A stretch of DNA of 64,000 bases, taken from the NCBI GenBank assembly GCA_046290575.1, contig JBKAGX010000012.1, positions 396 through 64,395 on the forward strand. The letters run 5' to 3'. Positions 1 through 64,000 of this stretch are shown piece after piece. Position 1 is the stretch's first letter, and each line of letters opens with the position of its first letter. The notes beneath the pieces are model-generated. The model was given only the letters and a program-made list of their open reading frames with translations. It did not search any database and had not been told where the DNA came from. The position numbers and the translations under genes were made by a program. The DNA comes from Alphaproteobacteria bacterium (GTDB lineage: Bacteria > Pseudomonadota > Alphaproteobacteria > SMXS01).

Positions 1-261
1 CGCCTTGACGCGCTCAACACCGTCTTCGAGGCGGTCGCGGGCAACGCCCACGGCCTTCTTGACGTTTTTCGTTACAGATTCGGCGCCAGCCTTAACGGTC
101 TGGGCACCAGCCTTGACAGCCGTCTCGGCAGCTTCCTTGTTCGCCTTTGCAGCGGCTTCGACTTTCTTTTCGACCGACGGCGCCGTTTTACGCGCTGTGG
201 CACGCGGCTTGGCGGTGGATTTCGTGGTCGTGGTCTTCTTGGCGGTGGTTCCGGTGGCCAT
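1..261 (-). CDS. Lys/Ala/Thr-rich small protein (histone-H1-like or phasin-like composition); N-terminal part only, gene runs off the window
   Basis: Reverse-strand ATG at 259-261 opens MATGTTAKKTTTTKSTAKPRATARKTAPSVEKKVEAAAKANKEAAETAVKAGAQTVKAGAESVTKNVKKAVGVARDRLEDGVERVKA, with no stop down to position 1. It is absent from the ORF track because it is truncated. The + strand ORF 5..319 is its mirror image. Confidence 0.55.
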   Translation of the reverse strand, partial: MATGTTAKKTTTTKSTAKPRATARKTAPSVEKKVEAAAKANKEAAETAVKAGAQTVKAGAESVTKNVKKAVGVARDRLEDGVERVKA

Positions 262-424
262 GTTCAGCCTCCATTTTTTTTCAACAGTATGGGTTCACAC
301 ACCGCAATGTTCTGCCTGACGGGCAATTATTGTGCACTGCAGCGTGAACAATACATAGGGACCCAGGTTTCTGTCGTCAAGGAATTTTTGTGCAGTGCAA
401 CAAAACTGCAGCTGTGCGATTTTC

Positions 425-1807
425 CTAAATGCCTTCAGGTGGTTGGATGCCGCTCTGGACCAGCTGGGTGGTCAAACTCGCCTTTAGTCGCGCCAACCCT
501 TCCGCTGTTTCGGACTCGCAGCGCGCAACCAGAACATCCTGCGTATTCGATGCACGCAGCAGCCACCAGCCGTCCTCTGACGACACCCGAACCCCATCAA
601 TCGCGTTTACGTCAAGACCGGAATCCCGCAACCGTGCCTCAATCTCGCCCGGTACATCAAACTTGCGGTCTTCAGCGCAGGGAAAGCGCAATTCAGGCGT
701 ATTCATCATCTGCGGCAGACTCCGCCGCAGCTCCGCAAGGTTTTTGCCCATGTGCGAAAGCGCTGACATCAGCCGGAGGGCTGCGAGAATCGCATCGTCA
801 AAGCCGTAATAGCCATGCGCGAAAAAGATATGACCACTCATTTCACCGGCCAGCGGCGCGCCGGTTTCGGCCATCTTCTGCTTGATGAGCGAGTGTCCTG
901 TCCTCCACATCACAGGATTTCCGCCATGGGCGGCGACATCATCAAACAGGACCTGGCTGGATTTGACGTCGGCGACAATGGTCGCTCCCGGCACGTCGCG
1001 CAGAACATCCCTGGCCAGGATTGCGAGAAGCTGGTCACCCCAGACAATTTCGCCGCCGCCGTCTATTGCGCCGATGCGGTCACCATCCCCATCGAAACCA
1101 AGGCCCAGGTCAAGGCCGTCATTCAACACAGCCGCGCGCAACTGATGCAAGGTCTCGGGATCGGTCGGATCGGGGTGATGATTGGGAAAGGTCCCGTCCA
1201 CCTCGATGTTGATCAGCCGTTGACGCCCGCCCAGCCGCCGGGTCACCGCCTCGATGACGGGCCCTGCCGCGCCGTTTCCGGTATCCCAGGCGGCATGAAT
1301 GGGGTCGCCGTCATAGTCCAGCAAAAGCCGGTCGACATACGCGTCGAACACCGGCGCAGAGGTGGCGCTGCCGGTCCCCGTCTCGAAATCACCTGACGCT
1401 GCACATCGGCCAAGACCTTGAATCTGCTCGCCAAAGAATGGTTTCTTGCCAAGCATCATCTTGAAGCCATTATAATCCGGCGGGTTGTGAGACCCGGTCA
1501 CCATGACCCCGCCATCGGCGTCATGGTGGTAGACGGAGAAATAGAGCATCGGGCTCGGCCCCATGCCAATCCGAAGCACCTCCAGTCCCGTGGACGCCAA
1601 ACCGTCAACCAGCGCGGCTTCAAGCATGGGCGACGTCAGCCGGCCATCATAACCGACGCAGACGCGGCTGCCGCCGGCGCGCCTTACCTGGGTGCCAAAG
1701 GCGCGGCCCAAAGCCGCGGCATCCGCCTCTCCCAAAGTGTCACCGATCACGCCGCGAACATCATATTCACGCAGGACAGTCGGATTGAATTTGTGTGTCG
1801 CCGTCAT
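425..1807 (-). CDS. phosphomannomutase/phosphoglucomutase (alpha-D-phosphohexomutase family)
   Basis: 460-aa ORF with active-site loop TGSHNPPDYNGFK and metal site GFDGDGDR. ATGA overlap with the stop of the upstream ugd. Confidence 0.93.
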   Translation of the reverse strand: MTATHKFNPTVLREYDVRGVIGDTLGEADAAALGRAFGTQVRRAGGSRVCVGYDGRLTSPMLEAALVDGLASTGLEVLRIGMGPSPMLYFSVYHHDADGGVMVTGSHNPPDYNGFKMMLGKKPFFGEQIQGLGRCAASGDFETGTGSATSAPVFDAYVDRLLLDYDGDPIHAAWDTGNGAAGPVIEAVTRRLGGRQRLINIEVDGTFPNHHPDPTDPETLHQLRAAVLNDGLDLGLGFDGDGDRIGAIDGGGEIVWGDQLLAILARDVLRDVPGATIVADVKSSQVLFDDVAAHGGNPVMWRTGHSLIKQKMAETGAPLAGEMSGHIFFAHGYYGFDDAILAALRLMSALSHMGKNLAELRRSLPQMMNTPELRFPCAEDRKFDVPGEIEARLRDSGLDVNAIDGVRVSSEDGWWLLRASNTQDVLVARCESETAEGLARLKASLTTQLVQSGIQPPEGI

Positions 1808-3126
1808 GAGGAGGGCCGGCCTATGGAGTAATAGGTCAGGCCGGCCTCTGTGACCTCATTGGGCTGATAGACATTGCGGAGGTCGACCAACACCGGCGAA
1901 TGTAGCAGCGTCTTCAACCGGCCCAGGTCGAGCGCGCGAAACTGGTTCCACTCCGTGACAATAACAGCCGCATCCGCGCCCTCCGCTGCGTCATACGCAT
2001 CTTCGCAAAAGGTAATGCCATCGATCAGCTTGGCAGCCTCCGCCATGCCTTCCGGGTCGAAGGCGCGCACGGTCGCACCCGCTTCCGTCAGAACCGGAAT
2101 GATCGCCAGGCTTGGACTTTCGCGCATATCATCGGTATTCGGCTTGAAGGTCAGCCCCAGGATGGCAATCGTCTTGCCCACGACGTCACCGCCGCAGGCC
2201 TCTATAATCCGGTTCCCCATCGCGATCTTGCGTTTCTCATTAGCCTGCTCGACGGCCGCAACGATGCTGAGGTCAACGCCCGCAATCTCGCCCGTCGCCA
2301 GCAGCGCCCGTGTATCCTTTGGGAAACAGCTGCCGCCATAGCCTGGTCCGGGATGCAGAAACTTTGAGCCGATCCGGTTATCGAGCCCTATGCCCTTAGC
2401 GATCGTCTGAACATCAGCGCCGGTTTTTTCACACAGATCGGCCATTTCGTTAATGAAGGTAATCTTGGTCGCCAGGAACGCGTTGGCCGCATATTTGATA
2501 AGCTCTGCTGTCTCAATGTCAGCGAACAGGATAGGCGTCTCGCGCAATGAAAGCGGGCGGTAAAGTCGGCGCAAGACCTCTCGTGCCCGCTCGCTCTCAC
2601 ACCCAACGACAACGCGGTTGGGCCGGAGAAAATCTTCAATCGCCGAGCCCTCGCGCAGAAACTCGGGGTTCGAGGCAACATCAAAGGTCGCTTCCGAGCC
2701 TGTCTCAGCAAGCCGGTCGGCGATCACCTTGTGCACTTCGCGCCCGGTTCCAACCGGCACCGTAGACTTCGTTACCACAACGGTATGACCGGTCATTGCA
2801 TCGGCAATTTCGCCAGCGGCAGCAAAGACATAGGACAAATCAGCATGCCCATCGCCGCGGCGCGACGGTGTTCCCACCGCGATAAAAACCGCTCCAGAGT
2901 TCGCTACGGGCTCCGCCAGCGATGTGGTGAACGAAAGCCGGCCAGCCGCGACGTTCCGGGCGACAAGATCCTCAAGGCCGGGCTCGAAAATGGGAATCTC
3001 ACCGGCTGTAAGGGCGGCGATTTTGCCTGCATCCTTGTCGACACAGGTCACCTCATGACCGAACTCAGAGAAACAGGCCCCTGAAACAAGGCCTACATAT
3101 CCGGTGCCGATCATGGTGACGCGCAT
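1804..3126 (-). CDS. ugd: UDP-glucose 6-dehydrogenase
   Basis: 440 aa with N-terminal Rossmann MIGTGYVGLVSGACF and catalytic-Cys motif GGSCFPKD. Confidence 0.93.
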   Translation of the reverse strand: MRVTMIGTGYVGLVSGACFSEFGHEVTCVDKDAGKIAALTAGEIPIFEPGLEDLVARNVAAGRLSFTTSLAEPVANSGAVFIAVGTPSRRGDGHADLSYVFAAAGEIADAMTGHTVVVTKSTVPVGTGREVHKVIADRLAETGSEATFDVASNPEFLREGSAIEDFLRPNRVVVGCESERAREVLRRLYRPLSLRETPILFADIETAELIKYAANAFLATKITFINEMADLCEKTGADVQTIAKGIGLDNRIGSKFLHPGPGYGGSCFPKDTRALLATGEIAGVDLSIVAAVEQANEKRKIAMGNRIIEACGGDVVGKTIAILGLTFKPNTDDMRESPSLAIIPVLTEAGATVRAFDPEGMAEAAKLIDGITFCEDAYDAAEGADAAVIVTEWNQFRALDLGRLKTLLHSPVLVDLRNVYQPNEVTEAGLTYYSIGRPSS

Positions 3127-3129
3127 GAC

Positions 3130-4002
3130 CTAACCCTTCAATTCAGCGATCTGCGCCAAAACGCCATCACGCAATTCCTCACGATCAAGCGCGAAGGCAA
3201 GATTGGCGCCAAGAAACCCCACTTTATCACCACAGTCGAAGCGTTTGCCCTCGAACCGGTAACCGTTGAACGGCGTACTGCCAATCATCTTCGCCAGGGC
3301 GTCGGTGAGTTGAATTTCCCCACCAGCGCCCTTCTCATGACCGGAGAGATACTCGAACACCTGCGGCTGCAGCACATACCGCCCAATAACAGCTTGATTG
3401 GACGGTGCGGCCGCCGGGCTGGGTTTTTCCACCAGACCCTTCACCTCGATCATGCGGCCCTTGACCGATCCGGGATCAATAACGCCATAGCGGGACGTGT
3501 GCTCATGCGGCACTTCCATGGCTGCAATCATATTGCCACCGACGGTCTGATAGGCATCGATCATCTGTTTCAGGCACGACGCTCGGGATTTGATCAGATC
3601 ATCGGCCAACAAGATCGCAAAGGGCTCGTCGCCGACCAAATGGCGCGCGCACCACACGGCGTGGCCCAGCCCTTGCGGACTCTGCTGGCGGGTATAAGAG
3701 ACCTCGCCCGCCGTGGGCATGGTGCCCATCAGGCTTTGCAGCACCTCATCCCTGTCACGCTCGGCCAGGAGCAATTCCAGTTCGACGGAGCGGTCAAAAT
3801 GATCCTCAATCGCGGATTTGCCGCGGCCGGTGACGAAGATGAACTCTTCAATACCTGCTGCCTGCGCCTCCTCCACCGCGTACTGGATAAGCGGTTTATC
3901 GACAACAGGCAGCATCTCTTTGGGCATGGCCTTCGTCGCAGGCAGGAACCGGGTGCCCATGCCCCCAACGGGGAAGACTGCCTTGCGCACAGGTTTAATC
4001 AT
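3130..4002 (-). CDS. galU: UTP--glucose-1-phosphate uridylyltransferase
   Basis: 290 aa with VFPVGGMGTRFLPATKAMPKEMLPVVDKPLIQY signature. Lies 3 nt upstream of ugd. Confidence 0.93.
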   Translation of the reverse strand: MIKPVRKAVFPVGGMGTRFLPATKAMPKEMLPVVDKPLIQYAVEEAQAAGIEEFIFVTGRGKSAIEDHFDRSVELELLLAERDRDEVLQSLMGTMPTAGEVSYTRQQSPQGLGHAVWCARHLVGDEPFAILLADDLIKSRASCLKQMIDAYQTVGGNMIAAMEVPHEHTSRYGVIDPGSVKGRMIEVKGLVEKPSPAAAPSNQAVIGRYVLQPQVFEYLSGHEKGAGGEIQLTDALAKMIGSTPFNGYRFEGKRFDCGDKVGFLGANLAFALDREELRDGVLAQIAELKG

Positions 4003-4111
4003 GTAGTTTTAGACCTCGACAGATCAGGCGAGAGGGCGTTTATGCCCCAAGGAAGCATCTATGTATATGACGGCTTTCTGACAGATATGTTTCGGCCCCC
4101 GCAAGAACGGG

Positions 4112-4795
4112 TCACAAACCCAACAGCAAATCCTTGGCTTCATTAAGACGGGCTGCGAAATAGGTCGACCCGCCCTGATCCGGATGAAATTTCTTCATCA
4201 GATTCCGATGCGCGGTCTTGATCTCATCGGCGCTGGCGCCAGACCGCACGCCGAGAATTTCCCGCGCCTCCTTGGGCGTCATATGACCACTGTCATAGAC
4301 CGTGTCGCTTGAGGTTTCTTCTTCCCATTCACCAGCAAAGCGGCGCGCCATGTAAGCGTCGAGCAGACGCGCGCCCTCCTGGTCCTCAACCTTGAACAGC
4401 TCATACAAATCGGTCAGCTGCACACGGTCCAGATCACTAAGCCGTTTGCCCGCATAGCCCCCTTCGCGGATCACCCCGTCGATCGCACCGCTGTCATGAT
4501 CGAGCGTCACGCGCAGATATCGGGTCTCGACCTGGGAATTCTGGCCCGCGGACCGCGACGCCCCACCCAGAAACGGAAGAACCCGGCGGGACGCCAGCAG
4601 CACGGCCAACACGGCAAGTATACCCGCAATTGAAAACGCGCCGCGCGACGCGAGGAGTATGGCCGCAGCCGCGATCAAAAACGCCCCAAAATAGCGGGCA
4701 ATCTGACGCACCGACGCCTTGTCGGCCTTCGCCGCCCAGTTCGCCAACAGCAACACACCAATGAGGACGATTGCCCCGATAAACACCCAGACCAC
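4112..4795 (-). CDS. membrane-anchored J-domain (DnaJ-like) protein
   Basis: 227 aa with a GTG start. Hydrophobic N-terminal segments (VWVFIGAIVLIGVLLLA, FGAFLIAAAAILLA, IAGILAVLAVLLA) and a C-terminal J domain with HPD (LMKKFHPDQGG). Confidence 0.8.
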   Translation of the reverse strand: MVWVFIGAIVLIGVLLLANWAAKADKASVRQIARYFGAFLIAAAAILLASRGAFSIAGILAVLAVLLASRRVLPFLGGASRSAGQNSQVETRYLRVTLDHDSGAIDGVIREGGYAGKRLSDLDRVQLTDLYELFKVEDQEGARLLDAYMARRFAGEWEEETSSDTVYDSGHMTPKEAREILGVRSGASADEIKTAHRNLMKKFHPDQGGSTYFAARLNEAKDLLLGL

Positions 4796-5511
4796 TAGCT
4801 TTTTCCGCCCTTCATCATGTTTGCCAGCCTTAATACCTCACCGCCGCGGGCTTTGCCATAATCCACGAGCGCGCGACGGCCGCCGGCAGCAAAAACCGCG
4901 ACAGCGCTGAGCAGATCCTTAAGCTGGTCGGCACTGCCTTCATCAAACCGGCAATAGGCCCCACCCGAAAGCCGCGCGACCTCACGGAACACGCCTTCGG
5001 CATACGGCTCGCGACCCTCCTGAAACATAAAGGCGGGAACGCCGCGAACACCGAGCTGGCCGGCGATGCCGCAGACGCGGTCGACTTCCTCTTCGCAGGC
5101 ATCGCCCACATAGACCAGCGCGCTGACAGGTCCGTCGCGGGCTTCCTTGAGCGTGCGCTTCAACACCCGCTCGATCTGCGTATAACCGCCCTGGCAATAG
5201 ATGCGTGTCATGGCGTTGAGCAGCGGCGGCGATTCCGAATACCACTTGCTGGCCTTGCACTCTCGGTGCCCCCGGAAATAGATCAGCTTGATATCAAGCG
5301 CACCGACTGACGCCGCCTCGCTGAACATATTCGCCTGAATGTGGCAGGCCCGGTCCCAAGTGGGCTGCCGGCTCATGGTCGCGTCCAGCGCGAAGATCAG
5401 CCGACCGCGCGGCTCGGCCTGGCGCCGCACGGGTGCCGCAGCCAGCTTCTCCAGAAATTCATCAACGTCGGCCCGTTGGCTTTCAACGATTTTGGGTGCT
5501 TTATCTGCCAT
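4795..5511 (-). CDS. VWA-domain-like protein
   Basis: Start trimmed to ATG 5511 (MADKAPKIVES...), giving 238 aa. DATMS resembles a MIDAS DxSxS motif. The TAG stop shares one base with the GTG start of the J-domain gene. Confidence 0.6.
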   Translation of the reverse strand: MADKAPKIVESQRADVDEFLEKLAAAPVRRQAEPRGRLIFALDATMSRQPTWDRACHIQANMFSEAASVGALDIKLIYFRGHRECKASKWYSESPPLLNAMTRIYCQGGYTQIERVLKRTLKEARDGPVSALVYVGDACEEEVDRVCGIAGQLGVRGVPAFMFQEGREPYAEGVFREVARLSGGAYCRFDEGSADQLKDLLSAVAVFAAGGRRALVDYGKARGGEVLRLANMMKGGKS

Positions 5512-5532
5512 GCTTCCCGTATCTTGCGCCCC

Positions 5533-6384
5533 ATGTCTGGTCAGACGCAAACCATACGTATGATCGCCGATCTGCGGCGGCAAGTGCAGGACTGGCGCAG
5601 CGCCGGCGACCGGGTCGCCCTGGTGCCGACCATGGGCGCGCTGCATGAGGGGCATCTATCGCTGATGCAGCTTGCGCAGCAGAAGGCTGACCGGCTGGTC
5701 GTCAGCATATTCGTCAACCCGACCCAGTTCGGCCCGAATGAGGATTTTGAGGCCTATCCCCGCGTTGAAGACGACGATATCGAGCACTTGAACAACTTGG
5801 GCGCCGATGTCGCTTTTGCGCCAGCTGTCAATGAGATGTACCCGGCCGGATTCGCCACCGAGGTGCGGGTTACCGGCCTGACCGACGTGCTTTGCGGTGC
5901 GCATCGGCCCGGCCATTTCGACGGGGTTACCCAGATTGTCGCCAAACTGCTGCTGCAATGCCTGCCGGACATCGCGATCTTCGGCGAAAAAGACTACCAG
6001 CAGCTTCAGGTGATCCGCCGCATGACGGCTGATTTGAACATCCCTGTCGATATTCTCGGCGGGCCGATTGTGCGCGAGGCCGATGGTCTCGCGCTGTCGT
6101 CGCGTAACCGCTATCTATCCGAGCACCAGCGCCACATCGCCGCACAGTTCCCCCGTGAGCTGAAAGCCGTGCGCGACCGCGTGCTTGCCGGGGGTGACCC
6201 GATTGCCGCCTGCGACACAGCCAAATTGGCGCTGTCCGCCGCCGGGTTCGATGCGATTGATTATGTCGAGGTCCGTCATACGGATACGCTGGATCTGGCA
6301 GAGCCGAACGCCCGCCCTGCCCGCGTGTTTGGCGCGGCCCGAATCGGCAAAACCCGCCTGATCGACAATTGGGCCGTTGAATAG
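5533..6384 (+). CDS. panC: pantoate--beta-alanine ligase
   Basis: Start at ATG 5533 (MSGQTQTIRMIADLR...), 283 aa, with VPTMGALHEGHLSLM motif. The longer track ORF from 5341 would overlap the divergent gene. Confidence 0.92.
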   Translation: MSGQTQTIRMIADLRRQVQDWRSAGDRVALVPTMGALHEGHLSLMQLAQQKADRLVVSIFVNPTQFGPNEDFEAYPRVEDDDIEHLNNLGADVAFAPAVNEMYPAGFATEVRVTGLTDVLCGAHRPGHFDGVTQIVAKLLLQCLPDIAIFGEKDYQQLQVIRRMTADLNIPVDILGGPIVREADGLALSSRNRYLSEHQRHIAAQFPRELKAVRDRVLAGGDPIAACDTAKLALSAAGFDAIDYVEVRHTDTLDLAEPNARPARVFGAARIGKTRLIDNWAVE

Positions 6385-6397
6385 AAGGAGTGTTGAT

Positions 6398-7432
6398 ATG
6401 CGGATTCACCTGATTGCAGCTGCCGCTCTCCTCGCCGCCGGACTGACGGCGTGCGCCGACACTGCTGAGGACGATCAAAAACCAGCTTCCATCACGGTTG
6501 TCTCCTTCGGCGGCGCGTATCAAGCTGCGCAGCGCGAGGCCTATATGGACCCGTTCGAGGCTGAGACCGGCATCAAGATCGACGAAGAGTCCTATGACGG
6601 CAAATATGATGTGCTGCTCGAGAAAGCCACCGCACCGGTGGGCGGCTGGGATGTTGTCAGCGTCGAATCCGAGCCGGTCATTCACGGCGATGCAGAAGGA
6701 CTGATCCAGCCGATTCCCGCACGGGTGTCTGAAGGCCTGCCACTTGACCCAGCCGCTGTTCGACCGGACGCCATCGGCCACATGCAATTCGCTACGGTTC
6801 TGGCGTTTGTGCCACCAGAAGTCGGACCGATCCCGGAGAGCTGGGCTGACATGTGGGATATGGAGACCTTTCCGGGCCGCCGTGCGCTGCGCAACAATCC
6901 GCGCGGCACGCTGGAGATGGCGCTGCTGGCCGATGGTGTAGACCCGGAAGCGCTTTACCCACTTGATGTTGACCGGGCCCTCGCCAAACTCGACCAGATC
7001 AGGAACCAACTGGTGTTTTGGGAGGACGGCGAACAGCCCGCCAAGCTGATAGCCGATGGCCTGGTGGCGATGACATCGATTTTCAACGGGCGCGCCTGGG
7101 CGGCAACCAATGAGGCGGGCCTCTCCCTCGGCTGGACGATGAATCAGGGCTTGCTTGAGATGGAGTATTGGGTGGTGCCGGCCAATGCCCCCAACCCGGA
7201 AGCCGCGTTCGACTTCATCCGGTTCAGCCTGACAACGCCGCGGCAGACAGCCTTCGGCAACGCGATTCCCTACCGTCCGACCAACCTGGATGCGCGCAAG
7301 TATGTTTCACAGGCAACCGGTGAGGCCGAACCCAGCGCTGATCTGAGCATCTCCCTCAACGCCGAATGGTGGGCGGAAAACGAGGCCGCTGTGCAGGCCC
7401 GCTGGGACGCATGGGTGATGGCCACGCCTTAG
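6398..7432 (+). CDS. ABC-transporter periplasmic substrate-binding lipoprotein (PotD/PotF-like); no partner permease or ATPase genes nearby
   Basis: ATG 6398 is preceded by GAAGGAG. Lipobox-type signal MRIHLIAAAALLAAGLTAC. Composition typical of family-1 solute-binding proteins. Confidence 0.75.
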   Translation: MRIHLIAAAALLAAGLTACADTAEDDQKPASITVVSFGGAYQAAQREAYMDPFEAETGIKIDEESYDGKYDVLLEKATAPVGGWDVVSVESEPVIHGDAEGLIQPIPARVSEGLPLDPAAVRPDAIGHMQFATVLAFVPPEVGPIPESWADMWDMETFPGRRALRNNPRGTLEMALLADGVDPEALYPLDVDRALAKLDQIRNQLVFWEDGEQPAKLIADGLVAMTSIFNGRAWAATNEAGLSLGWTMNQGLLEMEYWVVPANAPNPEAAFDFIRFSLTTPRQTAFGNAIPYRPTNLDARKYVSQATGEAEPSADLSISLNAEWWAENEAAVQARWDAWVMATP

Positions 7433-7445
7433 ACGTTACGGATTT

Positions 7446-7478
7446 CCCTCTCCCCTGAGGGGAGAGGGTTAGGTTGAG
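7446..7478. repeat. REP-like palindromic hairpin, copy A (CCCTCTCCCC-TGA-GGGGAGAGGG plus TTAGGTTGAG tail)
   Basis: Perfect 10-bp stem with a 3-nt loop, read directly. Related copies lie at 7818-7854 and 7935-7970. Confidence 0.85.
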
Positions 7479-7487
7479 CGGCAAAAA

Positions 7488-7859
7488 ATGTCAGTGGAAA
7501 GAGCCCGCAACCTTCGACGGAACCAAACCGACGCCGAGAAACGGCTTTGGTGCTTCTTGCGCAATCGCCAACTGGCGGGCTTCAAATTCAACCGGCAAGT
7601 GCCTGTCGGTCCGTATGTCGCTGATTTCATTTGCAGAACAGAAAAGCTGATTATCGAAATCGACGGCGGTCAACACGCCTTTCAAAAGCAAGCTGATGCG
7701 AAGCGGACCAAATACCTTGCGGCCAAAGGGTATCGGGTCATCAGGTTCTGGAACAATGACGTGCTAAAGAATACCGAGGGCGTCTTGGAGACAATACGGA
7801 GCGAGCTAATGAATAGTCCCCCTCACCCCGACCCTCTCCCCCGAGGGGAGAGGGAGTAG
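7488..7859 (+). CDS. DUF559 / Vsr-like endonuclease-fold domain protein
   Basis: 123 aa: ARNLRRNQTDAEKRLW..FLRNRQLAGFKFNRQ..VGPYVADF.C...KLIIEIDGGQH......D..R...L...GY.V.RFWNNDV. The last ~14 codons (PPHPDPLPRGERE*) are supplied by REP copy B. Confidence 0.8.
   Translation: MSVERARNLRRNQTDAEKRLWCFLRNRQLAGFKFNRQVPVGPYVADFICRTEKLIIEIDGGQHAFQKQADAKRTKYLAAKGYRVIRFWNNDVLKNTEGVLETIRSELMNSPPHPDPLPRGERE
7818..7854. repeat. REP-like palindromic hairpin, copy B (inverted orientation: CCCCTCACC-CCGA-CCCTCTCCCC-CGA-GGGGAGAGGG)
   Basis: Same 10-bp stem as copies A and C, but the GGTGAGGGG-type tail is on the opposite side, as CCCCTCACC. Confidence 0.85.
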
Positions 7860-7867
7860 CCGTACCG

Positions 7868-7915
7868 CGGGCCATGGGAAAAAACCGCCTGATCGACAAT
7901 TGGGCGGTGGAGTAG
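7868..7915 (+). pseudogene. relic duplicate of the panC 3' end
   Basis: CGG GCC ATG GGA AAA AAC CGC CTG ATC GAC AAT TGG GCG GTG GAG TAG encodes RAMGKNRLIDNWAVE*. The true panC end at 6337-6384 encodes ARIGKTRLIDNWAVE*. A 21-nt core is identical at 6354-6374 and 7885-7905. Confidence 0.75.
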
Positions 7916-7934
7916 AGAGAGATACCCGTTAGTC

Positions 7935-7970
7935 CCCTCTCCCCGTTGGGGAGAGGGTTAAGGTGAGGGG
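7935..7970. repeat. REP-like palindromic hairpin, copy C (CCCTCTCCCC-GTT-GGGGAGAGGG plus TTAAGGTGAGGGG tail)
   Basis: Read directly. Same orientation as copy A. Confidence 0.85.
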
Positions 7971-7983
7971 CGTATGAACAACT

Positions 7984-8382
7984 TTGTGCCTCAAGAGCCA
8001 AAGAGGTTTGTCGGTGACAAGATATAAATTTCAGGAGCTATTCAGAGAGGCATTAGAGGAATCCGCGCGGTGGGCTGATCGGAATCTCGGGAAACCAGTT
8101 CCACGGGCATTTGTTGCCGAGGTGCACGGAGCGGGATATGCGGGAACGCGCATGGGAATTGATCAGGCTGCCGAGCTTCTCTACCTCGACGAAAACCGAT
8201 TCTACAAGATCATCGACATCGCGATCATTGCTGTAGCCGAGACAAATTCAGTGGCGTTTGTGCGGGCAAGTGACCATGCACCGGTCCACTTTGAAGAAAC
8301 CTGGAATCCTCAGGGGCTTGGCCCGTTTAAACAGATTGAGTCGTCTACTATCAAAGATGCTCGTATCAAACCTCTAGAGTAG
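7984..8382 (+). CDS. hypothetical protein (no family recognised)
   Basis: 132-aa ORF in a visibly more AT-rich stretch. The start is uncertain; GTG 8014 would give MTRYKFQELF. Confidence 0.45.
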   Translation: MCLKSQRGLSVTRYKFQELFREALEESARWADRNLGKPVPRAFVAEVHGAGYAGTRMGIDQAAELLYLDENRFYKIIDIAIIAVAETNSVAFVRASDHAPVHFEETWNPQGLGPFKQIESSTIKDARIKPLE

Positions 8383-8790
8383 CCCCAAATCCTTCAGCTC
8401 TGCGGCCATGTCGGGCGGCAGGTCGTCGGCATCGCCTTCTTTCAGGTCGGGCGGGGCGTCGGCGGGGTCGAGATAGCGCCAGCCCTGATGCGCGCGGCGG
8501 GGATAGGGCTGGGTCACCACCACCTCGCTATCCAGATAGATGTTGCAATAGCCGCGGCCATTGTCGTCTTCCAGCCGCTCCACCCTCAGCGCCCTCTGTC
8601 GCGCGCGGAACTGCCCGCCGATAATCCAGTAGATCGAGCCGCCATCCAGCAACTCCTCCACGCGCTTGGGCACGTTGCGGGTGGTGATGTAGATCCCGCC
8701 CTGACGTTCTTGGGCGCGCACCGCCATTACCTCTTTCAGATGATCGAGGTCGCTGACGCCGACAGCGGGCCGGGAAATGTGGACGGTCAT
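8374..8790 (-). CDS. DUF1489 family protein
   Basis: 138 aa. LLDGGSIYWIIGG and HQGWRYLDPADAPPDL match my recollection of conserved DUF1489 blocks. Confidence 0.75.
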   Translation of the reverse strand: MTVHISRPAVGVSDLDHLKEVMAVRAQERQGGIYITTRNVPKRVEELLDGGSIYWIIGGQFRARQRALRVERLEDDNGRGYCNIYLDSEVVVTQPYPRRAHQGWRYLDPADAPPDLKEGDADDLPPDMAAELKDLGLL

Positions 8791-8820
8791 ACGCTCCTAT
8801 CCTGGCAACGCGCGCCCATA

Positions 8821-10203
8821 TCAGTCGTTCAGCATCTGGACGTATTTTGCTGCGTTTTCGCCCGCAAGCTTGCCGAAGACCAGGCAGGGGCCATAGGACC
8901 CGCCGCCGCCGACATAGACGTCCCCGTGCAGATTGCCCACCGTTTCGCCCGCGGCATAGAGGCCACGGATCGGCTTTTCGGCCTTGTCGATCACACAGGT
9001 ATCCGCATTGATGCGCAGGCCGGTACCGGTCCAGCAGAGGATGGCGGGCCTGATTTCCACGGCATAAAAAGGCGGGGTTCTGATCGGCGCCATAGGCGCC
9101 TGTTTGAAGAAGGCGGTGTCCTCGCCCGCCTCGACATCGCTGTTGTAGCGCTGGGCGGTCCCTTCCAGGCCCTCCGCATCGATCCCAGCCAGCGCGGCCA
9201 GTTCGGCCAGGGAGTCCGCGCGGAAGATCCGCCCCTCATCGGCCTTTTGCTCAAGCACTTCATTGACCCAATAGGCCTGGAAGAACGGTGTCCGTTTCGC
9301 AGCGGCGCGCGTCGGCTCGTCAAAGATGGCATAGGCGTTCCCGCCCTGTTTGTTCAGCAGGCCGGCGATGACCGTATAGTTGCCGGTTTCGTCACAGAAC
9401 CGGTGACCATCCTGATTCACCATGATGATCCAGCCCGGCAACGCGACTTCGAGATCGCGGCTGAACCCGGGCGTCGCCAGCATCAGCGCGCGGTCATGGC
9501 CATCGACCACGCCGCCGACAGACTGGCCCAGCGTGATCCCGTCGCCCCGGGCACCCTCGGCACCGATATACCAGCCCCAGTCACCCGTCGCCGCTGCCCT
9601 GGGCAGGTATTTCTCGATCATCTCCGGATTGTTGCCGAAGCCGCCGGTCGCCATAATGACCGCACCGCAGGTCGCCTCGTCGTCACCGATTTGGATCCCG
9701 GTCACCCGGCCCTCCTCATTGGTCACGAGCCCGGTCACACGGGCATCGAGAACGAGATCGACGCCCTTGGTGCTGCGGTGTCCTTCCAGCACATTGATGA
9801 CCTCCTGGCCCTCGCCCTCGGGCGGATGGCCACGCGGCGTCGAGCCGACGCCCGATGCATAGAGCTGGTCCGCCGGGTATTTCACCCCCAGCTCCATAAC
9901 CCATTCGAGGGTTGGCGCGGAAAGATCGCAGTAGCGGCGCACCACGGCCGGATCGACCAGATACTGGTTCAGCGTCATGTAGTGCTCGTACATGGCGTCA
10001 GCATTATCGCCGGTCACGCCCGCTTCTTTCTGAACCGACGTGCCTGCGGCGTAGAAATGGCCACCTGACAGCCGCGACGAGCCGCCGACCTGCTTTTCAC
10101 CTTCTACCACCAGGACGGAGGCACCGCTGTCTGCTGCTGCGACCGCAGCGGCTAGGCCAGCCGCACCCGAGCCGATGACAATAACATCATAGTCTCTTTC
10201 CAT
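8821..10203 (-). CDS. FAD-dependent oxidoreductase (fumarate reductase / 3-ketosteroid dehydrogenase flavoprotein-like)
   Basis: 460 aa with N-terminal dinucleotide fold YDVIVIGSGAAGLAAAVAAADSGASVLVVE and C-terminal GLYAAGE motif. Confidence 0.8.
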   Translation of the reverse strand: MERDYDVIVIGSGAAGLAAAVAAADSGASVLVVEGEKQVGGSSRLSGGHFYAAGTSVQKEAGVTGDNADAMYEHYMTLNQYLVDPAVVRRYCDLSAPTLEWVMELGVKYPADQLYASGVGSTPRGHPPEGEGQEVINVLEGHRSTKGVDLVLDARVTGLVTNEEGRVTGIQIGDDEATCGAVIMATGGFGNNPEMIEKYLPRAAATGDWGWYIGAEGARGDGITLGQSVGGVVDGHDRALMLATPGFSRDLEVALPGWIIMVNQDGHRFCDETGNYTVIAGLLNKQGGNAYAIFDEPTRAAAKRTPFFQAYWVNEVLEQKADEGRIFRADSLAELAALAGIDAEGLEGTAQRYNSDVEAGEDTAFFKQAPMAPIRTPPFYAVEIRPAILCWTGTGLRINADTCVIDKAEKPIRGLYAAGETVGNLHGDVYVGGGGSYGPCLVFGKLAGENAAKYVQMLND

Positions 10204-10298
10204 AATTCACCCTCCCCCGATACGCCGCTTCCAAAAAAGGCGCTCTCCATCCAAGCAAAATCGGGCCCATGAGGGAAGCCCGTTCATGTCTCGATACA

Positions 10299-10358
10299 CC
10301 GTTCCCTACGAACGGCACTCGACACGAACGGCTTTTTCTACACACCGTTCGTCTCGAG
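10299..10358 (-). repeat. tandem inverted repeats built from GAACGG/CCGTTC, downstream of the thiolase gene
   Basis: CCGTTC-cctac-GAACGG at 10299-10315. CTCGACACGAACGG-(13 nt)-CCGTTCGTCTCGAG at 10318-10358, with 13 of 14 bases paired. No U-tract follows. Confidence 0.6.
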
Positions 10359-10411
10359 TGGCGGGTGCGCGAGCAACCGCTGTATTGAGAGACGGAGCCG
10401 GAGGCGAACCC

Positions 10412-11596
10412 TTAAGCTGCGCGTTCAATCGCCATAGCCGTCGCCTCACCACCGCCGAGGCAAATGCCCGCGACGCCGCGCTTCAGGTTGTGTTTTTCCA
10501 TCGCACCCAGCAGCGTGACCAGAATCCGCGCGCCCGACGCGCCCACCGGGTGGCCCAGCGCACAGGCGCCGCCATGGACGTTCAGAATGTCATGGCCAAC
10601 GCCCAGATCGTGCATCACCGCCATGGGGACGACAGCAAAGGCCTCATTGATCTCGAACAGATCGACATCGTCCTTGGACCAGCCGGTCTTGTCGAACAGG
10701 CGCTGCACAGCACCCACCGGCGCCGTGGTGAACCAGGCCGGTTCCTGCGCAAAAGTGGCCTGGCCGACAATGGTGGCCAGCGGCGTCACGCCGCGCTTTT
10801 CGGCTTCCGACCGGCGCATCAGGACGAGGGCCGCCGCCCCGTCGGAGATCGAGCTGGAATTGGCCGCCGTTACCGTGCCGTCCTTGGCGAAGGCCGGGCG
10901 CAGATTGGGAATCTTGTCCAGATCGGCGTTGCGTGGCTGTTCATCCGTCGCGATCACCGTCTCGCCCTTGCGGGTCTTGATAGTCACCGGCGCGATTTCG
11001 CGCGCAAATGTGCCGTCTTCATTGGCGGTCTGGGCGCGTTTCAGCGAGTTGATCGCGAAGTCGTCCTGCTGTTCGCGGGTGAACTGATAGCGCTGCGCGG
11101 TCGCTTCGGCATAGGTGCCCATCAGCCGGTTGTCGTTAAAGTCTTCCAGGCCGTCGACGAACATGTGGTCCTTGACCTCGCCATGGCCCATGCGCAGGCC
11201 CTCACGCGCCTTCGGCAGCAGGTAGGGCGCGTTGGTCATGCTTTCGAGACCACCGGCCACGATGATATCGGCAGCGCCTGCGGCAATCATGTCATGCGAC
11301 TGCATCACCGCCTTCATGCCCGAGCCACACATCTTGTTGACCGTGGTCGCGCCGACGCTGACAGGCAGGCCGCCCGCGATCCCCGCCTGACGCGCCGGGG
11401 CCTGGCCCAGCCCCGCAGGCAGCACGCAGCCCATCACGCATTCGTCGAAATCCTCCGGCGCGATGCCAGCCTCACCGATGGCCTTGGCAACGGCGACGCC
11501 ACCAAGCTCTGTGGCTTTCATGGACGCAAGTTCACCCTGAAACCCGCCCATGGGCGTACGGCCAATACCGGCAATGACGATGGGATCTTCTGACAT
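10412..11596 (-). CDS. acetyl-CoA C-acetyltransferase (thiolase II)
   Basis: 394 aa with active-site VNKMCGSGMKAV, GHPVGASGARI, and C-terminal ICLGGGEATAMAIE. Confidence 0.93.
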   Translation of the reverse strand: MSEDPIVIAGIGRTPMGGFQGELASMKATELGGVAVAKAIGEAGIAPEDFDECVMGCVLPAGLGQAPARQAGIAGGLPVSVGATTVNKMCGSGMKAVMQSHDMIAAGAADIIVAGGLESMTNAPYLLPKAREGLRMGHGEVKDHMFVDGLEDFNDNRLMGTYAEATAQRYQFTREQQDDFAINSLKRAQTANEDGTFAREIAPVTIKTRKGETVIATDEQPRNADLDKIPNLRPAFAKDGTVTAANSSSISDGAAALVLMRRSEAEKRGVTPLATIVGQATFAQEPAWFTTAPVGAVQRLFDKTGWSKDDVDLFEINEAFAVVPMAVMHDLGVGHDILNVHGGACALGHPVGASGARILVTLLGAMEKHNLKRGVAGICLGGGEATAMAIERAA

Positions 11597-11608
11597 GGAT
11601 GTCTCCTT

Positions 11609-13009
11609 CTAGAGCAGTACGAGAGCCGCCAGGCCGAGAAATGCCAGGAAGCCAATAACGTCGGTCACCGTGGTGACAAAAACACTGGAGGCGACGGCGG
11701 GATCGACGCCGGCGCGCGAGAGGCCGATGGGTACCAGAATGCCCGCCAGCGCTGCAACGATCATATTGATGATCATCGCCGCGCCGATCACCCCGCCCAG
11801 CGGCCAGTTCTGGAACCACAGCGCCGTGGCCACACCCATGATAGCGGCAAAGAGCAGGCCGTTGATGCCACCGACCATGAGTTCGCGGCCCACGGTGCGC
11901 AGCATATTGCTGGCCGTCAGTTCCTTCATGCCCAGCGCGCGGACCGCAACGGTCAGCGTCTGCGTGCCGGCATTGCCGCCCATAGAGGCGACAATGGGCA
12001 TCAGAATTGCCAGCGCGACCATCTGCTCGATGCTGGCATCGAACTGGGCAATCACCAGCGACGCCAAAATCGCGGTCGCCAAATTTGCCAGCAGCCACAC
12101 AAAGCGGTCACGGGTCGTGCGCAACGTCGATTCGTGAACGCCGCCTTCGCTGACACCGCCCAGCAGCATGATGTCTTCTTCCGCCTCTTCGCGGATCACG
12201 TCGACGATATCATCGACCATGATCACACCCAGCAGGCGCTTCTCGCTATCGACCACCAGGGCGGAGACCAGATTGTACTGGCCGAATTGGAACGCCACGT
12301 CTTCCTGGTCGGCATTCGCATCGATCAGGATCGGGTCAGGCCGCATGATCTCTTCGATCACGACCGGCCGTTTGGCCCGCATAAACCGGTTAAGAGGCAC
12401 GGATCCGACCGGTTTCATACGTGGGTCGACGACAAAGATCTCGTAGAAATCCTCCGGCAGATCATCCGTATCGCGCATGTAGTCGATGGCCTGCCCGACA
12501 GTCCAGTAGGAGGGGATCGCGATGAAATCCCGCTGCATGAGGCGGCCGGCGCTGTCCTCGGGAAAACCAAGCGCGGCTTCAACTTCGGCGCGCTCCTCAT
12601 CGGGCACCGAGTCGAGCACCTCCCGCCGGTCGCCTTCGTTCAAATCCTCGAGAACATAGGCGGCATCATCCGCGTCCAGTTCGGTGATGGCCGCGGCCAG
12701 TTCTTCCGGCTCAAGGTGCTCGATGACGTCATCGCGGACGGCCTCGCCCAGTTCGGGAAGCGCTTCGGCGGCCAGCATGTCGCGAATGGCATCAAGCAGA
12801 AGCAGGCGCATCCGGTGCGAAAGCTGCTCAATAAGATCGGCCTGATCGGCTGCGTGGAATTCACCCACCAGCCGGCGTACGAAATCCGTGTCCTCACGGC
12901 GAAGTGCGTCGACTACCTCGCGAACGACATCGGCTGAAATAACAGAAGAGTCCTCGGCGGTCGCTGCCGGAGGCTGTTCGGCGATCAAATCGTCCCGCTC
13001 CATCCGCAC
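11609..13009 (-). CDS. mgtE: magnesium transporter MgtE
   Basis: 466 aa with an acidic N-domain, a CBS pair, and a C-terminal membrane domain containing MGGNAGTQ. Confidence 0.9.
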   Translation of the reverse strand: MRMERDDLIAEQPPAATAEDSSVISADVVREVVDALRREDTDFVRRLVGEFHAADQADLIEQLSHRMRLLLLDAIRDMLAAEALPELGEAVRDDVIEHLEPEELAAAITELDADDAAYVLEDLNEGDRREVLDSVPDEERAEVEAALGFPEDSAGRLMQRDFIAIPSYWTVGQAIDYMRDTDDLPEDFYEIFVVDPRMKPVGSVPLNRFMRAKRPVVIEEIMRPDPILIDANADQEDVAFQFGQYNLVSALVVDSEKRLLGVIMVDDIVDVIREEAEEDIMLLGGVSEGGVHESTLRTTRDRFVWLLANLATAILASLVIAQFDASIEQMVALAILMPIVASMGGNAGTQTLTVAVRALGMKELTASNMLRTVGRELMVGGINGLLFAAIMGVATALWFQNWPLGGVIGAAMIINMIVAALAGILVPIGLSRAGVDPAVASSVFVTTVTDVIGFLAFLGLAALVLL

Positions 13010-13089
13010 TCTCCGCCAAATCCAAGGGGGTCATCGTGAAAAGGCCTGCAAGGTCTCAAGATAGAGCGCCCTGCAGGCCTTTTCCAATC

Positions 13090-13177
13090 TGGTGCGGTCG
13101 AGAAGACTCGAACTTCCACGGGCTTATCACCCACAGCGACCTCAACGCTGCGCGTCTACCAATTCCGCCACGACCGC
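13090..13177 (-). tRNA. tRNA-Leu (anticodon GAG)
   Basis: The reverse complement reads GCGGTCGTGGCGGAATTGGTAGACGCGCAGCGTTGAGGTCGCTGTGGGTGATAAGCCCGTGGAAGTTCGAGTCTTCTCGACCGCACCA. It has a 7-bp acceptor stem, a long variable arm, the loop TTGAGGT, and an encoded CCA. Confidence 0.93.
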
Positions 13178-13241
13178 AGTTGGGTGAGAGGGAGTACCAA
13201 AAACAGGGTAGGGCCGCAAGCGTGGGCTCACGAAAACGAGG

Positions 13242-13973
13242 CTAAATCCCGTCGCCGACATGAATGCCGCATTCGGTCTTGTCGGTGCCCGCCCACCGGC
13301 CGGCCCGGTAATCCTCGCCTTCCTGAACCCGACGGGTACAGGGCATGCAGCCAATGGAGAGATAGCCGTCCATCACGAGGGGATGGCGCGGCAAGTTTTT
13401 CTCTTTGGCGATGGCCTGCAAATCGGCCAGATCATGGTTGGCAAGCGGGTTGATCTTGATCTTGCCAGCGCTCTCTTCGATCAGGTCTAGATTGGCACGC
13501 TCTGCCGTCTGAAACCGCTTGCGCCCGGTGATCCAGGCATCGAATCCTTCCAGCGCGCGGTCCAGGGGCCGCGTTTTGCGCAGATCGCAGCAGGCGTCCT
13601 GATCGCGCGTCCACAGCAGGCCGTTGTGGTCTTCGGCTTCCAGTTCGTCTTCATCGGGCTTGAGGGAACGGATATCGGTCAGGCCGAACCGCTCCTGAAG
13701 CTTGTCGCGGTAGCGCAGGGTCTCACCGAACAGCTTGCCCGTGTTCAGAAACAGAATGGGGGTTGAGGGATCGATGGCGGCCACCATCTCGATCAGCACG
13801 GCCGACTCCGACCCGAAGGACGACACCAGACCGATCCGGCCCGGAAAGGCATCCTTGATCATGACTTCCAGCAGATCCCGGCCATCGAGATGCCCATAAG
13901 CCTGCCGCAACGACACCGCGTCACTGACAACCCCTTCTTCTGGCTTCTGTAACGCCATGCTCATTTCAGCCAT
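13242..13973 (-). CDS. cysH: phosphoadenylyl-sulfate (PAPS/APS) reductase
   Basis: 243 aa with C-terminal KTECGIH motif. The alternative ATG at 13964 would give an ATGA overlap with the upstream stop. Confidence 0.88.
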   Translation of the reverse strand: MAEMSMALQKPEEGVVSDAVSLRQAYGHLDGRDLLEVMIKDAFPGRIGLVSSFGSESAVLIEMVAAIDPSTPILFLNTGKLFGETLRYRDKLQERFGLTDIRSLKPDEDELEAEDHNGLLWTRDQDACCDLRKTRPLDRALEGFDAWITGRKRFQTAERANLDLIEESAGKIKINPLANHDLADLQAIAKEKNLPRHPLVMDGYLSIGCMPCTRRVQEGEDYRAGRWAGTDKTECGIHVGDGI

Positions 13974-14494
13974 CCGTTCTCTTCGATCATCGCATCCGTC
14001 CGGCGTGCCAGAGTAGGCAGGTCGGCGCCTTCATTCATCCATTGCCGCCTTTTCGCGGCGAGTTCATCGAGCCGTCCGGCCCATTCCGGCCCAAACTGAG
14101 CCTCGAAATACCGGCGCAGCGCCCGGGCCAGCCCCGGACTTTTGCCGCCGGTCGCGATGGTCAACAGCAGGTCCCCCCGCCTGACCATCCCCGGGACATG
14201 GAAGTCGCAAAGGTCAATCACGTCTTCCACATTCACCAGCGCCCCGGCCTCGTGCGCCATGGCGGCAACCTGTTCCGATTGGACACGGTCCAGATCGGCG
14301 ACATAGACCACATCAAATCCATCGAGCGCGCCCGCGGCAGGCGGCACTTCAAAGACAGCAAGCTTCGTAGCGCCACCCTCTTTAAGCTGCTCCACGCGCC
14401 TGGACGCCGCGGGACCGTTGCCCACAACTGCCGCAGCGATCCGCGCAGGGTCAAGCATGATAGGAATCAACGGCAGCGCCCTTCTATTGAACAC
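13961..14494 (-). CDS. precorrin-2 dehydrogenase / sirohydrochlorin ferrochelatase (CysG N-terminal / Met8-like)
   Basis: 177 aa with NAD fold AAVVGNGPAASRRVEQL. Directly upstream of cysH. Start uncertain: GTG 14494 or ATG 14458. Confidence 0.6.
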   Translation of the reverse strand: MFNRRALPLIPIMLDPARIAAAVVGNGPAASRRVEQLKEGGATKLAVFEVPPAAGALDGFDVVYVADLDRVQSEQVAAMAHEAGALVNVEDVIDLCDFHVPGMVRRGDLLLTIATGGKSPGLARALRRYFEAQFGPEWAGRLDELAAKRRQWMNEGADLPTLARRTDAMIEENGWLK

Positions 14495-14567
14495 TCCATA
14501 TTAGGTTTAAGAACTAATTTCGCAAGCTTGAATGTATAAATTTATTAAATACACAATAAAAATGTAG

Positions 14568-14978
14568 TTATTGCAAGTGAAACCAATCCGAAAAGGCCTG
14601 AACGTCATAAACCTCCCGGTACCGCATTACCTTGTCACCCCGCACAGAGATCGAATCCGCCTTCATCAGAGTCATCACCGCCCCAGACCGGCGGTGACGA
14701 ACGTCCAATTCCGACAGGAAGAGCGCACCGAAATCATCTGTAACCGATGACACCACGTCATAGCGGGTAATCTCGACATGCTCCCATACGGTATCGAGGA
14801 AGTCCTGCAGACCGGCAACCCCGTGCCACGTCCCCGCCCACGGAATTTGAGTCTTGTCCCCACAGGATTCGAACACCAGATCTTCAGCCAACAGATCGGC
14901 AGCGGGAACAGGCCCACGAGTCGGATAGTCGTGATAGAATTGCATCATCGCTGCCTGAAAGGCGCGTTCTTTACCCAT
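14568..14978 (-). CDS. SnoaL/NTF2-like fold protein
   Basis: 136-aa ORF whose size and pattern are typical of NTF2-like proteins. No catalytic motif identified. Confidence 0.45.
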
Positions 14979-14996
14979 AATCTTGACCTTTCCAAA

Positions 14997-15680
14997 ATGT
15001 CAGCACCGTCAAAACCGACAGAGCATGCAACTCCCGCGTCAGGGGATCAAGCACCCGATGTCGCATGGATTGTATCCGATGCGCCGGTCCCCTACCTGGA
15101 GGCCCAGCACTTTATGGACCAAAGGGTTGCCGAGATTGCCGGGGGCCAGGCGCCGGAGACGGTCTGGCTGCTGGAGCACCCACCGCTCTACACCGCCGGC
15201 ACCAGCGCGCAGGCCAATGATCTCATCAGCCCTGACAGGTTCCCGGTTTTCGAGACCGGGCGCGGTGGCCAATACACCTACCACGGCCCCGGCCAGCGTG
15301 TCGTATATGTGATGCTGGACCTGAACCGACGGGGTCGCGACCTGCGCGCTTATGTGCGCGGCCTGGAACAGTGGATCATCGACGCGCTGGCCCGGTTCAC
15401 CGTGACGGGTGAGCGGCGCGATGGCCGTGTCGGCATCTGGGTCGATCAGGGTACCGGTCGCGAGGCAAAAATTGCCGCCGTCGGCGTCCGTATACGGCGC
15501 TGGGTGACCTTTCATGGCATATCAATCAACGTCAAACCCGACCTTGAACACTTTTCCGGGATCGTCCCCTGCGGCATTTCCGACCACGGTGTCACGTCTC
15601 TCGCTGACCTCGGCTTACCGGTGACGATGGCAGATCTTGATGTCGCCTTGCAGGACACGTTCAAGGCCAACTTTCCTTGA
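14997..15680 (+). CDS. lipB: lipoyl(octanoyl) transferase
   Basis: Start at ATG 14997 ([10 protein letters not shown]...), 227 aa, with [26 protein letters not shown] and PCGI motifs. Confidence 0.9.
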
Positions 15681-15743
15681 CTGTACAGTAAGCTCTTATA
15701 GGATGTATATATGTGATTTATAATACAACTTATACGAGCTTTT

Positions 15744-16295
15744 ATGATCAGCCAAATATGGGGAAAACTGGGTATCGGTGTATTGGCCATCTTGGTGACG
15801 GGCTGCATCGCGGCGCCGCAAGATCAGAATCAATATGCCGACCGGGTTCGGGTGACGGACAGCGCGTTTGATGCGACCGTCGGCTATGAGGGGCCAGTCG
15901 TCCGCGCCGGCACACTTGCCTGGGGCAATGTCTACGGACAGGCCCTGCTCCGAAGCTTGAGAGACAAGCAAACCGGCCAAATGGCGCACCAGCTCTATGT
16001 CGATCTCGCCTATGACGGGCGGCGGTTCCGCTGGTTTGAAACCGCAAGCTTGATTGGCGGCCAGAGATTTGACCTGCTTCAAATCGACCATGAACGCCTG
16101 AATTGCAGCAAGGATCGCGAACCGCGGCCCTGCCGCTATGCGGAGACGGTTGGCTTGAACCTGTCGTTACCGTTTCTGCTTGCCCACGAACATTCGGGCT
16201 TCTCTGTTCGCCTGAATGCGCGCGAAGGGAGTATGATCGTGTTTGAGATACCACCGCATTACATACAAGGGCAATTGAAGGTTATTGGATACTAA
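15744..16295 (+). CDS. hypothetical lipoprotein
   Basis: 183 aa with lipobox LAILVTGC. AT-rich upstream region. No family recognised. Confidence 0.5.
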   Translation: MISQIWGKLGIGVLAILVTGCIAAPQDQNQYADRVRVTDSAFDATVGYEGPVVRAGTLAWGNVYGQALLRSLRDKQTGQMAHQLYVDLAYDGRRFRWFETASLIGGQRFDLLQIDHERLNCSKDREPRPCRYAETVGLNLSLPFLLAHEHSGFSVRLNAREGSMIVFEIPPHYIQGQLKVIGY

Positions 16296-16374
16296 GGGGG
16301 TCGACAGAGATCAATTCACTGTATCCTCAGGTGCGATCTCTCCATAATATGAGTTACTCAAACAGACGAGAAAA

Positions 16375-16908
16375 TTGATGATCGATCGCCGCAGAATGTT
16401 GACCGGTATTGCGGGCGGAATTGCCCTTGCGGCCTGTTGGCCGACAACTCGTGTCGCAGCAAGCGTCAGCCATCGATCCATTAATTTGGTCAATCTGCAT
16501 ACGGGCGAACGGTTCTCCGGCACCTATGCCGAGAAAGGCTCGCCACTACCTGATGCGCTGTCGGAGTTGAGCCGCGTTTTGCGGGACCACCGGACAGGCG
16601 ACGTGCACGAAATCGATCCCCGTCTGTTTGACTGGATGAGGTCATTGCAGGACCGCCTCGGCGGCACCGAATTCGGCATTATCTCAGGGTACCGATCGCC
16701 AAAGTCGAACCAGATGTTGCGCGGCAAAAGCAACGGCGTGGCCAAGAAGAGCTGGCACATGCAAGGCCGCGCCATAGATCTGCGGCTTGCCGGTAGTGAT
16801 ACGGCCGACCTGCGCAAGCTTGCCATCGCCGACCGGTTGGGCGGTGTCGGCTACTATGCCAAGTCTGACTTCGTCCACCTCGACACCGGACGGCCGCGCT
16901 CTTGGTAG
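16375..16908 (+). CDS. DUF882 / YcbK-like peptidase M15A-fold protein with Tat signal
   Basis: RRRMLTG twin-arginine signal, plus YRSPKSN, HMQGRAIDL and FVHLDTG motifs. Confidence 0.85.
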   Translation: MMIDRRRMLTGIAGGIALAACWPTTRVAASVSHRSINLVNLHTGERFSGTYAEKGSPLPDALSELSRVLRDHRTGDVHEIDPRLFDWMRSLQDRLGGTEFGIISGYRSPKSNQMLRGKSNGVAKKSWHMQGRAIDLRLAGSDTADLRKLAIADRLGGVGYYAKSDFVHLDTGRPRSW

Positions 16909-18539
16909 CGACGCAGCCCTTGAACGGGCTGCTGAACTTTTTAGCAGCCATTGGCCTGCTTCTGGCAGTCCTGCCCCTTACCAGCCGTCCGGCATACAGT
17001 CAGGCTGTTTCCCCCGAGCAGCAGATCAAGCAGCTGCTGGACCGGGTGCTTACCAGCGAAGGCGCGCAGGTCCGCGGCGAAACAATCGCGGACCCTGCTG
17101 CTCTTCTGTCGTTTTACGCCGAGCGCGATTTCAAGCCCTTGTGGCGCAATCCCGGCCGCTATCATGCGATGGTGGCACAACTCAATAACGCGGCGCGTCA
17201 CGGCCTCACGCCGGCGCACTATCACGCGGATGCCCTTCGGCCAGGAATGGCATCACAGGCGGATTGGACCGCCGAAGATGAAGTCCTGGCCACTGATGGC
17301 CTGAAACAGCTCTTGCGAAACCTCCGTTTCGGCCGCGTCGACCCGGTCTCGCTTGACCCACGCTGGAACATCGCCCGCCCTGCCGACCGAGAGTATGGTC
17401 TCGAACAGCTTCGGGCACTCGAAAGTGTTGACGACCTGGTTGACACAATACGCACCGCGGCGCCCCAACACTTTTTCTATGACGGGCTGATGACCGTGCT
17501 GGCCCGATATCGAGACCTAAGTGAAAATGTGGCCTCTACGCTTGTCCCCGCTGGCGCAGCCCTAAAACCAGACATGACCGACCCCAGGGTCACCTTGTTG
17601 CGCCAGCGTCTGGAGGCGACAGACGAAGTCGGCCCCGCAGACCCGGACGCTGCAGACCGCTATAATGAGGCCTTGGTCGAAGCCGTGAAACGCTTCCAGG
17701 TCCGTCACGGCCTTGATGCAGATGGCGTTGTCGGCCCGGAGACACTGCGGGCCCTGAACGTTTCATTCGAAGACAGGGTCCAGCAAATCCGCGTGAATCT
17801 GGAGCGGGCCCGCTGGGTCTTGCATGACCTGAGCGACGAATTTCTGGTCGTCAATATCGCTGGCTTTGAGGTTTTCCTCGTCCGTGGCGGCAGCCCGGTT
17901 TGGAACAGCCGCGTGGTCGTGGGACGCACCTATCGTAAGACGCCGGTGTTCAAAGCCGAGATGTCGTACCTGGTTCTCAATCCGACCTGGACCATCCCAC
18001 CGACCATCCTGCGGAAGGACAAACTACCGGCCATCGCCAAGGACGTCAGCTATCTGGCCAAGAACAATATGCAGATTGTTGACCGGACCGGTCGGGCGGT
18101 CGACCCCGCCACGATCGACTGGACGCAGACAACCGCCAGGGGCTTCCCCTATCAGATCGTGCAACGCCCCGGACCGGACAACGCGTTGGGACAGATCAAG
18201 TTCATGTTCCCCAACGATCACTTCGTCTATCTGCACGATACGCCCAGCCGGGAGCTCTTCGGCAAGGCATCCCGGGCGTTCAGCTCAGGCTGCGTCAGGG
18301 TTGAAAATCCGCTCGACCTGGCAGAACGGCTGTTGGCCGGGCAGGAGGACTGGACGCGCGAGACCATCGAGAAGGCCATCGCGACCGGCAGGCTGCGCAA
18401 CGTCACGCTCACCAAAAAAATGCCGATCATCATCATGTATTGGACGGTGCAGCCGAGCCCGGCTGTTGGCGTCCGCTTCTTCCGGGATGTCTATGAGCGC
18501 GACGCGGCGGTTCTCGCAGCCCTGAATGCCAACCGCTAA
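16902..18539 (+). CDS. L,D-transpeptidase (YcbB/LdtD-like) with peptidoglycan-binding domain
   Basis: 545 aa with PG-binding VKRFQVRHGLDADGVVG and YkuD catalytic HDTP....SSGCVRV. Overlaps the DUF882 gene end by 7 nt. Confidence 0.88.
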   Translation: MVATQPLNGLLNFLAAIGLLLAVLPLTSRPAYSQAVSPEQQIKQLLDRVLTSEGAQVRGETIADPAALLSFYAERDFKPLWRNPGRYHAMVAQLNNAARHGLTPAHYHADALRPGMASQADWTAEDEVLATDGLKQLLRNLRFGRVDPVSLDPRWNIARPADREYGLEQLRALESVDDLVDTIRTAAPQHFFYDGLMTVLARYRDLSENVASTLVPAGAALKPDMTDPRVTLLRQRLEATDEVGPADPDAADRYNEALVEAVKRFQVRHGLDADGVVGPETLRALNVSFEDRVQQIRVNLERARWVLHDLSDEFLVVNIAGFEVFLVRGGSPVWNSRVVVGRTYRKTPVFKAEMSYLVLNPTWTIPPTILRKDKLPAIAKDVSYLAKNNMQIVDRTGRAVDPATIDWTQTTARGFPYQIVQRPGPDNALGQIKFMFPNDHFVYLHDTPSRELFGKASRAFSSGCVRVENPLDLAERLLAGQEDWTRETIEKAIATGRLRNVTLTKKMPIIIMYWTVQPSPAVGVRFFRDVYERDAAVLAALNANR

Positions 18540-18562
18540 CCGGGCTTCTCGCAGACTGGCGC

Positions 18563-18868
18563 TTATGACCTTATTTCAAAGCCTTCTTGGGGCTCTTCCT
18601 TGCAGGGGTCCGTAATCACCGATACCGGTCGGGACCCCGGCGGACCGATATAGCAGCGCATCTGCATATCGATCACATTCCCTAACTCGCCGGAGAACAC
18701 GGCTTCCACCGTGCCGTCAGAACAGTTGCGCACCCAGCCGCTGATGTCACGCGATTGCGCTTCTCGCATCACCCAGGCGCGGAAGCCAACACCCTGAACG
18801 CGGCCTTCAATGCGGGATATGACGGTACGGACTGGCAAACTAAAGCCTTTCGATCCATGTTCACTCAT
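18563..18868 (-). CDS. acylphosphatase
   Basis: GRVQGVGFRAWV and GWVRNCSDGTVEAVFSG motifs. About 100 aa. Confidence 0.85.
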   Translation of the reverse strand: MSEHGSKGFSLPVRTVISRIEGRVQGVGFRAWVMREAQSRDISGWVRNCSDGTVEAVFSGELGNVIDMQMRCYIGPPGSRPVSVITDPCKEEPQEGFEIRS

Positions 18869-18944
18869 ATGCTACCAGCCAACGAGCGAACAGGCTGGTA
18901 ATTTTTCTTATTCGACCTGACAAAACTGATGACGAGGTTTTCTC

Positions 18945-19274
18945 ATGAATAGTACGGGATACAGGATCACTCTCTTTGGCGCCGCACTCTTTGTGGTTCT
19001 CGCCGGCACACACGCCGCGGAATCCAGAGCAGGTCAATGGCAGGTGCTGAACTGCACAAACGGAACCATCAAAGCAACGGTCTGTTCGTCCGGTCAGGAA
19101 AACATAAGCAAAGGGCGAAGCCATCAGTGGCAGATCGACAAATCCAGATGCGACATTATCGCCCGGGACGCGGGAAGCAGCAGGATGCAGAAGGTGACGA
19201 GCAGACCGCCGGGCACCTATGCGGTCAAAGAGGCCTCTAGCAGCAAATTCTCTATCACTGCGGGCAATTGTTAG
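18945..19274 (+). CDS. small secreted Cys-containing hypothetical protein
   Basis: 109 aa with signal peptide ITLFGAALFVVLAGTHA and four Cys residues. Preferred over the antisense ORF 18861..19286, which lacks any signal or motif. Confidence 0.45.
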   Translation: MNSTGYRITLFGAALFVVLAGTHAAESRAGQWQVLNCTNGTIKATVCSSGQENISKGRSHQWQIDKSRCDIIARDAGSSRMQKVTSRPPGTYAVKEASSSKFSITAGNC

Positions 19275-19316
19275 GCGGACAAACAAGTGATAGCCGGGAT
19301 GCCGGCCAGAAGGTCG

Positions 19317-21302
19317 CTACTCGAATTCCATGATCACCTGATCGACCTTCAGGCTGTCACCCGGTTCAGCAGCGATCTTGGAGACAACCGCCTGCTTTTC
19401 AGCCCGCAGGATGTTTTCCATCTTCATCGCCTCGACCACCGCCAGCGCCTGTCCCGGGAACACTTCCTCCCCTTCTTCAACCCCGATGGAGACCACGAGC
19501 CCCGGCATTGGGCACAGCAGCATCTTTGAGGTATCCGGCGGGATCTTTTCGGGCATCAGCGCTGCATAGGCAGCGACCTGCGACGAATAGACGGACACGT
19601 CACAGGTAACGCCGTCATGGATCATTTCACGGCCCCGGGATGTCCGCTCAATGGCAACGGTAAACGGCTCATTGTTTACAAGGCCTTTGAGCAGCGGATC
19701 GCCCGGGCGCCAATCGGTCTGGATGTTGACGAACCGGCCGTCCAGCATGATATCCCATCCCAGGCGCGCCTCTTCAACGCGGGCCGGGTGACTCTCACCG
19801 TCCAGTTCAACCAGCCATTCGGCATTGGAATCAGGCAGCGTACCGGACAAGCGGCCGGAGACCGTCTGTTCGCGGATGCGTTCCAACTGATGGGTCAACG
19901 CGGCCACACCGATCAACAGGTCGCGTGCGTCATTGGAAAGCGCGCCACCTTCAAAGCCGTCGGGATACTCCTCGGCGATGAAATTGGTCGACAGGCGGCC
20001 TTCCTGGAACCGTGGATGCGCCATTACCGCTGACAGGAAGCTGATATTATGGCTGATACCACGGATGTAGTATTCGTCCAGCGCCAGCCGCATGCGAGCA
20101 ATCGCCTCCTCGCGTGTCGGTGCATGCGTACACAGCTTGGCGATCATCGGATCGTAGAACATGCTGATCTCCGCACCCTCGTAGATGCCGGTATCGATGC
20201 GCACGCCATCCACGTCGTCCGGCAGCGCGTATTTCGTGATGCGCCCGATGGACGGCAGGAAGTTGCGCAGCGGGTCTTCCGCGTAGACACGGGATTCGAC
20301 GGCCCAGCCGGTGAGTTCAATATCGTCCTGCGTCAGGTTGAGCGGCTCACCCGCAGCAGACCGGATCATCTGTTCGACCAGATCGACGCCTGTGATCAGC
20401 TCAGTGACCGGGTGTTCCACCTGCAGCCGGGTGTTCATTTCCAGGAAGTAAAACCCGCCCTGAGGGTCGACGATCATCTCCACCGTCCCGGCGCTGTCGT
20501 AATCCACCGCCTGGGATAGCGCGACAGCCTGTTCGCCCATCGCCTTGCGGATTTCCGGCGTCAGGAACGGGCTGGGCGCCTCTTCAATCACCTTCTGATG
20601 GCGACGTTGAATGGAACATTCGCGTTCGCCCAGATAGATCACATTGCCATGCTTGTCGCCCAGCACCTGGATCTCGATATGGCGCGGATCTTCAATGAAT
20701 TTTTCGACGAACACGCGGTCGTCGCCAAAGCTCGATACCGCCTCATTGGTCGCGGAGGTAAAACCGTCGCGCGCTTCTTCATCGTTATAGGCGATGCGCA
20801 TGCCCTTGCCGCCGCCACCGGCGGAGGCCTTGATCATCACCGGATAGCCGATGTCGCTGGCGATCTTGACCGCCTCATCCTCATCGGCGATCACGCCCAT
20901 ATAGCCGGGCACCGTTGACACGCCGGCTTCCGCCGCCAGTTTCTTCGATTCGATCTTGTCGCCCATGGCCGCGATGGCATGCGGGTTGGGGCCGATAAAG
21001 GCGATGCCGGCCTCTTTTAACGCCTCAGCGAAATGCGTGTTCTCGGACAAGAAGCCATAGCCGGGATGAACCGCATCGGCGCCAGTCTCCTTGATGGCGG
21101 CCAGGATCTTGTCCATGACCAGGTAGCTTTCCGCGGCGGGCGGCGGGCCGATATGGACGGCCTCGTCGGCCATCTGCACATGCAGTGCGTCCCGGTCGGC
21201 ATCGGAATAGACCGCGACGGTCGCGATACCCATCTTGCGCGCGGTCTTGATAACCCGACAGGCGATTTCGCCGCGATTGGCGATCAGGATCTTATTGAAC
21301 AT
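19317..21302 (-). CDS. pccA: propionyl-CoA (acyl-CoA) carboxylase alpha subunit: biotin carboxylase plus BCCP
   Basis: 661 aa with MFNKILIANRGEIACRVI, an ATP-grasp domain, and the C-terminal biotinylation motif EAMKMEN. Confidence 0.9.
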   Translation of the reverse strand: MFNKILIANRGEIACRVIKTARKMGIATVAVYSDADRDALHVQMADEAVHIGPPPAAESYLVMDKILAAIKETGADAVHPGYGFLSENTHFAEALKEAGIAFIGPNPHAIAAMGDKIESKKLAAEAGVSTVPGYMGVIADEDEAVKIASDIGYPVMIKASAGGGGKGMRIAYNDEEARDGFTSATNEAVSSFGDDRVFVEKFIEDPRHIEIQVLGDKHGNVIYLGERECSIQRRHQKVIEEAPSPFLTPEIRKAMGEQAVALSQAVDYDSAGTVEMIVDPQGGFYFLEMNTRLQVEHPVTELITGVDLVEQMIRSAAGEPLNLTQDDIELTGWAVESRVYAEDPLRNFLPSIGRITKYALPDDVDGVRIDTGIYEGAEISMFYDPMIAKLCTHAPTREEAIARMRLALDEYYIRGISHNISFLSAVMAHPRFQEGRLSTNFIAEEYPDGFEGGALSNDARDLLIGVAALTHQLERIREQTVSGRLSGTLPDSNAEWLVELDGESHPARVEEARLGWDIMLDGRFVNIQTDWRPGDPLLKGLVNNEPFTVAIERTSRGREMIHDGVTCDVSVYSSQVAAYAALMPEKIPPDTSKMLLCPMPGLVVSIGVEEGEEVFPGQALAVVEAMKMENILRAEKQAVVSKIAAEPGDSLKVDQVIMEFE

Positions 21303-21320
21303 TATCAGCGTTCCCCGGCC

Positions 21321-22853
<1,533 letters not shown>

Positions 22854-23062
22854 GGCATCCCCCGAAACTACATGTTCGTCTTATTCGTGAACGGCCCTGA
22901 ACGGGCCCCGTGCATGGCGGCGCACATTAAAGCAAGGTTCAAGGATTTGTAACAGTTTCCGGTCATCTTTGCCGGATTGCAGGTCCTGATGATAGGATGT
23001 CTGGACGAGGCCGGATAATGAATCTGGGCATGGATGGGGCGCTCCGACTGGAGGGACATCTG

Positions 23063-23701
23063 ATGACCATAAAAAATCTGCCGGCAGTGGTACTCGCCTG
23101 CCTTCTCATGACCGGCACAAACCTGCCGAGCAAGGCCCAGGAGCGGCCGGACTCCACCGTGGGCCAGATTGTGCTCAACAACGCCAAGAAGGCTGCGGGC
23201 CGAAACGCCTCCACCGTTTGCACGTTGGCCGCCAATGTCGTCTGGAACAAATCGCTGCACCGCAACGATGCGCGGGGTATCCACAACAGGCGCTGCCATC
23301 CGGACCGGGCGCGGCATATCCGGATTGACGGTCCGGTCGCCGCCGGCACGCGTCTTCAATTCTTCAACAACCGCAACGCCTCGACCACAAAGCCCGGCGA
23401 CAGCAGCTTCGCTCAGATTACGATTTTGCAGGACATCGCGCCAGGCCAGCAATTGATAATCGGCTCGTTCGAAGCGTTCCAGCGCAATCCACTGTTCTAC
23501 GCTGCGTCATATTGCAATATGCGCCGCGACGGTCGCCGCTGGTGCCCCTTCCGGGACGATGACTATCTGGATGGCAAGGTTTCCTACGTTCGGGTCCTGC
23601 CACCCCGGACCAGCGGTCTGGACGAGTTTTCCATCGACGAGGAAACGGTCACGCCCAATGAGTGGCCGGAAAACGACCCGGACACCGACCCGCAATCATA
23701 G
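23063..23701 (+). CDS. hypothetical secreted protein
   Basis: ATG 23063 is preceded by GGAGGG. Signal MTIKNLPAVVLACLLMTGTNLPSKA, acidic tail NEWPENDPDTDPQS. Competes with antisense ORF 22868..23452. Confidence 0.45.
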   Translation: MTIKNLPAVVLACLLMTGTNLPSKAQERPDSTVGQIVLNNAKKAAGRNASTVCTLAANVVWNKSLHRNDARGIHNRRCHPDRARHIRIDGPVAAGTRLQFFNNRNASTTKPGDSSFAQITILQDIAPGQQLIIGSFEAFQRNPLFYAASYCNMRRDGRRWCPFRDDDYLDGKVSYVRVLPPRTSGLDEFSIDEETVTPNEWPENDPDTDPQS

Positions 23702-24391
23702 CCGGGTCAAGTCAACGAATACGGCGGCGGTCAGGATACGCTGGCGCAGGGCCTCGCGGCTTTGGGCCGCTTCCGCGTCCTGACCCCACTGGCTTTCCTG
23801 CCAGAGCTCGTCAAGCTGGCTAAGCTGGAACGCCTCGTCCGGGTCGAGCCTGCCCAGAATGACGGCAAGACCGAGAACCGCCGAGCCGAGCCCGTGGGTC
23901 AACACATTCAGCCCGGTCAGGGCCCAGTCATCGACGGCGTCGATCTGCGCCCGCAGCGCCGCGAGCGCGGCCGCGTCCTGAACAACTGGAACGATCCCCT
24001 GAGTCGTCGCGAGCCCGGCACCCAGATCCTTTTCTGCCCAGTCGAGAACAGGCTGCCAGGCCGCATGCTGCCTCGCCTGTAACTCTGCGGGCCCTTCCGC
24101 GCGGTAACACAGCAGGTCGGTCTCCGTATAGCCAGCGATGGTATCGACGATTTCGCCGCGGCGCCTGCCGATGAGTTCGATGGCTGCATTGGCGAAACCC
24201 GTTAGCGGCATGGATGCCGGATCGAGCTTCTCGCCCTGCGCGTCCCATTCTTCCGCGATACGGGTTGCAAGCGCTTGCGTAGGCAGGGTGAGCAGCAGTT
24301 TGCCCGGTGTTCGGACGTCACGCCCATCCAGCTGGACGCGGAACCCGTCCTCAACCGGCACCGTGGCGACGTCTGTCCAGAAGCGCTTCAT
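23696..24391 (-). CDS. ATP12-family F1-ATPase assembly chaperone
   Basis: 231 aa: MKRFWTDV....DGF.V.LDGR.V.TPG...L.LPT..LA..IA.EW.AQ, typical of ATP12/ATPAF2 homologues. Confidence 0.8.
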   Translation of the reverse strand: MKRFWTDVATVPVEDGFRVQLDGRDVRTPGKLLLTLPTQALATRIAEEWDAQGEKLDPASMPLTGFANAAIELIGRRRGEIVDTIAGYTETDLLCYRAEGPAELQARQHAAWQPVLDWAEKDLGAGLATTQGIVPVVQDAAALAALRAQIDAVDDWALTGLNVLTHGLGSAVLGLAVILGRLDPDEAFQLSQLDELWQESQWGQDAEAAQSREALRQRILTAAVFVDLTRL

Positions 24392-24395
24392 GTGC

Positions 24396-25064
24396 CTATG
24401 CCCAAAGCCCGTTCAGCGTCGGCGCTAATTCGTCGAAATGATCGATCAGCCGGGCGGCCCCCGCGTCCTGCAGCGCCGATACAGGATGGAAGCCCCAGGA
24501 TACGCCGATGGAGGTGACCCGCGCGTTCTGGGCCATTTCGATATCGAACACCGTGTCGCCGACAACCACTGTGTTTTCGCGGGTTGCACCGGTTTCCGCC
24601 ATGCCCTGCTCGACCATGCCCGGATGCGGCTTGCCGGGGGCATTGTTGGGAGTCTGGATCGTTGAAAACACGCCTTCAAACCCGTGCGCGTCGATCAGGT
24701 GATCAACGCCCGGACGCCCTTTGCCAGTCGCGATTCCCAGTACATAACCTGCATCCGCCAGCGCATGGACGGTTTCCTTCGCCGCCGGGAACAGCGGCTC
24801 GTCGATCTCGCCGGCCGCGCGCATACGTCGGTAGATCAGCCGGTAGGTCTGCGCCAGCTCGACATGGTCTCCAGCGGAAAGCTCGGGTGCCAGATGCCGC
24901 ATGGTGACTTCAAGGTTCAAGCCAACCAGGGCGCGCAGAGCAGCTTCCTCCGGCGCCGTTTGGCCATGCTCCCGGAACGTTTCGCCCATTGCCGTGACAT
25001 GGTGCCGCAGGCCGTCAACCAACGTGCCGTCACAGTCGAACAGGATCAGCCGCAACTCATTCAT
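24396..25064 (-). CDS. HAD-IA family hydrolase (phosphoglycolate phosphatase-like)
   Basis: Start at ATG 25064 (MNELRLILFDCDGTLVD) with a DxDGT motif. Its start overlaps the rluC-type gene by 8 nt (GATGAATGA). Confidence 0.82.
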   Translation of the reverse strand: MNELRLILFDCDGTLVDGLRHHVTAMGETFREHGQTAPEEAALRALVGLNLEVTMRHLAPELSAGDHVELAQTYRLIYRRMRAAGEIDEPLFPAAKETVHALADAGYVLGIATGKGRPGVDHLIDAHGFEGVFSTIQTPNNAPGKPHPGMVEQGMAETGATRENTVVVGDTVFDIEMAQNARVTSIGVSWGFHPVSALQDAGAARLIDHFDELAPTLNGLWA

Positions 25065-26022
25065 CGGCAAAAGGGTCTTCTTCGGCGTCCGGGTCGAATT
25101 CAAACAACGCCCAGGTTGCTTTCATGTGATCGGGCAGCGCAGCCGTTACATCCAGCGTGCCACGCTGCGGATGCGGAATGACGATTCGCCGGGCATGCAG
25201 GTGCAGCTTGTTGGATACCCCGTCGAAGAACGCCTCGGTGCCACCATATTTGCCGTCACCGACAATCGGCGTGCCAAGCTGGGCACAGTGCACGCGAAGC
25301 TGATGGGTCCGTCCCGTCACCGGCCGCAGGGCGAGCCATGCCGATTGTTGCCCCGCCTGGTCGATGACGGCGTATTCGGTGATGGCCTTACGGCCTTTCA
25401 TATCAGGCCGGACCAGCTCGATATCCTCACCGCTTTTGTCCAGCAGCGACGTGATCTCGCCCTCGCGCGGGCGGGGCACACCGCGCACCAGCGCCCAATA
25501 GGTCTTTTCCGTCCGGCGATCCTTGAACGCTTCCGCCAGGGCGCTGGCCGCCTTGCGGCTGCGCGCCAGCAGCAACACGCCGCTGGTATCCTTGTCCAGC
25601 CGATGGACAAGCCGGGGCCGTTCTTTCGCCCCAAGGCGCAACGCATCCAGCATGCCATCAAGATGGCGGGAGGTCTTGCTGCCGCCCTGGACAGCCAATC
25701 CAGCAGGCTTGTTGATGGCGATCACCCAATCATCCTTGTAGAGGATTGCATCTTTCAGCTCTTTGGCGTCTTCAGGCCTCACCCGCTGATATTGCGGTTT
25801 CGGACTGGCCTGCTGATCGCCCAGCGGCGGCACGCGGACGGCAGCACCCACGGCAAGCCTGTTATCCGCTTTCGCACGCTTGCCATCCACACGGATCTGA
25901 CCCGTGCGCAACAGCTTCTGCAGCCGTCCGTGGGTGACCACCGGATAATGCTGCTTGAACCAGCGATCGAGACGCATGCCGCCCTCGTCGGACCCGACCG
26001 TGACCGTTTCAACACCGCTCAT
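25057..26022 (-). CDS. RluA/RluC-family pseudouridine synthase
   Basis: Start at ATG 26022 (MSGVETVTV...), which forms an ATGA overlap with the crcB stop. S4-like N-terminus and HRLDKDTSGVLLLA catalytic motif. Confidence 0.88.
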   Translation of the reverse strand: MSGVETVTVGSDEGGMRLDRWFKQHYPVVTHGRLQKLLRTGQIRVDGKRAKADNRLAVGAAVRVPPLGDQQASPKPQYQRVRPEDAKELKDAILYKDDWVIAINKPAGLAVQGGSKTSRHLDGMLDALRLGAKERPRLVHRLDKDTSGVLLLARSRKAASALAEAFKDRRTEKTYWALVRGVPRPREGEITSLLDKSGEDIELVRPDMKGRKAITEYAVIDQAGQQSAWLALRPVTGRTHQLRVHCAQLGTPIVGDGKYGGTEAFFDGVSNKLHLHARRIVIPHPQRGTLDVTAALPDHMKATWALFEFDPDAEEDPFADE

Positions 26023-26402
26023 AACACCGTCCTTACCAGCGCCATCCCGGCAAAGACCGCGGCAACGCAGAGGACTACCGAGGCCATCGCGTACCCCGCG
26101 GCCAGCCCCCACTGATGGCGCTCAACCATCAGGGCCGCTTCCAGAGAGAACGCCGAAAAGGTCGTAAACCCACCCAGCACGCCTGTGACCAACCCGGCCT
26201 GCAGAATGTGAGAGGCTTGAAAGCGCTGCGCCAGGAGCATGGTCACCGTGCCGATCAGAAACGCACCAAGAACATTGACAGCCAACGTCCCCCAGGGAAA
26301 TCCGGGCCCCATAAGCCGCAAGGAGACCCCGCCAACGGCAAACCGGCCCATGGCGCCCACGGCACCACCGGCAGCGACAGCGAGATAGGTTTGCAGCGCC
26401 AT
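26019..26402 (-). CDS. crcB: fluoride channel CrcB
   Basis: 127 aa with four hydrophobic segments, GAMGRF and GGFTTFSAFS motifs. Confidence 0.9.
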   Translation of the reverse strand: MALQTYLAVAAGGAVGAMGRFAVGGVSLRLMGPGFPWGTLAVNVLGAFLIGTVTMLLAQRFQASHILQAGLVTGVLGGFTTFSAFSLEAALMVERHQWGLAAGYAMASVVLCVAAVFAGMALVRTVL

Positions 26403-27349
26403 TATAGAATTCCGAACGTCCAGCCTTCAGTGCGGCGGACCATATCGGACATGGAAGGCGGATTCCAGAAGTCGGGTTCGCCTGCAAGATGGCGCAGCGC
26501 CGCAGCCGTGATCAGCGCATCAGTTTGGTCGTCTGAGTGCGACTTAGGTACATTGTCATCCCCGCGAAGGCGGGGGGCCATGTCGATCATCGCACCAGGT
26601 TTCAAAATGGATCCCCGATCGCGCCGCTCCGCGGCTTCTCGGGGATGACAGTCTAAGCAGGTTTTAAAATAGCTGAGCACTCGATCAAGCCGCGCCTTGT
26701 CCCGCACTTTGCCGGTCCCGGCACCGGCCATGCGGACAAAGGCAGTTGGGAACGTTTCGACCAGTACCAAGTGTGCCCCCTCAATCTCATCGAACGGCCA
26801 GACGGCCACGTTCGTGTGTTGCTTCAGCGCCAGCAAGAACCGCATGCCGGCAAGCGACGACTTGCCCACCTGCCGGGCGCCGACAAGGTTGAAGACCGAT
26901 TCAGGCGTACCCAATCCCTGATCCAGCGTTGCTTGCTCTGCTGCGCGCAACCGCCGCTCGAACAGATCTCCCCGAGTGCCGCGCTGATGAAAGTACCGGT
27001 TATAGGGCGGCGTTTCGGCGAACCGGCCTCCATAAAGGTCGAAATCATCGGCACAGCAGGTTTCCAGCATGGTCCAGAACGCTTGCGGATTTGCGGGGTC
27101 GACTTCAAGGCCGGGGAAGTACGATTTCCGGTCCGCCCGGGGAAAACAAAAAGAGAAGTCCAGCCCACAAAGGACTCGTTTTCCATCAGTGACCTGCGTC
27201 ATCAGCCAGTCTGCAACGCCTGACCGGGTCCAGGGGCCCTCGATCATCGCCAGCCTGCCAGCGCCATCACAGGCTGCAACCTGCAGGCCCGGCAAGCGCG
27301 GCCCCTTGGCGCCTGACCAGTCGATCCCGACAAACAGGTCGAAGGTCAC
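26402..27349 (-). CDS. RNase-H-fold (DUF429-like) hypothetical protein carrying an in-frame repeat-element insertion
   Basis: Probable GTG start at 27349, forming a GTGA overlap with the rarA stop. FVGIDWSGA near the N-terminus; DDQTDALITAAAL and EGWTF near the C-terminus. Family call is from memory only. Confidence 0.6.
   Translation of the reverse strand: MTFDLFVGIDWSGAKGPRLPGLQVAACDGAGRLAMIEGPWTRSGVADWLMTQVTDGKRVLCGLDFSFCFPRADRKSYFPGLEVDPANPQAFWTMLETCCADDFDLYGGRFAETPPYNRYFHQRGTRGDLFERRLRAAEQATLDQGLGTPESVFNLVGARQVGKSSLAGMRFLLALKQHTNVAVWPFDEIEGAHLVLVETFPTAFVRMAGAGTGKVRDKARLDRVLSYFKTCLDCHPREAAERRDRGSILKPGAMIDMAPRLRGDDNVPKSHSDDQTDALITAAALRHLAGEPDFWNPPSMSDMVRRTEGWTFGIL
26543..26657. mobile_element. 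MITE/REP-like palindromic element inside the ORF above
   Basis: Terminal inverted repeats CTTAG..TGTCATCCCCG (26543-26564) and CGGGGATGACAGTCTAAG (26640-26657). Internal hairpins CCCCGC-GAAG-GCGGGG (26560-26575) and GCCGC-TCC-GCGGC (26623-26635). It translates as ...MAPRLRGDDN... Confidence 0.65.
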
Positions 27350-28662
27350 GTGTCCTCGTCGTCCTGCCGCGCGGCGCGCAGCTTGGCCCAATAGTCGAGA
27401 CGCTTGATCACCTCGCGCTCAAAGCCACGGTCGACCGGCTGGTAGAGTTGCTGCCGCTTCATGTCGTCGGGAAAGTAGTTCTGACCGGAGAACCCGTCAT
27501 CGGTGTCATGGTCGTACTGGTAGCCCTTGCCATAGCCGATATCCTTCATCATCGATGTCGGCGCGTTGAGGATGTGCATAGGCGGCATCAGCGATCCGGT
27601 TTCCTTGGCCGCGCGCCCGGCGGCGCTCATCGCCCGGTAGACCGCGTTCGATTTGGGCGCGGTGCACAGATAGATCACCGCCTGGACCAAGCCCAATTCC
27701 CCTTCAGGCGACCCCAGAAAATCATACATGTCTTTGGCGGCCAGCGCCTGCACAAGCGCCTGCGGATCGGCCATGCCGATATCTTCCGCCGCAAAGCGCA
27801 CCAGCCGCCGGGCGATATAGAGCGGCTCTTCACCCCCAGCCAGCATTCGCGCCATGTAATAGAGGGCGGCATCCACATCAGAGCCCCGCAGGCTCTTATG
27901 CAGCGCGCTGATCAGGTTGTAGTGGCCTTCCTGCGCCTTGTCGTAGACCGGCGCCCGGCGTTGGACGACCTGCGCCAGCCCGGCGGTGTCCAGCGGCTCG
28001 GACACATCCAGCACCTCAAGCTCTTCCACCAGATTGTAGAGAAAACGCCCGTCTCCATCGGCCATGGCCTTAAGTGCCGTGCGGGCGTCGTTGGTCAGCG
28101 GCAGATCCCGGCCGACCTCCGCCTCGGCACGCTGCAGCATGGTTTCCAACGCCGCTTCATCCAGCCGGTTCAGCACCAGCACCTGCGCCCGAGAGAGTAA
28201 CGCTGCGTTCAACTCAAAGGACGGGTTTTCCGTGGTCGCGCCGACCAGAATGACCGTGCCATCCTCCACATAGGGCAGGAACGCATCCTGCTGCGACCGG
28301 TTAAAACGGTGGATTTCATCGACGAACAGCAAGGTGCCCTGCCCGCCCTGCCTGCGGCCCTTGGCAGCATCGAACACCTTTCGCAGATCGGCCACACCCG
28401 AAAACACCGCCGATATCTGCTCGAAGTGCAGGTCCACATGATCCGCCAACAGGCGCGCGATGGTCGTCTTGCCGGTCCCCGGCGGCCCCCACAGGACCAA
28501 AGAGGCGATCCGGTGGGCGGCGACCATACGCCCCAGGGGGCCATCTGGCCCAATCAGATGATCCTGTCCGACCACGTCCTCCAGCCGGGCCGGTCTCAGC
28601 CGGTCGGCAAGCGGGCGCGGCGCCGATTCTTCCAGACCGGCGCTTTCAAACAGATTGCTCAT
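27346..28662 (-). CDS. rarA: replication-associated recombination protein A (AAA+ ATPase)
   Basis: 438 aa with Walker A GPPGTGKTT, a LFVDEIHRFN box, and an MgsA-type C-terminal domain. Confidence 0.93.
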   Translation of the reverse strand: MSNLFESAGLEESAPRPLADRLRPARLEDVVGQDHLIGPDGPLGRMVAAHRIASLVLWGPPGTGKTTIARLLADHVDLHFEQISAVFSGVADLRKVFDAAKGRRQGGQGTLLFVDEIHRFNRSQQDAFLPYVEDGTVILVGATTENPSFELNAALLSRAQVLVLNRLDEAALETMLQRAEAEVGRDLPLTNDARTALKAMADGDGRFLYNLVEELEVLDVSEPLDTAGLAQVVQRRAPVYDKAQEGHYNLISALHKSLRGSDVDAALYYMARMLAGGEEPLYIARRLVRFAAEDIGMADPQALVQALAAKDMYDFLGSPEGELGLVQAVIYLCTAPKSNAVYRAMSAAGRAAKETGSLMPPMHILNAPTSMMKDIGYGKGYQYDHDTDDGFSGQNYFPDDMKRQQLYQPVDRGFEREVIKRLDYWAKLRAARQDDEDT

Positions 28663-28685
28663 GGATACAGTGTACCGGCTGGGGC

Positions 28686-30128
28686 CTACTGCCTGAAGCG
28701 GTCTGTCATCACCCGCCCGCGCCGGCGGATCGAGACGTCCATGGTGCCGCTATAGGTCGCCCAATAGGCATCCAGCATCGCCACTGACTCAATCGGCTCA
28801 CCGTTGATCTCAACAAAGATGTCGCCCGGGCGGAACCCGGACCGAGCCGCACCGCCGCGCCGGTTGACCGCGAGAATGATCACGCCCGTCTCCATGGGGT
28901 CAAGGCGCAACTCATCAGCCAGCGCAGGCGAGAGATTGGCGACCGTCGCGCCATCGAAAATATGGTCGCCGATCAGCTCGGTTTCGTTGCGTGGCGGATC
29001 CTCTGGCGCGGGTTCAATGACGATGCGGATGGTCTCCATCTCACCGTCGCGCAGCACCCGCAATTCCGCCTTCGACCCGATTTCCTGGGTGGCAAGACGT
29101 GATGCCAGACTTTGCGGATCAGCGACCGGGTTGCCTTCAATCTCCAGGACGACGTCGCCAACCTCCAGGCCTGCATCATCCGCAGGACCGCCTTCGTAGA
29201 TTGAATTCACCAGGGCGCCAATGGGCCGATCAAGCCCCAGCGATTCCGCCAGCGCACTCGTTACCGGCTGCCCTGAGGCACCGAGCCAGGCCCGCACCAC
29301 CTTGCCTTCGGTGATCGCATCGCTGACCACCCGTGAGACCATATTGGCCGGGATCGCAAAGCCAACGCCATGCGAGCCACCCGACCGCGAGAGGATAACC
29401 GTGTTGATGCCGTAGAGTGTGCCGTCTATCCCCACCAGCGCGCCACCCGAGTTACCCGGATTGATCGCCGCATCGGTTTGAATGAAGAACTCATAGTCAC
29501 TGATGCCCACCTGGGTGCGGGCTACGGCGGAAACGATCCCGCTGGTGACCGTTTGGCCGATCCCGAACGGATTACCAATAGCAAACACCAGATCCCCCAC
29601 CTCGACATCATCGGAATCCTGAAAGGTCAGATGCGGCAAGTCCTCGCCATTTGTGTCGATGCGCAACACGGCAAGATCGGTCCGTTCATCCGCCACGATA
29701 ACCTCTGCGACGAACTCGCGACGGTCCGCGAGGACAACGACGATTTCATCGGCGCCGGCCACCACATGATTGTTGGTGACGACCACGCCCCCTTCGCCAA
29801 CCAGAACGCCGGATCCCAGCGAGTGGTTTTGCTTGCGCTCCTGCGGCTCATCATCACCCCTGCCGAACCGGTCACCGAAGAACTGACGAAAGAAGGGGTC
29901 ATTGAACATCAACGACCGGCTTCGCTGGACCATACGCGTTGTATAGATATTGACGACGGCCGGGGCGACCTCACGGATCAGGGGCGCATAGGAATACTGC
30001 ACCGCCTCGCGGCTGGGCGGGATGATTTTCTCTTCCCGCTCCGCCTTGGACGTTCCACCCAATACGGAACCAAACGCAACCACCCCCAAAAGCCATAATC
30101 CGCCCCATAGGGCCAGCCGTTTCGTCAT
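28686..30128 (-). CDS. DegP/DegQ (HtrA) periplasmic serine endoprotease
   Basis: Start at ATG 30128 (MTKRLALWGGLWLLGVVAF signal). Catalytic GNSGGAL and two PDZ-like C-terminal regions. Confidence 0.9.
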   Translation of the reverse strand: MTKRLALWGGLWLLGVVAFGSVLGGTSKAEREEKIIPPSREAVQYSYAPLIREVAPAVVNIYTTRMVQRSRSLMFNDPFFRQFFGDRFGRGDDEPQERKQNHSLGSGVLVGEGGVVVTNNHVVAGADEIVVVLADRREFVAEVIVADERTDLAVLRIDTNGEDLPHLTFQDSDDVEVGDLVFAIGNPFGIGQTVTSGIVSAVARTQVGISDYEFFIQTDAAINPGNSGGALVGIDGTLYGINTVILSRSGGSHGVGFAIPANMVSRVVSDAITEGKVVRAWLGASGQPVTSALAESLGLDRPIGALVNSIYEGGPADDAGLEVGDVVLEIEGNPVADPQSLASRLATQEIGSKAELRVLRDGEMETIRIVIEPAPEDPPRNETELIGDHIFDGATVANLSPALADELRLDPMETGVIILAVNRRGGAARSGFRPGDIFVEINGEPIESVAMLDAYWATYSGTMDVSIRRRGRVMTDRFRQ

Positions 30129-30237
30129 CGATCTTAATCCCGTGTGGTTATGGTCAGCACTATGTAGGGAGCGAGGACTGAAAACGCAAAGGGCAGCCAC
30201 CAGGGCTGCCCTTCAAATACCGTGTCTGGAGCGACTG

Positions 30238-30723
30238 TTAGGCAGCGAATGCCTGTTCTTCATCGTCCTCGAACTCTTCAACGGGTCCCGAATCCTGGCC
30301 CTTGGCGTCAATGTCGCGATCAACGAACTCGATGACCGCCATCGGCGCGGAATCGCCATAGCGGAAGCCCGCCTTCAGGATGCGAATGTACCCGCCGGAC
30401 CGCTCAGCGTAGCGCTCGGCCAGCGTCCCGAAGAGCTTATCAACAACAATCTTGCCCTGATGGACGGGATTATCATGCCCATCCAAAGGCGTGGCGCCCC
30501 GCTTGCCGACCGGTAGCCGCGACGCAGCAACCCGACGCGCATGAATGTCGCCGCGCTTGCCCAGCGTGATCAGCTTTTCCACATAGGGGCGCAGTTCCTT
30601 CGCCTTGGGCACCGTCGTTTTGATCTGCTCATGCTTGATCAGCGCCGCAGCCATGTTCTGCAGCATCGCCTTACGGTGCGAAGAATCGCGATTTAGTTTT
30701 CGTCCTGACATGCGATGGCGCAT
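30238..30723 (-). CDS. rplQ: 50S ribosomal protein L17
   Basis: [20 protein letters not shown]...[25 protein letters not shown]. At 161 aa it is longer than usual (see findings). Confidence 0.96.
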
Positions 30724-30771
30724 CGGGCGTACTCCGTCTCGTGGGCTTAGGGTTCAGACCCTAGGGCCGGA

Positions 30772-31788
30772 TCAGTATTCAACTTCCAGTTTCTTCGCCA
30801 ACTCTTCGATGTTCTCAGGCGGCCACTCGGGCACATCCATGCCCAGCTTGAGCCCCATCGCGGTCAGCACTTCCTTGATTTCGTTCAGCGACTTGCGGCC
30901 AAAGTTCGGCGTCCGCAGCATCTCTGCTTCCGTCTTCTGGATCAAGTCGCCGATATAGACGATGTTGTCGTTCTTCAGGCAGTTGGCCGAACGGACAGAC
31001 AGCTCCAACTCGTCGACCTTGCGAAGCAGGTTGCGGTTGAACTCCGGCTCGGCCTCTTCCTCGCGGTGGACCGGCTGGGTCGGCTCTTCAAAGTTGATGA
31101 AGAGCTGCAACTGATCCTGAAGAATACGCGCAGCAAACGCCACGGCATCATCAGGCGTGATCGAGCCATCTGTTTCGATGTCCATCGTCAGCTTGTCATA
31201 GTCGAGAACCTGTCCCTCGCGGGTGTTCTCCACCTTGTACGCAACGCTGGTTACCGGGCCGTAAAGTGCATCAATCGGAATAAGACCAATGGGGGCGTCG
31301 TCAGGGCGGTTGCGGTCGGCAGGCACATATCCCTTGCCGTTATGAACCGTCATCTCCAGCGAGATTTCTGCTCCGTCATCCAGCGTGCAGATCGCAAGCT
31401 CCGGGTTCAACACGTCGATATCGGCATGTTCGCCAATATCGGCGGCTGTGACCTGGCCTGGACCGGTCTTTTTCAGCGTCAGGCGCTTGGGGCCTTCCGC
31501 GTGCATCTTCAGCGCCAGCGACTTGATGTTCAAAACGATATCCGTGACATCTTCACGGACCCCAGGAATCGACGAGAACTCGTGCAGCACGCCATCAATC
31601 TGAATGGCCGTAACAGCCGTTCCCTGAAGCGAAGACAGCAGGACACGACGAAGGCTGTTACCCAGAGTCATGCCATAACCGCGCTCCAGCGGTTCGGCGA
31701 CGATGGAAGCCTGGGTCTTGTCGTCAATACCCGGCTTCACCTCGATCTTGTTCGGACGAATAAGTTCTTGCCAGTTTTTTTGTATCAC
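30772..31788 (-). CDS. rpoA: DNA-directed RNA polymerase subunit alpha
   Basis: 338 aa: [14 protein letters not shown]...[19 protein letters not shown]. Confidence 0.98.
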
Positions 31789-31876
31789 GGTGTGACCCCT
31801 TGATCAGGTCGTGCCAACGCGCACACGCGGCACCTGCCCGCTTCACCCGAAGCGGATATGAATAATTCTTGCGCCG

Positions 31877-32266
31877 TTAAACGCGACGACGCTTTGGCGG
31901 CCGGCAGCCATTGTGCGGAATCGGCGTCACGTCACGGATGGTCGTGATCGTAAAACCGACAGACTGCAGCGCCCGCAGAGCGGATTCTCGGCCTGAGCCG
32001 GGACCCCGCACCTCGACTTCCAGCGTTTTCATGCCGTGTTCCTGAGCCTTGCGGCCAGCATCTTCAGCCGCCAACTGGGCTGCATATGGCGTCGACTTAC
32101 GCGACCCCTTAAAGCCCTGCGACCCGGCCGACGACCAGGAAATAGCGTTACCCTGATGATCGGTAATCGTGATCATCGTGTTATTGAACGTCGCATTCAC
32201 ATGCGCGACGCCCGAGGTAATATTTTTTCGTTCGCGGCGCTTAACGCGCCCGCCTTCAGGTGGCAT
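31877..32266 (-). CDS. rpsK: 30S ribosomal protein S11
   Basis: 129 aa: [20 protein letters not shown]...WSSAG. Confidence 0.98.
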
Positions 32267-32278
32267 GAGCCCCTCCGA

Positions 32279-32647
32279 TTACTTCTTTTTGCCCGCGATG
32301 GGCTTGGCCTTACCCTTACGGGTCCGGGCATTTGTACTGGTCCGTTGGCCGCGCACCGGCAGGCCGCGACGATGCCGCAAACCCCTGTAACAGCCCAGAT
32401 CCATCAAACGCTTGATATTCATGGCAACATCGCGGCGAAGGTCGCCCTCGACCAGGAAATCGCTGTCGATGGTCTCACGGATTTGAATGACCTCAGAATC
32501 GGTCAGTTCGTTGACCCGGCGCTCGGCAGGAATGCTCAAGCGATCACAGATCCCCTTTGCACTCGTCCGGCCAATGCCGTGAATGTAGGTCAACGCAATT
32601 TCGACCCGCTTATTGGTCGGTATGTTAACGCCAGCAATACGCGCCAC
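32279..32647 (-). CDS. rpsM: 30S ribosomal protein S13
   Basis: 122 aa with a GTG start: [25 protein letters not shown]. Confidence 0.98.
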
Positions 32648-32705
32648 GCTTTGTTCTCCTTACGCGTGCTAATCCCGAGTTTCGACCTGATTCGCGAAAC
32701 GCGGG

Positions 32706-32733
32706 ATTATAGAAACAACAATCGTCCAGTCAA
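32706..32733 (-). promoter_or_regulatory. candidate sigma-70 promoter upstream of rpsM (TTGACT-16 nt-TATAAT)
   Basis: On the minus strand, TTGACT at 32733-32728 and TATAAT at 32711-32706 with a 16-nt spacer, in the adk-rpsM intergenic region. Confidence 0.5.
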
Positions 32734-32751
32734 CCACGGTGCAGCGCCTGT

Positions 32752-33399
32752 TCAGGCCGCCAACGCCCGTTCAATCTGTTCTGCAACTTCGTCCATCTTG
32801 GCCATACCATCGACCTGAGACAGAACACCGCGCCCTTTGTAATAGGGCAACAGCGGCTCCGTCTCGCGGTGATAGGTCTTCAGCCGGGATCGGACAGTTT
32901 CTTCATTATCGTCGGCACGCCGAACCAGATTAGCAGAGCCACAGCCGTCGCAGGCGCCCTCCGTCTTGCTCGGCTTGTAACTGTCGTGGAAACCTTCACC
33001 ACAGTCGCCGCAGGAATAGCGCCCGGTGATCCGCTCCACCAGCGCATCATCGTTGACCTTCATCTCGATAACGTGGTCCAGCTTGAGACCCTTTTCCTGC
33101 AGCATCGCATCAAGCGCTTCGGCCTGGCCGGTATTACGCGGGAAGCCATCCAGGATGAAGCCGCCTGCGCAATCATCCTGAGCGATCCGGTCGGAGATGA
33201 TACCGACGACCACCTCGTTCGGCACCAGTTCACCGCGCTTCATGATTTCGTCGGCGATTTTGCCAACATCGGTGCCGGCCTTGACTGCTTCACGCAGCAT
33301 ATCGCCGGTCGAAAGCTGAACAAAGCCGTGCTTGTCCTGCAGCATCTTCGCCTGCGTGCCTTTACCGGCACCGGGCGGCCCCAGAAGAATAATGTTCAT
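32752..33399 (-). CDS. adk: adenylate kinase (Cys4 lid form)
   Basis: MNIILLGPPGAGKGTQA, with lid CGDCG....CDGCG. Confidence 0.97.
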   Translation of the reverse strand: MNIILLGPPGAGKGTQAKMLQDKHGFVQLSTGDMLREAVKAGTDVGKIADEIMKRGELVPNEVVVGIISDRIAQDDCAGGFILDGFPRNTGQAEALDAMLQEKGLKLDHVIEMKVNDDALVERITGRYSCGDCGEGFHDSYKPSKTEGACDGCGSANLVRRADDNEETVRSRLKTYHRETEPLLPYYKGRGVLSQVDGMAKMDEVAEQIERALAA

Positions 33400-34724
33400 C
33401 GACGGCCCTTACCCAGACGCGACTTCTTGATAAGCCCTTCATATTGATGCGCCAACAGGTGGCTATGGACCTGCGTAATTGTATCCAACGTCACGTTCAC
33501 AACAATCAGCAGTGACGTGCCGCCGAGATAGAACGGAACCGCGGCCTGGGCGATCAGCAGTTCCGGCACGAGGCAGACACCGGCCAGATAGATCGCGCCG
33601 ACGGCGGTAATCCGCGTCAGTACATAATCGATATATTCCGCAGTGCGGTCGCCTGGCCGAATACCCGGCAGGAAGCCGCCATGCTTCTTGAGATTATCGG
33701 CTGTGTCCTGTGGATTGAACACGATTGCCGTATAGAAGAAGCAGAAGAAGACGATCGCGCTGAGATAAAGCACCAGATAGAGCGGCTGGCCATGTCCCAG
33801 CGCCGACGTGACCGTGGTCGCGATATCGCCTCCACCCCCCATCAGCGGGACAATCGTCGCCGGCAACAGCAGCAAGGATGACGCGAAAATTGGCGGGATA
33901 ACACCAGCCGTGTTCAATTTCAGCGGAAGATGCGAACTGTCGCCCTGGAACATCCGGTTGCCGACTTGCCGTTTCGGATACTGAACAACCAGCCGGCGCT
34001 GTGCGCGCTCGAAAAACACGATGATGACGATCAACGCGGTCGCCAGCACCAGCAGAAGCAGCACGAACCAGCCCTGAATGACGCCCTGCTCCCAGCTCAG
34101 CGTAAACAGCTGCGCCAGTGCGCTGGGCAACTCGGCGACGATGCCCGCAAAAATTATCAGCGAAATGCCGTTGCCGACCCCGCGCGCTGTGATCTGCTCA
34201 CCCAACCACATCAGGAACATGGTGGCGCCCACCAGGGTGATGACCGTGGTGGCCAGGAAGAATGGCCCCGGGTCAATCACAACCCCTTGGTCTGAAAGCA
34301 GAACCGCGACACCATATCCCTGAACGGTCGTCAGCAGGACGGTGCCGTAGCGGGTATATTGGTTGATCTTTTTGCGGCCGGACTCGCCCTCTTTTTTCAG
34401 TTGGGCCAGCGTCGGCGAGACACTGGTCATGAGCTGCACGATAATCGACGCCGAAATGTAGGGCATGATACCGAGCGCAAAGATCGCCATCCGCTCAATC
34501 GAGCCACCCGCGAACATGTTGAACATGCCCAGCAGGCCGCCCGCTTGTTGCGAAAACAGATCGGCCATGGCGATAGGGTCGATGCCCGGCAACGGGATAA
34601 AGGTCCCCAGCCGGTAAACGACAAGCGCACCAAGTGTGAACCAGATGCGCTGTTTCAGTTCCGTCGCCTTGGAGAAGGCGCTTAGATTAAAGCTTTGTGC
34701 GAGTTGTTCCGCAGCAGAGGCCAT
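33396..34724 (-). CDS. secY: preprotein translocase subunit SecY
   Basis: 442 aa and polytopic. Lies between rplO and adk. Confidence 0.97.
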   Translation of the reverse strand: MASAAEQLAQSFNLSAFSKATELKQRIWFTLGALVVYRLGTFIPLPGIDPIAMADLFSQQAGGLLGMFNMFAGGSIERMAIFALGIMPYISASIIVQLMTSVSPTLAQLKKEGESGRKKINQYTRYGTVLLTTVQGYGVAVLLSDQGVVIDPGPFFLATTVITLVGATMFLMWLGEQITARGVGNGISLIIFAGIVAELPSALAQLFTLSWEQGVIQGWFVLLLLVLATALIVIIVFFERAQRRLVVQYPKRQVGNRMFQGDSSHLPLKLNTAGVIPPIFASSLLLLPATIVPLMGGGGDIATTVTSALGHGQPLYLVLYLSAIVFFCFFYTAIVFNPQDTADNLKKHGGFLPGIRPGDRTAEYIDYVLTRITAVGAIYLAGVCLVPELLIAQAAVPFYLGGTSLLIVVNVTLDTITQVHSHLLAHQYEGLIKKSRLGKGRR

Positions 34725-34758
34725 ATGGTCCTATCCGTTTCCTGCGCCCGCCGAGTGC

Positions 34759-35256
34759 TTATTCGGCGTTGTTTGGCTCGGCGCTTTCAGGCACCGTCTG
34801 CACTTTAGCGATGTGGACCTTGCCGCCCGCCTTTTCAACCGCTTCTATTGCGGCCTTCGACGCTCCGGTAATGGTCAGTTCGACGGAAGCCGTCAACTCA
34901 CCATTTCCCAGCAGCCGGACGCCGTCCCGCAAGCGGGTGACAACACCCGATGCGACAAGCGCTGTTTCGTCGATAGCACCAGCCTCCAGCTTGCCTGCGT
35001 CAATCGCAGTCTGCAGCCGGCCCAGATTAACCGTCGCATAACGCTTTTTGTTCGGGTTGGTGAACCCACGCTTGGGCAACCGCATATAGATCGGCATCTG
35101 GCCGCCTTCATAGCCATGAATGGCGACGCCGGAGCGCGACTTCTGCCCCTTCATACCGCGCCCAGCAGTCTTACCCTTACCGGACCCGATACCGCGGCCA
35201 ACGCGCTTGCGGTCCTTGGTCGCGCCTTCTTTTTCTCGCAACTCATTCAGTCGCAT
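34759..35256 (-). CDS. rplO: 50S ribosomal protein L15
   Basis: [30 protein letters not shown]. Confidence 0.97.
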
Positions 35257-35285
35257 GGTCTTAATCCTTGTCTGGATGGCGCCGC

Positions 35286-35480
35286 TTAGGCGTCAACCTC
35301 TTCAACCTTTACCATGTGGGCCACTTTGTCGATCATGCCGCGGATCGAAGGCGTATCGTCCAGCACCCGGGAACGATGCATCTTGTTCAGCCCCAAGCCG
35401 ATCAACGTTGCCCGCTGATCCTTGGGACGGCGGATCGGACTGCCGGTCTGCGTGACCTTGATTTTTTTCGCGCCTGCCAT
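35286..35480 (-). CDS. rpmD: 50S ribosomal protein L30
   Basis: 64 aa: [26 protein letters not shown]. Confidence 0.96.
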
Positions 35481-35483
35481 TGC

Positions 35484-36044
35484 TTAGCCCTCAATCAGTT
35501 CGCCGGCCTGCTCAGGACGGCGATTGATGATGTCCCCAACCTTCTTGCCACGCTTACTTGCGATCATGCGGGGCGACATCTGGTTCTTGAGCGCATCAAA
35601 TGTGGCGCGCACCATGTTGTAAGGGTTCGACGTCCCCGTGGACTTGGTCACGACATCCTGCACGCCCAATGCCTCGAAAACGGCACGCATGGGGCCACCA
35701 GCAATGATCCCTGTGCCGGGAGGCGCCGTGCGAATGATCACCTTGCCGGCACCGTGACGCCCGGAGATATCATGATGCAACGTGCGGCCTTCGCGAAGTG
35801 GCACCCGGATCATGTTGTTCTTGGCCGCATCGGTCGCCTTGCGGATCGCCTCGGGCACTTCACGCGCCTTGCCATGACCGAAACCGGCACGGCCTTTCTG
35901 ATCGCCGACGATGACCATCGCCGCAAAGCCGAAGCGCCGGCCACCCTTGACCACCTTGGCAACACGGTTGATGTGAACCAGACGATCGATCAGATCGCCT
36001 TCCTTGTCCCGATCGCCGCCGCGGTCTTTCCTGTCTCGTGCCAT
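35484..36044 (-). CDS. rpsE: 30S ribosomal protein S5
   Basis: 186 aa: [31 protein letters not shown]. Confidence 0.98.
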
Positions 36045-36075
36045 ATCGTATTCCTATCGCTTCATTTCAGGCGGC

Positions 36076-36438
36076 TTAGAATGCCAATCCGCCTTCACGC
36101 GCTGCATCGGCCAGCGCTTTGATCCGTCCGTGATAGAGAAACCCACCCCGGTCAAACACCACGCTTTCAACGCCCGCATCCTTGGCGCGTTGGGCAATCA
36201 GCCCGCCAACGGCCGTCGCTGCCTCAACATTCGCGCCGGATTTCAGCTTGCCCTTGACCTCGCCGTCCAGCGACGACGCGGAAGCCAGGGTTTTGCCCGA
36301 CACATCGTCAATGACCTGAGCATAGATGTGCTGGCCCGTGCGGTGCACCGAAAGGCGCAAACGCCCATTAGCCGCTCGGCGCAGCGCATTACGCACCCGC
36401 TGACGACGCCGATTGAAAAGTTTTTTTCTTTTGTCCAT
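36076..36438 (-). CDS. rplR: 50S ribosomal protein L18
   Basis: 120 aa: [18 protein letters not shown]...[24 protein letters not shown]. Confidence 0.98.
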
Positions 36439-36477
36439 CGCTCTAATCCACTCAGGCCAATTGGCTCAGGAGTCTTG

Positions 36478-37011
36478 TTACTTCTTCTTACCTTCCTTGC
36501 GGAAGATGTACTCACCTGCATAGCGCACACCCTTGCCCTTATAGGGCTCCGGCTTGCGATACGCGCGAATTTCAGAGGCCACCTGGCCTACCTTTTGTTT
36601 GTCCACGCCAGAAATCTCGACTTCCGTCTGGCTCGCGCACTTGATGTCGATGCCTTCGGGGATCGGGTAGACAACGTCGTGGCTGAAACCCAGCTGCAGG
36701 TTCAAATTCTTTCCCTGAACCGACGCACGATAACCGACGCCCTGGATCTCCAGCTTAACGGTGAAGCCTTCATGCACACCGTTCACCAGATTGCTGATCA
36801 ACGTCCGTTGCATGCCCCACATGGACCGTGACCGCTTGGACTTGTCACGCGGCTCAACCGTGATGCTGCCATCTTCCAGCTTCGCGAGCACATCTTCGAC
36901 CAGCGTCATGGCCATCTCGCCCTTGGGGCCCTTTACCGTCAGAGCACGCCCGTCGAGCTTGACATCGACGCCGCTGGGAACGGCCACAGCCTGTTTTCCA
37001 ATTCGAGACAT
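36478..37011 (-). CDS. rplF: 50S ribosomal protein L6
   Basis: 177 aa: [32 protein letters not shown]. Confidence 0.98.
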
Positions 37012-37032
37012 AGTCCTGCTTCCTTATCGGCC

Positions 37033-37431
37033 CTAGAGCACAGTACAGAGCACTTCACCGCCCACATTGGCGGCGCGCGCTTCATTGTCCGACATCACAC
37101 CCTTGGGGGTGGAGATGATGGAAATACCCAGACCATTGGCCACCCGCGGCAGATCACCCACCGACGAATAAACCCGGCGACCTGGACGAGACACACGTGC
37201 GAGGGTGTGAATAACGGGTTCGCCTTCGTGATACTTCAACTGCACCTCAAGCGCGGCTTTGCCGCCATCAAAGTCCTGTCGTGCCCAATCGCGGATATAC
37301 CCTTCCGACTTCAGCACATCGAGAACCCGGGCGCGCAGCTTCGAGGCTGGCACATGAACAGACGATTTCCGCCGCATCTGCGCGTTGCGGATGCGTGTCA
37401 GCATATCGCCAATAGGGTCGGTCATTGACAT
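37033..37431 (-). CDS. rpsH: 30S ribosomal protein S8
   Basis: 132 aa: [18 protein letters not shown]. Confidence 0.98.
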
Positions 37432-37444
37432 CAGGCCGTCTCCC

Positions 37445-37750
37445 TTACCAGCTCGACTTAACTAAACCGGGGACCTGGCCTTTGGAGCCCAATTCCCGAA
37501 GCGCAATACGCGACATCTTGAACTTGCGATAGAACGCACGGGGGCGCCCGGTCACTTCACAGCGGTTCCGAACCCGGTTCGGAGCCGAATTCCGTGGCAG
37601 TTCTGCAAGCTTTAGACGCGCCCGAAAACGCTCTTCCGGCGACAGCGACGTATCCTTGGCCATGGCCTTCAAGCTGTCGCGCTTGGCCGCATATTGCGCG
37701 ACCATGCGTTCCCGACGTTTGTTCTTAGCAATCGCGCTCTTTTTAGCCAC
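37445..37750 (-). CDS. rpsN: 30S ribosomal protein S14 (long form)
   Basis: 101 aa, ending ...[21 protein letters not shown]. Confidence 0.98.
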
Positions 37751-37776
37751 GATTCACTCCTCCTGCGCCCAATGCG

Positions 37777-38334
37777 CTAGTTGCGGAACGGCATCTGAAA
37801 ACCAGCCAGCAAGGCTTTTGCCTGCTCGTCTTCTTGTGCCGTAGTACAAATGATGACGTCCATGCCCCGGATTTCGTCGACCTGATCGTAATTGATCTCA
37901 GGGAATACGATCTGTTCACGAATGCCCAAGGCATAGTTGCCGCGACCGTCAAAGCTACGCGGCGAAACCCCACGGAAGTCACGAACACGCGGCAATGCGA
38001 TCGTGATCAACCGATCCAGAAACTCATACATACGCTTGCCGCGCAGTGTAACCTTACAACCCAGCGGCATACCTTCACGCAGTTTGAACGCCGCGATCGA
38101 TTTCTTGGCATGGGTGATCACCGGCTTCTGCCCGGCAATCGCGGTAAGTTCGTCGACCGCTGTCGTGATCTTCTTGGAATCCTTGGACCCCTCACCGACA
38201 CCCATATTGATAACGATCTTGTCGAGTTTCGGCGCCGCCATACCGTTTGGCAGCTCGAACTGCTCGATCAGCGCGGCGCGCAGCTCGGAATCGTACTGCT
38301 CTTGCAGGCGCGGCTTTGCTTGTGCATCAGCCAT
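37777..38334 (-). CDS. rplE: 50S ribosomal protein L5
   Basis: 185 aa: [13 protein letters not shown]...F...[15 protein letters not shown]. Confidence 0.98.
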
Positions 38335-38644
38335 CGATCACCTCTCCTGATTTACGGGCAACGCGAACCTTGCGCCCGTCATCGAGAATTTTGAACCCAA
38401 CCCTGGTTGCTTCCCCGGTCTTGGGGTCGACCAACGCCAGATTGGCAAGCGCAATCGGCGCTTCTTTGGTCTTGATGCCACCAGGGTCCATCTGACTGGG
38501 GCGCTGATGGCGCTTCACCATATTGACGCCGCGCACCAGTGCACGGTTCTCCGCCGGGATTACCCCAACGACTTCGCCCTTCTGGCCCTTGTCGCGGCCT
38601 TTGGTCACAACCACCTGGTCGCCCTTGCGGATCTTGGCAGCCAT
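38327..38644 (-). CDS. rplX: 50S ribosomal protein L24
   Basis: 105 aa: [25 protein letters not shown]. Confidence 0.98.
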
Positions 38645-39013
38645 TTAAAGTACCTCCGGCGCCAGCGAGACGATCTTCATCATCTGCTTGGCACGCAGTT
38701 CACGGGTCACCGGGCCAAAAATACGTGTACCGATCGGCTCACCCTGATTGTTGATCAGAACCGCCGCATTCCGGTCGAACCGGATGCTGGAGCCATCCTG
38801 ACGGCGGATTTCCTTCGCCGTGCGCACGATAACCGCGCGGTGAACGTCACCCTTCTTCACGCGGCCGCGCGGAATCGCTTCCTTGACGCTGACCACGATA
38901 ACGTCGCCGACCGACGCGGTTTTCCGCTTCGAGCCGCCCAGCACCTTGATGCACTGCACCCGCCGCGCGCCCGAATTGTCGGCAACCTCAAGATTCGACT
39001 GCATCTGAATCAT
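38645..39013 (-). CDS. rplN: 50S ribosomal protein L14
   Basis: 122 aa: [28 protein letters not shown]. Confidence 0.99.
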
Positions 39014-39050
39014 GTCGAGTTCCTTTTGGCTTTCGCCCGCATTGACGCGG

Positions 39051-39287
39051 CTAAGCGGTTTCTTCCATTACGCGCCACCGCTTCAACTTTGAAATCGGTG
39101 GACATTCAACGATGCGGACCTTGTCACCCACTGTGCAGCTATTGCCTTCGTCATGCGCATGGTAGCGCTTCGAGCGGCGCATAACCTTGCCGAGCACAGG
39201 GTGCTTCATGCGGCGTTCGACGCGCACAATTGCGGTTTTCTCACCCGCACTGCTAACGACTACGCCCTGTAGAATTCGCTTTGGCAT
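39051..39287 (-). CDS. rpsQ: 30S ribosomal protein S17
   Basis: 78 aa: [27 protein letters not shown]. Confidence 0.97.
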
Positions 39288-39305
39288 CTTGTTGTGCTCT
39301 CCGCC

Positions 39306-39509
39306 TTAGGCCTGGGCCCCTGAGGCCTCTTTTTCCTGGAGGATCGTGCTTACCCGGGCGATATCCCGGCGCACATTCCGCCGCTGTGTTGTGTTTTCGA
39401 GCTGCCCAGTCGCCTGCTGAACCCGCAGGTTGAACTGCTCGCGCTTAAGCTCTGTCAACTTCTCTCGAAGCTGGTCGAGCGACATATCACGGACTTCCGA
39501 AGCTTTCAT
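39306..39509 (-). CDS. rpmC: 50S ribosomal protein L29
   Basis: Start trimmed to ATG 39509 ([29 protein letters not shown]), 67 aa. The longer track ORF runs into rplP. Confidence 0.95.
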
Positions 39510-39525
39510 GTCTCTCTCCGTCGCC

Positions 39526-39942
39526 CTATTGCTCGCCTTCACGCATGACCACGCGGGTGCCGACCGGCAACTTCGCTGCGGCACGCTCGAAGGCTTCGCG
39601 TGCGACCGTCGGTGTAACACCGTCGATCTCAAACATGATCCGGCCCGGCTTAACCCGGCAGACCCAGAATTCTGGTGATCCCTTACCTTTACCCATGCGG
39701 ACTTCGGTCGGCTTCTTCGACACCGGTACGTCCGGGAAGATACGGATCCAAACACGGCCCGCACGCTTCATGTGGCGTGTCATGGTCCGGCGGGCAGCCT
39801 CGATCTGACGGGCAGTTACCCGGCCAGGCTGCGTCGCCTTCAGGCCATAAGCCCCAAAGTTGAGCGCGGTGCCCCCCTTGGCTTTTCCGTGAATCCGGCC
39901 TTTATGGGCCTTCCGGAATTTTGTTTTCTTCGGCTGTAACAT
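39526..39942 (-). CDS. rplP: 50S ribosomal protein L16
   Basis: 138 aa: [19 protein letters not shown]. Confidence 0.99.
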
Positions 39943-39954
39943 CGTCAGAAAACC

Positions 39955-40659
39955 CTAGTTCATGGGGCGGCCACCGCCGCCACCACCTTGTTGCGATTCC
40001 ATGGCCCGCTTCTCGGAAGCAAGCGGATCATGTGCCAGGATCTCGCCCTTGAAAACCCAGACCTTGATTCCGCAAATGCCATAAGCGGTCTTAGCTTCCG
40101 CCGTGCCATAGTCGACATCAGCCCGCAGCGTATGAAGCGGCACACGACCTTCGCGGTACCATTCCATCCGTGCAATCTCCGCGCCACCGAGACGGCCACC
40201 GGCGTTGATCCGAATGCCCTGTGCGCCCAACCGCATGGCGGACTGCACAGCGCGCTTCATGGCGCGCCGGAAGGCAACACGGCGCTCGAGCTGCTGCGCG
40301 ATATTTTCGGCGATCAGCTTCGCATCGATTTCCGGCTTGCGGATTTCAACGATGTTCAGGTGCACTTCACTGCCCGTCATCGTCGAAATCTCCTTGCGGA
40401 GTTTGTCGATGTCGGCGCCCTTCTTACCGATAATCAGGCCCGGACGCGCCGAGTGAATGGTCACCCGCGCCTTCTTGGCCGGACGCTCGATGACGATCTT
40501 GGAAATACCCGCCTGCGACAGCTTGTTTTCCAGATACTCCCGGATCTTGATGTCCTCGTGCAGCAGACCGGAGAAATCCTTGTCATTCGCATACCAGCGC
40601 GAATCCCAGGTCCGGTTGATGCCGAGGCGCAAGCCGATCGGATTAACTTTCTGGCCCAT
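39955..40659 (-). CDS. rpsC: 30S ribosomal protein S3
   Basis: 234 aa: [24 protein letters not shown]. Confidence 0.99.
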
Positions 40660-41039
40660 TATGCGGCCTCCTCAACTTCGCGCACCACGATCGTCAGACG
40701 ACTGAACGGCTTCGTGATCTTGCCCGCACGACCGCGGGCCCGTGGGCGGAAACGTTTCATGGTGATCGACTTGCCAACCGTAGCCTCAGCGACGACCAGC
40801 TGATCGACGTCGAGCTGGTGATTGTTTTCGGCATTGGCGACCGCGCTCTCCAGCACCTTCTTCACGTCCTGGGCAATCCGCCGGCGCGAAAAGGCGAGCG
40901 TGGTCAACGCCTGTTCGACCTTCTGACCGCGAATCGTCTGCGCCACAAGGTTGAGCTTCTGAGGGCTAATCCGTAGCACCCGTGCTACGGCCTTTGCCTC
41001 ATTCTCGCCCAGGCTGCGCTCTCTTGCCTGCTTGCCCAT
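40659..41039 (-). CDS. rplV: 50S ribosomal protein L22
   Basis: 126 aa: [22 protein letters not shown]. Confidence 0.98.
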
Positions 41040-41041
41040 GA

Positions 41042-41320
41042 TTAGCCTCTCTTCGCCTTCTTGTCGGCGCCGTGGCCGTAATAGTTCCGCGACGGCGCGA
41101 ACTCGCCCAGCTTGTGGCCGACCATCTCTTCGGACACGTGCACCGGCACGAACTTCTGACCGTTATGCACGGCAAAGTTCAGGCCGACGAACTGGGGCAC
41201 CACCGTCGAGCGGCGCGACCAGGTCTTGATCGTTTCATTGCGGCCGGAATCACGGACAGCGCCTGCTTTTTTCAGCAGATAGCCATCCACAAAGGGGCCT
41301 TTCCAAACAGAGCGTGGCAC
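41042..41320 (-). CDS. rpsS: 30S ribosomal protein S19
   Basis: 92 aa: [18 protein letters not shown]...[19 protein letters not shown]. Confidence 0.99.
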
Positions 41321-41332
41321 GGGTGCTCTCCT

Positions 41333-42169
41333 TTACCGTTTCTTCCGCACGTGGCGGGATCGAACGATGAATTTGTCAGTGGCCTTGTTAGACCGGGTAC
41401 GCTTGCCCTTGGTGGGTTTACCCCAGGGCGAAACGGGGTGGCGGCCACCGGATGTCCGGCCCTCGCCACCACCATGAGGGTGATCGACCGGGTTCATGGC
41501 AACGCCACGCACCGACGGGCGCTTGCCGAGCCAGCGCTTACGCCCGGCCTTACCGAGATTGATATTCTGGTTGTCCGGGTTGGATACCGCGCCAACCGTT
41601 GCCATGCAGCTGGAGTGAACAATACGCTGCTCACCCGACGTCAACCGCAGGATCGAATAGTCGCCGTCGCGCCCGACATACTGGACATAAGTGCCCGCCG
41701 CACGAGCCATCTGGCCACCCTTGCCTGGCTTCAGTTCGACATTATGCACGATGGTCCCGACCGGCATGCTGCCCAGCGGCATCGCATTGCCCGGCTTGAT
41801 GTCCACCCGCTTGCCCGAGATAACCTTGTCGCCCTCGCGCAAACGCTGCGGCGCCAGAATGTACGACTGCTCGCCATCTTCATAGGTTACCAGCGCGATA
41901 AAGGCTGACCGGTTCGGATCGTATTCCAAGCGCTCGACCGTCGCCGTCACATCAAACTTCGTCCGCTTGAAATCAACGATGCGGTAGCTGCGCTTATGCC
42001 CGCCACCACGGCGGCGCGCGGTGATCCGGCCGGCGTTGTTACGCCCGCCCTTCTTGGTCAGGCCTTCGGTCAGCTTCTTGACCGGCTTGCCCTTGTAAAG
42101 ACCCGAACGGTCAACCTGCACCAGCGTGCGCTGGCTGGGCGTCGTCGGGTTATATGTCTTCAACGCCAT
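41333..42169 (-). CDS. rplB: 50S ribosomal protein L2
   Basis: 278 aa: [14 protein letters not shown]...[13 protein letters not shown]. Confidence 0.99.
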
Positions 42170-42172
42170 CGG

Positions 42173-42478
42173 TTAGACCCCTGTCGTGATATCGATGGTC
42201 TCGCCCTCGACGAGGGTGACGATCGCTTTCTTGTAATCCGGACGGCGACCCGGGCGACCCCGGAAACGCTTGATCTTGCCGTTCTGGCGCAGCGTGTTCA
42301 CGGCCTTGACCTTGACGCCGAAAACACCTTCGACAGCGTCCTTGATCTGCGGTTTGGTCGCATCGATCGCGACCTGGAAGGTCACCTGATTGTGCTCCGA
42401 TCCCAGCGTCGACTTTTCGGTGACGATCGGGCGCACCAACAGATCGAAATGCTTTGCCTTTGCTGTGACCTTGCTCAT
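42173..42478 (-). CDS. rplW: 50S ribosomal protein L23
   Basis: 101 aa: D.L..PI.TEKST......N...F.V...A.K..IK.AVE..F.VKV..VNT. Confidence 0.97.
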
Positions 42479-43095
42479 TTCAGGCGCTCCTGAAGCTGAT
42501 CGACAGCCGCCTTTGTCAGCACCAGCGTGTCGCGGCGCAGGATGTCATAGACATTGGCACCCTGGCTGGGCAGCACGTCGATATTGGGAATGTTGGCCGC
42601 GGCACGGGCGAAATTCTCGTTTACCGCGTCACCGTCAATGATCAACGCATTGGCCAGACCCAGCTTGCCAAACTTGCCGACCAGGTCCTTGGTCTTGGGC
42701 GCATCAAGATCCGCTGCGTCCAGCACAACCAGCTTGCCAGCAGCCTGCTTGGACGACAGCGCTGTCTTCAGCGCCAGCGTCCGGACTTTCTTCGGCAGGC
42801 TGTGCGCATGACTGCGGACAACAGGACCGAAAGACTTGCCGCCACCCCGGAACACACCGGGCTTTTTGTTACCGTGGCGCGCATTACCGGTCCCTTTTTG
42901 GCGGTACCATTTGGCGCCGGTACCGACAATTTCACTGCGCTGCTTGGTCTTGTGCGTCCCGGCCTGGCGCTTCGCCAGCTGCCACCGCACCGCGCGCTGC
43001 AGGATATCTTCCCGCGACGGCAGGCCGAACACACCCTCGTCGAGGTCGACTGATCCGGCGGTTCCGGCGTCGAGCGTGACTACATCGGCTTTCAT
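42475..43095 (-). CDS. rplD: 50S ribosomal protein L4
   Basis: Start trimmed to ATG 43095 ([18 protein letters not shown]...), 206 aa, with [10 protein letters not shown]. The track ORF's N-terminal extension lies inside the rplC tail. Confidence 0.96.
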
Positions 43096-43099
43096 CGCT

Positions 43100-43945
43100 C
43101 TAGTCCTTCTTCTCTGCGTCGCCGTCATCCGGCGCTGCATTATCGTCAGACACGTCTGCCGCTGGCGCTTCCTCTGAAGACGCTTGTTGTTCAGGCGCTT
43201 CCTCTGCTGGAGCTTCGTCAGCTGCCGCTTCTTCCGGTGCGGCTTCAACTTCTTCCGGCTCCGGTGCGGCGGTTTCCCGCAACGCCGCTGGATACGGTGC
43301 ATCTTCGGGACGCGCCCGCTTGACCGCATCGCTGATCAGAATCCAGCCCGTCTTGGGGCCGGGAACAGCGCCACGAACCAGCAACAAGCCGCGCTCGACA
43401 TCCGACTGGACGACTTCCAGATTCTGAATGGTTACCCGCTCAGACCCCATGTGGCCGGCCATCTTTTTGCCCTTGAACACCTTGCCCGGGTCCTGACACT
43501 GACCGGTCGACCCATGCGACCGGTGCGAAATCGAGACACCGTGGGTCGCCCGCAGACCGCCAAAGTTATGGCGCTTCATCGCGCCCGCAAAGCCCTTACC
43601 CTTACTGGTGCCGGTGACGTCAACCTTTTGACCAGGCACAAAGTGCTCGGTGGTGAGCTCTGCACCGACGTCAATCAGCGCATCCTCAGACACCCGAAAC
43701 TCAGCCAGACGGCGCTTTGGCTCAACATTCGCCTTGGCGAAGTGGCCGCGCATCGGGCGTGACACGCGGTTGGGCTTCACAGCGCCAACGCCAAGCTGGA
43801 CAGCCGTATAGCCATGTTTTTCTTCGGTCTTTTGAGCAACCACCTGGCAGTTGTCGACTTTGAGAACGGTCACCGGAACATGGTTTCCGTCGTCGGCAAA
43901 TACCCGGGTCATTCCGACCTTTTGTGCAATCAATCCAGAGCGCAT
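43100..43945 (-). CDS. rplC: 50S ribosomal protein L3 with a long acidic C-terminal tail
   Basis: Start at ATG 43945 ([16 protein letters not shown]), 281 aa. A normal L3 core is followed by a ~60-aa Ala/Glu/Pro/Asp-rich tail. Confidence 0.96.
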
Positions 43946-43955
43946 TGGCCCGTTC

Positions 43956-44270
43956 CTACCCTTGCAACTTGATTTCGACGTCGACACCAGCTGCAAGATC
44001 CAGCTTCATCAAGGCGTCAACGGTCTCCGGCGTCGGATCGATAATGTCCAACAGCCGCTTATGCGTACGGATCTCGAACTGTTCGCGCGACTTCTTGTCG
44101 ATATGCGGCGAACGCAGAACCGTAAATTTTTCAATCTTCGTCGGCAGCGGAATGGGACCGCGCACACGCGCACCCGTGCGCTTGGCCGTGCCCACGATCT
44201 CGCCTGTCGACTGATCGAGAATCCGGTGATCAAACGCCTTCAGGCGGATGCGGATATTCTGATTTTCCAT
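43956..44270 (-). CDS. rpsJ: 30S ribosomal protein S10
   Basis: Start at ATG 44270 ([19 protein letters not shown]), 104 aa. Confidence 0.98.
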
Positions 44271-44283
44271 ACCACTGTCACCC

Positions 44284-44322
44284 AATAAGAAAACCGGCCC
44301 AGGAGGCCCCAGGCCGGTTTTT
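44284..44322 (-). terminator. stem-loop with U-rich tail between tuf and rpsJ (terminator or attenuator)
   Basis: The minus strand reads AACCGGCC-TGGGGCCTCCTG-GGCCGGTT followed by TTCTTATT. Confidence 0.6.
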
Positions 44323-44331
44323 CAGTTCTTT

Positions 44332-45522
44332 CTACTCGACGATTTTGGATACGACGCCTGACCCGACGGTGCGTCCACCTTCACGGATGGCAAAGCGCAG
44401 GCCCTCATCCATGGCGATCGGCACGATCAGCTCGACATCCATCGAGATGTTGTCGCCCGGCATCACCATCTCCGTCCCGTCCGGCAGGCTCACCATTCCT
44501 GTCACATCCGTCGTCCGGAAATAAAACTGCGGACGATAGTTGGTGAAGAACGGCGTATGACGGCCACCCTCTTCCTTCGTCAGGATATAGGCCTCGGCCT
44601 TGAACTTCGTGTGCGGCGTGATCGAGCCAGGCGCGGCAAGAACCTGCCCACGCTCAACACCCTCACGGTCAACACCACGAAGCAGTGCCCCGATGTTGTC
44701 ACCCGCCTCACCGCGGTCAAGCAGCTTGCGGAACATCTCAACACCCGTGCACGTCGTCTTCGACGTATCCTTGATCCCGATGATCTCAATCTCGTCGCCG
44801 ACATTGATCACACCGCGCTCAATACGGCCCGTCACAACCGTGCCACGGCCCGAAATCGAGAACACATCCTCAATCGGCATCAGGAACGGCTGGTCAACCG
44901 GACGGTCAGGCTGCGGGATCGCCTCATCAACCGCCGCCATCAGCTCAAGGATCTTCTCCTTGCCGATATTGTCGTCACGGCCTTCAAGCGCGGCAAGCGC
45001 CGAACCCGACACGATGGGAATATCGTCGCCCGGGAAGTCATAAGAGCTCAGCAGCTCACGTACTTCCATCTCGACAAGCTCAAGCAGCTCTTCATCATCA
45101 ACCTGGTCGACCTTGTTCAGGAACACCACGATCGCCGGCACGCCAACCTGACGGGCCAGAAGAATGTGCTCGCGCGTCTGCGGCATCGGGCCGTCAGCTG
45201 CGTTCACAACCAGGATCGCCCCATCCATCTGCGCTGCACCCGTGATCATGTTCTTCACATAATCAGCATGCCCAGGGCAGTCGACATGCGCGTAGTGACG
45301 GTTCTCCGTCTCATACTCAACATGCGCTGTCGAAATCGTAATGCCGCGCTCGCGTTCTTCAGGCGCCTTATCAATCTCGTCATAAGCGGTGAACGTGGCT
45401 CCGCCGGCTTCACCCAAAACCTTCGTGATCGCCGCCGTAAGGGTCGTCTTGCCATGATCAACATGGCCAATCGTCCCCACATTCACATGCGGCTTCGTGC
45501 GTTCAAACTTCTCCTTAGACAT
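44332..45522 (-). CDS. tuf: elongation factor Tu
   Basis: 396 aa: [32 protein letters not shown]. Confidence 0.99.
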
Positions 45523-45550
45523 CGGCTTCTTCCTTCTGCTTTATCTGCCG

Positions 45551-47626
45551 TTACGCCAGTTTCGAAATGACTTCGTCACTGACGTTCTTAGGAACGGGTT
45601 CGTAATGTGAGAATTGCATCGTGAACTGCGCGCGACCCTGCGTCATGGAGCGCAGCGTGTTCACGTAACCAAACATGTTGGCAAGCGGCACCTTGGCATC
45701 GATAACCTGCGCGTTTCCGCGCACATGGGTGCCCTCAACCAGACCACGGCGACTCTGAAGGTCACCCATGACGTCACCGGTATAGTCCTCCGGCGTCACC
45801 ACTTCGACTTCCATCATCGGCTCGAGCAGCTGAATGCCGCCTTTCTGGCACGCCTCACGCATGGCCGCACGGCCTGCGATCTCGAACGCCATGACACTGG
45901 AGTCAACATCATGATAGGCGCCGTCAACCAACTCCACCCGGAAGTCGATAATCGGGAAACCGGCCAGCACCCCGCCTTCGGCGATACTCTGGATGCCTTT
46001 TTCAACGCCCGGTATGTACTCCTTCGGAATCGATCCGCCGACGATCTTCGATTCAAAAACAATGCCCTCGCCGCGCTCACCCGGCTCAACATTGATTTTC
46101 ACCCGCGCAAACTGGCCTGATCCACCAGTCTGCTTCTTATGGGTGTAATCGACATCGCAGGCGCGCGTCAGGCTCTCACGATAGGCGACCTGCGGGGCGC
46201 CGACATTCGCTTCAACCTTGAACTCACGCTTCATGCGATCAACCAGGATATCCAGATGCAGCTCGCCCATACCCTTAATGACGGTCTGGCCGCTTTCATG
46301 GTCAACCGACACTCGGAATGACGGATCTTCCTGCGCCAGGCGATGCAGCGCCACGCCCATCTTTTCCTGATCGGCCTTGGTCTTGGGCTCAACAGCAACC
46401 TCGATCACCGGATCGGGGAACTCCATCCGCTCAAGCACGACCTGCTTGACCGGATCGCAAAGCGTATCGCCGGTCGTGGTTTCTTTAAGGCCTGCCAACG
46501 CAATAATGTCGCCGGCGCGTGCCTCGGTAATGTCTTCACGGCTATTGGCATGCATCTGAAGCATGCGGCCGACGCGTTCGCGCTTGCCCTTCACGGAATT
46601 CATCACCTGGGTGCCGGCTTCGACGACGCCAGAGTACACCCGCGCAAAGGTCAGCGATCCGACGAATGGGTCGGTCATCACCTTAAAGGCAAGCGCCGAG
46701 AACGGCTCATCATCCGAGGGATTCCGCATAACAGTCTCGTCGCTGTCCGGCAGCAGGCCCTCATAGGCCGGCAGGTCGATCGGTGACGGCATAAAATCGA
46801 TCACGGCATCAAGCAAGGGCTGCACACCCTTGTTCTTGAACGCTGTACCGTTCAGGACAGGAATAAACGCGCCGTCAATCGTGCCCTTGCGGATGCAGGC
46901 AATCAGCGTCGCTTCGTCCGGCTCGTTGCCTTCAAGATAGGCTTCCATCGCTGTGTCGTCCTGCTCGATGGCAAGCTCTATCATCTCGATACGGGCCATT
47001 TCGGCTGCATCGGCGAGTTCACTGGGGATGTCGACATATTCGAACTCGGCACCCAGGGATTCATCCTTCCAGATGACCGCCTTGTTCTTGATCAGGTCAA
47101 CAACGCCCTTGTAATTGCTTTCAGCGCCAATCGGCAGCTGGATCACCAGCGCCGTCGCACCCAGGCGATCCTTGATCATGTCCAAGCACATTTCAAAGTC
47201 GGCGCCGGTGCGATCCATCTTGTTGATGAAACACATACGCGGCACGCCATACTTGTCAGCCTGGCGCCAGACGGTCTCTGACTGCGGCTCAACACCGGCG
47301 ACCGAATCAAAAACAGCCACCGCCCCATCGAGAACGCGCAATGACCGCTCTACTTCAATCGTGAAATCCACGTGACCCGGCGTATCGATAATGTTGATAC
47401 GATGGTCGCGCCAGAAACAGGTGGTCGCAGCCGAGGTAATGGTAATGCCCCGTTCCTGCTCCTGCTCCATCCAGTCCATCGTGGCGGCGCCATCATGGAC
47501 CTCGCCGATCTTATGGCTCACGCCCGTGTAATACAGAATGCGTTCGGTCGTCGTAGTTTTGCCGGCATCAATGTGGGCCATGATGCCGATGTTGCGATAG
47601 CGATCGAGGGGGGTTGTACGGGACAT
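45551..47626 (-). CDS. fusA: elongation factor G
   Basis: Start at ATG 47626 ([35 protein letters not shown]), 691 aa. Confidence 0.98.
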
Positions 47627-47645
47627 GAGACTCTCTTTGACCGAT

Positions 47646-48128
<483 letters not shown>

Positions 48129-48500
48129 CTATTTCGGCCGCTTGGCGCCGTATTTCGACCGGCGCTGACGACGATCCTTGACACCCTGGGTATCGAGAAC
48201 GCCGCGGAGAATGTGATAACGAACGCCAGGCAAATCCTTCACACGACCGCCGCGCAGCAGCACCACGGAGTGCTCCTGCAGATTATGGCCTTCGCCAGGA
48301 ATATAGCTGGTCACTTCAAACCCGTTCGTCAGGCGTACGCGCGCGACCTTCCGGAGCGCCGAGTTCGGCTTCTTCGGTGTCGTCGTGTAAACGCGGGTAC
48401 AGACCCCACGCTTCTGCGGACAGCCTTCAAGCGCAGGCACCTTGTTACGCTTAATCGGCGCCTTGCGGGGCTTACGGATCAACTGGTTGATCGTCGGCAT
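48129..48500 (-). CDS. rpsL: 30S ribosomal protein S12
   Basis: 123 aa: [13 protein letters not shown]...[13 protein letters not shown]. Confidence 0.99.
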
Positions 48501-48717
48501 AGCGACCCTTTTCCTTCAACCTAAAACCAAGTGGCCAACTCATCTCGAGCACAAGCGGCCACGTTTCATTCGCACAAACAACAACAGCAGCCTGCTAGAA
48601 ACACGCGGCTGCTGCCAATAACCTCGGGGCGATGTAGGGGCTGAAACCCGTCTTCGGGCTTGCTCAGCGCAGCGTCTAGGACTTGTCCTACGGCCTGCAC
48701 CCTCGAGAGGCGCGGAA

Positions 48718-48745
48718 CATATAGCCGCCCCCTGCCCCCGTCAAC
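48718..48745 (-). promoter_or_regulatory. weak candidate promoter for rpsL (GTTGACG ... TATATG)
   Basis: The minus strand reads GGTTGACGGGGGCAGGGGGCGGCTATATGTT. The spacer is 15-16 nt depending on register, so this is tentative. Confidence 0.3.
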
Positions 48746-48840
48746 CCTTGTGAGTCACATTTTTTCGGCGGGTTTCTGCGGCGTAGCGGCCCCAATCCAA
48801 TTAATCTGAATTCCAGCCACCCGAACGTTCCGTGGAAGCT

Positions 48841-50061
48841 TTACGGGACCGCGGGACCAGCCACAATACCATCATCAAACAGACGGGCGATCTCGCCCTC
48901 ATCCAGCCCGACAACGTCTGCGAGAATCTCTTCCGTATGCTGCCCGAGCACGGGGGCAGGCTGCGGTGGCTGCCGCTCGAAGGCGCTGAACTCCAGCGGT
49001 GTTCCAGGCACCAGATAACTGCCGATTCCCGGTTGGTCTACCATCTCGAACATTGGGTGGTCCGTGGAAATATCCGGATCTTCGGCCACCGCGCTCTTAA
49101 AACTGCGAAACGGTGTCCAGGTTACGCCATGTCCATCGAAGGCCTGGGCGAAGTCCTCAATCCGACGGACGCGGAACCATGACTCCAGCAAAGCGGTGAT
49201 TTCCCTGCGGGCCTTGAATCGATCTCCTTCCTGACTCAAATTCAGGCCAAGCCGTTGGCCCAAAGCATCTATTTCGGCTTCGATGCCGGTGACCGCCAGG
49301 AGCCCGCTCCATTGTCGGCGGGTCAACGCAACAATCATGATTCGCCCGTTGGCGGTTTCGAAATCCTGTCCATAGGCGCCATAGAGTGCATTGCCATATT
49401 TGGGGCGGTCGACATTGTTCACCGTGACTTCGCCGATAATGCCCAGATTGCCCATCATGGCGGTCGCAACATCCTTTAGCGGGATTTCAACCAGCTGCCC
49501 TTCGCCGGTCGCACGGCGATGCCGTTCCGCCGCCAGCACCGCCAGCGCGGCCTTTTGCCCGGTAATGCAATCCCAAGCAGGCAAGACATGCGCAACCGGG
49601 TCCGATGAGCCTTCAGGCCCTGTCGCGTTTGGAAAGCCGACGGCAGGATTCACCGTATAGTCAACGGCGGGGCCACCACCTTTGGTACCCTCAACGCACA
49701 CCATGATCAGATCCTCGCGCCGGGACTTCAGCTCGTCGTAGTCCATCCAGCCCCGGACACGAAGATTGGTCAGAAAAACGCCCGAATCAGGCCCTGGCGC
49801 GCAGATCAGGTTTGTCACGATTTCGCGGCCGCGGGGCGAGGACAGGTCAACGGCAATGGAACGCTTGCCTTTGTTGAGGCCAGCCCAGAACAGGCTTTTA
49901 CCGTCGCGTGTGACAGGCCAACGGTGCTGATCAAGCCCGCCGCGAAGACGGTCGAAGCGGATGACATCAGCGCCCAACTGCGCCAGGGTCATCCCCGCCG
50001 ACGGCGCGGCAACAAACGCGCTGCCCTCGACGATACGAAGCCCCTCCAACAATTTTACCAC
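48841..50061 (-). CDS. family III (CaiB/BaiF) CoA-transferase, possibly mesaconyl-CoA C1-C4 transferase (Mct)-like
   Basis: 406 aa. The N-terminal block RIVEGSAFVAAPSAGMTLAQLGADVIRFD is typical of this family. The subfamily call is from memory only. Confidence 0.8.
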   Translation of the reverse strand: MVKLLEGLRIVEGSAFVAAPSAGMTLAQLGADVIRFDRLRGGLDQHRWPVTRDGKSLFWAGLNKGKRSIAVDLSSPRGREIVTNLICAPGPDSGVFLTNLRVRGWMDYDELKSRREDLIMVCVEGTKGGGPAVDYTVNPAVGFPNATGPEGSSDPVAHVLPAWDCITGQKAALAVLAAERHRRATGEGQLVEIPLKDVATAMMGNLGIIGEVTVNNVDRPKYGNALYGAYGQDFETANGRIMIVALTRRQWSGLLAVTGIEAEIDALGQRLGLNLSQEGDRFKARREITALLESWFRVRRIEDFAQAFDGHGVTWTPFRSFKSAVAEDPDISTDHPMFEMVDQPGIGSYLVPGTPLEFSAFERQPPQPAPVLGQHTEEILADVVGLDEGEIARLFDDGIVAGPAVP

Positions 50062-50076
50062 CCTATTCTCTCCTGC

Positions 50077-50943
50077 TTAATCTTTGCGCCAGCGAACCTC
50101 CCCCTGCATCCCCACATGGCCTGCGCCGCTGGCGGTACAGAGTGATTGACGATTATCGGTTTCCGGGCAGCCATGAACGGCAACCGTGTCAAAATCGAAC
50201 AGAGGCCGGACGGCCCGAAACATAAATTTCTCAGCAATGCGACCGGGATTGTGACGGCGCGCCGCGCCCATGATCAGCATCGCCTGCAACGGGCCATGCA
50301 CGACCAGACCAGGATATTTTTCCCGCTCCGTGGCGTAGTCGCGGTCATAGTGAATGCGATGACCATTGAAGGTCAGCGCTGAAAACCGGAACAGCAGCAC
50401 CGGGTCGACCTCAACCGGATCCGACCAGATTGTGTTTTCGGGCACGGACGTCGGTTTGGGCGGCACGAATTTGTCCGGCATGGCAATAAAAACGATGTCC
50501 TGTTCTTCCTCCACCGCCACGCCGCGCGGCGAGGACACAGTATGGCGCACGGTGACAAAAACCATCGGCCCGGCGCGGCCATGTTTTTCCGCGATATTGA
50601 GAATTTCCGACGTTCTCATGATCTCGTCACCGAGCCGCAAGTCTCCGGAGAATACGATCCGGCTGCCGGCCCACATCCGCCGTTCGAGCGAAATTGGCGG
50701 CAGGAAATCGCCCCGTTTTGGATGGCCGTCGGAGCCGACCTGCGACATTGGCGCATTGGGCAAAAAATAGAGCCAATGCCAGAGGGGTGGCAATGTAGCG
50801 CCGTCAGACGACCTGACAGTGTCATCTTCGAGAGTGGCTGCGAGGGCTCGCACAGGCGCGGGGTAGACCCTGTCGGAGAGCCTCTCGCTCCGCCCGACCC
50901 AGTCTTGAAGATCGATATCCCCTGACGCGCCGTGACTATCCAT
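50077..50943 (-). CDS. double hot-dog (FAS1-like / MaoC-like) acyl-CoA dehydratase, possibly mesaconyl-C4-CoA/itaconyl-CoA hydratase-like
   Basis: Start at ATG 50943 (MDSHGASGDIDLQDWVG...), 288 aa, with LPPLWHWLYF and FNGHRIHYD blocks. Adjacent to the CoA-transferase gene (15-nt gap). Confidence 0.6.
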   Translation of the reverse strand: MDSHGASGDIDLQDWVGRSERLSDRVYPAPVRALAATLEDDTVRSSDGATLPPLWHWLYFLPNAPMSQVGSDGHPKRGDFLPPISLERRMWAGSRIVFSGDLRLGDEIMRTSEILNIAEKHGRAGPMVFVTVRHTVSSPRGVAVEEEQDIVFIAMPDKFVPPKPTSVPENTIWSDPVEVDPVLLFRFSALTFNGHRIHYDRDYATEREKYPGLVVHGPLQAMLIMGAARRHNPGRIAEKFMFRAVRPLFDFDTVAVHGCPETDNRQSLCTASGAGHVGMQGEVRWRKD

Positions 50944-51084
50944 ACAATATCCCCGAAACAGCGGGACCGCTGATCTCATTCATCACATATGATTAGAAGT
51001 CTACTCGATAAACCGCAGTCGTCCATTGCGCTTTGCTTTCAACGATTTTCAACTGTAAAAAAGAAGTATATTTGGAGACCAATA

Positions 51085-51600
51085 ATGTCTGCGCGGGTTG
51101 TATTTCTGGGATTACTGCTTGCATCCGTATTTGCGATGCCGGTCCAGGCTGCGAAAGTTGAAGTGGGCGATACACCGCCCGAATACCTGGGCAAAGATCC
51201 CGATGGAGAGAAAATTCATCTTAGTGAATACCGGGGTAAAGTTGTGGTGGTCACTTTTTGGGCCACGTGGTGTCCGCCCTGCATGATCGAACTACCGATG
51301 CTCGAGGCACTGCAACGCCAAGCAGGACAAGAGCGGATGAGGGTGATCGCCATCAATTTCAAACAGGGCCGCAAGGCGTACCATCAAATCATTCGCCAGC
51401 TGGACGAATTTGAAATGATAATCGCCTATGACTGGAAAGGTCGAGTAGCGGGCCGATACGGTGTCAAGGGCCTGCCTCACATGTTCATAATAAACAAGCA
51501 AGGCAAGGTCGCCGATATCCACCTGGGATATAGTGAAAAGGCGATCGACCCGATCATTGACAGTCTGAACGCACTGCTTCTTGAAGACTACACACCCTAA
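51085..51600 (+). CDS. TlpA/ResA-like periplasmic thiol:disulfide oxidoreductase
   Basis: ATG 51085 follows GGAGA. Signal MSARVVFLGLLLASVFAMPVQA and thioredoxin motif FWATWCPPC. Visibly more AT-rich than its neighbours. Confidence 0.85.
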   Translation: MSARVVFLGLLLASVFAMPVQAAKVEVGDTPPEYLGKDPDGEKIHLSEYRGKVVVVTFWATWCPPCMIELPMLEALQRQAGQERMRVIAINFKQGRKAYHQIIRQLDEFEMIIAYDWKGRVAGRYGVKGLPHMFIINKQGKVADIHLGYSEKAIDPIIDSLNALLLEDYTP

Positions 51601-51633
51601 AAAAACGGGCGGCACCCGTCTGGGTACCGCCCG
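51598..51633 (-). terminator. rho-independent terminator after rpoC; its stem is also positioned to stop the convergent tlpA-like gene
   Basis: The minus strand reads CGGGCGGTACCCAGACGGGTGCCGCCCG followed by TTTTTTTA. Confidence 0.8.
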
Positions 51634-51657
51634 CGATCATTCAGGTCTTTATCTGGA

Positions 51658-54600
51658 CTATTCGCCAGGTGTCTCGGGTGCCGCATCACCATCCCCGGGG
51701 GGGATCATGAACGCGTCGCCGACCAGCTCGTCGTCATCCGTCTGGGCGTCCAGATATTCACGGTCACGCCGGGCAGCCACCTTGCGCAGCTGCGCCATGA
51801 GGTTACCTGTACCGGCCGGGATCAACCCGCCGACGATGACATTTTCCTTCAGGCCGTAAAGCTGATCAGTCTTGCCGTTGACCGCCGCTTCGGTGAGCAC
51901 CCGCGTCGTCTCCTGGAAGGACGCCGCAGAGATAAAGGAACGTGTCTGCAGCGACGCTTTGGTGATACCCAGCAGAACCGGTTCCGACTTGGCAATGGTC
52001 AAGCCTTCTTCGGCGGCCTTCGCATTGATCTCGTCGAACTCGACACGGTCAACCTGCTCACCCTTCAACAAGGTGGTTTCGCCGCCATCGGTGATCTCGA
52101 CCTTCTGCAGCATCTGGCGAACAATCGTCTCGATGTGCTTGTCGTTGATCTTCACACCCTGCAGCCGGTAGACCTCCTGGATCTCGTTGACGAGATAGTT
52201 GGCCAGCGCTTCAACGCCCTGCACTCGCAGAATGTCATGCGGCACCGGATTGCCTTCGAGCAGATATTCACCGTGCTCGATGAAGTCGCCTTCACGCACA
52301 CTGATATGCTTGCCCTTGGGGATCAGATATTCGAGGCCCTTGGCTTCGTCCGAACCTTCTTCGGCATCGCGCGGCTTGATAATAATCCGCTGCTTGTTCT
52401 TGTAGTCCTTGCCGAATTCCACATAGCCCGAATTCTCGGCGATGATGCCGTGATCCTTGGGCTTGCGCGCCTCGAACAGTTCCGCCACCCGCGGCAGACC
52501 ACCGGTGATGTCACGGGTTTTCGCGGCTTCACGCGGGATGCGGGCGATCACGTCACCAGCATGCAGATCGTCACCGTCATTGACGGTCAAGATCGCATCC
52601 ACCGAGAGCATGTAGCGAGCTTCGAGACCGTTCGACAGCTCGATCACCTCACCATCCTTGTCGCGCAAGGTGATACGCGGCCGCAAATCCGACCCCTTGG
52701 GCTGGGAGCGCCAATCGACCACGACGCGCTGGGAAATACCGGTCGTCTCGTCCATGACGTCGCGGACGGAGACACCATCGACAAGGTCGATAAAGTTCGC
52801 GATACCACCACGCTCGACGATGATTGGAATCGTATAGGGATCCCACTCCGCCAGTTTGGTGTCCTTCTCGGCTTTCTGTCCGTCATCGACCAACAGATGC
52901 GACCCATACGGCACCTTGTGGCGTTCGCGCTGACGGCCTGTTGCATCCGTCACCACGATCTCACAATTCCGGCTCATGGAAACCAAACGGCCCTGCGAGT
53001 CCTCAACCACATTTCGGTTCTCAAGCGTGATCGTTCCATCGGTCGACGCCTCGACCGCTGACTGCTCGGCAAACTGGGCCGTGCCGCCAATATGGAATGT
53101 CCGCATGGTCAGCTGAGTGCCCGGTTCACCAATGGACTGTGCCGCGATGACGCCGACGGCTTCACCGATATTGACCGGCGTGCCCCGAGCCAGGTCACGA
53201 CCGTAGCACTTGCCGCAGACACCGCCTGTTGCCTCACAGGTCAGCACCGAACGGATACGAACCGTTGTAACACCGGCGGTTTCGACCTTTTCGACTGCGA
53301 CCTCGTCCAGCTCTGTGCCTTTTTTGATGAGGATGTCACCCGAAACCGGATCTTCAATATCAGTGGCAGCCGTACGGCCAAGAATGCGGTCAACCAGCGG
53401 TTCAATAACTTCACCGCCTTCGATCACTTCGCTAACAGTCAGGCCGCGCTCCGTACCGCAATCCTCCTCGATGATGATGCAATCCTGCGCAACATCGACA
53501 AGGCGGCGGGTCAGATAACCGGAGTTGGCCGTCTTCAGCGCCGTATCGGCCAGACCCTTACGGGCACCGTGGGTCGAGTTGAAGTACTCGAGCACGGTCA
53601 GGCCTTCCTTAAAGTTCGAGATGATCGGCGTCTCGATGATCTCGCCCGACGGCTTGGCCATCAGACCGCGCATGCCGGCCAGCTGCTTCATCTGAGCGGG
53701 CGACCCACGCGCACCGGAGTGCGACATCATATAGATCGAGTTGATCGGTTGTGCCTTGCCGCTCTCCTCATCAACCTGAACCGAAGAGATCCGCTGCATC
53801 ATTTCATCAGCAACCTTGTCGGTACACTGCGCCCAGGCGTCGATGACCTTGTTGTACTTCTCACCCTGGGTGATCAGACCTTCGGCATATTGCTTTTCAT
53901 ACTCCTTGGCCAGATCACGGGTCTGGTCAACCAAGCCGGACTTGGTATCGGGGATGACCATGTCGTCCTTCCCGAAAGAGATTCCAGCCAGCGCGGCCTG
54001 ACGGAAACCGATGCCCATGATCGCATCGGCAAACAGAACCGTCTCTTTCTGACCGCAATGGCGATAAACCACGTCGATTACTTCAGAGATCTGCTTCTTG
54101 GCGAGCGTCCGGTTGATAATGTCGAAGCTGACTTCCGGATTGCGCGGCAGGTGTTCCGCCAGCAGCATACGGCCCGGCGTCGAGTCGACGACGAGACTGA
54201 CGGGCTTATTGTCCGCATCGACCGTCTCATAGCGGCACTTGATCTTGGCATGCAGCGAGACGGAGCCGGAATCGAGCGCCTGACGGATCTCCGGCACCCC
54301 GGAGAAAACCATGCCTTCACCATCCTCGTTGTCATATTCGAGGGTGAGATAATAGAGGCCCAGGACAATATCCTGGCTGGGCACGATAATCGGTTTGCCG
54401 TTGGCCGGGCTGAGGATGTTGTTGGTCGACATCATCAGTACGCGCGCTTCAAGCTGGGCTTCCAGCGACAGCGGCACATGGACCGCCATCTGATCGCCAT
54501 CAAAGTCAGCATTAAAGGCGGCACAGACAAGCGGGTGAAGCTGGATGGCCTTACCTTCGATCAACACCGGCTCGAACGCCTGAATGCCAAGTCTGTGAAG

Positions 54601-55890
54601 TGTCGGCGCGCGGTTGAGCATGACCGGGTGTTCGCGGATCACCTCGTCGAGGATGTCCCACACTTCGGGCCGCTGGTTCTCGACCATCTTCTTGGCCTGT
54701 TTGATCGTCGTCGACAGGCCTTTCTGGTCGAGGCGCGAATAGATAAACGGCTTGAACAGCTCGAGCGCCATCTTCTTGGGCAACCCGCACTGATGCAATT
54801 TGAGTTCAGGCCCCACCACAATGACCGAGCGGCCGGAGTAATCGACACGCTTGCCGAGCAGGTTCTGACGGAACCGGCCCTGCTTGCCTTTCAGCATATC
54901 GGACAGGGACTTCAGGGGGCGCTTGTTGGCGCCGGTGATGGTCCGACCGCGGCGGCCATTGTCGAACAGCGCGTCGACGGCTTCCTGCAGCATGCGCTTT
55001 TCGTTGCGGACGATGATGTCCGGCGCGCGCAGCTCGATCAGCCGCTTCAGGCGGTTGTTACGGTTGATCACCCGGCGATACAGATCGTTCAGATCGGAGG
55101 TCGCAAAACGGCCGCCATCCAGCGGGACCAGCGGGCGCAGTTCGGGCGGAATGACCGGGATCACTTCCAGGATCATCCACTCCGGCCGGTTGCCGGATTC
55201 CATGAACGCTTCAACGACCTTCAGCCGCTTGATCAGCTTTTTCGGCTTCAGTTCGGACTTGGTCTCGGCCAGCTCGACGCGAATCTCTTCGCGAATCTGT
55301 TCGAGATCGAGGCCTTCCATGATGATCCGGATGGCTTCAGCGCCGATACCGGCGGTAAACGCATCGTCGCCATAGGTATCCTGCGCCTCGATATACTCAT
55401 CATCGGACAGCAGCTGACCCTTCTTCAGCGGCGTCAGGCCCGGCTCAATAACCACATGGCTTTCGAAATAGAGAATCCGCTCCAGGCCCTTCAGCGTCAT
55501 GTCGAGCAAGAGACCAATGCGCGACGGCAGGCTTTTCAGGAACCAGATATGCGCAACCGGCGCCGCCAGTTCGATATGGCCCATGCGCTCGCGGCGTACC
55601 TTGGACAGCGTGACCTCGACACCGCACTTCTCGCAGACGATGCCGCGATACTTCATGCGTTTGTACTTGCCGCAAAGGCACTCATAATCCTTGATCGGAC
55701 CGAAAATCCGTGCACAGAAAAGGCCGTCCCGCTCCGGCTTGAAGGTGCGGTAATTGATCGTCTCGGGCTTCTTGATCTCGCCGAAAGACCAGGACCGGAT
55801 CCGGTCCGGGCTGGCGATCGAAATGCGGATCGCGTCGAAGGTCTGTGCCTTGGACTGCGGCCCAAAAACGTTCATGACCTCTTGATTCAT
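51658..55890 (-). CDS. rpoC: DNA-directed RNA polymerase subunit beta-prime
   Basis: 1410 aa, with NADFDGDQM catalytic motif and the zinc-binding [15 protein letters not shown]. Confidence 0.99.
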
Positions 55891-55954
55891 GCGTTATCTC
55901 CTAGCGTTACCCGAAATGGGCGATTGCTTGGTAAAATTCTATTTCCACTGGCAA

Positions 55955-58900
55955 CTATTCTTCGGTGTTGACCAGCTCGACATTCAGGGCCAGCGAGCGC
56001 ATTTCCTTCACGAGAACGTTGAAGGATTCAGGAATACCGGCTTCGAACGTGTCGTCACCCTTAACGATCGCCTCGTAGACCCCGGTCCGTCCAGCAACGT
56101 CATCCGACTTCACCGTCAGCATTTCCTGCAGCGTGTAGGCTGCGCCGTAGGCCTGAAGTGCCCAAACCTCCATCTCGCCGAAGCGCTGGCCACCGAACTG
56201 CGCCTTACCGCCCAGCGGCTGCTGGGTAACAAGGCTGTAGGGACCAATCGACCGGGCGTGGATCTTGTCGTCCACCAGGTGATGCAGTTTCAGCATATAG
56301 ATGTAACCGACGGTGACCTTGCGGTCGAACGGCTCGCCGGTACGCCCGTCATAGAGCGTCGACTGGCCCGACCCATCGAGACCGGCGGCGACAAGCGCAT
56401 CGACGATATCGGCTTCCTTGGCACCGTCGAAAACAGGGGTTGCCATCGGAATACCCTTTGTGACGTTGCCGGCAAGCTCCTTCAGGCCGTCGTCATCAAG
56501 ATCCTTGATGACTTCGTCATAGTGCCTGTCCCGGTAGAAATCCTTCAGCTTCTTGCGCAGCTTATCGGTCTTGCCGCTGCGCTGAGCAGCCTGCAACACC
56601 TCGCCCACCTGCCGGCCAAGGCCAGCAGACGCCCAGCCCAGATGGGTCTCAAGAATCTGCCCCACATTCATCCGCGATGGCACGCCGAGCGGATTAAGCA
56701 CGATATCGACATTGGTGCCGTCCTCCAGGAACGGCATATCTTCGATCGCCGCAATACGCGAGATCACGCCCTTGTTGCCATGACGGCCAGCCATCTTGTC
56801 GCCCGGTTGCAGCTTGCGCTTCACCGCGACGAAGACCTTGACCATCTTCATGACACCCGGCAGCAACTCATCGCCGCGCTGCAGCTTGTCGACCTTTTCT
56901 TCAAAGCGGGCCTGAAGCGCCTTTTTGGCTTCCTCGAAGTGCTTCTGGAGCGCCTCGATATCGGCCTGACGGTCTTCGTTCTTCACCGCAATCTGCCAGA
57001 GCTGGCCACGTGTCAAATCGTCGATAACCGTCTTGGTCACCTTACCGCCGGTCTTGATGCCCTTGGGGCCACCGGCAATCGTCTGATTGAGCAACAAGTC
57101 CTCGAGCCTGCCATAGGAGCTGCGCTCAAGAATAGCGAGTTCGTCATCGCGATCCTTCGCAAGGCGCTCGATCTCCTCACGCTCAATGGTCAGCGCGCGT
57201 TCGTCCTTGTCGACGCCGTGGCGGTTGAAGACGCGGACCTCGACAACCGTGCCTGAGTCGCCCGGCGGAATACGCAGCGAAGTATCGCGGACATCCGAAG
57301 CTTTTTCGCCGAAAATGGCGCGCAGCAGCTTTTCCTCCGGCGTCATCGGTGATTCGCCCTTGGGCGTCACCTTTCCGACCAGAATATCACCGGCTGAGAC
57401 TTCGGCACCAATATAGACGATTCCCGCCTCATCCAGGTGGCTGAGACTCTCCTCGCCGACATTGGGAATGTCACGGGTGATTTCTTCCGGACCCAGCTTG
57501 GTATCGCGGGCCATCACCTCGAACTCTTCAATATGGATGGAGGTGAAGACGTCGTCCCGCACCATCCGTTCGGAGATCAGGATCGAATCCTCGAAATTGT
57601 ATCCCATCCAGGGCATGAACGCGACGAGCACATTGCGGCCCAGCGCCAGTTCGCCCAGATCCGTCGACGGACCATCGGCAATGATATCGCCCTGTTGGAC
57701 CTCGTCACCGACGCGCACCAGCGGACGCTGGGTGATGCAGGTGTTCTGGTTCGATCGCTGGAATTTTACGAGATTGTAGATATCCACGCCTGAAGAGCCC
57801 GCACCGACATCGGACGTGGCACGGACGACCACGCGGGTGCTGTCGACCTGATCGACGATACCGCTGCGTTCCGCAACGACGGTCACACCGCTGTCACGGG
57901 CCACAACCTCTTCCATGCCGGTGCCGACGAGCGGCGCCTGTGCCTGCAGCAGTGGAACAGCCTGCCGCTGCATGTTCGAGCCCATCAGCGCACGGTTGGC
58001 GTCATCGTTTTCCAGGAATGGAATCAATGCCGCGGCGACGGACACAAGCTGCTTGGGCGACACGTCCATGAAATCAATCGTGTCCGGCGTCACCATGACA
58101 AACTCGCCTGCCTGACGGCAGCTCACCAGATCATTGGTGAACCGGCTTTGGCATCCAGCTGGGCGTTCGCCTGGGCAATGGTGAACTTGCCCTCTTCCAT
58201 GGCCGACAGGTAAATGACCTCGTCGGTCACAACACCATTTTCGATCTTGCGATAGGGTGACTCGATAAAGCCGTATTTGTTCACCCGCGCAAAGGTCGCC
58301 AATGAATTGATCAAGCCGATATTGGGGCCTTCAGGCGTCTCAATCGGGCAAATCCGGCCATAATGAGTGGGGTGCACATCACGCACCTCAAAGCCCGCGC
58401 GTTCGCGGGTCAGGCCGCCCGGGCCCAACGCCGAAAGGCGCCGCTTGTGCGTCACTTCGCTGAGCGGGTTTGTCTGATCCATGAACTGGCTGAGCTGGCT
58501 GGAGCCAAAGAACTCACGCACGGCAGCCGCAGCCGGCTTGGCATTGATCAGATCATGCGGCATGACGGTGTCGATTTCGACCGCGCTCATGCGCTCCTTG
58601 ATCGCCCGCTCCATGCGCAGCAGACCGATGCGGTACTGATTTTCCATCAGCTCACCAACCGAGCGGACACGCCGATTGCCGAGGTGGTCGATATCGTCGA
58701 TCTCGCCCTTGCCGTCTTTCAGGCCCACCAGGGTTCTGATGACTTCAAGGATATCTTCCTTACGCAGGGTCCGGTGCGTGTCTGGTGCGTCCAGCGCCAG
58801 ACGCATGTTCATCTTCACCCGGCCCACGGCAGACAGATCATAGCGCTCGGAATCAAAGAACAGACCGTCGAACAGCGCCTCAGCGGTTTCGCGGGTCGGC

Positions 58901-60048
58901 GGCTCGCCGGGACGCATGACCCTGTAGATTTCGACCAGCGCCTGCTCGTAGGATTCGACCTTGTCGGCCATCATTGTATTACGCAAATGCGCGCCAATAT
59001 TGATGTGATCAATGTCGAGCGTCGGCACCTGCTTGAGGTTCGCCGCCGCAAATACTTCAATATGTTCCTCGGTGATTTCCTCACCGGCTTCAATGTAGAT
59101 TTCCCCTGTCTCGGCGTTGACAAGATCAATCGCGGCATAGCGGCCGATAAGGTCTTCCGCAGGGACCAGCACCTCTTTTACGCCGTCCTTTTCAAGCTGG
59201 CGGGCCAGCCGCGGGCTGAGCTTTTCTTCAGCCTCGACCAGCACTTCGCCCGTCTTGGCGTTGGCGACCGGATAAGGCAACTTGCTGCCACGCATCTTGG
59301 CGGCATCGAAGGGGCGCTTCCAGCCGTTCTTGGCCTTGCCATAGACAACCTGATCGTACCCGAAATCCAGGATTTCTTCGCTCGACATCCCCAGCGCGTA
59401 GAGCAGCGTTGTCACCGGAATCTTTCGGCGGCGATCGATACGCGCGTGGATAATATCCTTGGCGTCGAACTCAAAATCCAGCCAGGAGCCGCGATAGGGA
59501 ATCACCCGGGCGGCAAACAGGAATTTACCGGAGGAGTGGGTCTTGCCCTTGTCGTGGTCGAAGAACACACCGGGAGACCGGTGCATCTGCGAAACAATCA
59601 CCCGCTCCGTTCCATTAATGACGAAGGTGCCGTTGGGCGTCATCAGGGGCATGTCGCCCATGTAGACTTCCTGCTCCTTGATATCGAGCACGGACTTGGC
59701 GCCGGTATCCTCGTCAACTTCAAAGACGATCAAACGCAGCGTCGCCTTCAGCGGCGCCGCATAGGTCATGTCACGCTGCTGACACTCTTCAACGTCGTAT
59801 TTCGGCGGCTCGAACTCGTAACGGACGAATTCCAGCGACGCCGTCTCGGCGAAATCACTGATCGGGAACACGGACTTGAAGACGCCCTGCAAACCGGTGT
59901 CGTCACGCTCCGAGGCCGACTCCTCCATCTGCAGGAACTGGTCATACGAGTTCTTTTGCACTTCGATGAGATTAGGCATCGAAGTGACTTCCTGGATGTG
60001 GCCGAAAAAGTTGCGGATCCGCTTACGCCCAGTGAACGTGTTTGCCAT
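55955..60048 (-). CDS. rpoB: DNA-directed RNA polymerase subunit beta, interrupted by a 1-nt frameshift near 58146 (ORFs 58123..60048 and 55955..58126)
   Basis: The N-half ORF of 641 aa ends ...[16 protein letters not shown]. The C-half ORF of 723 aa starts at GTG 58126 and reads [57 protein letters not shown]. Adding one base restores ...[15 protein letters not shown]... Confidence 0.95.
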
Positions 60049-60116
60049 GCCTTGTCCTTCGTTCCATCACCATGCCGGCGAAAAAAGCCGGCTGTTATTC
60101 TCTTAACGACTTAAAC

Positions 60117-60143
60117 GGGCGAGCCCGGCAACCGGGCCCGCCC
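60117..60143 (-). terminator. GC-rich hairpin in the rplL-rpoB spacer (probable partial terminator or attenuator)
   Basis: The minus strand reads GGGCGGGCCCGG-TTG-CCGGGCTCGCCC followed by GTTTAAG. A second hairpin, GCCGGC-TTTTTTC-GCCGGC, lies at 60074-60092. Confidence 0.5.
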
Positions 60144-60160
60144 AATAGTGTCCGGCGAGC

Positions 60161-60541
60161 TTACTTGAGCTCGACAGTCGCACCGGCTTCCTCAAGCTTG
60201 CCCTTGAGTTCCTCGGCTTCTTCCTTGTTGACGCCTTCCTTGACGGGCTTGGGTGCGCCCTCGACAAGGTCTTTGGCATCTTTGAGGCCCAGGCCAGTGA
60301 TGGCACGAACCTCTTTAATGACGTTGATCTTCTTGTCACCAGCGGCGGCAAGAATAACGTCGAACTCGGTCTGCTCTTCTGCAGCCGCCGCACCGGCGTC
60401 TGCGGCGCCACCGACAGCAGCAACCGCGACAGGTGCTGCTGCAGAAACGCCCCACTTCTCTTCAAGAAGCTTTGAAAGCTCGGCCGCCTCTAGGACGGTG
60501 AGCTCCGAAAGCTCGTCAACCAACTTTTCCAAGTCAGCCAT
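60161..60541 (-). CDS. rplL: 50S ribosomal protein L7/L12
   Basis: 126 aa: [37 protein letters not shown]...[12 protein letters not shown]-type C-domain. Confidence 0.99.
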
Positions 60542-60599
60542 GGTCAGGTCTCCTTAATAGGCCCCAGAGCTTGTCGCTCTGATCGGTTCATGGTTCAGG

Positions 60600-61115
60600 T
60601 CAGGCCGCTTCACTGCTGCCGTAGGCACCAAAAACGCGCGCCAATTGTCCAGCCGGTGCTTGCGTCACACCTGCTATCCGCGTTGCCGGCGTGTTCAACA
60701 TGCCGACAAGCTTGGCCCGCAATTCATCCAATGACGGCATCGACGCCAGCGACTTAACGCCGCTTACATCGAGTTCCGTCTCGCCCATCATGCCGCCGAG
60801 AACGATCAGCTTGTCGTTCTCCTTGGCAAACGCCACCGAAGCTTTCGCAGCGGCCACCGGATCATCCGAATAGGCAATCGCGGTCGGCCCGGTGAACAAA
60901 TGGGCGATGGGTGAACAAGGGGTGTCTTCGAGAGCAAGCTTTGTCAGCCTGTTCTTCGTGACCCGGAATCGGGCGCCAGCATCACGCATTTGCGTGCGCA
61001 GATCGGTCATTTCAGCCACCGTCAAGCCGGAGTAGTGCGTAACTACAACGGCTGCGGCGTCCTCAAAGACGTCCCTGAGCTCAGCGACCAGTTCCGTTTT
61101 CTGGGTACGGTCCAC
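60600..61115 (-). CDS. rplJ: 50S ribosomal protein L10
   Basis: 171 aa: [40 protein letters not shown]. Confidence 0.98.
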
Positions 61116-61459
61116 TTTGTTAATCTCCAGTGTCCCCGCGGTTCGGCCCTAAAGCCTCCCCGCGAACCCTCGTTAAGGCCCGATTGACGGCATCGCCGCC
61201 AGTCGAACCCGGTTCCCCTGTCCAAGGGCCCGTGGACCTGTCACCTGCCGCTCGGGGCCCCTGGCACCCCTTGGGATGCCAGAGCGGTCCGGTTTCCCGA
61301 ACCAAAGTTCCAAATCTCGTTCCCCCGTCTATGCAGGCCGGTTTCCCGATTAGGCCACACAAGGTGGCACCTACAGTCTCGGACAGGCGGGCGGTTTGTT
61401 CTTATCCGCCCTGTCCCCGGCTGCCGAAGCCTCCGGGGCATCTCTTGACCAGCCGGCGC
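61116..61459 (-). promoter_or_regulatory. long GC-rich structured leader between rplA and rplJ (candidate L10/L12 autoregulatory leader plus promoter)
   Basis: A 344-nt non-coding gap with several strong hairpins, for example GACAGGGCGG...CCGCCCGCCTGTC and CCCCGG...CCGGGG on the minus strand. Confidence 0.35.
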
Positions 61460-62155
61460 TTAGCCGCCCAGGCTGGCCACATCCACTTTCACACCAGGCC
61501 CCATGGTCGACGTCACCGACACCTTCTGAACGAAGGTCCCCTTGGCGCCCGACGGCTTGGCTTTGATCACGGCGTCGGTGAAAGCACGCACATTTTCAAC
61601 GAGCGCGCCTTCGGAAAAGCTCGCCTTGCCGACACCCGCATGGATCAAGCCGGCTTTTTCGACACGGAACTCGACCTGGCCGCCCTTTGCCGCCTTGATT
61701 GCCTCTGCGACATCGGGGGTCACCGTACCCAGCTTGGGGTTGGGCATCAGGCCACGCGGGCCAAGAACCTTACCCAGCCGGCCCACAACCGCCATCATGT
61801 CCGGCGTTGCGATCACCCGGTCGAAATCCATCTGGCCACCCTGGATCGATTCAGCCAGATCTTCGGCGCCAACAATGTCGGCGCCTGCAGCCTTGGCTTC
61901 TTCAGCTTTGTCATCCTTGGCGAAGACGGCGACACGGACCGTCTTGCCGGTGCCGTTCGGCAGCTGCACCACACCACGGACCATCTGGTCCGAATGGCGC
62001 GGGTCGACCCCCAGGTTCATCGCCACTTCGACGGTCTCGTCGAACTTGGACGTGGCACACTGTTTGATCAGCGCCAGCGCTTCCTCCAGCGAATAATCGC
62101 GTTCGCGATCAAATGAATCGCGGGCGGTCTTGTTCTTCTTTGTCATTCTGGCCAT
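61460..62155 (-). CDS. rplA: 50S ribosomal protein L1
   Basis: Start at ATG 62155 ([27 protein letters not shown]), 231 aa. Confidence 0.97.
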
Positions 62156-62159
62156 GGCG

Positions 62160-62588
62160 CTAGTCCCTAACCTCGTAACCCATTGAACGGGCCGAGCCGG
62201 CAATCATCCTCATCGCCGCCTCCACGTCATTGGCGTTCAGATCAGGGTTCTTCGCCTCGGCAATTTCCCGCAGGTCGTTTTGCGTGACATAGCCGGTGAC
62301 TTCACGGCCCGGTGCGCTGGCGCCCTTTTTCTGCTTGGCGGCCTTCTTCAGGTAGAAGGACGCGGGCGGCGTTTTGGTGACAAAGGTAAAGCTGCGATCC
62401 GCATAGACCGTAATCTTGGTCGGAATCGGCGTATCCTTGTCGTAGTCCTGCGTCTTTGCGTTGAACGCCTTGCAGAATTCCATAATGTTAACGCCGCGCT
62501 GGCCCAGCGCCGGCCCGATGGGCGGTGATGGTGATGCGTTGCCTGCAGGCACCTGCAGATTGATGTAACCGTCGATCTTCTTTGCCAT
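62160..62588 (-). CDS. rplK: 50S ribosomal protein L11
   Basis: 142 aa: [43 protein letters not shown]. Confidence 0.99.
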
Positions 62589-62703
62589 GGTTTTCCCGTC
62601 CTTTCGATTTTAGTGCTGGCGCTTTCGCGCCGTCTGGGAATGCGCGGTTCGGTCATGGCGAACCTCCCGCACAAAGGCGCTCATGGCACCTTGTGAAATC
62701 TTG

Positions 62704-63234
62704 TTATCCTTTTTCGACCTGGCTGTACTCCAGCTCTACCGGCGTGGCGCGTCCAAAGATCGAAACAGAGACCTTTAACCGGGCGCGCTCCTCGTCGACA
62801 TCCTCGACTTCGCCGTTAAACGATGTGAACGGGCCATCGATAACCCGGACCTGCTCGCCAATCTCGAACGTAATGGACGGCTTCGGCCGGTCGATGCCCT
62901 CTTGCACCTGGTTCAGGATCCGGTTGGCTTCGCGATCCGAAATCGGCACCGGTTTGTTGCCGTTGCCCAAGAAGTTCGAGACCTTGGGAATTTCGCGCAC
63001 CAGATGATAGGTGTCGTCGGTCAGATCCATTTTAGCCAGAACATAACCAGGGAAGAACTTCCGCTCAGCGGCAACGCGCTGCCCGCGGCGCACCTCTACC
63101 ACTTCTTCCATCGGCACCAGAACTTCCTCGAACAAATCGTCCAGGCCCTGCAGAACAGCCTGTTCCTTGATCGCCTCGGCGACCTTCTTCTCGAAGTTCG
63201 AGTAGGTCTGAATGATGTACCACTTTGCCGTCAT
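62704..63234 (-). CDS. nusG: transcription termination/antitermination factor NusG
   Basis: Start at ATG 63234 (MTAKWYIIQTYSNFEKKV), 176 aa, with a KOW region GEQVRVIDGPFTSFNGEVEDVD. Confidence 0.97.
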   Translation of the reverse strand: MTAKWYIIQTYSNFEKKVAEAIKEQAVLQGLDDLFEEVLVPMEEVVEVRRGQRVAAERKFFPGYVLAKMDLTDDTYHLVREIPKVSNFLGNGNKPVPISDREANRILNQVQEGIDRPKPSITFEIGEQVRVIDGPFTSFNGEVEDVDEERARLKVSVSIFGRATPVELEYSQVEKG

Positions 63235-63253
63235 CGTTCGCGTACCAATCCTA

Positions 63254-63448
63254 TCAGCGGCCCGGAAGCACCCAGCCGACCAGCTGGGAGAACACGAAAT
63301 CGACAAACATGAAGAACAACGCGGCCAGAATCACCATGACGAAGACCATGCCGGTCGAGATCAAGGTTTCCTTGCGCGTCGGCCAAACCACTTTGGAAAC
63401 TTCCTGGCGGACCTGCCGTACAAATTGTCCTGGACTTGTTCGTGCCAT
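63254..63448 (-). CDS. secE: preprotein translocase subunit SecE
   Basis: 64 aa: FVRQVRQEVSKVVWPTRKET followed by a single TM helix. Confidence 0.93.
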   Translation of the reverse strand: MARTSPGQFVRQVRQEVSKVVWPTRKETLISTGMVFVMVILAALFFMFVDFVFSQLVGWVLPGR

Positions 63449-63513
63449 AAACTTCTATCACCCGGTTTGGTGCCGATGGCTCTTCGCCTGGCTGACCAAT
63501 GCATCCCAAATAG

Positions 63514-63589
63514 TGGCAGGAGTGGAGGGACTCGAACCCACAGCCCCCGGTTTTGGAGACCGGTGCTCTGCCAATTGAGCTACACTCCT
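63514..63589 (-). tRNA. tRNA-Trp (anticodon CCA)
   Basis: The reverse complement reads AGGAGTGTAGCTCAATTGGCAGAGCACCGGTCTCCAAAACCGGGGGCTGTGGGTTCGAGTCCCTCCACTCCTGCCA, 76 nt, with loop CTCCAAA. Confidence 0.95.
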
Positions 63590-63699
63590 AATTTATCTCG
63601 GTTTTCCTGAACTTGCCTGCCGCCTGAACGAACCACAACGCATCCGGGGACGACCCTATGGCCGCCCCCGGTGCGTTTGAAATTCCTTCGAGCCGTTTC

Positions 63700-63728
63700 T
63701 TTTAAGGTGACGAAGTGGGTTTTGTCAA
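63700..63728 (-). promoter_or_regulatory. candidate promoter for tRNA-Trp-secE-nusG (TTGACA-17 nt-TTAAAA)
   Basis: On the minus strand, a perfect -35 TTGACA at 63728-63723 and a weak -10 TTAAAA at 63705-63700. Confidence 0.35.
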
Positions 63729-63765
63729 CCTCACGCGCCCCGCGGAAAGCTCGAAATCGCCGAAA

Positions 63766-64000
63766 CTACTCGACGATTTTGGATACGACGCCTGACCCGA
63801 CGGTGCGTCCACCTTCACGGATGGCAAAGCGCAGGCCCTCATCCATGGCGATCGGCACGATCAGCTCGACATCCATCGAGATGTTGTCGCCCGGCATCAC
63901 CATCTCCGTCCCGTCCGGCAGGCTCACCATCCCCGTCACATCCGTCGTCCGGAAATAAAACTGCGGACGATAGTTGGTGAAGAACGGCGTATGACGGCCA
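63766..64000 (-). CDS. tuf: elongation factor Tu, second copy (3' end only; continues beyond the window)
   Basis: The sequence from the stop codon at 63766 matches 44332-44566, with 2 mismatches seen (CATCCCCGT versus CATTCCTGT). Confidence 0.97.

Follow-up and report, generated by a model that had tools for sequence, protein, structure and literature searches.

The end of panC, the vitamin-B5 gene encoding pantoate-beta-alanine ligase, is present twice in the 64,000-nt window, the whole stretch of DNA that was analyzed, with 1,489 nt of inserted DNA between the two copies. The duplicated tail is unique to these two places in the genome, the insert is absent from relatives, and the same footprint recurs elsewhere in this genome. 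We favor, with moderate confidence, the interpretation that the right-hand copy at 7874–7915 is the former end of panC, cut off by an insertion with long target duplication at the gene terminus. The features of the locus are collected in Table 1.

Table 1. Features of the panC locus, in window coordinates
Feature	Position	Strand	Evidence or detail
panC (pantoate-beta-alanine ligase), intact, 283 aa	5533..6384	+	Pfam PF02569, 340.8 bits, full length
Working panC tail (IGKTRLIDNWAVE, then stop), left direct-repeat copy	6343..6384	+	core 6354–6374 identical to 7885–7905
Orphan PotD-like solute-binding lipoprotein gene	6398..7432	+	PF13416 SBP_bac_8, 112 bits; weak PotD match
Hairpin module A, BoxC/PIT/triplex-motif type	7446..7481	+	CCCTCTCCCC-TGA-GGGGAGAGGG-TTA-GGTTGAGCGG
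DUF559 gene (YcjD-type, Vsr-like endonuclease fold), 123 aa	7488..7859	+	PF04480, 149.5 bits
Hairpin module B, inverted relative to A and C	7819..7854	-	reverse complement CCCTCTCCCC-TCG-GGGGAGAGGG-TCG-GGGTGAGGGG
Relic panC tail (MGKNRLIDNWAVE, then stop), untranslated, right copy	7874..7915	+	36 of 42 bases identical to 6343–6384
Hairpin module C	7935..7970	+	19 nt past relic stop
orf132, orphan ORF	7984..8382	+	after module C; overlaps DUF1489 stop by 9 nt
DUF1489 gene, ancestral convergent panC neighbor	8374..8790	-	PF07370, 152 bits; adjoins panC in relatives

The panC tail is duplicated

An earlier note on this DNA, made from the sequence alone, had claimed that the end of panC recurs downstream of itself over 48 nt, with 6337–6384 encoding a peptide that ends in ARIGKTRLIDNWAVE before the stop and 7868–7915 encoding RAMGKNRLIDNWAVE and a stop. 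The recurrence is real and covers the last 14 panC codons, but clear homology begins at 7874, not 7868; positions 7862–7873 can be aligned to panC only with an indel, as judged by eye, and a decayed extension of the relic back to about 7862 is possible. The 21-nt core CCGCCTGATCGACAATTGGGC is identical at both sites, in keeping with the note, and is found nowhere else in the genome. Searched with up to three mismatches, it gave two matches in the window, compared with no match in any of 100 shuffles. A repeat search of the window returned the pair 6343–6390 and 7874–7921 (48 nt, 83% identical), and a whole-assembly search found these two copies only in 3.4 Mb; the panC tail is therefore no dispersed repeat, whereas a dispersed repeat is what the note had named as fatal to its proposal. 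Chance similarity, or membership of a dispersed repeat with no relation to panC, has nothing in its favor but the short length of the match and is excluded by the shuffles and the whole-assembly count, leaving it a negligible probability, as the tails also share reading frame, stop codon and genus-specific codon spelling. A metagenome scan with a 20-nt core gave a single match: an unrelated gene lying between ruvC and ruvA happens to encode RLIDNW.

In the three final sense codons of the pair all differences are synonymous, as had been observed before. Two non-synonymous differences, I/M and T/N, lie further upstream, and the T of the latter is nearly invariant among 31 PanC sequences. The relic tail lies in a frame different from that of the DUF559 gene, with no ribosome-binding site read from its sequence. 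Because its end exists twice, panC itself is intact, with 86% identity to its ortholog in the one same-genus genome compared (G001).

The insert contains a nuclease gene framed by hairpins and an orphan binding-protein gene

The description of the insert in the earlier note, an orphan solute-binding lipoprotein gene, a DUF559 gene and hairpins only, is accurate; two hairpin modules lie between the tails and a third follows the relic. The only domains encoded by the insert are SBP_bac_8 and DUF559, with no integrase or transposase, and the ORFs of 4500–9500 include no tyrosine or serine recombinase. Within 5000–9000, searches found no Rfam family, no sigma-70 promoter and just two terminator-like sites, at 5474 and 8826, both outside the insert.

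The DUF559 product contains a full-length domain (profile positions 5–108 of 109, against a cut-off of 20.6 bits), and it also matches NCBIfam PRK09767 (114.7 bits) and PDB 3HRL (E = 1e-26). Its closest homolog is 68% identical; a search for close relatives of the gene as a sign of recent mobility gave none above that level. Modules A and B frame the gene as an inverted pair, the third block of A facing the gene and the last 13 codons of the gene traversing B. Folding of the hairpin part alone, the intrastrand triplex being predicted from the motif, gave a 10-bp stem for A (-12 kcal/mol, z = -3.5) and -11.8 kcal/mol for B, with inverted repeats I1 and I2. Modules B and C fit the TMECO consensus CCCTCNCCC-N3-6-GGGNGAGGG-N3-GGGNGAGGG of PMC4666352, C with a 4-nt second loop, and A fits but for two mismatches in its third block. 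The motif has only 16 copies in this genome, and no tail relic was found beside the 10 solitary copies outside the panC locus or beside module C, where scores were at the null level. Inverted C-rich repeats stand at both ends of the DUF559 gene in 31 of 42 alphaproteobacterial loci, as counted by testing for inverted repeats, a regular-expression search for the triplex motif having proved too strict. Most of the DUF559 cassettes seen in other alphaproteobacteria lie in intergenic spacers and have no duplicate.

The binding-protein gene starts 13 nt past the panC stop, after an AAGGAG ribosome-binding site. This genome contains neither a permease or other transporter partner for it nor a paralog, and the gene was not found among nine family genomes searched. 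Its nearest homologs (52–57% identical) belong to complete ABC-transporter operons and do not lie beside panC; a donor search of 185k species genomes (best identity 36%) and 5.8 billion proteins (best 57%) returned no genome in which panC adjoins such a gene. No relic of the gene's own tail was detected behind module B, scores there being at the null level. The comparison of GC and codon usage proposed earlier gave a split answer: the DUF559 gene is atypical (below the 1st percentile of this genome), as is orf132 (0th percentile, with a low GC3 of 0.52), and the codon usage of the binding-protein gene resembles that of the host (44th percentile). Orf132 matches no Pfam or NCBIfam family, has no homolog at the panC site in relatives, and is probably further acquired cargo at a panC hot spot.

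Related genomes lack the insert

G001 and nine sister-genus genomes each have panC with one tail only and lack the binding-protein/DUF559 block. In seven of these nine, panC meets DUF1489 directly across a gap of 13–204 nt free of the insert, close to the empty site that the earlier note had proposed to look for. In G001, which has no DUF559 gene, a hairpin of the same type lies 17 nt past the panC stop, and module C matches it in position and orientation. Since relatives lack the insert and a hairpin follows the panC stop in G001, the relic most likely marks the old panC stop with module C behind it, as had been supposed. G001 is 20% diverged and has another gene at the panC site, and is therefore not a clean empty site. 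A candidate decayed panC-tail relic behind the G001 GST gene was rejected, since shuffles score as high as its 16-nt similarity in 8% of cases, short of significance.

The same footprint recurs at five other sites

The earlier picture, confined to panC, captured a real duplication but only one case of a recurrent pattern: gene tails duplicated around inserts occur at six sites in this genome, both at DUF559/hairpin cassettes and at unrelated inserts. Specifically, the genome's only other DUF559 gene (C2:385619–386201) lies in the order gene tail, hairpin(+), DUF559, hairpin(-), relic, the relic tail measuring 80 nt with 91% identity. A gene-less hairpin cassette after gatB (C11:22821–23076) has a duplicated gene tail and the same anatomy, and three unrelated single-gene inserts (C1:1099016, C3:271774 and C1:428464) are flanked by tail duplicates of 54–107 nt. 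Repeat lengths at the five other sites range from 41 to 107 nt, and no core is common to the six. The genome also contains, at another place, a duplicated tRNA-Asn 3' end of similar kind.

Cassettes of the standard layout have hairpin(+) immediately after the working tail; at panC the binding-protein gene intervenes and has no footprint of its own, so the panC locus may record at least two insertion events. At the C2 locus, G001 retains a hairpin and about 35 nt from the start of the DUF559 gene, and the C2 cassette thus seems older than the species split. Of 81 sites, 8 differ between the two C2 tails of this genome and 17 between the orthologs, and reconciling this similarity with the age of the cassette needs gene conversion or re-insertion.

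Differences between the tails resemble those between alleles

The six tail pairs together contain 45 differences, distributed 9/6/30 over codon positions 1/2/3; the panC orthologs of this genome and G001 differ at 37/17/113. The third-position excess in the six pairs has P = 5e-6 against a uniform distribution, 0.002 against a rough 44% expectation for decay in situ, and about 0.03–0.04 by our own estimate if neutral decay prefers G/C sites. The gatB pair runs the opposite way, with four non-synonymous codon changes and one synonymous. Our own count among relic-specific changes gave no GC-to-AT decay bias. Because 30 of the 45 differences fall at third positions, as between orthologs, the bias suggests that the insert came with the tail of a related allele. 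It is only this pooling that lends statistical support to the earlier idea of a diverged panC allele or a cassette carrying its own replacement terminus.

Distance to G001 gives that idea no such help. The phylogenetic comparison proposed with it ends in a tie, the G001 tail differing from the working tail and from the relic at 4 of 39 bases each, and since the two are equidistant the native copy cannot be told from it. Three sites are unique to the relic, three to the working tail and three to G001. On the 5' side of the core the working tail has the G001 base at two sites; on the 3' side it is the relic that agrees with G001, at GCG GTG. Averaged over 18 relatives, the working tail shows a slightly smaller distance. 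Both tails have the genus-specific spelling CGC CTG ATC GAC AAT TGG, with the G001 tail closest, and both share, relative to G001, a derived A at the first base and a TAG stop.

From these comparisons we infer the direction of events and an allelic origin of one tail. The 1,489-nt block would have entered the last panC codons, leaving a gene tail on both sides: the left copy would keep panC whole and lead directly into the new genes, and the right copy with module C would be the old stop region, now out of use. The incoming DNA would have carried its own panC tail from a related lineage of the same genus and paired with the resident tail, either through a single crossover of a circularized fragment or through break repair copied from an allele already bearing the cassette. 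The 21-nt identical core would be the likely exchange point, and the DUF559 nuclease may have had a role, for example in making the break. Since the differences between working tail and relic resemble those of two coding alleles, this imported-tail route appears most likely. Counting against it are the failure of the donor search, the tie in distance to G001, the weaker third-position excess under G/C-preferring decay together with the contrary gatB pair, the C2 tails, the intervening binding-protein gene, and the mostly duplicate-free DUF559 cassettes of other alphaproteobacteria. Overall, the earlier proposal of a scar left by DNA recombined through a diverged allele, or by a cassette with its own terminus, is supported, its checks having come out favorable or neutral.

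A long target duplication made in situ is a serious but less probable alternative. Here the panC tail would have been broken by a staggered or double cut, possibly made by the incoming nuclease, and the break filled in around the inserted DNA, giving two native and at first identical tails, of which the working one later changed synonymously only under selection and the relic drifted. This is the interpretation given for restriction-modification genes in PMC2853133. It agrees with the symmetric site patterns, with the derived A and TAG stop common to two genus-typical copies, and with cassette-flanking duplicates elsewhere that are 100% identical (a 35-nt carB head in locus L106, 23 nt in L140). 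The ortholog-like third-position bias of the pooled pairs argues against it, since a drifting relic is expected to change at all positions and toward A/T. To our knowledge, moreover, no biochemical mechanism has been established for duplications of 40–110 nt.

We regard it as improbable that the relic itself was imported, that is, that the DUF559 cassette bore a scrap of a former host's panC tail behind module B and landed after the native stop, the working tail being native. The relic has N at the nearly invariant T of PanC and a degenerate 5' part, it directly abuts hairpin(-), as relics do in all three cassette cases, and the working tail has the two G001 bases 5' of the core. Against this, it is the relic that agrees with G001 at GCG GTG and has a hairpin behind it as in G001, whereas the working stop precedes the binding-protein gene; the overall distance to G001 is tied.

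A remnant of an integrase-mediated island at the panC 3' end, with the core as att crossover and the integrase since deleted, is very improbable. An identical core with diverged arms is the classical attL/attR picture, and the tRNA-Asn duplicate is of such a kind, but no integrase or recombinase lies in or beside the 1.5-kb insert, and the footprint recurs at five other sites with varied lengths and no common core. This reading and one based on REP/RAYT were rejected because their defining genes are absent.

Comparison with known systems

The panC case is an instance of the published insertion with long target duplication (Nobusato et al. 2000, Gene 259:99; Furuta, Abe & Kobayashi 2010, NAR 38:2428, PMC2853133), and it resembles fungal mORFs. 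The target duplications of PMC2853133 measure 46 to >400 bp, span stop or start codons with the gene left intact, and include a lone mcrA-type nuclease case. Shared features are a genome-unique direct repeat of >30 bp (42–48 nt here) flanking a short nuclease-gene insert, no transposase or integrase, a repeat across the stop codon of an intact target gene, and a length that varies by site. Unlike the published units, the panC insert is no restriction-modification unit and has no methyltransferase; its nuclease is a solitary YcjD/DUF559 protein with triplex-motif hairpins at both sides and an unrelated orphan binding-protein gene alongside. The panC copies are, in addition, 14% diverged with coding-type differences, and the comparison genomes are not closely related.

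Fungal mitochondrial mORFs form gene hybrids (Allomyces macrogynus atp6; Glomus atp6, atp9, cox2 and nad3) in which an endonuclease ORF brings a replacement C-terminus and the native C-terminus is left as a relic (PMC3630166). Common to both is an endonuclease gene lodged near the end of a housekeeping gene, between working and relic C-termini, a layout seen also at C2:385619–386201. The fungal enzymes are LAGLIDADG or GIY-YIG, whereas the panC-locus protein has a Vsr-like PD-(D/E)xK fold, its gene is out of frame with the host gene, and its cleavage and mobility are putative. The fungal native relic is clearly closer to relatives, in contrast to the tie at panC.

BoxC/PIT/TMECO intrastrand-triplex-motif repeats have been linked to variable gene content at their loci, with no tie to mobile elements found and DUF559 unmentioned (Holder et al. 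2015, PMC4666352). Modules A, B and C share their three-block layout; what differs is the inverted arrangement at both ends of a DUF559 gene, here and in the alphaproteobacterial loci counted above. REP/RAYT systems (REPtrons) likewise place a small gene between inverted palindromic repeats that are also found singly in the genome, but the gene bracketed here is DUF559, not a Y1 (IS200/IS605-type) transposase, and the motif copies are few. We know of no REP/RAYT system that leaves long gene-tail duplications. Integrase islands at gene or tRNA 3' ends share the duplicated gene end, the identical core and the restored function, and differ in having a recombinase gene and a common core.

Significance

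The panC locus is a well-documented case in which foreign genes were taken up within the final codons of an essential-pathway gene and left that gene unharmed because its tail is present twice. The tail-duplication route was used repeatedly in one genome, and half of the six events are tied to DUF559/BoxC-triplex hairpin cassettes. For annotation, tail relics show where genes once ended and serve to date insertions, and a short intergenic piece that looks "conserved" can be a dead gene tail.

More tentatively, hairpin-framed DUF559 cassettes could be widespread, unpublished homing-type selfish elements, aimed at the most conserved codons of gene termini and surviving by supplying or duplicating the terminus; we think this possible rather than probable. 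Candidate targets are the panC RLIDNW tail, the carB MPKRTDI head, recO, and the metF/metH and carA/carB junctions. BoxC/PIT/triplex repeats would then be cassette ends and gene-less remnants, and the orphan binding-protein gene would indicate that cassettes can carry or attract cargo. BoxC/triplex-motif repeats have been known since the 1990s. If the nuclease drives insertion, their origin and function would be accounted for, and the cassettes would form a new class of homing-like elements in bacteria.

The panC 3′ end is duplicated around an insert

The panC gene is intact, and its 3′ end (the working tail, 6343–6384) recurs beyond two downstream genes as an untranslated relic. A repeat search returned the direct repeat pair 6343–6390 / 7874–7921 (48 nt, 83% identical). 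Within it, a 21-nt core, CCGCCTGATCGACAATTGGGC, is identical at 6354–6374 and 7885–7905, exactly where the earlier note had placed both copies. Allowing up to three mismatches, the core has no further match in the window, 0 of 100 shuffles matched, and the repeat occupies two places only in the entire 3.4-Mb assembly. The repeat is therefore real, panC-specific and not dispersed; the assembly-wide result speaks against a dispersed repeat unrelated to panC, which the earlier note had named among its refuting cases. Clear homology of the relic starts at 7874, and 7862–7873 can be aligned by eye only with an indel.

Features of the panC locus and further gene-tail duplicates in the same genome (C1, C3 and C11 are contigs; for duplicates, the starts of both copies and the end of the span are given)
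Feature	Location	Strand	Description
panC, full-length pantoate-beta-alanine ligase	5533–6384	+	PF02569, 340.8 bits; ends in GAARIGKTRLIDNWAVE and stop
SBP_bac_8 / PotD-like lipoprotein gene	6398–7432		13 nt past the panC stop, AAGGAG ahead; family profile matches
Hairpin module A	7446–7481		Repeat and motif search
DUF559 gene	7488–7859		PF04480, 149.5 bits; NCBIfam PRK09767 (DUF559-domain model); PDB 3HRL, E = 1e-26
Hairpin module B, inverted	7819–7854		Overlaps the final 13 DUF559 codons; repeat and motif search
Relic of the panC tail	7874–7915		Last 13 codons and stop repeated as MGKNRLIDNWAVE and stop
Hairpin module C, oriented as A	7935–7970		Repeat and motif search
orf132	7984–8382		Without family match
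DUF1489 gene, convergent	8374–8790	-	Profile search
gatB tail duplicate	C11:22821 / 23036 (to 23076)		41 nt, 90%; brackets a 175-nt gene-less hairpin(+)...hairpin(-) cassette
Tail duplicate	C1:1099016 / 1099883 (to 1099989)		107 nt, 92%; brackets a SAM-methyltransferase gene
Tail duplicate	C3:271181 / 271774 (to 271844)		71 nt, 90%; brackets a 135-aa membrane ORF
Tail duplicate	C1:426879 / 428464 (to 428517)		54 nt, 89%; brackets a 506-aa ORF

In each hairpin module, a GC-rich stem of 10 bp precedes a third block that is rich in G, laid out as CCCTCTCCCC-N3-GGGGAGAGGG-N3/4-GGGTGAGGGG. This layout identifies the modules as three-block repeats of the BoxC/PIT/TMECO type, the 'intrastrand triplex motif' with the published consensus CCCTCNCCC N3-6 GGGNGAGGG N3 GGGNGAGGG (PMC4666352); that study reports no mobile-element link for the motif and does not mention DUF559. 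Rfam families and promoter-like sites were not found in the panC-insert region, and the two terminator-like matches, at 5474 and 8826, both lie outside the insert.

The panC-DUF1489 interval in related genomes

The nearest named PanC relatives are those of Emcibacter and Iodidimonas spp. (63–65% identity). In seven of nine sister-genus genomes, panC and DUF1489 are directly convergent, 13–204 nt apart and without a triplex motif; in the remaining two, a single gene for a 731-aa membrane protein separates them. This adjacency indicates that panC adjoining DUF1489 is the ancestral state of the family, and that the hairpins and variable cargo entered the convergent spacer later, within the genus. 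The earlier note had proposed looking for an empty site with panC followed directly by a hairpin and DUF1489; the direct junction was found in these seven genomes, with no triplex motif in it.

The only same-genus genome, G001 (PanC 86% identical; panC 80.4% at the nucleotide level), has the order panC stop, 17 nt, triplex-motif hairpin oriented as hairpin C, GST gene (PF22119), second hairpin, DUF1489. It carries no DUF559 gene, and searches of nine family genomes, G001 among them, did not recover the binding-protein gene. The relic and hairpin C of the window reproduce the architecture of the G001 panC stop and its hairpin, which backs the proposal that the second copy was the old panC stop. 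In the window, orf132 (GC3 0.52, lowest percentile; overlapping the DUF1489 stop by 9 nt) occupies the place that the GST gene has between the two hairpins of G001, which makes the spacer between panC and DUF1489 a hot spot of variable cargo.

Composition of the inserted genes

The earlier note had proposed comparing insert composition with the flanks, and the answer was divided. Scored with a codon index derived from the genome, orf132 and the two DUF559 genes fall below the 1st percentile, marking orf132 and the window's DUF559 gene as atypical. The binding-protein gene, at the 44th percentile and with a GC3 of 0.71, resembles the host, although it was not found in the nine relatives. Its closest homologs (52–57% identical) always sit in complete ABC-transporter operons of the order methyltransferase-ATPase-SBP-permease-permease. 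The permease and methyltransferase partners of these homologs have no tblastn match in the 97.8%-complete genome, and no permease or cognate ATPase partner, nor a paralog, occurs anywhere in it; the window's PotD-like gene counts as a true orphan.

The same footprint elsewhere in the genome

The only other DUF559 gene of the genome (C2:385771–386109 on contig C2; 64% identical to the window copy) lies in a setting of the same anatomy. Specifically, C2:385619–386201 (locus L081/L133) comprises a PNPOx-like gene tail (PF01243), hairpin(+), DUF559, hairpin(-) and an 80-nt relic of the tail, 91% identical to it, with 8/81 differences, six of them at third codon positions. The G001 ortholog at this site has, behind its stop, the hairpin, then the opening ~35 nt of a DUF559 gene and then downstream DNA, a deletion remnant. 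The remnant is present in G001, yet the orthologous tails differ at 17/81 sites, which implies gene conversion or re-insertion at C2.

A genome-wide screen, by self-comparison for local two-copy direct repeats, gave four further gene-tail duplicates (see table). The gatB insert is apparently a DUF559 cassette minus its gene. The inserts at C1:1099016, C3:271181 and C1:426879 contain neither a hairpin cassette nor a DUF559 gene, and instead hold single foreign-looking genes; thus tail duplication is not bound to the cassette and is a general entry route of single genes into this genome. DUF559/hairpin cassettes make up three of the six tail-duplication cases, though DUF559 genes are only two of ~3,000. 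Neither hairpin C nor any of the ten triplex motifs that stand alone outside the panC locus has a detectable relic. At C2:537475–538244, the 3′ part of a tRNA-Asn gene and its downstream sequence are duplicated (92 nt, 98% identical) around 587 nt of inserted DNA that contains a 155-aa ORF.

Origin of the two tails

The 45 differences over the six tail pairs fall 9/6/30 at codon positions 1/2/3, with 26 synonymous versus 15 non-synonymous codon changes, and the third-position share is in line with that of the panC orthologs of the window's genome and G001 (37/17/113). The excess is significant against a uniform spread (P = 5e-6) and against our rough expectation of 44% for a selected copy plus a drifting relic (P = 0.002); for decay that preferentially strikes G/C sites, we estimate P ~0.03–0.04. 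Relic-specific changes at the panC and C2 loci have no GC-to-AT bias. We read both observations as moderate support for one tail of each pair having evolved in a working gene of another lineage, and for the insert having arrived with its own tail, as in the diverged allele or replacement terminus of the earlier note. The gatB pair runs contrary (one synonymous, four non-synonymous), and numbers per locus are small.

Which panC tail is native is a tie. Compared pairwise over 42 nt, the three tails (working, relic and G001) are equidistant (6/6/6 differences, three unique sites each), and G001 is the closest of 18 relatives to both window tails, with 4/39 differences each. Together with the genus-specific spelling CGC CTG ATC GAC AAT TGG in both window copies, this points to a same-genus lineage as any donor. 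Agreement with G001 switches across the core: immediately 5′ it lies with the working copy (GGC AAA ACC), and immediately 3′ with the relic (GCG GTG). A crossover inside the core would yield such a split, of which this is only a hint; two of six informative sites misfit.

DUF559 cassettes in other alphaproteobacteria

Of 151 genomes sampled at one per alphaproteobacterial family, 37 contain a DUF559 homolog. At 31 of 42 loci examined, inverted repeats of the C-rich or triplex type, 18 nt or longer, flank both gene ends. The majority of cassettes occupy intergenic spacers without a duplicate, and terminus or target duplicates recur at loci L106 and L140. At L106, a 35-nt copy of the carB start, 100% identical, lies on the insert's far side. 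At L140, a 23-nt perfect intergenic repeat (2384–2406 / 2930–2952; ~45 nt with diverged flanks) surrounds hairpin-DUF559-hairpin upstream of flhA, a long target duplication without a gene terminus.

The carA/carB junction holds a cassette, right at the carB start, in seven loci (L106, L113, L115, L129–L131, L136) that span at least five families and include both orientations, a recurrence that hints at a site preference. The metF/metH junction carries one in two different organisms (L139 and the P0174 contig). At L114 (G149:C18, 736–2055), the cassette and its hairpins lie in frame within recO, splitting RecO_C; in the 439-codon frame, RecO_N and the initial portion of RecO_C are followed by a linker encoded by a hairpin, DUF559, a second linker and the remainder of RecO_C. 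In the homolog list, several small DUF559 proteins are named after neighbours (lysyl-tRNA synthetase, primosomal protein N', adenine methyltransferase), and one homolog is fused to an SDHAF2-like domain (PF03937), which suggests that read-through fusion to host gene tails may be frequent.

Relation to known systems

Furuta et al. (PMC2853133) described 'insertion with long target duplication' for restriction-modification genes and lone nucleases, in which the repeats frequently cover start or stop codons so that the target gene is kept intact, and proposed double-strand breakage as the common cause. Fungal mitochondrial mORFs bring an endonuclease gene and a foreign C-terminus, the native C-terminus persisting as a relic (PMC3630166). 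The panC case shares the anatomy common to both, but differs from both in its YcjD/DUF559 nuclease family, triplex-motif hairpin frame and orphan cargo gene, and in lacking a clear native-versus-foreign signal. Titles and abstracts of the surveyed papers that mention DUF559 yielded no description of hairpin-framed DUF559 cassettes. The bracketing duplicate reported in the earlier note is confirmed and its reading as an insertion scar supported: the panC locus carries an insertion accompanied by duplication of the gene tail, and the ancestral stop of panC is most likely the one in the relic.

Follow-up and report, generated by a model that had tools for sequence, protein, structure and literature searches.

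Active E. coli RNA polymerase has reportedly been assembled in vitro from fragments of the β subunit by Severinov and colleagues; the exact E. coli positions of the engineered split sites were not found in the literature searched. Naturally split β subunits occur in archaea and in jumbo phages (PMC7598289), and two regions of E. coli β, 226-350 and 938-1040, are dispensable (PMC2939025). A frameshift within rpoB was described for an E. coli mutant with a +1-nt insertion at Ser531, which is viable through intrinsic frameshift suppression (Huseby et al. 2020, PMC7022156). In this mutant, 5% slippage on CCC-AGG-C together with raised translation initiation yields 61–71% of wild-type RpoB; the mutant was verified at the level of DNA and cDNA as well as by Western blot and mass spectrometry (PMC7022156).

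The rpoB gene analyzed here lies in a window of 64,000 nt, i.e., the whole stretch of DNA that was analyzed, taken from a contig (64,679 nt) of an NCBI MAG. It is present as two minus-strand ORFs: an N-terminal ORF starting with ATG (58123..60048; 641 aa) and a C-terminal ORF (55955..58126; 723 codons, counted from GTG 58126). Both meet in GTGA (58123..58126) and jointly span 4094 nt. The coding (minus) strand has GAT GCC AAA GCC GGT TCA CCA ATG ATC TGG TGA at the junction, so that the premature TGA of the shifted frame (58125-58123) overlaps the GTG codon of Val639 in the true frame (58126-58124). Thus, the split of β over two ORFs with a GTGA overlap, as described in the original prediction, was confirmed with respect to both coordinates and junction letters. 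This GTG was listed as the start of the C-terminal half because it is the first start-type codon in its frame, which is how the ORF lister defines a start; the frame itself is open upstream to 58330.

Residues 1-631 of the N-terminal ORF represent authentic β, and PDB β chains could be aligned to it as far as residue 631-634. Its final seven codons (GCC GGT TCA CCA ATG ATC TGG; 58126..58146, minus strand) are out of frame, encode AGSPMIW and replace the conserved GRFTNDL, which corresponds to E. coli β 627-633 in an ungapped alignment to E. coli β 578-693. The C-terminal ORF comprises residues 639-1364 of the repaired β. Pfam analysis assigned Rpb2_1, Rpb2_2, Rpb2_3 and positions 1-36 of Rpb2_45 to the N-terminal ORF, and positions 45-66 of Rpb2_45, Rpb2_6 and Rpb2_7 to the C-terminal ORF; taken together, the two ORFs contain all six Pfam Rpb2 domains. 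The gene order is that of the usual nusG-rplKAJL-rpoBC cluster, with rplL (60161..60541, minus strand; MFN3233772.1) upstream of rpoB and an intact rpoC (51658..55890, minus strand; 1410 aa; MFN3233771.1) downstream. As deposited, the region between rplL and rpoC does not hold one uninterrupted ORF, since a 1-nt deficit interrupts it. The accessions of the two neighbors are consecutive, which leaves rpoB without a protein record, and it was very probably annotated as a pseudogene by the depositor.

Addition of one G after AAAG, between 58146 and 58145, restored a protein of 1364 aa. The repaired β aligned without gaps to those of its three closest relatives, with 94.3%, 86.8% and 86.6% identity, and in each of these rpoB is a single ORF of 4095 nt encoding 1364 aa. 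At codon level, the indel site (58142..58149, minus strand; AAAG^CCGG on the coding strand) corresponds to AAx GGC CGx in these relatives, the codons present there being GGC CGC TTC or GGT AAG TTC. Hence, the deficit amounts to exactly one base, namely one G of a GG pair, which the three relatives keep and which is absent only here; that a single added nucleotide fuses the ORFs into a protein of about 1364 aa, as had been proposed, was borne out by these alignments. All of the 120 best-scoring homologues listed (77–94% identity) are single chains of 1339–1382 aa. The RpoB equivalog model TIGR02013 (cut-off of 801 bits) scored the repaired β with 1932 bits, aligning residues 9-1359 to profile positions 2-1238 of 1238. 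Compared with the closest relative, dN/dS was 0.033 for the N-terminal and 0.028 for the C-terminal half at a dS of about 1, indicating strong purifying selection, and no second lesion was found when both halves were compared with this relative. Apart from the missing base the gene is perfect, and the constraint on both halves combined with the lack of a second lesion implies that the break is either extremely recent or not biological.

A single lesion that relatives lack, in a gene that is constrained and intact elsewhere, is the pattern of an assembly or sequencing indel. We consider it highly probable that the organism, an uncultured alphaproteobacterium, possesses an ordinary single rpoB encoding a β subunit of 1364 residues and that the contig lost one G, likeliest because an error of metagenome assembly or polishing persisted in the consensus. 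One G would have been dropped from the GG pair at 58145/58146, with AAAGGCCGG being written as AAAGCCGG. The lost G shifts the frame and leads through seven wrong codons into TGA, and the ORF lister restarts the gene at the GTG of Val639, which by chance overlaps the TGA. The indel error, put forward in the original prediction as the most economical explanation, is the best-supported explanation in view of the deficit of exactly 1 nt, the constraint and the intact relatives; this falls short of proof, and the base is probably missing from the assembly rather than from the DNA of the organism.

The remainder of the window was inspected for similar lesions. The relevant protein records of the MAG run from MFN3233707 to MFN3233775. 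Along the window, 13 accession anchors agree with the ORF count in every interval, which makes rpoB the only gene without a product among about 70. No other frameshift was detected within the 64 kb by Pfam analysis of ten overlapping or adjacent ORF pairs, inspection of all gaps and accession counting, and the rplC/rplD and rpsG/fusA regions were likewise free of frameshifts on inspection. This amounts to a local indel density of about 1 per 64 kb. Scans of the window for tRNAs and Rfam families gave no matches other than tRNA-Leu and tRNA-Trp, and none in the vicinity of rpoB.

Metagenome assemblers do produce consensus indels, and a workflow of Flye/Canu assembly plus polishing is known to leave isolated 1-nt indels. 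Window positions 60499..63795 are matched by the Logan contig SRR22269038_27633 with 100.000% identity; judging by this, the organism is present in the Illumina run SRR22269038. It forms the Illumina part (2x150) of a metagenome project on a diatom culture (Skeletonema tropicum), for which a QitanTech nanopore run (SRR22262228; reads >Q7) is available as well. Flye/Canu assembly of these runs and polishing with Pilon/NextPolish gave the project authors a genome (PMC9872673); the MAG is linked to this workflow solely by the presence of the same organism in SRR22269038. For a MAG assembled solely from Illumina reads, an indel in the consensus would be less expected. A GG dinucleotide is a less typical site of long-read errors than a long homopolymer, and the rest of the contig is clean, matching the Illumina-only contig base for base over 3.3 kb; both observations count against a consensus error. 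Candidate public runs for reads of the organism are SRR22269038 and SRR22262228, and the k-mers that tell the alleles apart are GATGCCAAAGGCCGGTTCACC and GATGCCAAAGCCGGTTCACC, as well as GATGCCAAAGGCCGGTTCACCAATG for the intact versus GATGCCAAAGCCGGTTCACCAATG for the deleted form.

Sequences of the same organism were sought in several collections. Exact look-up of the rpoB halves (V or M start, internal ATG) and of the repaired 1364-aa protein in a gene-position index returned nothing on record. Scanning genome contigs with the repaired protein gave a best match of 78% identity and no genome of the same species among the at least 600 matches listed, which largely reflect universal rpoB motifs. 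A degenerate DNA pattern covering the junction in either allele had 0 matches in JGI metagenomes, and a search of a phage collection with the junction region gave no match. When protein segments of 213 aa and 80 aa spanning the junction were used as queries, the matches listed included no fragment of the same organism, the best being 74–88% identical. Since the listing favors matches of the query's length, the matches were for the most part fragments of other rpoB genes that are broken or partial. With the 80-aa query, dozens of the 120 matches listed were rpoB pieces of 72–140 aa, each with a longest carrying contig of more than 10 kb; in two contigs inspected, rpoB was found in at least ten pieces and in four pieces, respectively. 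Interrupted rpoB ORFs are thus commonplace among public assemblies. The Logan contigs of the organism break often and yield complete products for some genes, excluding rpoB, rpoC, rpoA and rplL; ten 5'-truncated RplL products, derived by guessing the neighboring Logan contig from the k-1 overlap, were not on record.

These data also bear on the possibility that the deletion is real and non-functional, i.e., a null allele present in part of the long-term diatom culture and taken as consensus, while the viable cells carry intact rpoB. Such an allele might reside in dead-end cells, in free DNA or in a minority variant. An otherwise flawless and strongly constrained gene is what a very recent event would leave behind, and the frequent Logan contig breaks would fit graph branching, although this is unspecific. 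However, a lethal variant should not gain the majority needed to become consensus, and the protein collection holds no fragment of the same organism over the junction, hence no direct sign of two alleles. We therefore regard a null allele as unlikely.

The position of the break was examined with respect to a β subunit made in two pieces. It falls between residues 631 and 632, equivalent to E626/G627 of E. coli β, and thus within the Pfam Rpb2_45 "external 1" domain, outside both dispensable regions of E. coli β, and does not belong to a rifampicin-resistance cluster. An AlphaFold model of a homologous fragment (domain pLDDT of 86–98) places the break in a turn, and among the lost residues are a short strand and the beginning of the following one. 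For the archaeal B''/B' boundary, a position between residues ~591 and ~608 was obtained, roughly 25–40 residues upstream of the break, as approximated from local HMM alignments: the B'' model NF007175 reached profile position 472 of 496 at residue ~591, while positions 89-162 of the B' model TIGR03670 aligned to residues ~608-704, so that the break lies inside the B'-homologous part. Comparison with the archaeal split, which the original prediction had suggested as a check, therefore revealed no coincidence.

The GTGA overlap was analyzed by simulating 1-nt deletions at every position of the repaired rpoB and counting the stops that form a 4-nt overlap with an ATG, GTG or TTG codon in the original frame. 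Such a stop terminated the frame for 59% of the deletions, and 39 of the 87 distinct premature stops showed the 4-nt overlap. Hence, the overlap corresponds to chance expectation and is no evidence of coupling. Upstream of GTG 58126, no Shine-Dalgarno sequence was found within 20 nt, whereas the correctly started genes of the cluster mostly possess AGGAG-like sites at a spacing of 6–9 nt. The claim of a coupling geometry as between genuine gene pairs stood insofar as GTGA is indeed present at the rarA stop (27346-27349), and further real gene junctions of the window have 4-nt overlaps (1804-1807, 33396-33399 and 42475-42478); coupling itself gained no support, given the expected overlap and the missing Shine-Dalgarno sequence. 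In other words, neither an overlap beyond chance nor a Shine-Dalgarno sequence inside the upstream gene, as in translationally coupled pairs, was found.

A real deletion with a two-piece β would require termination at TGA 58123-58125 and re-initiation at GTG 58126. The products would be a 641-aa N-fragment with a junk tail of seven residues and a 723-aa C-fragment without GRFTNDL, both of which would have to join in RNA polymerase. Judged roughly by length, these chains would have about 71 and 80 kDa, compared with about 152 kDa for a single chain. The stop/start overlap shared with real junctions such as that of rarA, the existence of split β in archaea and jumbo phages and the reported in vitro assembly of E. 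coli enzyme from β fragments are in line with this scenario. However, the overlap is the chance outcome for most 1-nt deletions, the GTG lacks the signal that most correctly started cluster genes have, the break bisects the compact external-1 domain with loss of strand residues, it is neither at the archaeal boundary nor in a region dispensable in E. coli, and none of the 120 relatives listed is split. For these reasons, the two-piece β of the original prediction received no support, and a fixed loss of the G resulting in a natural bacterial split β (641 + 723 aa), at a site unlike the archaeal and phage splits and with re-initiation at a GTG without Shine-Dalgarno sequence, appears very unlikely.

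A full-length β could in principle be made from the deleted gene by a shift of frame. The absence of an X-XXY-YYZ heptamer and of a long homopolymer, noted originally, was verified by motif inspection: no slippery heptamer X_XXY_YYZ is present in any frame from 58330 to 58123, and the 8-codon zone contains no run of four or more identical bases. The only such runs, CCCC at 58327 and AAAA at 58241, are far upstream of this zone. No homopolymer of six or more was found anywhere in rpoB, and the shift site offers only AAA, not the long A or T run on which transcriptional slippage relies. On inspection, none of the codons GCC GGU UCA CCA AUG AUC UGG UGA allows re-pairing of the P-site tRNA in the -1 frame, and no pair resembling CCC-AGG occurs between the lesion and the premature stop. 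RNA folding of 58040-58160 (without pseudoknots) gave an MFE of -46 kcal/mol (z = -1.65), and 16 of 200 shuffles folded equally well. Thus, no recoding signals were found at the junction.

Non-programmed frameshifting (-1 or +2) between AAA 58149 and TGA 58123, boosted by autoregulation, would have its precedent in E. coli rpoB (PMC7022156), and the -1 frame is open over the whole zone. Neither re-pairing codons nor slippery runs are available to it, the downstream folding is not unusual, and the site outside the rifampicin-resistance cluster offers no obvious selection; we rate it as even less probable than a split subunit. Programmed recoding evolved in the rpoB of this lineage, be it ribosomal frameshifting or transcriptional slippage, has nothing in its favor beyond the frameshift itself. 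The shift is not conserved, as the three closest relatives have the extra base in an unshifted single ORF, a slippery heptamer and an A run beyond AAA are lacking, and no significant structure was found; its probability is close to nil.

The finding is chiefly a matter of data quality, as a public MAG contains an interrupted form of rpoB, an essential marker gene in wide use for phylogeny and MAG completeness. The designed-looking GTGA junction is what a 1-nt deletion in a GC-rich gene is statistically expected to leave. If the deletion were real and fixed, it would represent a rare natural bacterium that tolerates an rpoB frameshift, via split β or intrinsic frameshift suppression, with bearing on β modularity and on the prediction of phenotype from genotype. 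A real, fixed deletion is favored by nothing found here; the evidence favors a sequencing or assembly indel, or at most a very recent lesion, over a designed split subunit or a programmed frameshift.

In comparison with known systems, the locus shares with archaeal B''/B' and jumbo-phage β the arrangement of N- and C-terminal polypeptides from adjacent genes. The archaeal boundary precedes the external-1 domain, whereas the break here lies inside it; the natural splits are conserved across lineages without loss of residues, while the break occurs in one contig only, at another position, without an initiation signal and with seven conserved residues replaced or lost. Translational coupling of the ATGA/GTGA type is resembled in the 4-nt overlap of TGA and a start-type codon, which here results from a codon starting with A that follows an ordinary Val codon, and which lacks an upstream Shine-Dalgarno sequence. 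With the Huseby mutant, it has in common a frameshift in mid-rpoB, a short out-of-frame stretch (nine codons there, seven here) and a premature stop. That mutant, however, is a +1 insertion in the rifampicin-resistance region at CCC-AGG-C and was confirmed experimentally, whereas the present break is a -1 deletion at E. coli 626/627 without a recognizable shift-prone site, observed in an assembled sequence. Compared with frameshift artefacts such as PGAP 'frameshifted' pseudogenes, the locus is peculiar in that about 64 kb contain a single lesion and that this affects a GG pair, not a long homopolymer. It resembles them in the 1-nt deficit, the otherwise perfect essential gene and the missing protein record, in the occurrence of the organism in a run of a project combining nanopore assembly with short-read polishing, and in the rpoB genes of other contigs that are broken into four to more than ten ORFs.

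RNA polymerase beta was encoded in the window by two minus-strand ORFs, an N-terminal part at 58123..60048 (641 aa, ATG start) and a C-terminal part at 55955..58126 (723 codons counted from GTG). The coding-strand junction reads GAT GCC AAA GCC GGT TCA CCA ATG ATC TGG TGA, and the TGA at 58125-58123 in the frame of the N-half overlaps the GTG at 58126-58124 in that of the C-half. The original prediction had described the split and its GTGA junction accurately, as re-reading the window confirmed. All six Pfam Rpb2 domains were present across the two halves; Rpb2_45 ("external 1 domain", 66 positions) was cut, leaving positions 1-36 to the N-half and 45-66 to the C-half.

The combined span of the two ORFs was 4094 nt, as compared to 4095 nt for rpoB of each of the three closest relatives (L081, L082 and L083). 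At the junction, the relatives carry GGT AAG TTC or GGC CGC TTC/TTT, while the window has G-CC GGT TCA. Thus, the window lacks one base of a GG pair, at the position between 58146 and 58145 (AAAGGCCGG -> AAAGCCGG), and the extra base is present in all three relatives. Adding one nucleotide fused the ORFs, as anticipated, into a 1364-aa protein that aligned without gaps to the relatives' proteins (identities of 94.3%, 86.8% and 86.6%) and matched the RpoB equivalog model over its whole length (1932 bits). In a collection of 5.8 billion proteins, the closest homologue was 94% identical and the next ones 87%, all with 1364 aa, and every one of the best 120 homologues was a single chain of 1339-1382 aa.

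Comparison of the repaired gene with that of the closest relative revealed no second lesion. At a dS of about 1, the N-half had a dN/dS of 0.033 and the C-half one of 0.028. Judged from these substitution patterns, both halves have been kept under full constraint, and the break is either very recent or not biological. A real deletion carried as a non-functional minority allele is unlikely. With a one-base deficit, full constraint and intact relatives, an indel error, the reading preferred from the outset, is the best-supported explanation and probably the correct one; the split was classed as not a real feature.

The deposited annotation was examined through neighbouring proteins of the window, which matched exactly those of the NCBI record "MAG: Alphaproteobacteria bacterium" (64,679-nt contig). 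Exact look-up gave MFN3233771.1 for RpoC, MFN3233772.1 for RplL, and numbers ending in 773 for RplJ and 775 for RplK. Since the accessions of RpoC and RplL are consecutive although rpoB lies between their genes, the annotation holds no protein for rpoB. The NCBI pipeline leaves a frameshifted pseudogene without a protein. Ten further accession anchors (listed endings 707, 716, 727, 728, 735, 738, 752, 764 and 767) agreed with the ORF count in all intervals, so that a product is present for every other window gene. Pfam searches of ten suspicious ORF pairs in the window found no other split gene, and lengths were normal for rpoA, rpoC and about 30 genes for ribosomal proteins and translation. 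Taken together, of the roughly 70 genes in about 64 kb, rpoB alone is broken.

Several other features of the window were observed. The tuf gene is duplicated, with a complete copy at 44332-45522 (-) and, at 63766-64000 (-), the 3'-terminal part of another that is identical at 233 of 235 nt (differences at 63931 and 63934); the source contig must end within this second copy, apparently a contig end caused by the repeat. The window EF-Tu (396 aa) fell into a 90%-identity cluster with a 95-aa representative and mostly S19 proteins as listed members, which looks like a database clustering artefact rather than a window feature. The rplC ORF at 43100-43996 (-) ends in an unusual acidic C-terminal stretch, about 70 aa long and rich in Ala, Glu, Pro and Asp. 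Between rpsL and rpoC (48841-51597) lie three genes, at 48841..50061 (-), 50077..50979 (-) and 50974..51597 (+), the last a putative secreted thioredoxin/TlpA-like ORF by eye from its translation; L081-L083 have a single GFA-family gene adjoining rpoC at this place. An otherwise gene-poor 941-nt gap holds a 128-codon open frame at 7473-7856 (+), by eye a putative DUF559-type endonuclease.

Isolated 1-nt indels typically remain after nanopore assembly and polishing, particularly in less abundant members, and occasional indels also remain in short-read metagenome assemblies. A 3297-nt contig (SRR22269038_27633; secE-nusG-rplKAJ) from the independent Logan assembly of SRR22269038 was 100.000% identical to window positions 60499..63795. 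[quoted passage not shown] The organism of the window occurs in this sample, its tie to the Flye/Canu workflow being one of co-occurrence only. Product look-ups and protein searches found no Logan product across the rpoB junction for either allele. Dozens of the 120 matches to the junction segment were rpoB pieces of 72-140 aa, for each of which the longest carrying contig exceeded 10 kb. In the two long public contigs inspected, rpoB lay in 4 ORFs (L086 3430-7729; GCA_030757985.1, 2.87 Mb) or in at least 10, with rpoC shattered as well (L085 3262-7471; ERZ25039505 contig_11935, 1.87 Mb). These breaks are uncorrected indel noise in deposited assemblies, and rpoB breakage is commonplace in public assemblies.

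Restoring the frame by translation would require a -1 (or +2) shift. Programmed recoding has a practically negligible probability: as the original prediction held, the overlap zone is free of X_XXY_YYZ heptamers in all frames and the site offers only AAA; homopolymers of 6 or more are absent from the whole rpoB, and L081-L083 lack the shift. The RNA downstream of the break was matched in folding by 16 of 200 shuffles (z = -1.65). Unprogrammed suppression yielding full-length beta has a precedent in an E. coli mutant with a +1 insertion in rpoB, which survives by 5% slippage on CCC-AGG-C and translational up-regulation (PMC7022156). It is highly improbable here, as inspection by eye indicated that P-site tRNA re-pairing one base back is impossible at all eight codons GCC GGU UCA CCA AUG AUC UGG UGA.

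For the case of a real deletion, the original prediction had the GTGA overlap point to a two-piece beta; a functional one produced by stop/start coupling is very unlikely. When the repaired gene was shortened in silico by 1 nt at every position in turn and stops overlapping a true-frame ATG, GTG or TTG by 4 nt were scored, the geometry arose at 59% of deletion positions (39 of the 87 distinct premature stops). Since it results from xTG codons preceding A-initial codons, GTGA carries no evidential weight. The geometry is also common in this genome rather than peculiar to the rpoB break: genuine neighbours often overlap by 4 nt at rarA and the next ORF (27346-27349, with the GTGA noted originally), secY/adk, rplD/rplW and a pair at 1804-1807, with 33396-33399 and 42475-42478 as the remaining coordinates. 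The 20 nt preceding GTG 58126 lack a Shine-Dalgarno match; in the rpoB cluster, AGGAG-like sites precede most correctly started genes by 6-9 nt. The C-half frame stays open upstream to 58330, so that GTG 58126 is simply the first start-type codon after a stop.

The position of the break also argues against two chains. Ungapped alignment to E. coli beta 578-693 placed it between E626 and G627, with the C-fragment beginning at V634. By their E. coli positions, the rifampicin clusters do not include the break. It lies outside both "dispensable" insertions of E. coli beta, 226-350 and 938-1040 (PMC2939025). In the AlphaFold model of a homologous fragment, the external-1 domain was predicted with pLDDT 86-98 and the break fell between K and G in the turn LD(A/D)KG; the lost GRFTNDL would make up one short strand and the residues leading into the following strand. 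Nor did the break coincide with the natural archaeal split site. The archaeal B'' model aligned up to residue ~591 (profile position 472/496), and positions 89-162 of the B' model aligned to residues ~608-704, which puts the archaeal boundary ~25-40 residues upstream, a mapping that is approximate because it uses local HMM alignments. Thus, the archaeal B''/B' boundary maps ahead of the external-1 domain, whereas rpoB of the window is broken inside it.
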